A stretch of DNA of 32,000 bases from Zymomonas mobilis subsp. mobilis ATCC 10988 (GTDB lineage Bacteria > Pseudomonadota > Alphaproteobacteria > Sphingomonadales > Sphingomonadaceae). Position numbers and translations under genes: made by a program. Under the pieces are notes generated by a model. That model did no database searches and was not told where the DNA came from. It saw only the letters and a list, made by a program, of their open reading frames with translations. Location of the stretch: NCBI RefSeq assembly GCF_000175255.2, contig NC_017262.1, forward strand, positions 1,800,001-1,832,000, in the 5' to 3' direction. Positions within the stretch are counted from its first letter, which is position 1. Each line of letters starts with the position of its first letter. Below, piece by piece: positions 1-32,000 of the stretch.

Positions 1-137
1 GTCTTCAACCACAAACCTTCAAGAACAGCCAGATAAGCTGCAAGGCCAATAGAAAAAGCCGGAAAGATAATATGAAAGCCCACCGTGAATGCAAATTGTA
101 TTCGGGCGAGCATTAAAGCGGTCGCATCTGGTACCAT
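1..137 (-). CDS. cydA: Cytochrome bd-type ubiquinol oxidase subunit I, N-terminal fragment (gene continues beyond the left edge)
   Basis: The reverse complement of 1..137 starts with ATG (135..137). It translates to MVPDATALMLARIQFAFTVGFHIIFPAFSIGLAAYLAVLEGLWLKT. This matches the conserved CydA/CioA N-terminus (xxRxQFAxTxxFHxxFxxxxIGL, first transmembrane helix). It is too short for the ORF track. Confidence 0.75.
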   Translation of the reverse strand, partial: MVPDATALMLARIQFAFTVGFHIIFPAFSIGLAAYLAVLEGLWLK

Positions 138-900
138 AGAAATGGCTCCGTCGATAATATTAGGAATTATTAGGGTCTACGGGCTTTTCTTCAGGGATCA
201 GCTTCCTGAATCTGTAAAATGCCCCCTATATATTATCAGTGTATTGATAGCATCGGGTATTGTGTCAATAGAGAATTTCTTGATCCTCGGGGGTAATAAT
301 CTCTATCCACAGTCTATTTATCTTCAATTGGGTTTAATTATCGTTTTATATTTCTTTAATTTTATTTATTTTTTTGATAAATTTTAAAATGTAATATGCC
401 CATGTCAGATTGTTTTGAGTATATTGCTGTAGTTATAGCATCTATTTATAAATCAATAACATTTTTTAAATAAAATAGTGATGAAGCGATTAAGGGCTTT
501 ATTTTAAAACTTGCCCATGAAATCACTGAATAGGGGCGATTTCAAAAGAAAGTCACGATAGGAACAAGGGAAAAGGGGCTTAGGTCTCAATATTGAAAAT
601 AACGATTTTTGAAATCGAATTATTTTCTATCTCTGATAACAGACCACCCGAGGGAACAGATATTTTCCGATTTTAGGGCTGTTGTGATTAAAAAGCCATA
701 TGAAAAAGGCTCAATTTATAATTTAAATATAGAGTATTCTATTATTCTTTTTCAAATGATTCTGTTTTTTGTTAGAGTTAGCTGATAAAAAGCCCGCGAC
801 CTTATTCTGCATTTTAATAATAGCTGTCAGATCGGGTCGAATTTTGTTAGATATATCTCCTAAGTCTTTCCTCGCTCATAGAATCAAAGGTTGAAGCGAC

Positions 901-3216
901 ATGACCATTTCCACCCTTGAAAAACCTGACATTGCCGCCGGACAGGCATCGAATGCCGAAACTCAACGGATGGACTCTGCCCTTGATCCGTGGCGGGGTT
1001 TTAAGGGGCGTAAATGGCAGCGAGAAATCGACACGCGTGATTTTATCCTGTCGAATGTCACCAGCTACACCGGCAACAGCGATTTTCTGGCCGGTATCAC
1101 GCCCAAGACAACCAAACTCTGGGAAAAATTACAAGTCTCTCTCGAGGCCGAACGGAAAACCCAAGGCGGTGTTCTCGATGTCGATACCTCCACGGTTTCC
1201 GATATCACGGCACATGCACCGGGCTTTATTGAAAAAGACCTTGAGGTCGTCGTTGGTTTACAGACCGATGCTCCGCTGAAACGGGCAATCATGCCTTTCG
1301 GCGGCTATCGCATGATTAAAAAAGGTCTGGAAGCCTATGGCTTCAAAGAAGATGAAAGCCTGTCAAAGATTTTTCCGGCTTTACGGAAAACCCATAATGA
1401 CGGTGTCTTTGATGTCTATACGCCGGAAATCATGGCTTGCCGCCGCTCCGGTATTATCACGGGTCTGCCGGATGCTTATGGTCGTGGCCGGATTATCGGT
1501 GACTATCGTCGGGTCGCGCTTTATGGCGTTGATTGCCTGATTGAAGACAAAAAAGAGCAGGGCAAGCGTCTGGAACGTAACCCCTTTGATGAAGAAACCA
1601 TCAAATTGCGGGAAGAAGTTGCTGAACAGATCAAGGCACTTCATGAATTGGCCGCAATGGCAAAAAGCTATGGCTATGACATTTCACAGCCTGCGGTAAC
1701 GGCACAGCAAGCGGTTCAATGGACATATTTTGCATATCTGGCAGCTGTTAAAGAAGCCAATGGTGCGGCGATGTCTTTGGGTCGGGTTTCGACCTTCCTC
1801 GACATCTATATCGAACGCGACTTGAAAGAAGGCCGGATTACCGAAGCCGAAGCGCAAGAGCTGGTTGACCAGTTCGTGATGAAGCTCCGCATTGTCCGCT
1901 TCCTCCGTACCCCTGAATATGACCAGTTATTCTCTGGCGATCCGACATGGGTCACGGAATCCTTGGGCGGTATGGCTATAGATGGCCGGACTTTGGTCAC
2001 AAAATCGAGCTTCCGCTTCTTGCATACTCTCGAAAATCTGGGACCCGCACCAGAACCGAATTTGACGGTTCTTTGGTCAGAAAATCTGCCTAAAGGCTTC
2101 AAAGATTACTGCGCCAAGATTTCGATCGACACCTCGTCAATCCAATATGAAAATGACGATCTGATGCGCTCTTATTGGGGCGATGATTACGGCATTGCTT
2201 GCTGTGTCTCGGCTATGCGCATCGGTAAACAGATGCAGTTCTTCGGGGCGCGCGCCAATCTCGCAAAAACACTGCTTTATGCCATCAATGGTGGCCGTGA
2301 TGAAAAAAGCGGTGTGCAGGTTGCGCCGGCCTTCGCGCCTGTCACGGGCGATATTCTGGATTACGAAGACGTCAAAAGCCGCATGGTTCAGATGATGGAA
2401 TGGCTGGCCAGCGTCTATATCAATGCTTTGAATGCCATTCACTTCATGCATGATAAATATATGTATGAACGGGTTGAAATGGCGCTCCATGATCTGGAAA
2501 TCTTGCGGACAATGGCTTGCGGTATCGCTGGCCTGTCTGTCGCCGCAGACAGCCTGTCCGCCATCAAACATGCCAAAGTTAAAATCATCCGTGACGAGCG
2601 CGGTTTAGCCACCGATTTTGAAATCGAAGGCGATTATCCGGCTTATGGTAACAATGATGACCGCGCCGATGAAATTGCGATTTGGCTGGTTGAAACCTTC
2701 ATGAATATGCTTCGGAAGCAGACGACTTATCGCCGTTCTGTTCCGACCCAGTCTATTCTGACGATCACTTCCAATGTGGTTTACGGTAAAAAGACCGGCA
2801 ATACGCCTGACGGCCGTCGGGCTGGTGAACCTTTTGCACCGGGTGCCAATCCAATGCATGGCCGCGATTTGAAAGGCCCCGTGGCCTCGATGGCGTCGGT
2901 TGCCAAATTGCCTTACGCCCATGCACAGGATGGTATCTCCAATACCTTCACCATCGTCCCCAATGCTTTGGGTATGAACAAGGAAGAACGGATTGATAAT
3001 CTTATCGGCTTGCTCTCCGGTTATTTCGGGGCAGGGGCGCATCATATGAATGTCAATGTGTTTGACCGGAATACTTTGCTGGATGCCGTCGATCATCCTG
3101 AAAAATATCCGCAATTAACCATCCGTGTTTCTGGTTATGCCGTCAATTTCGTGAAATTGACCCGTGAGCAGCAAATGGATGTTATCCACCGGACTTTCCA
3201 TGGCCTTGATAATTAA
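901..3216 (+). CDS. pflB: Formate C-acetyltransferase (pyruvate formate-lyase)
   Basis: The 771-aa ORF has the active-site Cys-Cys (GIACCVSAM) and the C-terminal glycyl-radical motif (RVSGYAVNF). It is followed directly by its activase. Confidence 0.96.
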
Positions 3217-3991
3217 AAGACCAGCCGTAACCAGCCTCGTTGAAGAGGCTGGTTGCGACAACACGCTTAAAGGGCGAATTCATTCGACTGAAATCGGCGG
3301 CGCAGTAGACGGGCCTGGGGTGCGTTTTGTGCTGTTCTTGGCGGGTTGCGCTTTGCGCTGCCAATATTGCCATAACCCCGATAGCTGGTTTCTGAAAAAT
3401 GGTCGTGCGGTAACCTTGGCCGAAATGATGGAAGAGGTCGCCTCCTATGCCGATTTTTTAAAACGGGCAGGCGGCGGCATCACCATCAGCGGTGGGGAAC
3501 CTCTGGTTCAGCCCGAATTTACAGGCGCGCTTTTAAAGGCTGCCAAATATCTGGGACTTCATACCGCGATTGATACCGCCGGTTTTCTGGGGGCACAGGC
3601 GGATGATGCCTTGCTTTCCAATACCGATCTTGTTCTTTTGGATATCAAAGCCTTTAACGATAAACGCTATAAGGCACTTACCGGCGTTGAACTGCAACCG
3701 ACTCTTGCCTTTGCTAAACGGCTCGCCGCTCTGAAAAAGCCAGTCTGGCTGCGTTATGTTTTGGTGCCGGGTTTAACTGACAATTTTAATGAGATCGCCA
3801 ATCTTGCCGATTTTGCTGCCACTTTAGGCAATATCGAGCGGGTGGACGTGCTGCCTTTTCACAAAATGGGCGAATATAAATGGAAAGCGAGCGGCCTCGC
3901 TTATAAATTGGGTGATACGCAACCCCCATCGCCCGCTTTGGTTGAAGATGTCCGTGGCATTTTTCGCGATAATGGCTTAAATCTGTCCTGA
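3200..3991 (+). CDS. pflA: Pyruvate formate-lyase activating enzyme (radical SAM)
   Basis: It has the radical-SAM cluster motif [10 protein letters not shown] and the [20 protein letters not shown]-terminal region typical of PflA. The track ORF starts at 3164 inside pflB. The ATG at 3200 is the last in-frame ATG before the conserved region, so the start is uncertain among 3164, 3179 and 3200. Confidence 0.9.
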
Positions 3992-4164
3992 TAAGCACAG
4001 CTTATTGAAAATCAATCGCAATATCTTGACAGCTTCTTCCTCTTTCCATCATAGCCTAGCCTATATTGGGTGACTGCTGTTGCTTGGGATATTGTCCGGC
4101 AACCAGTAAAGGGCATTTCTATGCCTGTTGTCCTATCGGGGGGAAAAAGGTGACTTATCAGGAT

Positions 4165-6573
4165 ATGACAGCATCCGAATGGAGAAAATATTACCAGCAT
4201 TTCTTGGTAACCTCTGTTTTTCTAGCCGGAATAAGCGGGGTATTTCCGATCCACCCTGCTCATGCTGAAACTCAAGAATCTCCAAAATCCTCTGATAAAA
4301 CGTCCTCTAAAAATGACGCGATTATTGTGACAGGCCGTCCGCTTTTCAAAACTGCCAATGGCTTTTCAGTCAACGATATTGGCGGCGGCTTGATACAGAA
4401 AGAAACCGAAACCCGATCGGTCAGCCATATCTCAACCGATTTCATCCAAAAACAAGCGCCCACCGCGAACGCCTTTGATCTGGTAGCAATGTTACCGGGG
4501 GCGAATGTCACGTCTTCCGACCCGTTAGGCTTTTCAACCCAGACCAATATCACGATCCGTGGATTAAGCGGCGATGCCATTGGCTATGTGCTGGAAGGTA
4601 TGCCGCTAAATGATGTCGCCTATTATACCGGCTATCCCACGCAATTCGCGGATAGTGAAAACTACCAACAGATTGGCCTCGCCCAAGGCTCTGCTGATCT
4701 CGACAGTCCGGTTTTAAACGCCGCCGGTGGTGTGATGAATCTGAATTTTCGAAAACCGGCTGATAAAATGGGCGGCTATGCCGATTTCTCTTATGGTTCT
4801 TATAATACCAACCGCCAATTTCTGCGTTTCGATATGGGCGAAATCGGTCATAGCGGTGTGAAAGGCTTCGTTTCCTATTCCCATGCCCGAACCGATAACT
4901 GGCGCGGGGCAGGCTATGATGAAAAACAGCATGTCGATTTCAAATTCCTAAAGGAATGGGGACAAGACAGCCATGTTTCACTATTAGGCACATGGAATAA
5001 AGGCATCACCAGCTATTATCCCCAAGTCGATAAACAAAGCTGGAAAGAAAACGGCATTTCGGGCAGTAACAATCTGGCATCCCGTTACAATGTCAATAAT
5101 GACGCAGCGGGTAGCGATTATTGGCGGCTATACCGCGCACCAGAAGAAATCTTTTATCTGGCGGCTCCGATAGATGTTCGACTGGCCTCTAATCTCAAAT
5201 TAAAAGTCACGCCTTATGGCCAATGGGACAGGGGAAATGTCCCAGCCGGTTCGACATTGAATAATAGCGGGTTATGGAATGGCACCGAAGCTATCGCGGG
5301 GACAATCAACCTTCCCAATGCGACAGATGGCACAGCAACGGTTCGCTCCAACTATACCCAACGCTCGGCAAGGGCAGGGGTGAATGCCAGTGCCACTTGG
5401 TCACTGAAAAATCATGATCTGACTTTGGGCTATTGGTTCGACTATTCGGCAGACAAAGAACAGAACAGCTTTACCCCTGTTGATAGTAACGGCCATGCCT
5501 CCAATCTCTGGGCAGACCGTCATTCGACATTGATTAAAATGCCGGATGGTTCGCCCTTATTGGGGACAAATAACCGCACCCATACTTATGTGAATGCCGT
5601 TTATCTCGGCGATCATATGACTTTTCTGCAAAATAGACTGACTTTTGATATCGGCTTTAAAGAAGTCATCATGACGCGACATGGCTATAACTATCTCCCG
5701 GGTTCGCAACATAAGGCAAATTTCTCGACCTCGGAACCGCTGCCAAGGTTAGGGCTGCGCTACCAGATTGACAGTAAAAGCCATGTCTTTTTCAGTGCTT
5801 CAACCAATTTCCGAACCGCTGATGAAACCGCCCTTTATAATAGTTACGATCCCACTAGTGGCGATATCATCGTAAACGGTAATAAAAATCTGAAAAACGA
5901 ATATTCGGTATCCGAAGAATTGGGCTATCGCTATTCCGATGCTTTGGTGACGGGCAGTTTGACCCTGTTCAATTACAATTTTTCCAATCGGCAATTACAG
6001 ACCGTGATAGTCCAGAATGGCTCACATATTCAGTCAACCATCAATGCCGGAAACCAGATTTCTCGCGGGGTTGATTTTGAAATCGGGCTTGCACCTTGGC
6101 ATCATATCAGCCCCTATCTATCGGGCGAATATTTATATACGCGCCAGACCAGCGATCTTACCGTTGGCGATGACCTCTTGCCCACCAAAGGCAAAAGAGC
6201 CGTGCGTAGCCCTGCATTCCAAGGCTCTTTAGGCGTTACCTATGACGATCATCATTTCTTTGGCATGGCCAGCGTCAAATATACTGGCTCCCAATATGGC
6301 AGCTTCATGAATGATGAAAAAATTCCGGCTTATGTCACCGGCAATATTTCGGTCGGCTATCGCTTTACACAGGAAGCCTTCCTGAAACATCCTGAAATCC
6401 GGCTAAACTTTATCAATATCGGAAACAACCATTATCTGTCCGGGATTGCCAGCCCGACCGCCAATGCCCAAGATACGATTGGACGGAATGGCACCGTCAT
6501 TTCAGGCAGCGCTCCGCAATATTATATTGGCGGCGGCTTTGCGGTTCTGGCTTCCCTCAGCAGCGCATTCTGA
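4165..6573 (+). CDS. TonB-dependent outer-membrane receptor
   Basis: From the ATG at 4165 there is a signal-peptide-like N-terminus (…FLAGISGVFPIHPAHA/ETQ). A plug-region motif (DAIIVTGRP) follows. The body is a long beta-barrel rich in Y/G/N/S that ends in a terminal aromatic residue (…LSSAF). The track start at 4066 adds a Cys-rich, non-signal extension, so I prefer 4165. Confidence 0.88.
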   Translation: MTASEWRKYYQHFLVTSVFLAGISGVFPIHPAHAETQESPKSSDKTSSKNDAIIVTGRPLFKTANGFSVNDIGGGLIQKETETRSVSHISTDFIQKQAPTANAFDLVAMLPGANVTSSDPLGFSTQTNITIRGLSGDAIGYVLEGMPLNDVAYYTGYPTQFADSENYQQIGLAQGSADLDSPVLNAAGGVMNLNFRKPADKMGGYADFSYGSYNTNRQFLRFDMGEIGHSGVKGFVSYSHARTDNWRGAGYDEKQHVDFKFLKEWGQDSHVSLLGTWNKGITSYYPQVDKQSWKENGISGSNNLASRYNVNNDAAGSDYWRLYRAPEEIFYLAAPIDVRLASNLKLKVTPYGQWDRGNVPAGSTLNNSGLWNGTEAIAGTINLPNATDGTATVRSNYTQRSARAGVNASATWSLKNHDLTLGYWFDYSADKEQNSFTPVDSNGHASNLWADRHSTLIKMPDGSPLLGTNNRTHTYVNAVYLGDHMTFLQNRLTFDIGFKEVIMTRHGYNYLPGSQHKANFSTSEPLPRLGLRYQIDSKSHVFFSASTNFRTADETALYNSYDPTSGDIIVNGNKNLKNEYSVSEELGYRYSDALVTGSLTLFNYNFSNRQLQTVIVQNGSHIQSTINAGNQISRGVDFEIGLAPWHHISPYLSGEYLYTRQTSDLTVGDDLLPTKGKRAVRSPAFQGSLGVTYDDHHFFGMASVKYTGSQYGSFMNDEKIPAYVTGNISVGYRFTQEAFLKHPEIRLNFINIGNNHYLSGIASPTANAQDTIGRNGTVISGSAPQYYIGGGFAVLASLSSAF

Positions 6574-6585
6574 TATCAGCCAGTC

Positions 6586-7758
6586 ATGGCAATAAAAGAT
6601 GACGGCATGACAGAAGCAGCCCATAAGGCAGTGCATCAGTTTGGAGTTTCCGGCTATCAGACGGAACGGGACTGGCCTTATCTGACAATATTGGAAATAA
6701 ACGCGGTTTTGGCGTCTTTCAGCGAGCAGGGTAAAGCCATAAAAATCCTGTCCCATAGCCGGCGGCCTTATTCTGCTGCGGCCTTATTTGAAACTGACCA
6801 GAAACAGACGTTTTTTATCAAACGCCATCATCACAAAATCAGAAATAAGACCGAACTTTTAAAAGAACATCTTTTTGCTCGTCATCTGGCACAAAAATCT
6901 TTCCCGATCAGCACGCCTATGATGGCCGATCATAACCAAACGGTTATTGAAAAAGAGCCGTGGATTTATGAAATTCATCCCCAAGCCCAAGGCGTAGATC
7001 TCTATCAGGATGTGATGTCATGGGAGCCTTTTTTTAACCGCGACCATGCTTATGAAGCTGGGCGAATGCTGGCACTTTTCCATCAAGCCGCCCAAGGTTT
7101 TAATGAATCCCCACGTCATCATGCGTTATTAGTCTCGGCAGGCGATACGCTGTTGCATGATGATTTTATCAAGGCTTTATCCGAATGGATAACGGCGCAG
7201 CCGGAATTATTAAAACAGCTTGAAGGCAAAAACTGGCAGCAAGACATCGCCGAAAATATTCTGCCTTTTCATCATCAATTACAGCCTTTGATCGCCGACA
7301 TCACCCCGCTTTGGGGGCATGGCGATTGGCAAAGCTCTAATCTGATGTGGACAGGAAGCAATCCCAAAGCCAAGGTCAGTTGTGTCCTTGATCTCGGTAT
7401 GGCTGATTATAGTTCGGCGATGTTTGACCTTGCAACGGCGATAGAACGAAATGTCATCGCATGGCTGGATATGGATAGCCGCCAAGATATCGTGATTTAT
7501 GATCAGCTTTTCGCCCTGTTGCGTGGCTATCATCATATCAAACCGTTATCCGAAATGGATAAACAGCTACTTTCCGCCTTTATGCCGCTGTTGCATGTCG
7601 AATATGCCTTGTCTGAAATTGTCTATTTTGGGGCGCTGCTCCAAGACAGGACTTCAGCTGATATCGCTTATTATGATTATTTGTTGGGGCATAGCCGCTG
7701 GTTCTCTGGGCAAGAAGGCCGGCAGCTTTTACAAAAAATAATCCATTTCGAGGCGTGA
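6586..7758 (+). CDS. Phosphotransferase-family protein (APH/choline-kinase-like fold), substrate unknown
   Basis: The 390-aa ORF has a Brenner-type catalytic motif (HGDWQSSNLMW, i.e. HGDxxxxN). A downstream DLG…D metal-binding-like segment (VLDLGMADYSSAMFDLA) follows. It starts 13 nt after the receptor's stop codon. Confidence 0.7.
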   Translation: MAIKDDGMTEAAHKAVHQFGVSGYQTERDWPYLTILEINAVLASFSEQGKAIKILSHSRRPYSAAALFETDQKQTFFIKRHHHKIRNKTELLKEHLFARHLAQKSFPISTPMMADHNQTVIEKEPWIYEIHPQAQGVDLYQDVMSWEPFFNRDHAYEAGRMLALFHQAAQGFNESPRHHALLVSAGDTLLHDDFIKALSEWITAQPELLKQLEGKNWQQDIAENILPFHHQLQPLIADITPLWGHGDWQSSNLMWTGSNPKAKVSCVLDLGMADYSSAMFDLATAIERNVIAWLDMDSRQDIVIYDQLFALLRGYHHIKPLSEMDKQLLSAFMPLLHVEYALSEIVYFGALLQDRTSADIAYYDYLLGHSRWFSGQEGRQLLQKIIHFEA

Positions 7759-7764
7759 TCTCGC

Positions 7765-8088
7765 TTATAAAGAGCGAGGCATCCATAGGATAATCGCTGC
7801 TCCAACCAAGCAAAAGGCTGCACCGATCAAATCCCAATGATCGGGCGGGGTTGCTTCGACTTTCCAAGACCATAACAGGCTCATGATGATATAAATACCG
7901 CCATAGACGGCATAGGCCTTACCGGCATTTTCGGCCGGACTAAAGGTCAATAGCCAAGCAAACAGCAAAAGCGACGCTATCCCCGGCAAAAGCCATAATG
8001 GCGATTTATGTAACCTAATCCACGCCCAAAAAGAAAAGCAGCCTGTAATTTCAGCCAAAGCCGCCGGAATATAAAGAAGGGCTAACAT
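7765..8088 (-). CDS. ynfA: YnfA-family small inner-membrane protein (UPF0060)
   Basis: From M27 of the track ORF the product is 107 aa. The motifs [12 protein letters not shown]…, …YAVYGGIYI… and …[14 protein letters not shown] are colinear with YnfA (~108 aa). GAGG lies upstream of the ATG at 8088. The longer 8166 start adds a non-conserved extension. Confidence 0.8.
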
Positions 8089-8557
8089 GGGAATACCTCG
8101 GGATCGAAAGGGATAAGAGGCCGACAGGCCTTTCAATAAAACCCGCCCCCCAACAGTGATAGCCAACCTGATTTTATATAGATCAAGCGACCGCCTTTTA
8201 AAATCATCTTCCTGACAGAAAAACAGACTTCGCTTTAAAGACGAAGAAAAAGGCTCAAAAAATCAAAATCCAATATTTTTTATGCTGCCGTCATGTGAAA
8301 GGAGCAAATTCTTTCCCTTTGATCGAAATGTATAAAAAAAGGTAGAAAGGACAGTCCCGCTCCCATTTCAAAACGCCTATCCAGCCGCCAAGATTGCCCT
8401 CTTGTCGCTGATACAAAAACCAATTTTATCCCTTAAATCACCTGTGCTTGCCTCGGCATCGCTCCCTTTGCTATCCAAACGGTTATACTATTCGCTTTCA
8501 TCGCTTTGCTTCCAAGGCTAAGCCGGTATCAGCCTTGTTGAGAAAAGAGATTTCATC

Positions 8558-9124
8558 GTGTCCGTTTTGGAATGGCTGGCCGTTTTGACCAGTCTTTTAG
8601 GTATTGTTTTTTCGACCCGACAAATTCGGATATGTTGGCTATTTTATGGAATATCTTCACTGCTTTATGGCAAGATTTTCTTCTCGATAAAGCTTTATGC
8701 CGACTGCCTCTTACAAATCTTCTTCTTTTTTTCCAGTATCTACGGCTGGTTTCACTGGCATCATTATCAAAAAGCCGACAAAATGACGGTGATAACGGCC
8801 TCACACAAAAGCCTGTTGCGCGATATCGCAATGGCGGGGGCGCTTTCGGCTATCTTTGGCTTTTACCTCAAAAATTATACCGATGATGCCTTTCCGTGGC
8901 TGGATGCGCTTTTAAGCTGTTACAGCATTGTCGCGCAATTTTGGGCAGCGCGACTGTATAAAGCGAATTGGTTTCTCTGGATTGTCATTGATTTTTGCTA
9001 CACCGCTTTATTTTGCTACCGTGGCTTATGGCTGACGGCTTGGCTTTATTCGGTTTTTATGGTGATGGCCGTGATAGGGCTAAAAAAATGGCAGAATAAA
9101 AATCCTGCCGTAGCTTGTGACTGA
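8558..9124 (+). CDS. pnuC: PnuC-family transporter (nicotinamide riboside or related vitamin uptake)
   Basis: The 188-aa polytopic membrane protein has PnuC-like segments (EWLAVLTSLLGIVFSTRQ…, KLYADCLLQIFFFFSSIYGWFHW). It uses a GTG start at 8558. Confidence 0.8.
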   Translation: MSVLEWLAVLTSLLGIVFSTRQIRICWLFYGISSLLYGKIFFSIKLYADCLLQIFFFFSSIYGWFHWHHYQKADKMTVITASHKSLLRDIAMAGALSAIFGFYLKNYTDDAFPWLDALLSCYSIVAQFWAARLYKANWFLWIVIDFCYTALFCYRGLWLTAWLYSVFMVMAVIGLKKWQNKNPAVACD

Positions 9125-9141
9125 TATTGTAAGGGAGTAAA

Positions 9142-9217
<76 letters not shown>

Positions 9218-9348
9218 ACTATTATTTCAAAACCATCATAGAATGGCCTGTGAGGGCGCTATTAACAAAAAAAACGGCCTTTGCAAATGTTTTTTTCAAA
9301 AACTTTGCCCATTCTTTTGAAAATAGCGCTTTTATAGGCCTGTTTTCG

Positions 9349-10332
9349 TTATTTTTTCTTTTTCCCTAAAGCATAGGCAAAGGTAATCCGGCTCGTCGTA
9401 TCGACTGGATTTTTCGATGCCGAGACATCTTTTTCATAATAAACGCTAAAGGACAATTTGGTGGACAAATTGCCGATCAGCTTGGTCTCAAGCGAGGTTG
9501 TCGAACTGGCGGTAATATCTTTGCTTTCAAAGAAGATCGAAGAATCTTCCGATACGGTCAACAAAGGTGACACAACCCATTTTGTGGTGAAAGATCCACG
9601 CATAGCCGCGGTGTCTCTTATCCGGCGGCCATTCGGTCTTGAACTGTCAATAAAGATCGTATGACGATAGGCCGGGCCCCCTTCAACCGCCAATGACAGA
9701 TTAGGCTGATCAAAGACTTTGTAACCGATACCGCTACCGCCTGTAATACGGGTGCGATAGCCCAAGAACATATCCCGCTCGTAAAGAGCCAGACCATACA
9801 TATAAAGCCGCTCGTCAAATTTATAATGCGGCTGATAAGAAGCAGTAAAGCGTTCAGCGGAAGTCGTTCCATAGGTGCGCTGGAAATCGGTTCTTGCCTT
9901 GACGGTATGGGTCCAGTTGATACCATTTCGTTCAAGGGCGACCGCCCCGTAAATAGCGGTCTGACGGGTGTTACCCGTCATTTTTGCGCCGCCTAACTCA
10001 ACAGACCCTGTCCAGTTTTCAAACATACCAGAATCGGCAACCCGCCGTAATTCCTTGCGTTTCTTTTCGGCTTCGCGGGCTTCAACTTTGGTGTTGTAAT
10101 CCGCTACCATCGCATCAATTTCAGCCGCAGAATCAGGAACCGTTTTTTTTGCAATCAGGACGATAGATTTAACCGTTTTCGGATCATCAAGGGCTAAAGC
10201 CTTAGTCACCATTTCTTGAATCAGCTTTGGGGGTTCTTCTGCCCAGACCTCACTGACTGGAACTAACGATAGAAGAACGGCACCCTGCGATATTCTCCAA
10301 AGTAACCAAGGCGAGATCGTCCTGGATTGCAA
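9349..10332 (-). CDS. DUF481-family outer-membrane beta-barrel protein
   Basis: The N-terminus is signal-like (…AVLLSLVPVSEVWA/EE). The C-terminal half has alternating beta-strand sequence with the DUF481-type pattern (GSVELGGAKMTGNTRQ…, …YQPHYKFDERLYMYGLALYERD…). The TTG start at 10332 is preceded by GGGAGGA. Confidence 0.65.
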   Translation of the reverse strand: MQSRTISPWLLWRISQGAVLLSLVPVSEVWAEEPPKLIQEMVTKALALDDPKTVKSIVLIAKKTVPDSAAEIDAMVADYNTKVEAREAEKKRKELRRVADSGMFENWTGSVELGGAKMTGNTRQTAIYGAVALERNGINWTHTVKARTDFQRTYGTTSAERFTASYQPHYKFDERLYMYGLALYERDMFLGYRTRITGGSGIGYKVFDQPNLSLAVEGGPAYRHTIFIDSSRPNGRRIRDTAAMRGSFTTKWVVSPLLTVSEDSSIFFESKDITASSTTSLETKLIGNLSTKLSFSVYYEKDVSASKNPVDTTSRITFAYALGKKKK

Positions 10333-10356
10333 ATTGTCCTCCCGATGAAAAAAGAA

Positions 10357-10824
10357 TTAAAGGCTGGCTGAAAATTCGGACAGTATTTTTTCGTAAAGCG
10401 GTTTTTTGAAAGCAACGATCAAATCGGGTAACTGCTTGGGTTCAACCCATTTCCATGCCCGAAATTCCGGTTTATCCGTGTTGATATTGATATCTTCATC
10501 CCGTCCCAAATAACGGGCAAGAAACCATAATTGCCGCTGACCGCGATATTTGTTCTTAAAAAAAGAAGCCTGTAAATCCGCTGGAAAATCATAGGTCAGC
10601 CATTCTTTGGTATGGCTAATAATGGCAACCATGCGCGGCGGAATACCGGTTTCTTCTTCTAATTCACGCAAAACGCCGACCTCTGGCGTTTCTTTTGCTT
10701 CCAATCCCCCCTGAGGCATCTGCCATGCCTCTTCTTTCATGTCATTTCTACAGGCAGCAAAGACAAGATTGTCTTTATTTAATAACATGATACCCACGCC
10801 AGACCGGTATTCAAGATTATCCAT
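10357..10824 (-). CDS. rppH: RNA pyrophosphohydrolase (Nudix hydrolase)
   Basis: It has the Nudix box GGLEAKETPEVGVLRELEEETG and RppH-like context (YRSGVGIMLLN…WQMPQGG…QRQLWFL). Confidence 0.88.
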   Translation of the reverse strand: MDNLEYRSGVGIMLLNKDNLVFAACRNDMKEEAWQMPQGGLEAKETPEVGVLRELEEETGIPPRMVAIISHTKEWLTYDFPADLQASFFKNKYRGQRQLWFLARYLGRDEDININTDKPEFRAWKWVEPKQLPDLIVAFKKPLYEKILSEFSASL

Positions 10825-10890
10825 CGGCTCTTCCTTTTATTTCCAAGTAATGAGGCTAAAATAACACGAAATAAAATCGCTTATTTCTAT

Positions 10891-11595
10891 TTATAATTTG
10901 CCTTGCCATCCATTCGCATAATCTTGAACGATCATGGTAACAATAGCCTTGGCGACCTCATCGGGCGAGCGCAACAAATCGGCCTTTTCATCGGGAAAAG
11001 CGCGCTTTCGTCCTTCTGTTGCTACCGCTTCTAATTCAGCCAAAGCGACTTTGATAGTATCCCGTTCCGCGTTTTCTGCTCCATAAGACAGTAATATCGC
11101 CTCCATCGCCATTTTGGAGGCATAGTAACTGCCATTATAGGGGTAGGGCGCTTGGCTCTTGGGAAGGGTTAAACCGACGATATGCGCGGATCGGCTTTCT
11201 TGAATAAGTGGATCAAAACGGCTCAATAAATCTTGTGTCGCTAACGCATTGACCGCCAACATCTGTTGAAGGGCGGGGGATGCCGCCGCAATAGAAGGCT
11301 GTGCCTCATATCGGGCAGCCGCAAAAACCATAATGTCCAAAGCAGGCCATCTACCCGAAATAGCCGCCGCTAAATGATGGCAACTGCCCGAATTCGTAAT
11401 ATCCAACGGGGCAATCGTCGCTGATCCGCCTTTTTGATAAATCTGTTCTTCGACTTTATCGAGATCGGTTGCCGTTCTCGCAACCAGAATGACATGCGCC
11501 CCCGCTTCAGCCAACGCTTTGGCGGTTGCCGCACCAATCCCGCGACTGGCACCGGTGACAAGGGCAATTTGATCGGAAAGAGGTCGATGGGTCAT
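10891..11595 (-). CDS. Short-chain dehydrogenase/reductase (SDR) family oxidoreductase
   Basis: It has the N-terminal cofactor motif ALVTGASRGIGAATAKALAEAGAHV and a YxxxK-type catalytic segment (YYASK). The specific substrate cannot be inferred. Confidence 0.8.
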   Translation of the reverse strand: MTHRPLSDQIALVTGASRGIGAATAKALAEAGAHVILVARTATDLDKVEEQIYQKGGSATIAPLDITNSGSCHHLAAAISGRWPALDIMVFAAARYEAQPSIAAASPALQQMLAVNALATQDLLSRFDPLIQESRSAHIVGLTLPKSQAPYPYNGSYYASKMAMEAILLSYGAENAERDTIKVALAELEAVATEGRKRAFPDEKADLLRSPDEVAKAIVTMIVQDYANGWQGKL

Positions 11596-11915
11596 AGGCT
11601 TCTTATGGTTAAAATATCATTTCAATAAAATGAATAAAAAATTTTCTAACAAAATAGAAAATAAGAAAAATACATTTCCCTATTTTCATAAGAGCCATAA
11701 AAAGAAATGAAAAACAGATTCCGCCAATAACTCAAAATGACGGAGCAAGCGTTACTTTTTAACCGCTATTTTGAAACCACAAATAATCTTATTCTGGTCG
11801 GAATAACTAAAAAGAGAAAACAGAGAAGAAAAAGAAGTACCGGCGACATATTTTGAGAACAGAATAGCCTCCGATAAAACAGCCCCCAACCATGAAACAG
11901 AACAACACTTAAATA

Positions 11916-12426
11916 AGTACAATCTACCTATGCGGCAGTGAACGGGAATGATGGAGCCGGATCAGGCTGGGATATTTTCTAAGCTGCCTGTGCGGCAGTG
12001 AACAGCTATTTTGCTTAAGCGCAATCTCATCATGGGTTTCTAAGCTGCCTGTGCGGCAGTGAACAAGCGATGGGGTCGTATCTGCATTTTCTGTTATTTT
12101 CTAAGCTGCCTGTGCGGCAGTGAACTCGTCGCGCCACTGTCGCCGACCATCCCTTCAGTTTCTAAGCTGCCTGTGCGGCAGTGAACGATTTGGCTGACCG
12201 GTTACATGATCTCGATGCTTTCTAAGCTGCCTGTGCGGCAGTGAACACGGTTGACCATGTTGGTGACCAGACTTTTACTTTCTAAGCTGCCTGTGCGGCA
12301 GTGAACTTTTAAGGAGCGGGGTAAAACTACCCCGTTTTTTTCTAAGCTGCCTGTGCGGCAGTGAACTTCAGACGATTATCCAAGGGAGTTTAAGCGGTTT
12401 TCTAAGCTGCCTGTGCGGCAGTGAAC
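11916..12426 (-). CRISPR. CRISPR array, type I-F-style 28-nt repeat, 9 repeats / 8 spacers, transcribed on the minus strand
   Basis: Eight identical copies of TTTCTAAGCTGCCTGTGCGGCAGTGAAC (+ strand) begin at 11976, 12037, 12098, 12159, 12219, 12279, 12339 and 12399. The reverse complement is GTTCACTGCCGCACAGGCAGCTTAGAAA, the I-F consensus form. One degenerate copy lies at 11916..11943 and matches 19 of 28 positions. Spacers are 32-33 nt and all unique. The degenerate repeat at the left end and the I-F repeat orientation place the leader on the right. Confidence 0.97.
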
Positions 12427-12428
12427 TA

Positions 12429-13275
12429 GGCTCAGGACCTGTTAATTTCTTGAGTTGAGCGGGCTGTTGTGATTCACAGGTTTACCGATGGAGGTGAAGC
12501 TGTGAGTGACGTGTTTTTGCTGTCTGAGCACCAGATGGAACGGATTAAGCCGTTTTTTCCACTGGCGCATGGTGTGCCGCGTGTCGATGACCGTCGTGTC
12601 CTGAGCGGGATCGTTTACGTGATCCGCAACGGCCTTCAGTGGAAAGACGCCCCGAAAGCGTATGGCCCGCACAAGACTTTATACAACCGGTTTATCCGGT
12701 GGAGCCGCCTGGGTGTCTTTGACCGGATCTTCGTCGCCCTGACGGAGCAGGCAGGCCGTTCGAAGCGTCTGATGATCGATGCAACACATCTGAAAGCACA
12801 CCGGACAGCGGCCTCCCTGCTCAAAAAGGGGCTTTTCCCCGCCATATCGGACGCACGAAAGGCGGACTGAACTCAAAGCTTCACGCTGTATGCGATAGTC
12901 AGGGCCGCCCTGTCCGGCTGCATCTGACCGCAGGTCAGGTCAGTGACTTCAAAGGCGCGGATGTTCTGCTGGCAAATCTGCCGGAAGAAACACAAGAAAT
13001 TCTCGGGGACCGGGGATACGACAGTAATAAAATCAGACAGTCTCTCGCAGACCGGAATATCACCGCCTGTATTCCGCCGAAGAAGAACCGGAAATCAAAG
13101 CCGCCTTACGACTGGCATCTGTATAAAAAGCGTCACCTCATCGAAAATATGTTCGCAAAGCTCAAAGACTGGCGGCGTGTCGCAACACGATACGACCGGT
13201 GCGCTCACACATTCATGTCAGCAATCCATATCGCAGCAAGTTTCATCTTCTATCTCAAAGAATGAGTCCTGAGCC
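12429..13275 (+). mobile_element. IS5-family insertion sequence (IS427/IS1031-like size class, ~845-847 bp)
   Basis: The terminal inverted repeats are GGCTCAGGAC (12429/12430…) and GTCCTGAGCC (…13275). They are flanked by duplicated TA, or equally by CTAG because the site is palindromic. Removing the element restores …GTGAAC-TA-GAGTAAATAATT. It encodes a two-frame DDE transposase. Confidence 0.9.
12502..13265 (+). CDS. IS5-family DDE transposase, produced by a -1 ribosomal frameshift (or a frameshifted pseudogene)
   Basis: Frame 1 gives MSDVFLLSEHQMERIKPFFP…GVPRVDDRRVLSGIVYVIRNGLQWKDAPKAYGPHKTLYNRFIRWSRLGVFDRIF…LKAHRTAASLLKKG. The GTG at 12502 is preceded by GGAGG. The -1 frame is open from 12723 to the TGA at 13263..13265 and has no usable ATG. 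It gives …AFPRHIGRTKGGLNSKLHAVCDSQGRPVRLHLTAGQVSDFKGADVLL…GDRGYDSNKIRQSL…YKKRHLIENMFAKLKDWRRVATRYDR…. An A5G run at 12823..12828 lies in the frame overlap. Confidence 0.85.
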
Positions 13276-13450
13276 TAGAGTAAATAATTAAAAATCCCCC
13301 TAAATGAAAGGAATATCGGGCAAAAATAGCCAAATAACCCTAAAAATAGAGCCTATTTTTAACCTATTGATTTTAAAGGATTTTTTTTGCATGCCCAAAA
13401 AAGAGGGTCAAATAAAGGGTCAAAAAGACTTCACGATGTCAAAAAACAGA
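13276..13450 (-). promoter_or_regulatory. Putative displaced CRISPR leader (AT-rich)
   Basis: This sequence would abut the first repeat if the IS were removed. It is strongly AT-rich and non-coding. It contains a perfect IHF consensus on the array's strand. The extent is approximate. Confidence 0.45.
13360..13372 (-). promoter_or_regulatory. IHF consensus site (WATCAANNNNTTR)
   Basis: The minus strand reads AATCAATAGGTTA, a full match to WATCAANNNNTTR. It lies ~85-95 bp from the reconstructed leader-repeat junction. Confidence 0.4.
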
Positions 13451-13694
13451 TCGCGATCTTAACGCTTCTTTTGGCTTTTACAAAAGGAAACGATCGGAAA
13501 TTATGGCAAGAATGAAATTAGGTTATCTATTTACCCCATATCCTACCGATCATAATTATTCCGATTGACCCATAAAAACCTCATTCTCACTGTCTCCTTT
13601 GCAAAAGGAATAGGCCTTTTTATCTCGACTTCTAGAATAGAAAAAAGCCTAAAATTGGCCGCTTAAAACTTACTTCTCGTCAATAATCATCAAT

Positions 13695-13722
13695 AAAAAA
13701 GGGAGCCTTTTCACGGACTCCC
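13695..13722 (-). terminator. Rho-independent terminator downstream of purF
   Basis: The minus strand reads GGGAGTCCGTGAAAAGGCTCCC followed by TTTTTT. It lies ~30 nt after the purF stop codon. Confidence 0.7.
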
Positions 13723-13750
13723 TCTTTCAAATCTCAATATATTTGAGCGA

Positions 13751-15277
13751 TTAGGCGATAGCCACCTGTTCGGATAAACGAACCAGTTGTTCGCTAGCAC
13801 CCAATTCGCCAAGATCGGTCAGGGGCGTGGGATAGGCACCCGTAAAGCAAGCATCACAATATTGCGGCTGAGCATCATTGCGACCCTCTTCACCGACCGC
13901 ACGATAAAGGCCATCCATCGAAATAAAAGCTAAACTATCAGCGCCGATATATTCTGCCATCTGTTCGACAGTCATTTTAGCCGCCAACAATTTTGCCCGC
14001 TCCGGCGTATCTACACCATAAAAACAGCTATGACGGGTCGGTGGGCTGGCAATCCGCAAATGGATTTCCTTGGCACCCGCATCCCGAAGCATTCTGATGA
14101 TTTTGACGCTGGTTGTGCCTCTGACAATAGAGTCATCAACTAGAACCAACTTCTTGCCTTTAATCAAGGCACGGTTGGCATTGTGCTTCAGCTTCACGCC
14201 CAAATGACGGACTTGATCGCCCGGCTGAATAAAGGTGCGTCCAACATAATGGGAACGGATAATACCCAATTCAAACGGCAAAGAAGATTGCTGGGCATAA
14301 CCGATAGCGGCAGGCGTTCCTGAATCTGGCACAGGAATAACCATATCGGCATCAACCGGATTTTCGCGCGCCAATTCGATCCCGATAGATTTCCGAACGG
14401 AATAAACCGAGGTGCTACCGATCAAAGAATCCGGTCTCGAAAAATAGACATGCTCGAAAATGCAGGGGCGAGGCTTCTGCTTTTTAAAGGGATGAATAGA
14501 TTGCAGCCCTTTTTCCGAAATAATAATCAGCTCACCCGGTTCGACCTGACGGATATAGGTTCCGCCAATAATATCGAGAGCAACCGTTTCGGAAGCGACA
14601 ACAAAAGTTTCCCCGACTTTACCGAGAACCAGCGGGCGAATACCCAGCGGATCACGACAGGCAATCATGCCTTCCGGCGTCAGACAGACGAGAGAATAAG
14701 CGCCCTCAACCTGTTTTAAAGCATCAATGAATCGGTCTAACAGGCTGCGATAGCTTGAGGTCGCAACCAGATGGATAATCGTTTCAGTATCCGACGTGGA
14801 TTGAAAGATAGATCCATGACGCACCAACTGATGGCGCAAAGTTTCGGCATTGGAAATATTGCCGTTATGAGCAATCGCAAATCCGCCCGAAACCAGTTCG
14901 GCATAAAGCGGCTGAACATTGCACAAGGTGCTGGCACCGGTGGTTGCATAGCGGACATGGCCGATAGCACATGATCCGGGCAAGCTGCGGATAGCATCGT
15001 CACGGTCAAAGTTACCCGCAACGTGACCAACAGCACGACGGGAGTGGAAATTTTTCCCATCCCAGCTGGTGATACCGGCGGCTTCCTGTCCGCGATGCTG
15101 TAAAGCATGTAGTCCGAGAGCTACGACGGCAGCGGCTGTATCTGCGCCCCAAATACCGAAAACACCACATTCTTCATGAAGGGTATCATCAGATGCCCCA
15201 TTATCTAAAGATTCAGTTGTCGTCGTCAGGGTAGAGATAGAGTCGGAAAAGAGTTCGCTCGAAAGGCTAGGCGACAT
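13751..15277 (-). CDS. purF: Amidophosphoribosyltransferase
   Basis: The Ntn-amidotransferase nucleophile context is …HEECGVFGIWG. It has a PRTase motif (LVLVDDSIVRGTT). The C-terminal Cys ligands (…YCDACFTGAYP) are typical of the [4Fe-4S] class. Confidence 0.95.
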   Translation of the reverse strand: MSPSLSSELFSDSISTLTTTTESLDNGASDDTLHEECGVFGIWGADTAAAVVALGLHALQHRGQEAAGITSWDGKNFHSRRAVGHVAGNFDRDDAIRSLPGSCAIGHVRYATTGASTLCNVQPLYAELVSGGFAIAHNGNISNAETLRHQLVRHGSIFQSTSDTETIIHLVATSSYRSLLDRFIDALKQVEGAYSLVCLTPEGMIACRDPLGIRPLVLGKVGETFVVASETVALDIIGGTYIRQVEPGELIIISEKGLQSIHPFKKQKPRPCIFEHVYFSRPDSLIGSTSVYSVRKSIGIELARENPVDADMVIPVPDSGTPAAIGYAQQSSLPFELGIIRSHYVGRTFIQPGDQVRHLGVKLKHNANRALIKGKKLVLVDDSIVRGTTSVKIIRMLRDAGAKEIHLRIASPPTRHSCFYGVDTPERAKLLAAKMTVEQMAEYIGADSLAFISMDGLYRAVGEEGRNDAQPQYCDACFTGAYPTPLTDLGELGASEQLVRLSEQVAIA

Positions 15278-15699
15278 ATTTCAATCCGGCTGAAATTATC
15301 AGGTTGGGGGATAATACGCTTTTTTAACGGATTTGTCCTCCCCATTCTGATTAATTTTTAAGCAACGATTTCCAAGAAAAAAGGAGGCCACTTTACTGAT
15401 ATAAGATAATCACAGCGCCCATTACATAAAATCTCGTTTTTTATAATAAGCGATTGAATAATATCCCGTTTTTCTTTTCAAAAACAAAAAATCGGGAATA
15501 TTTTTGTTACTTACGCGTGATTAGGAAGCACTCAAATAGTATGACAGATTTAAGACAAACAAAAATATCTGATGCTCACCCGCTATCAGGATATAGTCTC
15601 TTTTAAAGAGAAGATACCCTGATTCTTTTTTGATTTTAAAATTTTACCGCGTTATTTTTTCATTATAGTAATCAATATTCTTTCTAAAAACCATTCTCA

Positions 15700-17088
15700 T
15701 CAAGACAAGATATGAGGCTGCGCCCAATCACATTCCTGATAGATAAAATCGAGATTTCCGGTTTGGTGATAGCGCGCCAATAATCTGTCAGAAAGGCTTT
15801 GACCGCTTTCTAAAATCTCACCTATCGGAGCCAAATAGCGGCTTTCATCCTGACCTTTGTCATTCAAAATAGCCCGTCTTTTCAAAGCGTCATTCATCAG
15901 TGGCCAAAGCTGTCGTCCCAAATCAAGCAAAGATTGGCGACCTCCAATCAGGGTTTTTAAACCTTTTTTCGGCACTTCATTCCGCAAGTTTCGATAGTCA
16001 TCCATGCTCCAGCTTTTGATAATATCTGAAGCGGTATCCAGTAATTCGGAATCGTAAAGGATGCTGATCCAAAAAGCGCTTAAAGCGGGCGACATCATCG
16101 CCGAAGCCCCATCTGCCCCTCTCATTTCAAGATAGCTTTTCAGGCGCACTTCAGGAAAAGCCGTAGAAAGATGGTCAACCCAATCTGATAATATTGGCTT
16201 TTCGTTGGGGAGGGCAGGTAACTCGCCCCTCAAGAAAGCGCGGAAATCCTGACCAGACGCATCAATATAGCGGCCATCCCGATAGACGAAATACATTGGA
16301 ACCGACAGCATATAGTCAATATAGCGTTCATAGCCGAAATCATCATCAAAGACGAAAGGCAAAATACCCGTGCGATGGGGATCAGTATCCGTCCATATAT
16401 GGCTGCGATAGGATGAAAAGCCGTTAGGGCGTCCTTCCAAAAAAGGCGAATTAGCAAAAAGAGCGGTTGCCAAAGGCTGTAATGCCAAGGAAACTCGAAA
16501 TTTTTTGACCATATCCGCTTCGCTGCCATAATCGATATTGGATTGAATAGTGCAGGTGCGAAGCATCATATCCAGACCGAGCTTGCCAACTTTTGGCATA
16601 TATTTGGTCATGATTTTATAACGGCCTTTAGGCATTAAAGGCAGGTCGCTACGCTTTTTGTCAGGCCAAAGACCCAATCCCAAAAAGCCTAATCCTAATT
16701 CATCGCCAACTTCTTGTGTTTGCTGGATATGGCGACATATTTCGTCATAGCTTTCATGGATAGTGCTACGAGGCGCGCCCGAAAGTTCAAACTGGCCTGC
16801 TGGTTCAAGGCTGATCGCGCCGTCATCTCCACTTAGGCCGATAATTTTATCATTTTCGTAAATCGGCTGCCAACCAAAGCGGGTAAATCCTTGTAACAGA
16901 TCACAAATGCCGCCTTTTTCTTCATAGGAAGGGGCTTGATGGTTCTGTTTTTTATAAACCAGTTTTTCATGCTCTGTGCCAACGCGCCATTGCGCCTTCG
17001 GTTTTTCACCAGCCTGAAAAATCCGTAAGAGATCATCGCGACTTTCAATCGGATGATTTTGGCTGCTGGATGTCTGACGCGTGCTCAT
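15700..17088 (-). CDS. gshA: Glutamate--cysteine ligase (plant/alphaproteobacterial type)
   Basis: It matches the GCL family-2 pattern along its length (WRVGTEHEKLVY…, …GAISLEPAGQFELSGAP…, …CTIQSNIDY…). The track start at 17115 is TTG. I prefer the ATG at 17088 (MSTRQT…). Confidence 0.88.
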   Translation of the reverse strand: MSTRQTSSSQNHPIESRDDLLRIFQAGEKPKAQWRVGTEHEKLVYKKQNHQAPSYEEKGGICDLLQGFTRFGWQPIYENDKIIGLSGDDGAISLEPAGQFELSGAPRSTIHESYDEICRHIQQTQEVGDELGLGFLGLGLWPDKKRSDLPLMPKGRYKIMTKYMPKVGKLGLDMMLRTCTIQSNIDYGSEADMVKKFRVSLALQPLATALFANSPFLEGRPNGFSSYRSHIWTDTDPHRTGILPFVFDDDFGYERYIDYMLSVPMYFVYRDGRYIDASGQDFRAFLRGELPALPNEKPILSDWVDHLSTAFPEVRLKSYLEMRGADGASAMMSPALSAFWISILYDSELLDTASDIIKSWSMDDYRNLRNEVPKKGLKTLIGGRQSLLDLGRQLWPLMNDALKRRAILNDKGQDESRYLAPIGEILESGQSLSDRLLARYHQTGNLDFIYQECDWAQPHILS

Positions 17089-17394
17089 AACACAAGATAT
17101 AGTCCCTCTATCCAAAGGCTGCCAATCTATTTAGTCGCAACTTTTAGTCCGCTCTGATAGATTTTTTCTATAGATGGATTGAATTATACTAGAGTGAAAA
17201 TTATTATTTAAAGGCATAGCAAGGATATTGCTTTGTTGCCGCCTGATCTTCGGATTTCCCCGAAATGGATCGCACTCCCCAACGGGCTTGAACAAAGCCT
17301 ATCAAAAAACACGCATCCCGCACCATATCAAGGCAAGATATTAGGCCGCTTTCAGTAAATCTTTTCTGATAATGCTATCTTTTACCAATGGTTT

Positions 17395-18165
17395 TTACAG
17401 ATTGGCCTGTCTTGGTTGTTTTTGCCAATCTCCGGCGGCGGCCATCCATAAAGCAGTTGCTGCAATAGCCGCCGTATCCGCTCTAAGAATACGGGGGCCT
17501 AAAGATACCGGAACGGCTTGTTTTACGGCGTTAATCATGTCCCGTTCTTGATCGGTGAAACCTCCCTCAGGACCCACCAAAATAGCCGCCGCCATTTTCC
17601 TTTTGGAAAGGGCTTCAATCATAGGTTCGCCACCCGTCTCATCAGCAAAGAAAAGCGCCCGATCTTCCGGCCATTCCGCTAACAGAGATTTTAAAGAACA
17701 GGCCTCTGTCACTTCTGATAGGCTGGTTCGACCGCATTGTTCTGCGGCTTCGACAATATGTGCCTGTAATCTTTCAAGATTGACCCGATCGACAATTGTC
17801 CGCTGAGTTATAACCGGTGTGATGCGAGCTACACCTAATTCACAGGCCTTCTCATAAATCCAATCAATCCGGCCTTTTTTAATAGGCGCGGTCAATAGCC
17901 ATAAGTCAGGAATAGATTCTTTTTCATTGAGATGATGCGTAATTTTCAGCTGTAAATGTTTCCGGCCAGCCTCAATCACTTCGCCCAGCCATTCGCCGGT
18001 AAGATTATCGAAAAGAACAAGCTGACTTCCCATTTTAAAACGCATAACCGACAGAAGATAATGCGCCTGCGCCCGATCAGGGGTAATAACCGCCTCCAAA
18101 GAGAGCTTTTCTTCAACATAGAGGCGGGGCAGGGTGTTTACAGGCCAAGCCGGTTCAGCGACCAT
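17395..18165 (-). CDS. rsmE: 16S rRNA (uracil1498-N3)-methyltransferase
   Basis: It has an RsmE-like N-terminal PUA-like segment (RLYVEE…HYLLSVMRFKMGSQLVLFD) and a C-terminal SPOUT segment (LVGPEGGFTDQE…LGPRILRADTAA). Confidence 0.88.
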   Translation of the reverse strand: MVAEPAWPVNTLPRLYVEEKLSLEAVITPDRAQAHYLLSVMRFKMGSQLVLFDNLTGEWLGEVIEAGRKHLQLKITHHLNEKESIPDLWLLTAPIKKGRIDWIYEKACELGVARITPVITQRTIVDRVNLERLQAHIVEAAEQCGRTSLSEVTEACSLKSLLAEWPEDRALFFADETGGEPMIEALSKRKMAAAILVGPEGGFTDQERDMINAVKQAVPVSLGPRILRADTAAIAATALWMAAAGDWQKQPRQANL

Positions 18166-18472
18166 AGGAAATTCTTCTTCTCGTTAACATCTTTGCCCTC
18201 ACCTAAAGGAAGGTCATAACGGCTTCAACCGTAATCCTTTTTCAGCTTTTTCGGCGTGGCATTCTACCAGCAAGACAATATTACAATAATGTCTATTATT
18301 TATGCTTATTGGTTTATCTTAAGCGGTTTTAAAACCGAAAAATCTTAAAATAAGGTATTGTACATATTTCAAGCCCAATAAAGGGAAGACGCGACATCTC
18401 AATAAACTGAATGCTCGCAATGCGGCGTCCAATAGAAAGGCCTTTTTACCTTTCTTTTAACATGCCCCTCAT

Positions 18473-19444
18473 CTAACCGTGCAAATAGCCAAGCCGGTCA
18501 GGCTGTTTAATCGGCTCCGCACCATAAAAAAGAGACAAGCCACTGCCTGCCGTTAATTGTCCTACCCTATATAGGTCGAATTGCTTTTCTTTGGACAGCT
18601 TTAATAGCTCTTGTCGCTTATTAGCTGCGCAAGCCATAATCAGCTGATAATCATCGCCTGCCGTTACAGCCTGTAGTCGGGTCGATTTTGTATCACCAAA
18701 ACAGCTTATCGCTTCGGATGAAAGCGGCACTCTATCCAAACGGATACGAACCGCCAAGCCGCTGGCATTGGCAATTCTCTCGGCATCAATCAGTAGACCA
18801 TCGGAAATATCAGCCATGGCATGGACATGCGGCGCTAACCAAATGCCTTCTTTTAAACGAGGCTCTGGCGAACGATAGGCCTGCACCAATTTTTCTTGAG
18901 CCGAATGGTTGATATTTTTTTTCTGTTTAAGAAGATTCAATCCAAAACCAGCATCACCAATAGGCGAGGTCACCCATAACTCGTCACCTTCTTTGGCCGC
19001 GCGCCGATCAGGCACACCACAAGACGGCGCAAGACCAATCACGGTCATTGCCGAAAAATGACCCGTATGCCGGGGAACCGCGACGGTATCACCGCCTAAT
19101 AAAGGAAGGTTATATTGATGACAGACAGATTCCAGACCTTTTAAAAAAGCCTGATCCCATTTGTAATCGGGGCCCAAACTATAGCCCATCAAAGCCCCGA
19201 TAGGCTTTGCCCCTTTGGCTGCCAGATCAGAAAGATTAACGCCGACCAGCTTTTGTGCGACAGTTTCCGGCGGATCACTGGGGAAATAATGGACATTTTC
19301 CACAATAATATCATGGGACAACACCAAATCACCCGATGGGCGAGGCAGAACCGCCGCATCATCGGACAGATTTCGGGCGGCCGGATCTCCGGCAATCTGG
19401 CGTAACGCCGTGATAAAAGCCTGTTCCCGACCGGACATTGTCAT
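18473..19444 (-). CDS. thiL: Thiamine-monophosphate kinase
   Basis: It has PurM-superfamily/ThiL motifs (GDDAAVL-like DDAAVL…, DIIVENVHYF, LSDLAAKGA, DISDGL). Confidence 0.9.
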   Translation of the reverse strand: MTMSGREQAFITALRQIAGDPAARNLSDDAAVLPRPSGDLVLSHDIIVENVHYFPSDPPETVAQKLVGVNLSDLAAKGAKPIGALMGYSLGPDYKWDQAFLKGLESVCHQYNLPLLGGDTVAVPRHTGHFSAMTVIGLAPSCGVPDRRAAKEGDELWVTSPIGDAGFGLNLLKQKKNINHSAQEKLVQAYRSPEPRLKEGIWLAPHVHAMADISDGLLIDAERIANASGLAVRIRLDRVPLSSEAISCFGDTKSTRLQAVTAGDDYQLIMACAANKRQELLKLSKEKQFDLYRVGQLTAGSGLSLFYGAEPIKQPDRLGYLHG

Positions 19445-19456
19445 CCCTATGATATA

Positions 19457-19930
19457 TTAAGCGTTATTTGATGAACGCAGTTTTTTGGCAACCGTATCCA
19501 GCAAACCGTTTACGAAATTCTTTTCTTGACGGTCATAGAAGGCATTCGCAACGTCAATATATTCGCTGATAACCGTTGCGGTTGGAACATCGGGACGAGC
19601 CAATAATTCATAAGTTCCGGCGCGCAAAATCTGGCGCATCGGACGATCTAAGCGATCGAGGCTCCATCTTTCCGACAGATTTTCAGAAATAACGCGATCT
19701 ATTTCTTCACAACGCGTACCAACCCCTCTGACAATATCGTCAAAAAAGCTCGGTTCGGCCTTGGTATAGGTCGCATCTTCAATCGTCGCGCCTAAACGAT
19801 ACTGATGGAATTCATCCAACAGAATATTGAGCGGCGTTTTTTCCATTTCGCGTTGATAGAGTGCCTGAACGGCAGCCAATCTGGCTGCCGAACGGGCGTT
19901 TTTATGAGGGCGTTTTTGCGTTTGCGCCAT
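19457..19930 (-). CDS. nusB: Transcription antitermination factor NusB
   Basis: The 157-aa product has the NusB pattern (RSAARLAAVQALYQ…, …RLDRPMRQILRAGTYEL…, …VISEYIDVA…). Its ATG overlaps the hisD stop codon (TAATG). Confidence 0.92.
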   Translation of the reverse strand: MAQTQKRPHKNARSAARLAAVQALYQREMEKTPLNILLDEFHQYRLGATIEDATYTKAEPSFFDDIVRGVGTRCEEIDRVISENLSERWSLDRLDRPMRQILRAGTYELLARPDVPTATVISEYIDVANAFYDRQEKNFVNGLLDTVAKKLRSSNNA

Positions 19931-21222
19931 TATTTATTAAGCCTTGATATCACAGATTCAGCGTGAGCAGGCAGGCCTTCAGCCTTTGCCAAAGTCACGG
20001 CCGCAGGGCCAATCTTACTTAAAGCCTCTTGCGAGCAATTAAGATAAGTGGTGCGCTTCATAAAGTCGATAACCGACAATCCAGAAGAGAAGCGCGCACG
20101 ACGACCGGTTGGCAAAACATGGTTCGGGCCACCAACATAATCGCCGATGGCTTCCGGCGTATAACGGCCAAGGAAGACCGAACCAGAGTGGTGCACATTG
20201 GCAAATAAAGCATCAGGATCGGCCACCGCCAATTCAAGATGTTCCGGTGCCAGACGGTCAACCAAAGCAGGGGCTTCGTCCAAAGACTGCACCAAAATAG
20301 TGGCGCCGTGTTTGTCCCAGCTTTCGCGGGCAACCTTTTGGGTTTCCAGTTTTTCCAGTCTTCTTCCAACGGCTTCGATCGTTTTTTCGATCAAATCTTC
20401 GGAATCAGAAATCAAAATTGACTGGCTGGTCGGGTCATGTTCAGCCTGACTTAAAAGATCGGCCGCCAACCATTCGGGATCGTTGTCCTTATCGGCAACC
20501 ACCACGATTTCAGACGGGCCTGCCACCATATCAATGCCGACCTGACCGTAAAGCTGACGCTTAGCTTCAGCCACCCAAGCGTTACCGGGGCCGACAACGA
20601 CATCAACCGGTTTGATCTTTTCAGTTCCCAAGGCCAAAGCCGCGACAGCCTGTGCGCCACCAATTTTCCAGATTTCATCGACTTCGGAAATCACAGCAGC
20701 GGCAATCACGGCTGGATTGACAAAGCCATCTGGAGTTGGGGTCACCATAACCAGACGCTTCACACCAGCGACCTTTGCTGGCACGGCATTCATCAAAACA
20801 GAAGAACAATAAGCGGCACGTCCACCCGGAACATAAAGACCGGCGGCTTCAACGGCCTGCCAACGAACACCCATACGAACGCCAGCGGCATCGGTCATCT
20901 CGCTGCTTTCAGGCAGCTGGTTTTCGTGGCAGTAACGAATACGGGTCGCAGCCAGTTTTAAAGCGTCCATCAATTCCGAAGGCAGGGAATCACAAGCCTT
21001 CTTGATTTCTTCTTGGGTCAGCTGCCATCCACCCTTATTCAGATCATGACGATCGAATTTCTGGGTCAATTCGGCAATAGCAACGTCACCCCGTTTTTTG
21101 ACATCGGCAATAATGGCCGAGACATCACGGGAAACATCGCCTTCGCTTTCCCGTCTTTCATCAACTAACCGAGTAAAATCAGCTTGGAAATCAGCCTTAC
21201 GGCTATCTAATTTAAGCAACAT
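19930..21222 (-). CDS. hisD: Histidinol dehydrogenase
   Basis: HisD motifs are present throughout (…[25 protein letters not shown]…, …[12 protein letters not shown]…, …SQAEHD…, …[12 protein letters not shown]…). The track start at 21231 is TTG. The ATG at 21222 (MLLKLDS…) is preferred. Confidence 0.94.
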
Positions 21223-21880
21223 TATCCGCAACTCCTACCAAACGGCGGAAATTTTCAACCAAGGGCGCAATATCGCCCGCCCGCATTTTGAACGCGGCAC
21301 GGTTGACAATCAGACGAGCGGAAATCGGCATAATTTTTTCGACTTCAACCAACCCGTTTTCTTCCAAGGTGCGCCCTGACGAGACGAGATCGACAATCCG
21401 GCCCGCAAGACCCAGAGCAGGGGCGATTTCCATCGCACCATTGAGCTTAATACACTCAGCCTGAACCCCGCGAGCCTCGAAATGTCGATGCGTCAAATGC
21501 GGGTATTTGGTAGCAACACGGACATGGCTCCATTCCCGTGGGTCATCATCTTTCGCAAGCCTTTTCGGCTCCGCTATAGAAAGACGACAGTGACCGATAT
21601 CAAGGTCAACTGGCGCATAAAGCTCGGGATAGCTGAATTCTTCAATAACATCGGAACCGACAATACCCATCTGGGCAGCCCCATGCGCAACAAAGGTTGC
21701 AACATCAAAGGCGCGAACCCGAATAATTTCGATATCGGGGCGGTTCGTTTTGAAGCGCAGCAACCGGCTTTCTTTATCCAGAAAGGCCGGCTCAGGAATG
21801 ATACCGGCGGCTTCCAACATAGGAAGCGCCTCTTTCAGAATACGACCTTTCGGGATAGCAAAGACAAGCGGTTTAGTCAT
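21212..21880 (-). CDS. hisG: ATP phosphoribosyltransferase, short form
   Basis: The 222-aa product has HisG motifs ([11 protein letters not shown]…, …[14 protein letters not shown]…). Its length matches the short HisG class that normally works with HisZ. Confidence 0.92.
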
Positions 21881-21968
21881 GATGGAGGTTCCATACCCCT
21901 TGAAGCCCTATTCAGCAAGAAAAGGCGACATAAAAAGGCGAAAAAAAACAGATAAAAGAGAAGTCAGG

Positions 21969-22274
21969 CTATTCCTGCCTTAAAGGCGTGTCCAGTTTCA
22001 GTCTTAAAGCATGAATCCGGTCAGGTAATAGGTCTGATAGCGCCTTATGGACCATTCTTTCCCGACTGATTCGGCTTTCATTTTCAAATGCTTGGGAAAC
22101 AAGGGTTACCGTAAAATGGCTTTCGCTCCGATGCGGATGACCGGCATGACCAGCATGCTTGTTGCTATCATCTTCAATGACCAGTGTCTCCGGCGAGAAA
22201 GCAGCCTCTAAACGTTCCCGCATTAAACGCGTGACGGGGCCTTCATTATTGTCGGATGGACTGGACATATTCAT
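21969..22274 (-). CDS. BolA-family protein
   Basis: The 101-aa product has the BolA pattern (…DDSNKHAGHAG…SHFTVTLVSQAFENESRISRERMVHKAL…IHALRLKLDTP). Confidence 0.85.
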   Translation of the reverse strand: MNMSSPSDNNEGPVTRLMRERLEAAFSPETLVIEDDSNKHAGHAGHPHRSESHFTVTLVSQAFENESRISRERMVHKALSDLLPDRIHALRLKLDTPLRQE

Positions 22275-22596
22275 AAAATTTCCCTCGGCTTTGGGTTTAT
22301 CGCTATAACAGCCTATTCTAAATTGAGATGATTTGAAAATTTTCCAGACTAATTTTTATTTTTAGGCTCGAAGGATGCCAGAATAACGGGATTTTAATGG
22401 CTATTCTTACAGAAAATTCTTGGAAAAATGGCCTGAATGACAAGGCCGTCATCGCGCTTCTCTTCGCAAATGAGGGTTTTAATGGATCGGTAAAAATTTC
22501 GAGGGATAACGGCTTCTCATTTTAAAATATTCAGCAATCTGTCCGATCAAAGAAAGCGGTTATTATCCTTTTACCCTCGATCCTCGAAAATAGGAC

Positions 22597-22625
22597 GGAG
22601 TAGTCTCTTTTAAAAAGACTCCTCC
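22597..22625 (-). terminator. Possible terminator hairpin just downstream of shc
   Basis: The minus strand reads GGAGGAGTCT-TTTTAAAAG-AGACTACTCC, with 9 of 10 stem pairs. It begins ~12 nt after the shc stop codon. The T-tract is poor, so the assignment is tentative. Confidence 0.35.
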
Positions 22626-22637
22626 GCCCCAATATTA

Positions 22638-24815
22638 TCAATTATTCAAATCAATCAGTCTCTCTGCCCGACTTAACGCCATAATCGGGAAGAATTGCCG
22701 ATAAAAATCATAACGCAGCATAAACGCCCGTGACAGTTCAGCGCCTTGAAGCAATCGTTTCGACAAAGCCGGATCATCCAACTTGATCGTCTGACCCACG
22801 CCATAACCGGGGAATCCGGTGCCGGTGAATTCTTCTTCTTTCCAGCTACCATCCTGCTCTTGGCGATCAATCAGATAATGGCATCCCTTGGCAATGGCTT
22901 CATAATCTTCGGGACGATTGGCCGCGATCAACCCCATCAAAGCCCAAGCGGTCTGGGACGGCGTAGTTGGGCCCTTCCCAATGGAATCAATCTCCATATA
23001 GGAAGAGCAGCTTTCGCCCCAACCGCCGTCTTCCTGCTGATGTGCGACCAGCCAATCGCAAGCCTTCGTGATGTAAGGCTGGGTCATATCTTCACCGATC
23101 GCCGCCAAAGCAGGCAGAACCGCACCGGTGCCATAGATATAATTAACGCCCCAACGACCAAACCACGCGCCTTCGGCTTCCTGTTCGGAACGGACATAGT
23201 CGATCGCTTTTTGGATGACCGGCATATCGCGGGACAGTCCCAAGGTGCCAAAGGCCTCTAAAACATGCGCCGTTACATCGACTGAAGGCGGATCAATAGA
23301 TTCTCCGAAATCACAAAAAGGAATTTTGGAAAGGATACTTCTGTTATTATCCTTATCAAAGGCTCCCCAACCGCCACATTCGCTTTGCATGGCGATCAAC
23401 CAATTAACCCCACGGGTAATGGCATCCTCAACGCCTTTCTTTTGCCACTCTTCCTTATCACGATAAGAGGAAAGGGCGATCAAAGCGACGGCGGTATCAT
23501 CGGTATCGGGATAGCGATCATTGGCATATTCAAATGCCCATCCACCGGGTTCAACATCAGGTAGTTTGATTGACCAATCGCCTTTGACTTTGACCTGTCG
23601 AGCCAAAAGCCAATCGGCGGCCTTATCCATTTCCGGCGTAAAACGATCCTCGGCCTTGGCGTCTTTTAACGCCATCAAGGCCAACATTGTATCCCATACC
23701 GGACTATTGGTGGCCTGTATCCAAGAAGACTCGCCTCTGTCATGTCGCCAACCGGGATCATCCAAAGCCGACAAAGCCTTGGCCATCACCGGATGATAAA
23801 GCTGATAGCCTTCACCATGTAACGCCATCAAACCATAGACCCAAGGCGGCTGAATTCCACCCCAACCGCCATCGGCATCCTGATGCCGGATAATCCATTC
23901 CAAAACGTGACGGATAGCGGCTTCACGCAAGCTATTGCGCTTTAACAGATTGGACTGAACCCAATGTAATCCACGGTCAGTGGTTCGGAAAAATTGCGAC
24001 CAAAGATTGATGCCTTCTTTTTTCGGCAATTCATAATCAAAGCGAGCGCGGCCTTCTGGAAACAGTTCATCCAAGCGGTCTTGGGGGCGCAGCGGGCGGC
24101 TTGGTCGTCTCGCGGACAGAATAGCAATCGGCACCATGGTTGCCCGCGCCCATTGGGCAAAATTATAAATCGAAAAGACAAAATTATCAGGGAACCAGAT
24201 AATTTCAGGGGGAAGGTTAGGGGTCTTTTCCCAAGGCCATTCCCCGATCAACGCCAGCCAATAACGGGTAAAGACACGGATATTTTTTAATCCGCCTTTT
24301 TCTGCAATCCATGTTGCCGCTTTTTTCAAAACAGGATTGTCGGCAGAATACCCCAAAGACCGCAAAGCCGCATAGGCTTCAACCGTGGCATTGATATCGC
24401 CATTTCCAGCGCCAAAATAGACCCCCCAAGAGCCATCTTCCCGCTGCATTTCCAAAAGAGCATTGCCCAATCTTGGACGAAGCGGATGATCTTCCAGACC
24501 CAAAAACCACAAGGCCAGACACCATTCTGCTTCCATCGAAGCATTGGATTCCACGGCACCGACCCAATGACCATCGGGCTTTTGTTGTCCGATCAACCAG
24601 TCACAGGCTGAAACAAGGGTATTATTCAGACTATTCCCCATAGTCTTGAATATCGTTTTGTCGACTTTTGCCGTCGGTTCAGGCCGCCGATTCGGTCTTC
24701 TCAGGGTATCCGTTCCGATTATGGTATCGGAAGCCGGTTTATACGAGGTTTTTTCAGCCCCGAAAATCTTCTTCATTAACAAGCGACTTAAGCTATTCAT
24801 TCTGTCAATACCCAT
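22638..24815 (-). CDS. shc: Squalene-hopene cyclase
   Basis: It has multiple QW repeats (…QKPDGHW, QREDGSWG, HQDADGGWG, MQSECGGWG, EQEAEGAWFGRWG, HQQEDGGWGE, RQEQDGSWKE). It has the class-II terpene cyclase catalytic motif DTDDTA (…YPDTDDTAVAL). The start is uncertain: the first 58 aa precede the conserved core, and M59 (24641) is an alternative. Confidence 0.95.
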   Translation of the reverse strand: MGIDRMNSLSRLLMKKIFGAEKTSYKPASDTIIGTDTLRRPNRRPEPTAKVDKTIFKTMGNSLNNTLVSACDWLIGQQKPDGHWVGAVESNASMEAEWCLALWFLGLEDHPLRPRLGNALLEMQREDGSWGVYFGAGNGDINATVEAYAALRSLGYSADNPVLKKAATWIAEKGGLKNIRVFTRYWLALIGEWPWEKTPNLPPEIIWFPDNFVFSIYNFAQWARATMVPIAILSARRPSRPLRPQDRLDELFPEGRARFDYELPKKEGINLWSQFFRTTDRGLHWVQSNLLKRNSLREAAIRHVLEWIIRHQDADGGWGGIQPPWVYGLMALHGEGYQLYHPVMAKALSALDDPGWRHDRGESSWIQATNSPVWDTMLALMALKDAKAEDRFTPEMDKAADWLLARQVKVKGDWSIKLPDVEPGGWAFEYANDRYPDTDDTAVALIALSSYRDKEEWQKKGVEDAITRGVNWLIAMQSECGGWGAFDKDNNRSILSKIPFCDFGESIDPPSVDVTAHVLEAFGTLGLSRDMPVIQKAIDYVRSEQEAEGAWFGRWGVNYIYGTGAVLPALAAIGEDMTQPYITKACDWLVAHQQEDGGWGESCSSYMEIDSIGKGPTTPSQTAWALMGLIAANRPEDYEAIAKGCHYLIDRQEQDGSWKEEEFTGTGFPGYGVGQTIKLDDPALSKRLLQGAELSRAFMLRYDFYRQFFPIMALSRAERLIDLNN

Positions 24816-24830
24816 ACGAAACAGACAAAT

Positions 24831-25397
24831 TTATTTGAATGATGCACGGCCAGCTTGCGCTGACGGCACCAGTTTTTTGATATCGTCGAACACCGTCGCC
24901 CATTCGCTTTCCGACATTTTGATAAAGCCGAGGCTTCTTAGAAAAAAAGCGCCCTCGGCCGCAAAAAGCATGGTGCGGATATGCCTTGCCTCTTCGGATT
25001 GTCCCAAATTTTTCTCCATCCATCTGGCATACCATGCCTGTATTTTCTTCAGATGATTGGGCGATTGCAGTAACGTCACCAACATGCCTACCATGCGGGC
25101 GCTGGTGGCATCATCAATCTGGCTGGATGCCTGCACATAAGCACGGGCTTCTCCGGCGGGACTATCATCCGATTGGCTATATTCCTTTACTTCACAATCA
25201 AAAGCAGCAAACCAGCGGTCAATCAAAGCCGTAATCAAATCGTCTTTGCTACCGAAACAATATTGTAATCCGCCCTTGGTAATGCCCGCCTCTTTGGCCA
25301 CTGCTTCGAGAGTCATTGCGGTTGCGCCTGCTCTTTGAACCAGTTGTTCCGCAGACTTCAAGACCCTTTCCCTGTCAATGGTTCTGGGGCGTGCCAT
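24831..25397 (-). CDS. TetR-family transcriptional regulator
   Basis: It has an N-terminal helix-turn-helix of TetR type (…ERVLKSAEQLVQRAGATAMTLEAVAKEAGITKGGLQYCFGSKDDLI…). The stop codon is 15 nt upstream of the shc start on the same strand. Confidence 0.88.
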   Translation of the reverse strand: MARPRTIDRERVLKSAEQLVQRAGATAMTLEAVAKEAGITKGGLQYCFGSKDDLITALIDRWFAAFDCEVKEYSQSDDSPAGEARAYVQASSQIDDATSARMVGMLVTLLQSPNHLKKIQAWYARWMEKNLGQSEEARHIRTMLFAAEGAFFLRSLGFIKMSESEWATVFDDIKKLVPSAQAGRASFK

Positions 25398-25414
25398 AAA
25401 TACCTCATTATTTC

Positions 25415-25432
25415 ATTCCATCCGGCTGGAAT
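25415..25432. promoter_or_regulatory. Candidate TetR operator (18-bp near-palindrome)
   Basis: ATTCCATCCGGCTGGAAT is symmetric at 16 of 18 positions. It lies 18-35 bp upstream of the tetR ATG, in the 134-bp divergent region shared with the J-domain gene. Confidence 0.4.
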
Positions 25433-25531
25433 TAAACTAGAAATTTTTTACTTTCAAGCTATATCTAAGAAGGATATCGCGAGACAGGAAAGGACAAGGC
25501 TCTTTAACTTCGATATTCCAAGAGCCGGAAT

Positions 25532-26155
25532 ATGGGGACAAGTTTGGCGGAAAGAGACAGAAAAAGCACTTCCGAACGATTCCACGGACGGGTATCAGGG
25601 CAGGATCGCCTTTGCGAGCATCCCGGCTGCACCAAGCTCGGCGAGTTTAAAGCGCCTCGTCAAGCGGGCGAAACACCCCCCGAAGGGGGCGATAGCCGCT
25701 GGCATTGGTTTTGCCTCGAACATGTGCGCGCCTTTAATAATAGCTATAATTATTTTGAAGGCATGTCCGAGGAAGAAATCTATCACGAACAGCGTCCCTA
25801 TAGTGGTTGGGAAACAGAAAGCCGTGCCTTCGCCACCAATGGCAGCACCCCCCCGCCACGCTGGGCTGATTTCAAAGACCCCCTTGATGCGGTGGCTGCC
25901 CGCTTTAAACGATCAGGCGATAAAGGTTTTTTTCATCGCCAAAGCGGAAAGCGTGTTTCCCCTTCTGATGAAAAGGCCTTAAAAACGCTAGGACTTGAAG
26001 CCGGAGCCGATCGGGGTAAACTTCGTAAAAGATATGCCGAATTACTGCGGCGCTATCATCCTGACCGCAATGGAGGCAACCGCTCTTATGAGAAGGCATT
26101 ACAGGATGTTATCGCCGCTTATACGCATTTGAAATCCTCTGCTGTTTTTGCCTAA
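25532..26155 (+). CDS. J-domain protein with C-terminal J domain
   Basis: The C-terminal region is LKTLGLEAGADRGKLRKRYAELLRRYHPDRNGGN…AYTHLK, with the HPD tripeptide. The N-terminal Cys/His-containing segment is CEHPGCTKLGEFKAP…WHWFCLEHVRAFN. The overlapping ORF 25335..25982 in another frame is rejected. Confidence 0.82.
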   Translation: MGTSLAERDRKSTSERFHGRVSGQDRLCEHPGCTKLGEFKAPRQAGETPPEGGDSRWHWFCLEHVRAFNNSYNYFEGMSEEEIYHEQRPYSGWETESRAFATNGSTPPPRWADFKDPLDAVAARFKRSGDKGFFHRQSGKRVSPSDEKALKTLGLEAGADRGKLRKRYAELLRRYHPDRNGGNRSYEKALQDVIAAYTHLKSSAVFA

Positions 26156-26183
26156 TATCACAAGTTATTCTCAAGGAAAGATC

Positions 26184-27167
26184 ATGGCTGAGTTCGACAA
26201 TTTTCAATCTGACAGTGAAACGGTTCTCGACGCGCCGGATATCAAGGTAAAGGTAAGGGATGTCTTCGGCATTGATTCCGATATGGAAGTCCCTGCTTTT
26301 TCGATTGCCGATGAACGGGTGCCGGATCTTGATCCAGCTTATATCTTCGACAAAGAAACGACCCTCGCGATTTTGGCAGGCTTTGCCTATAATCGGCGGG
26401 TAATGGTGCAGGGCTATCACGGCACCGGTAAATCTTCTCATATCGAACAGATCGCTGCACGGCTGAAATGGCCGACCATGCGCGTCAATCTCGATGCCCA
26501 TATCAGCCGTATCGACTTAATCGGCCGCGATGCAATCGTGCTGCGCGATGGTCAGCAGATCACCGAATTTCAAGAAGGCATCCTGCCTTGGGCTTTGCAA
26601 ACGCCAACAGCCTTGGTGTTTGACGAATATGATGCCGGTCGTCCTGATGTGATGTTCGTGATCCAACGCGTTTTGGAAACCAGTGGCAAGCTGACTTTAC
26701 TGGATCAAAATCGTGTTATCCGCCCCAATCCTTATTTCCGTTTGTTCGCAACCGCGAATACCGTTGGCTTGGGCGATACCAGCGGCCTTTATCACGGCAC
26801 GCAACAAATTAACCAAGGCCAAATGGATCGTTGGAATATCGTTACAAGGCTGAATTACCTCCCGTCTGAAACGGAAGAAAAGATCATCCTTGCCAAACGC
26901 CCCGACTATGACAGCGAAGAAGGTAAAAAGCTGATTGCCCGTATGGTCAACGTTGCAGACCTGACCCGCGCAGGCTTTATCAACGGCGATATCTCAACCG
27001 TGATGAGTCCTAGAACCGTTTTAAGCTGGGCTGAAAATGAATCCATTTTCAAAGACACGGCTTTTGCCTTCAAGGTTTCTTTCCTGAATCGTTGTGACGA
27101 ATCCGAAAGACCGCTGGTGGCTGAATATTACCAACGTGTTTTTGGTCAGGATTTACCGCTGGACTAA
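26184..27167 (+). CDS. cobS: CobS-type AAA+ ATPase (annotated family: cobaltochelatase subunit CobS; MoxR-like)
   Basis: Walker A is GYHGTGKSS and Walker B-like is ALVFDEYDAG. The N-terminus is typical of CobS (…PDIKVKVRDVFGIDSDMEVPAFS…). The ATG at 26184 is preceded by AAGGAAAG. The track's TTG at 26148 would overlap the upstream gene. Confidence 0.88.
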   Translation: MAEFDNFQSDSETVLDAPDIKVKVRDVFGIDSDMEVPAFSIADERVPDLDPAYIFDKETTLAILAGFAYNRRVMVQGYHGTGKSSHIEQIAARLKWPTMRVNLDAHISRIDLIGRDAIVLRDGQQITEFQEGILPWALQTPTALVFDEYDAGRPDVMFVIQRVLETSGKLTLLDQNRVIRPNPYFRLFATANTVGLGDTSGLYHGTQQINQGQMDRWNIVTRLNYLPSETEEKIILAKRPDYDSEEGKKLIARMVNVADLTRAGFINGDISTVMSPRTVLSWAENESIFKDTAFAFKVSFLNRCDESERPLVAEYYQRVFGQDLPLD

Positions 27168-27173
27168 TATGTA

Positions 27174-29036
27174 ATGAAAGAGCCGCGCACCATGGCTGAC
27201 GATACCCAATTCGATAAATTCCGGCAGTATTTAAGCGGTGTTGCCCGTGCGATTGCGGATAAGCCTGGTCTGGATGTCCGTTTTACGACCCAAACGCCTT
27301 CAATGAAGGATAGTGTGATCTCGGTGCCGATGCCCGACAGATTGCTTTCGCCTGAAAATGTAGCTTTGGCGCGTGGGGTAACCGACGCTTTCGCCTTGAA
27401 AGCAAAATGGCATAATCCGCTGTTACATGCCGAAAAAAGACCGATAGATGCCCAAGCCAGCCATATCCTCGATGGGCTGGAACAAGCACGGGTAGAATCG
27501 CTTGGCGCGCAAGCGATGGATGGCGTGCGGCAAAATTTGAAAGTGGCCTTGGAATCCGAATTATCCAAGACCAATTTGTCGCAAATCAAAATTCGGGAAG
27601 AAGTGCCGTTAGACATCGCCCTGCCGCTGTTATTGCGGGAAAGAATGACCGGCGATGCCCCGCCAGAATCGGCTAAAAAAGCCTTGGAGCTCTTGCGCCC
27701 TTGGGTAGCAGAAAAGGCCGATCAAGCCTTGGATGCGTTGGCGCAATCGGCTTCCGATCAATCGAGTTTCACCTCTCAAGCCTTAAATCTGTTGCAAGAT
27801 TTACAAATCATCTCGCTACAAGATCAGCCGGAAACCAAGCCCACGGATTCTGATGATGCCAATGGCGAAGATGAGGATGAAACACCGAAAGGGGCAGAAA
27901 GCAAACCCGATCAAGGCGATGAAGACAGCAGCAGCGAAGCCACCGAAATGAAGGGGCAGGGGCAACAAGCCGATGACTCGGAGGAAATAACCTCTTCTAC
28001 CAGTCATGACGGTGAAGACGGTGAAGAACAAGAAAATGGCGGCGGCGATGACGAAGGTGAAGGATTATCTCCCGATGCCTCCGGCCAGAAAATGCTTTCA
28101 CCTAATGCCTTTGATTATAAAATCTATACGACGCGCTATGACGAGGTCGTCGCTGCCCATGATCTCTGCGATGAAGAGGAATTGCGGCGGCTGCGTTCTT
28201 ATCTCGATCAGCAGTTAAACGCCCTTCATGGCATGGTGACACGGCTGGCCAATCGCCTTCAACGCCGATTACAGGCGCAGCAAAACCGCCATTGGGACTT
28301 CGATCAGGAAGAAGGCCTGTTGGACTCCGCTCGTTTATCACGCGTGGTCGCCAATCCTTTGTTGCCTCTTAGCTATAAGATCGAAAGAGAGGCCAGCTTT
28401 AAAGATACAGTCGTTACCGTCCTGATCGACAATTCTGGTTCGATGCGCGGACGCCCTATTTCAATCGCCGCGATTTCTACGGATATTTTGGCTCGGACAT
28501 TGGAACGTTGCGGGGTCAGAACCGAGATTCTCGGCTTTACAACGCGGGCATGGAAAGGCGGCAACAGCCGCGAAGATTGGATGAATAATGGTCGTCCAGC
28601 AGCCCCGGGGCGCTTAAATGATCTAAGGCATATTATTTATAAAGAAGCAGACGAACCGTGGCGGCGAGCGAAAAATTCGCTTGGCCTGATGATGCGGGAA
28701 GGGTTGTTAAAAGAAAATATCGACGGCGAAGCCTTATTATGGGCGCATAATCGCCTTTTGGCACGGCAAGAAGATCGCCGTATCCTGATGGTGATTTCCG
28801 ATGGTGCGCCGGTGGATGATTCCACACTTTCCGTCAACAGTAGCAGCTTTCTTGAAAAGCATCTTCGGAAAGTCATCGACTGGATTGAGAATAAATCACC
28901 GGTAGAATTGCTGGCGATTGGTATCGGCCATGATGTGACCCGCTATTATAAACGGGCTGTAACGCTGATGGATGCTGAGCAACTGGGCGGCGCTATTGTC
29001 GAACAACTGGCGGCGCTTTTTGACGATAAAAAATAG
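27174..29036 (+). CDS. cobT: CobT-type VWA-domain protein (annotated family: cobaltochelatase subunit CobT)
   Basis: It has the CobT N-terminal pattern (…[23 protein letters not shown]…). An acidic low-complexity linker follows. The C-terminal VWA domain has a MIDAS-type motif ([11 protein letters not shown]) and …[12 protein letters not shown]…. Confidence 0.88.
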
Positions 29037-29060
29037 CCGGAAAATCATGATGGTTGCCAC

Positions 29061-29092
29061 AAAAAAAAGCCCGATAAAATCGGGCTTTTTTA
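29061..29092. terminator. Bidirectional rho-independent terminator between convergent cobT and ssb
   Basis: The sequence is AAAAAAAA-GCCCGAT-AAAA-ATCGGGC-TTTTTT. It is a perfect GC-rich stem flanked by an A-tract and a T-tract. Confidence 0.8.
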
Positions 29093-29110
29093 TTATAAGA
29101 AAGGCCAATC

Positions 29111-29605
29111 CTAGAAAGGCACATCATCATCCAAATCATCGTCAAAAGGCGCATAATCAAAGCCGACGCTGCTTTTGCCCAATTCATTGTTAGACGATCC
29201 GGCATTACTACCGCCACCAAAACCGCCGCCGCCGTTGAAATCACCGCCGCCACTGCGACCATCCAACATCACAAGGCTGGCATTAAATCCTTGCAAAACA
29301 ACTTCGGTTGAATAGCGATCCTGACCGGACTGATCCTGCCATTTACGGGTTTGCAGCTGGCCTTCAATGTAGACTTTGCTGCCTTTCCGCAAATATTGCT
29401 CGGCAACTTTCACCAAACCTTCACTGAAGATGGCGACAGAATGCCATTCGGTTTTTTCACGCCGTTCACCACTATTGCGATCACGCCATGTTTCAGAGGT
29501 CGCAATCTGTAAATTAGCCACTCTGTTACCATTGCTAAAGCTTCTTATTTCGGGGTCACGCCCCAAATTACCCAGCAAAATAACTTTGTTGACACTGCCT
29601 GCCAT
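29111..29605 (-). CDS. ssb: Single-stranded DNA-binding protein
   Basis: It has an OB-fold N-terminus ([20 protein letters not shown]…), a Gly-rich linker and an acidic tail (…[10 protein letters not shown]). Confidence 0.95.
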
Positions 29606-29699
29606 AAAATTCCCTCGACACTATTCGTTGTTCTTTCCATAGCCGTTTTTTTCGGTTTTTCCAAAGGCTTTCCTGAAAAGCCCTCGGCAAAAACACATT

Positions 29700-31625
29700 T
29701 TAAAGCCCAAACATTCGGGCAACATGGAAAACGATTGTCGAAGCAACATAGGCAAGGGTGAACAGATAACCCAAGGTGAATAACGGCCATTTCCAACCAT
29801 TGGTTTCACGACGGATCACAGCGATAGTGGACAGACATTGCGGCGCAAAAACAAACCACGCCAGAAAAGCCAGGGCTTGCGATAATGGCCAGGCTTTTCT
29901 AAGCGTTTCGATCAGGGATTCTTGCGTTTTTTCTTCATCGCTACTGTCAATTGAATAGACTGTTGCCAAGGCGCTAACCGCGACTTCACGCGCCGCCATA
30001 GCGGGAATAACGGCCATGGTCATCGCATGATTAAAACCGGCAGGCTTCATGATTGGGTCAAGGGCTGCCGCCACCCGTCCGGCAATAGAATATTCACTTT
30101 GCGGCACGCCTTCCGGCGCACGCGGAAAGGCCAAAACAGCCCATAAAGCGACCGATACCGTCAAAATGATCGTGCCAGCGCGCTTTAAAAAGATCATCGC
30201 TCTTTGCCATAATCCTAACATAATATCGCGCAAGATCGGCATTTGGTAACGCGGCATTTCGATCAGAAACAGGCCGGATTTGCCTTTAGCGAGGGTATAG
30301 CGGAAAATCAAAGCCACCAGCATAGCGGCAACAATACCCGCAACATACAGCAAGAACATTACCAAGCCTTGCAAGCCAATCTTCAAACCGATTTCCTTAT
30401 CAGGCACAAAAGCACCAATAAGAACACTATAGACAGGAAGACGCGCAGAGCAGGTCATCAAAGGCGCGATCAAAATCGTCGTTAAACGGCTTTTCGGGTC
30501 TTCGATCGAACGGGTCGCCATAATGCCGGGAATGGCACAGGCAAAAGAGGATAACAGCGGAATAAAGGCACGGCCAGTCAAGCCCACTTTTGCCATCAAT
30601 CTGTCCATCAAGAAGGCTGCCCGCACCATATAGCCGGAACCTTCCAAAAGCAGGATAAACAAAAACAGGATTAAAATCTGGGGCAAAAAGACCAGAACGG
30701 AGCCGACACCGGCAATCACCCCATCGACAATCAAGGAACGGATCAGACCTTCTGGCAGTAACGGCCTGATATAGGCCTCAAAAGCCGTGAATCCGTCTTC
30801 AATCCAACCAATCGGGGTTTGCGACCAAGCAAAAACCGCCTGAAACATAAAAAACATCAGGCCAGCCAGAATGATCGGGCCCAAAATTGGATGCAAAACA
30901 ATATCATCGATTTTCTGCGTCCAACCCTTGGGCTTGTGAACGACCTTGGTGACTTCCTTGGTCAGACGTTGGGCTTCCGGTTGGTAAGAAGAAATATCTT
31001 TTAAAACCGGCGCTCCACTCGCGGCCAAGACGGCGGCGGCTTCGCTCTTGTCGGAAGGTTGTTCGGCCATCTGATCGACCAGATGGGCAACTTCCTGTTT
31101 GACTTCTTCAATACCGCGCCGTCTGACCGCTACCGTTGGGATAACCTTGGCGCCCAGCTTTTCAGACAACAGATTGATATCAATCTTCAAACCATCACGC
31201 TCGGCCATATCGACCATGTTCAGCGCGAAAACAGTTGGAATCTTCAAGCTCAATAGCTGCAAGGCAAAACGCAAATGAAGCCCAAGATTGGTTGCATCCA
31301 AAACGACAAGCAAGATATCCGGTATTTTTTCATTCGGCATCTGGCCGAATAAAACATCACGGGTCACCCGTTCATCGGCACTTCCGGGATCAAGACTATA
31401 GGTGCCGGGCAAATCGACCACTTCAACAGGGCGACCATCCGGCAAAGCCATGTGGCCATATTTTCGTTCAACCGTCACCCCGGGATAATTGCCGACCTTC
31501 TGATGCGCGCCGGTCAAGGCGTTGAATAAGGCAGATTTCCCCGTATTCGGATTGCCAACCATGGCAATCAAAGGGTTGTGGTTGTCAATAGAGGGGGGCG
31601 AATTATCTTCGCAATGTCCGTTCAT
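29700..31625 (-). CDS. feoB: Ferrous iron transporter FeoB
   Basis: It has an N-terminal G-domain (MVGNPNTGKSALFNALTG, DLPGTYSL) followed by a large polytopic membrane domain. feoA lies immediately upstream. Confidence 0.94.
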   Translation of the reverse strand: MNGHCEDNSPPSIDNHNPLIAMVGNPNTGKSALFNALTGAHQKVGNYPGVTVERKYGHMALPDGRPVEVVDLPGTYSLDPGSADERVTRDVLFGQMPNEKIPDILLVVLDATNLGLHLRFALQLLSLKIPTVFALNMVDMAERDGLKIDINLLSEKLGAKVIPTVAVRRRGIEEVKQEVAHLVDQMAEQPSDKSEAAAVLAASGAPVLKDISSYQPEAQRLTKEVTKVVHKPKGWTQKIDDIVLHPILGPIILAGLMFFMFQAVFAWSQTPIGWIEDGFTAFEAYIRPLLPEGLIRSLIVDGVIAGVGSVLVFLPQILILFLFILLLEGSGYMVRAAFLMDRLMAKVGLTGRAFIPLLSSFACAIPGIMATRSIEDPKSRLTTILIAPLMTCSARLPVYSVLIGAFVPDKEIGLKIGLQGLVMFLLYVAGIVAAMLVALIFRYTLAKGKSGLFLIEMPRYQMPILRDIMLGLWQRAMIFLKRAGTIILTVSVALWAVLAFPRAPEGVPQSEYSIAGRVAAALDPIMKPAGFNHAMTMAVIPAMAAREVAVSALATVYSIDSSDEEKTQESLIETLRKAWPLSQALAFLAWFVFAPQCLSTIAVIRRETNGWKWPLFTLGYLFTLAYVASTIVFHVARMFGL

Positions 31626-31630
31626 GGAAG

Positions 31631-31933
31631 TCAGGCCTGTCCTACAGTTGATCGGGAAGAGGACGCTTTTTCCGAAAGGGCTGGTTCCGGTGCGGCATCA
31701 GGGTCTTTAACAGAAATAACCGAAGCCTCTTGCTGTCGAATAGCAATCAATATTCTATCAACTCGACAGGCAATCGGGTCACGACTGATCGGGGCAAAAT
31801 GCTGTAATTCGACTTCGGCACCTTTATGAAAACCCAAATCCCGCAAACGGCGTCCGATTTCTGGGGGTAACGCAGACCAATCGATATCCGTGATAACCGT
31901 TGCTTTCTTTAATGGCATCTCATTAAGGCGCAT
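31631..31933 (-). CDS. feoA: FeoA-domain protein
   Basis: It has an SH3-like FeoA pattern (…LRDLGFHKGAEVELQHFAPISRDPIACRVDRILIAIRQQEA…). It ends 5 nt before the feoB start. The track start at 31951 is TTG. The ATG at 31933 with an upstream AGGA is preferred. Confidence 0.8.
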   Translation of the reverse strand: MRLNEMPLKKATVITDIDWSALPPEIGRRLRDLGFHKGAEVELQHFAPISRDPIACRVDRILIAIRQQEASVISVKDPDAAPEPALSEKASSSRSTVGQA

Positions 31934-32000
31934 AGTTATTATCCTGTTCAAACCAGATTATGTTCTGTTCTTTCGCTCTTTATTAACGCCAAAACCATAA

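What the first reader, a model, noticed from the sequence alone, without database searches (positions are those of the whole stretch)
12399..13372. IS5-family element inserted exactly at the CRISPR leader-repeat junction
The repeat form and the degenerate repeat at the far end show that the array is read on the minus strand. The leader should therefore abut the repeat at 12399..12426. Instead the IS left inverted repeat starts 1-3 bp after that repeat (…GTGAAC TA GGCTCAGGAC…). Removing the element with its TA/CTAG duplication rejoins the repeat to an AT-rich non-coding tract (…GTGAAC-TA-GAGTAAATAATTAAAAATCC…). That tract carries a perfect IHF consensus ~90 bp away.

In I-E and I-F systems the leader-proximal bases and IHF-induced bending direct Cas1-mediated integration, and the leader normally supplies the promoter. 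The insertion should therefore uncouple this array from adaptation. It should also either silence the array or place it under read-through or IS-derived transcription, antisense to the transposase. This would be a natural case of a mobile element disabling or rewiring a CRISPR array at its single most sensitive position.
Basis: partly seen in the sequence, partly recalled or inferred. Interest (0 to 1): 0.75.

Follow-up and report, generated by a model that had tools for sequence, protein, structure and literature searches.

The report
IS splits CRISPR leader from array
An 847-bp IS5-family insertion sequence sits exactly between a Zymomonas mobilis type I-F CRISPR array and its leader because that junction spells the element's preferred CTAG target; this is a tidy natural mutant that probably blocks spacer uptake at this array, but it is an ordinary kind of event and its effects are untested.

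Summary
A type I-F array lies on the minus strand: eight perfect 28-nt repeats plus a degenerate terminal repeat, 11916..12426. It is separated from its AT-rich leader (13278..13750) by an 847-bp IS5-family element (12429..13275) flanked by a TA duplication. At least six IS-free Z. mobilis alleles, and ZM4 by inference, read ...TTATTTACTCTA|GTTCAC.

The position has a simple cause. Twelve insertion sites of this IS and its relatives all duplicate TA, and nine lie in CTAG. The leader's last three bases plus the repeat's first G spell CTAG, a tetranucleotide four-fold under-represented here. Five other I-F arrays have no CTAG at that junction. A scan of 185,579 species genomes found no second case.

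The coordinates match strain ATCC 10988. A sister assembly carries a second IS copy in cobT and a 16-kb inversion, which puts the leader 16 kb from the array.

Loss of spacer acquisition at this array is a well-grounded inference from I-F leader requirements. Expression is unknown. The leader promoter-like site lies upstream of the IS, and no outward IS promoter or strong terminator was found. This is a new instance of a known kind, of modest interest.

The parts
11916..12426 (-). Type I-F CRISPR array. It has eight exact 28-nt repeats, eight spacers of 32-33 nt and a degenerate terminal repeat (11916..11943). No cas genes lie in the window.
   Evidence: Pfam scans of the flanking ORFs show no cas genes
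12399..12426 (-). Leader-proximal (first) repeat. It now abuts TA plus the left end of the IS.
12427..12428 (.). TA target-site duplication on the array side. In IS-free alleles these are the last two bases of the leader.
12429..13275 (+). IS5-family insertion sequence, 847 bp. The terminal inverted repeats are 12429..12438 and 13266..13275. The transposase reads on the + strand, antisense to the array.
12469..13265 (+). Transposase gene. orfA (12469..12870, DUF4096) is joined to the -1 frame DDE part, which ends at 13265. The slippery stretch CTCAAAAAGGGGC is at 12820..12832. Two other assemblies (GCA_006716005.1; A. ascendens pAP1447-1) annotate a single product of about 254-265 aa.
13276..13277 (.). 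TA target-site duplication on the leader side.
13278..13750 (-). Displaced CRISPR leader, the purF-to-array intergenic region. It is near-identical to the sequence that directly abuts repeat 1 in IS-free strains (one 2-nt variant, ggggag for gggggat, within the 60 nt compared).
13360..13372 (-). Perfect IHF consensus AATCAATAGGTTA (WATCAANNNNTTR), at -85..-97 from the restored junction.
13370..13398 (-). Promoter-like site TTGGGC-17-TAAAAT facing the array and overlapping the IHF site. A transcript from here must cross the whole IS to reach repeat 1.
   Evidence: Z. mobilis sigma-A consensus TTGNNN/TANNNN from PMC7566282
13695..13722 (-). Intrinsic terminator of purF. It equals PreTerm_1366/TTS_1603 of ZM4 and marks the distal limit of the leader.
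28621..28624 (.). CTAA site inside cobT. It is intact here. In the sister assembly GCA_006716005.1 it carries a second IS copy, which bounds a 16.2-kb inversion of window 12429..28622.

Best explanation
What it is. An active IS5-family element transposed into its preferred target, the palindrome CTAG, duplicating the central TA. The element is 847 bp, has 10-bp perfect terminal repeats and a two-frame DDE transposase joined by a -1 frameshift. At this locus CTAG is formed by the last three leader bases (CTA) and the first base (G) of the first I-F repeat. The insertion therefore lands exactly at the leader-repeat junction of the purF-linked orphan array. The strain is Z. mobilis ATCC 10988, identified by matching coordinates. 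All of this is shown.

Consequences, inferred. All leader motifs now lie about 850 bp further from repeat 1: the IHF site at -85..-97, the inverted repeats and the promoter-like site at about -95..-120. In type I-F systems, Cas1-Cas2/3 and IHF must fold about 150 bp of leader directly against the first repeat. Polarised spacer integration at this array should therefore be lost, while the strain's other arrays could still acquire spacers.

The array has no promoter of its own downstream of the IS. No convincing outward promoter is visible in the IS end. crRNA production would then depend on read-through from the leader promoter across 849 nt of untranslated RNA antisense to the transposase. I expect expression to be reduced but not necessarily abolished.

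The insertion is most likely a chance hit on a tolerated non-coding CTAG, not a CRISPR-directed event.
For: Structure and exact junction.

IS-free alleles: six or more strains carry five different spacer sets but the same leader end ...ACTCTA|GTTCAC.

ZM4 allele: it is IS-free at the expected coordinate. The purF terminator is at 1592338 and the first repeat at about 1592755.

IS family.

Target preference: all 12 insertion sites duplicate TA. Nine are CTAG, two CTAA and one TTAG.

Rarity of CTAG: 13 native sites in 32 kb against about 55 expected.

Recent activity: copies differ by 0-2 SNPs across Zymomonas and metagenome contigs. A sister assembly has an extra copy in cobT plus an inversion.

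Not a general I-F feature: none of five other I-F leader-repeat junctions forms CTAG. No second occurrence of IS end + TA + repeat was found in the GTDB species genomes.

Leader requirement in I-F systems: bioRxiv 10.1101/2023.05.26.542337 and PMC9602844.

Promoter and terminator scan: promoter-like sites lie in the leader. Inside the IS on the array strand there are only weak terminator-like sites, at chance level.

Strain identity: the array coordinates 11916..12426 equal ATCC 10988 'CRISPR4' at 1811916-1812426, with 8 spacers.
Against: No transcript, TSS or spacer-acquisition data exist for this strain in what I could reach. The expression and adaptation consequences are therefore untested.

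Only one IHF consensus was found, with no second site within one mismatch. The canonical two-IHF/two-IR I-F leader is thus not demonstrated here.

The consensus promoter scan is weak evidence. Z. mobilis -10 elements are loose (PMC7566282), so a cryptic outward promoter in the IS cannot be excluded.

The PLoS One S1 table lists no csy4 for ATCC 10988. If that is real, the whole system may be inactive and the insertion would have no consequence. I could not check this.

The strain assignment rests on matching coordinates, not on a sequence record.
Confidence: 0.8

Rival explanations
1. The IS, or its carrier plasmid, homes to CRISPR leader-repeat junctions as an anti-CRISPR strategy. On this view the exact position reflects selection or a targeting mechanism, not chance.
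For: The insertion is at the single most sensitive base step. An IS copy with the same two SNPs as one chromosomal copy sits on a 32-kb contig that may be a plasmid in the sister assembly. IS inactivation of cas genes under selection is documented (PMC10359306).
Against: The other 11 insertion sites are unrelated to CRISPR and simply share CTAG/YTAR. No second case was found in 185,579 species genomes. None of five other I-F junctions offers CTAG. No spacer of this array matched plasmid or phage records.
Confidence: 0.04
2. The insertion has no functional effect. Either the I-F system of this strain is already defective, or read-through keeps the array fully expressed while adaptation simply proceeds at the other arrays.
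For: The PLoS One S1 table lists cas1, cas3 and csy1-3 but no csy4 for ATCC 10988. No strong terminator lies in the IS on the array strand. The array is orphan, far from the cas genes. Its eight spacers are within the range seen at this locus in other strains, 5-29.
Against: The repeats are all perfect, which argues against long decay. The missing csy4 may be an annotation gap. I-F integration needs the leader next to the repeat, so at least adaptation at this array should be affected if the system is active.
Confidence: 0.15
3. The junction is an assembly artefact, or the IS lies inside the array and not at its leader end.
For: Multi-copy ISs and CRISPR repeats both break short-read assemblies. 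Contigs L006 and L007 end at this point.
Against: The same leader-TA-IS junction is seen in three independent data sets: the window, GCA_006716005.1 and SRR066225. The same IS-TA-repeat junction is seen in L016. The TA duplication is clean. No repeat lies to the right of the IS. IS-free strains place this leader directly on repeat 1.
Confidence: 0.01

Closest known systems
IS5-family insertion sequences with TA duplication in CTAG/YTAR targets. By my recollection of ISfinder groupings this is the IS427-like subgroup; that subgroup assignment was not tested here.
   Same: DDE transposase matching NF033580. DUF4096 N-terminal part. Two frames joined at an A-rich slippery site. Short terminal inverted repeats. 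TA duplication inside CTAG. YTAR is the published IS5 target motif (PMC10359306).
   Different: IS5 itself duplicates 4 bp; this element duplicates 2 bp. The nearest sequenced relatives (85-88% identity) are on Acetobacter and Gluconobacter plasmids. I could not retrieve an ISfinder name.
IS transposition inactivating CRISPR-Cas (Sheng et al. 2023, PMC10359306)
   Same: A natural IS insertion into a CRISPR-Cas locus that is expected to impair immunity.
   Different: The 28 natural cases in that paper are in cas genes and abolish interference. Here the cas genes are untouched, and the hit separates the leader from the array. That should affect adaptation and perhaps expression of one array only.
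Type I-F leader architecture (P. aeruginosa Cas1-2/3-IHF integration complex, bioRxiv 10.1101/2023.05.26.542337; A. baumannii leader truncations, PMC9602844)
   Same: An I-F repeat beginning with GT. An AT-rich leader with an IHF consensus and palindromic elements within about 150 bp of repeat 1 in the IS-free allele.
   Different: Only one IHF consensus was found, and the inverted-repeat motifs were not matched to published logos. In the window the whole leader is displaced by 849 bp.
Tn7-like transposons that target CRISPR repeats (bioRxiv 10.1101/2024.10.13.618069)
   Same: A mobile element found in direct contact with a CRISPR repeat.
   Different: Those elements select CRISPR arrays as their attachment sites. 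This IS selects any CTAG and shows no association with CRISPR at its other 11 sites.

Membership tests
IS5 family insertion sequence | DDE transposase of the IS5 type | tested here: met
   NF033580 transpos_IS5_3 at 279 bits (cut-off 110). Pfam DUF4096, DDE_Tnp_1, DDE_Tnp_1_2 and DDE_Tnp_1_3.
IS5 family insertion sequence | Terminal inverted repeats bounding the element | tested here: met
   GGCTCAGGAC and GTCCTGAGCC, 10 of 10 bases, with an imperfect extension. The ends are conserved in all copies.
IS5 family insertion sequence | Short target-site duplication in a YTAR/CTAG target | tested here: met
   TA is duplicated at 12 of 12 sites. Nine are CTAG, two CTAA and one TTAG.
IS5 family insertion sequence | Mobility (evidence of transposition) | tested here: met
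   Copies differing by 0-2 SNPs occur at different sites in Zymomonas, in metagenome contigs and on a 32-kb contig. A new copy in cobT is present in the sister assembly but absent from the window. This evidence is indirect; no transposition assay was done.
IS5 family insertion sequence | Transposase made by programmed -1 frameshift (a subgroup trait) | tested here: inconclusive
   There are two overlapping frames with CTCAAAAAGGGGC at 12820..12832. A 265-aa product is on record for GCA_006716005.1 over a 797-nt span that includes the frame change. Frameshifting itself was not measured.
Type I-F CRISPR array | 28-nt GTTCACTGCCG...CTTAGAAA repeats with 32-33-nt spacers | tested here: met
   Eight exact repeats, each hitting Rfam CRISPR-DR4 at 50.1 bits. 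Start-to-start spacing is 60-61 nt. The repeat is identical to the Z. mobilis I-F repeat of PMC6868425.
Type I-F CRISPR array | Associated cas1-cas2/3-csy1-4 operon | not testable with these tools
   None lies in the 32-kb window. The literature lists I-F cas genes elsewhere in Z. mobilis genomes, with csy4 not listed for ATCC 10988.
Type I-F CRISPR array | Leader with two IHF sites and two inverted repeats next to repeat 1 | tested here: inconclusive
   One perfect IHF consensus at -85..-97 and palindromes at 13342..13360. No second IHF site within one mismatch. In the window these motifs are displaced by the IS.
Type I-F CRISPR array | Polarised acquisition at the leader end, active in the species | tested here: met
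   IS-free strains share the leader and the terminal repeat but share no spacers, except that L002 and L005 are identical. For the IS-bearing allele itself this was not tested.

The most novel reading that the evidence does not exclude
CTAG-targeting IS elements may recurrently exploit leader-repeat junctions that happen to spell CTAG, with selection favouring such hits because they freeze an array without killing interference. ATCC 10988 and its inversion derivative would then be natural separation-of-function alleles: a leader without an array and an array without a leader. The leader might still direct Cas1-2/3 to integrate ectopically at the leader-IS boundary.
Probability: 0.05. Interest if true: 0.65.

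Novelty: new member of a known kind. Interest (0 to 1): 0.33.

Why it matters
The insertion gives a ready-made natural mutant for testing in vivo what a type I-F leader does. In one lineage the leader is pushed 849 bp from repeat 1. In a sister lineage it is moved 16 kb away and inverted. Many IS-free strains carry the same leader and the same terminal repeat.

It also matters practically. Z. mobilis strains are engineered with their endogenous I-F system, and users of ATCC 10988-lineage strains should know that this array lacks an adjacent leader.

Conceptually it adds little. IS disruption of CRISPR-Cas loci is established, and the exact position follows from the target preference.

Tried and rejected
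1. Misassignment to ZM4. I first took the window for ZM4 'CRISPR2' because both have 8 spacers in 511 bp. I nearly applied the crRNA and interference data of Zheng et al. 2019 for C2S1 and C2S7. Calibration against ZM4 terminator tables and the PLoS One CRISPR table showed otherwise. The purF-linked ZM4 array is the IS-free CRISPR3/4, and the window matches ATCC 10988 coordinates. Those data do not apply and were withdrawn.

2. ZM4 TSS and promoter supplements (PMC7566282). The TSS table is truncated before this region. No promoter entry was found for 1592300-1592899.

3. The sequence of the 'CRISPR2 leader' used in pL2R could not be retrieved.

4. Genome-collection scan for IS end + TA + repeat. 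It returned only a chance hit inside a coding gene of an archaeal MAG.

5. Metagenome scan with the IS left end returned one contig.

6. The leader was searched against E. coli genomes for shared I-F leader motifs. Nothing meaningful was found.

7. The array was searched against plasmids and phages for protospacers. Only other I-F repeats matched in plasmids, and nothing matched in phages.

9. I verified a Csy4 query sequence against the PDB. I did not run the large homology search, because its hits carry no organism names and could not settle whether ATCC 10988 has csy4.

Full report
**Observation**

The window carries a type I-F CRISPR array on the minus strand.
- There are eight exact copies of GTTCACTGCCGCACAGGCAGCTTAGAAA at 11976..12426, with none expected by chance.
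- Start-to-start spacing is 60-61 nt.
- A degenerate terminal repeat, GTTCACTGCCGCATAGGTAGATTGTACT, lies at 11916..11943.
- All eight repeats match Rfam CRISPR-DR4 on the minus strand.

Immediately beyond the last base of the first repeat (12426) comes TA (12427-12428). An 847-bp element follows (12429..13275), ending in GGCTCAGGAC and GTCCTGAGCC. Then comes TA again (13276-13277), followed by AT-rich non-coding DNA up to the purF stop codon at 13751.

The element encodes a DUF4096 + DDE transposase in two frames. The fused 265-aa product scores 279 bits on NCBIfam NF033580, IS5 family, against a cut-off of 110. No CRISPR repeat lies to the right of the IS. There are no cas genes in the 32 kb.

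**IS-free alleles**

I looked up the exact PurF and short-chain-dehydrogenase proteins in public assemblies. This returned the same locus from other Z. mobilis strains.

In CP003715.1, CP021053.1, GCA_047722895.1, GCA_007829055.1, GCA_047719815.1 and a Logan contig, the leader reads ...TTTTTAATTATTTACTCTA and is followed directly by GTTCACTGCC. Deleting the IS and one TA from the window gives exactly this sequence.

These strains carry 5 to 20 spacers at the locus. Two near-identical strains apart, they share none with each other or with the window. The locus is therefore a live acquisition site in the species.

**Which strain**

I first mistook the window for ZM4. The error was caught by calibrating against published tables.

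The ZM4 terminator tables place the purF terminator (window 13695..13722) at CP023715.1 position 1592338. A repeat followed by a spacer absent from the window lies about 417 nt further on, with no room for an IS (PMC7566282 supplements). In ZM4 this locus is thus the IS-free CRISPR3/4 of Zheng et al. 2019. Its spacer C3S4 yields a mature crRNA and strong plasmid interference (PMC6868425).

The CRISPR table of PMC5919020 lists ATCC 10988 'CRISPR4' at 1811916-1812426 with 8 spacers in this orientation. This equals the window's 11916..12426 plus 1,800,000. I infer that the window is ATCC 10988 chromosome 1,800,001-1,832,000. No expression or adaptation data for this strain were found.

**Why exactly there**

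I collected insertion sites of the same IS (0-2 SNPs) from Zymomonas, other genomes and metagenome contigs. I added its 85-88% identical relatives on Acetobacter and Gluconobacter plasmids.

All 12 sites show a TA duplication. Nine reconstruct to CTAG, two to CTAA and one to TTAG. The leader ends in CTA and the repeat starts with G, so the junction is a canonical target.

CTAG is scarce here: 13 native sites in 32 kb against about 55 expected. That extrapolates to several hundred in the genome, an estimate made from this one window. A hit on this particular site is unlikely for any one event, but it needs no special mechanism. A second CTAG lies in the same intergenic region at 13632.

Five other I-F arrays on plasmids have no CTAG at their leader-repeat junction. 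A scan of 185,579 species-representative genomes for the 20-mer spanning IS end, TA and repeat found only a chance match in an archaeal gene. I see no evidence for CRISPR-directed homing.

**The leader and expected consequences**

The displaced leader has one perfect IHF consensus at 13360..13372 (minus strand), which is -85..-97 in the restored allele. Such a match arises in 6.4% of shuffled leaders and in 1.8% of shuffled proximal 160-nt stretches. No second site exists within one mismatch.

A promoter-like TTGGGC-17-TAAAAT (13398..13370) overlaps the IHF site and faces the array. It fits the Z. mobilis sigma-A consensus TTGNNN/TANNNN (PMC7566282).

Published I-F work shows that Cas1-2/3 and IHF fold about 150 bp of leader against the first repeat. 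This leader contains two IHF sites and two inverted repeats (bioRxiv 10.1101/2023.05.26.542337). A leader cut to 60 bp supports no acquisition in A. baumannii (PMC9602844). Moving every leader motif 849 bp away should therefore abolish leader-guided integration at this array. This is inference.

For expression, the IS left end shows no TTG-type -35 in its last 105 nt. The only promoter-like hit downstream of the IS starts inside repeat 1 and spacer 1, so it could not yield a first crRNA (and direct reading). Terminator-like sites in the IS on the array strand are weak and at chance frequency. Read-through from the leader promoter across the IS, antisense to the transposase, is the most likely source of any crRNA. 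The level is unknown.

**A sister lineage**

GCA_006716005.1 carries the same eight spacers, but window 12429..28622 is inverted.
- One end is leader-TA-IS joined to the ssb/feoB side.
- The other end is truncated cobT-TA-IS-TA-repeat 1.
- The array-side copy is identical to the window's IS.
- The leader-side copy has two SNPs (G334A, G702A), also found in a copy on a 32-kb contig of the same assembly.

This pattern fits a second, plasmid-type copy inserting at CTAA in cobT (window 28621..28624). Homologous recombination within the last 145 bp of the IS would then produce the inversion. It shows that the IS is active in this lineage. It also provides a variant in which leader and array are 16 kb apart.

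**Verdict**

The structural observation is confirmed. The functional reading is plausible and partly well grounded, but untested. The apparent precision of the hit is explained by the element's target specificity. This is a new instance of a known phenomenon, IS damage to CRISPR loci. It is useful as a natural allele series but not a surprise to a specialist.

One caveat remains. The PLoS One table lists no csy4 for ATCC 10988. If that is real, the whole system may be inert in this strain.

Noticed in passing
window 12429..28622; L001 8003..8849; L016 about 2320..3170: The sister assembly GCA_006716005.1 has a 16.2-kb inversion bounded by two inverted IS copies. The second copy disrupts cobT (620 aa cut to 490 aa) at a CTAA site. 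The SNP pattern of the two copies indicates recombination between the resident IS and a plasmid-type copy.
   Followed up: yes
whole window: CTAG is about four-fold under-represented: 13 native sites against about 55 expected from dinucleotide-preserving shuffles. This concentrates the insertions of a CTAG-targeting IS on few sites.
   Followed up: partly
L017 3222..3652 and L019 28..458: In two other strains a 431-bp non-repeat segment with small ORFs (58-61 aa) sits between the last full repeat and the degenerate terminal repeat of this array. The gap between ZM4's CRISPR3 and CRISPR4 may be a similar feature.
   Followed up: partly
L004/L018, first and third spacers (L004 8030..8069, 8158..8191): The NRRL B-1960 allele has an unusually long 40-nt leader-proximal spacer and a 34-nt third spacer. 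All others are 32-33 nt.
   Followed up: no
L003 8272..8404: One spacer (CAATACCATCCGCGCC...) appears twice. The second copy is interrupted by a run of N, which is probably a scaffolding artefact in GCA_047722895.1.
   Followed up: no
window 12375..12404 (minus strand): A promoter-like TAGAAA-18-GATAAT is formed by the end of repeat 1 and spacer 1. If active, it would transcribe the array from spacer 1 onward without producing the first crRNA.
   Followed up: no
L008 and L010 (CP016328.1, JH668184.1): These IS copies are identical to the window's element over the first 476 bp, then differ at 83 positions. They lack the normal right end, which suggests a recombinant or truncated relative nested among other transposase genes.
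   Followed up: no
PMC5919020 S1 table: ATCC 10988 is listed with cas1, cas3 and csy1-3 but without csy4. This is either an annotation gap or a defective I-F system in this strain.
   Followed up: no
window 9142..9217 (minus strand): A tRNA-Lys(CTT) gene lies between the DUF481 gene and the NMN-transporter gene. It is unrelated to the finding.
   Followed up: no
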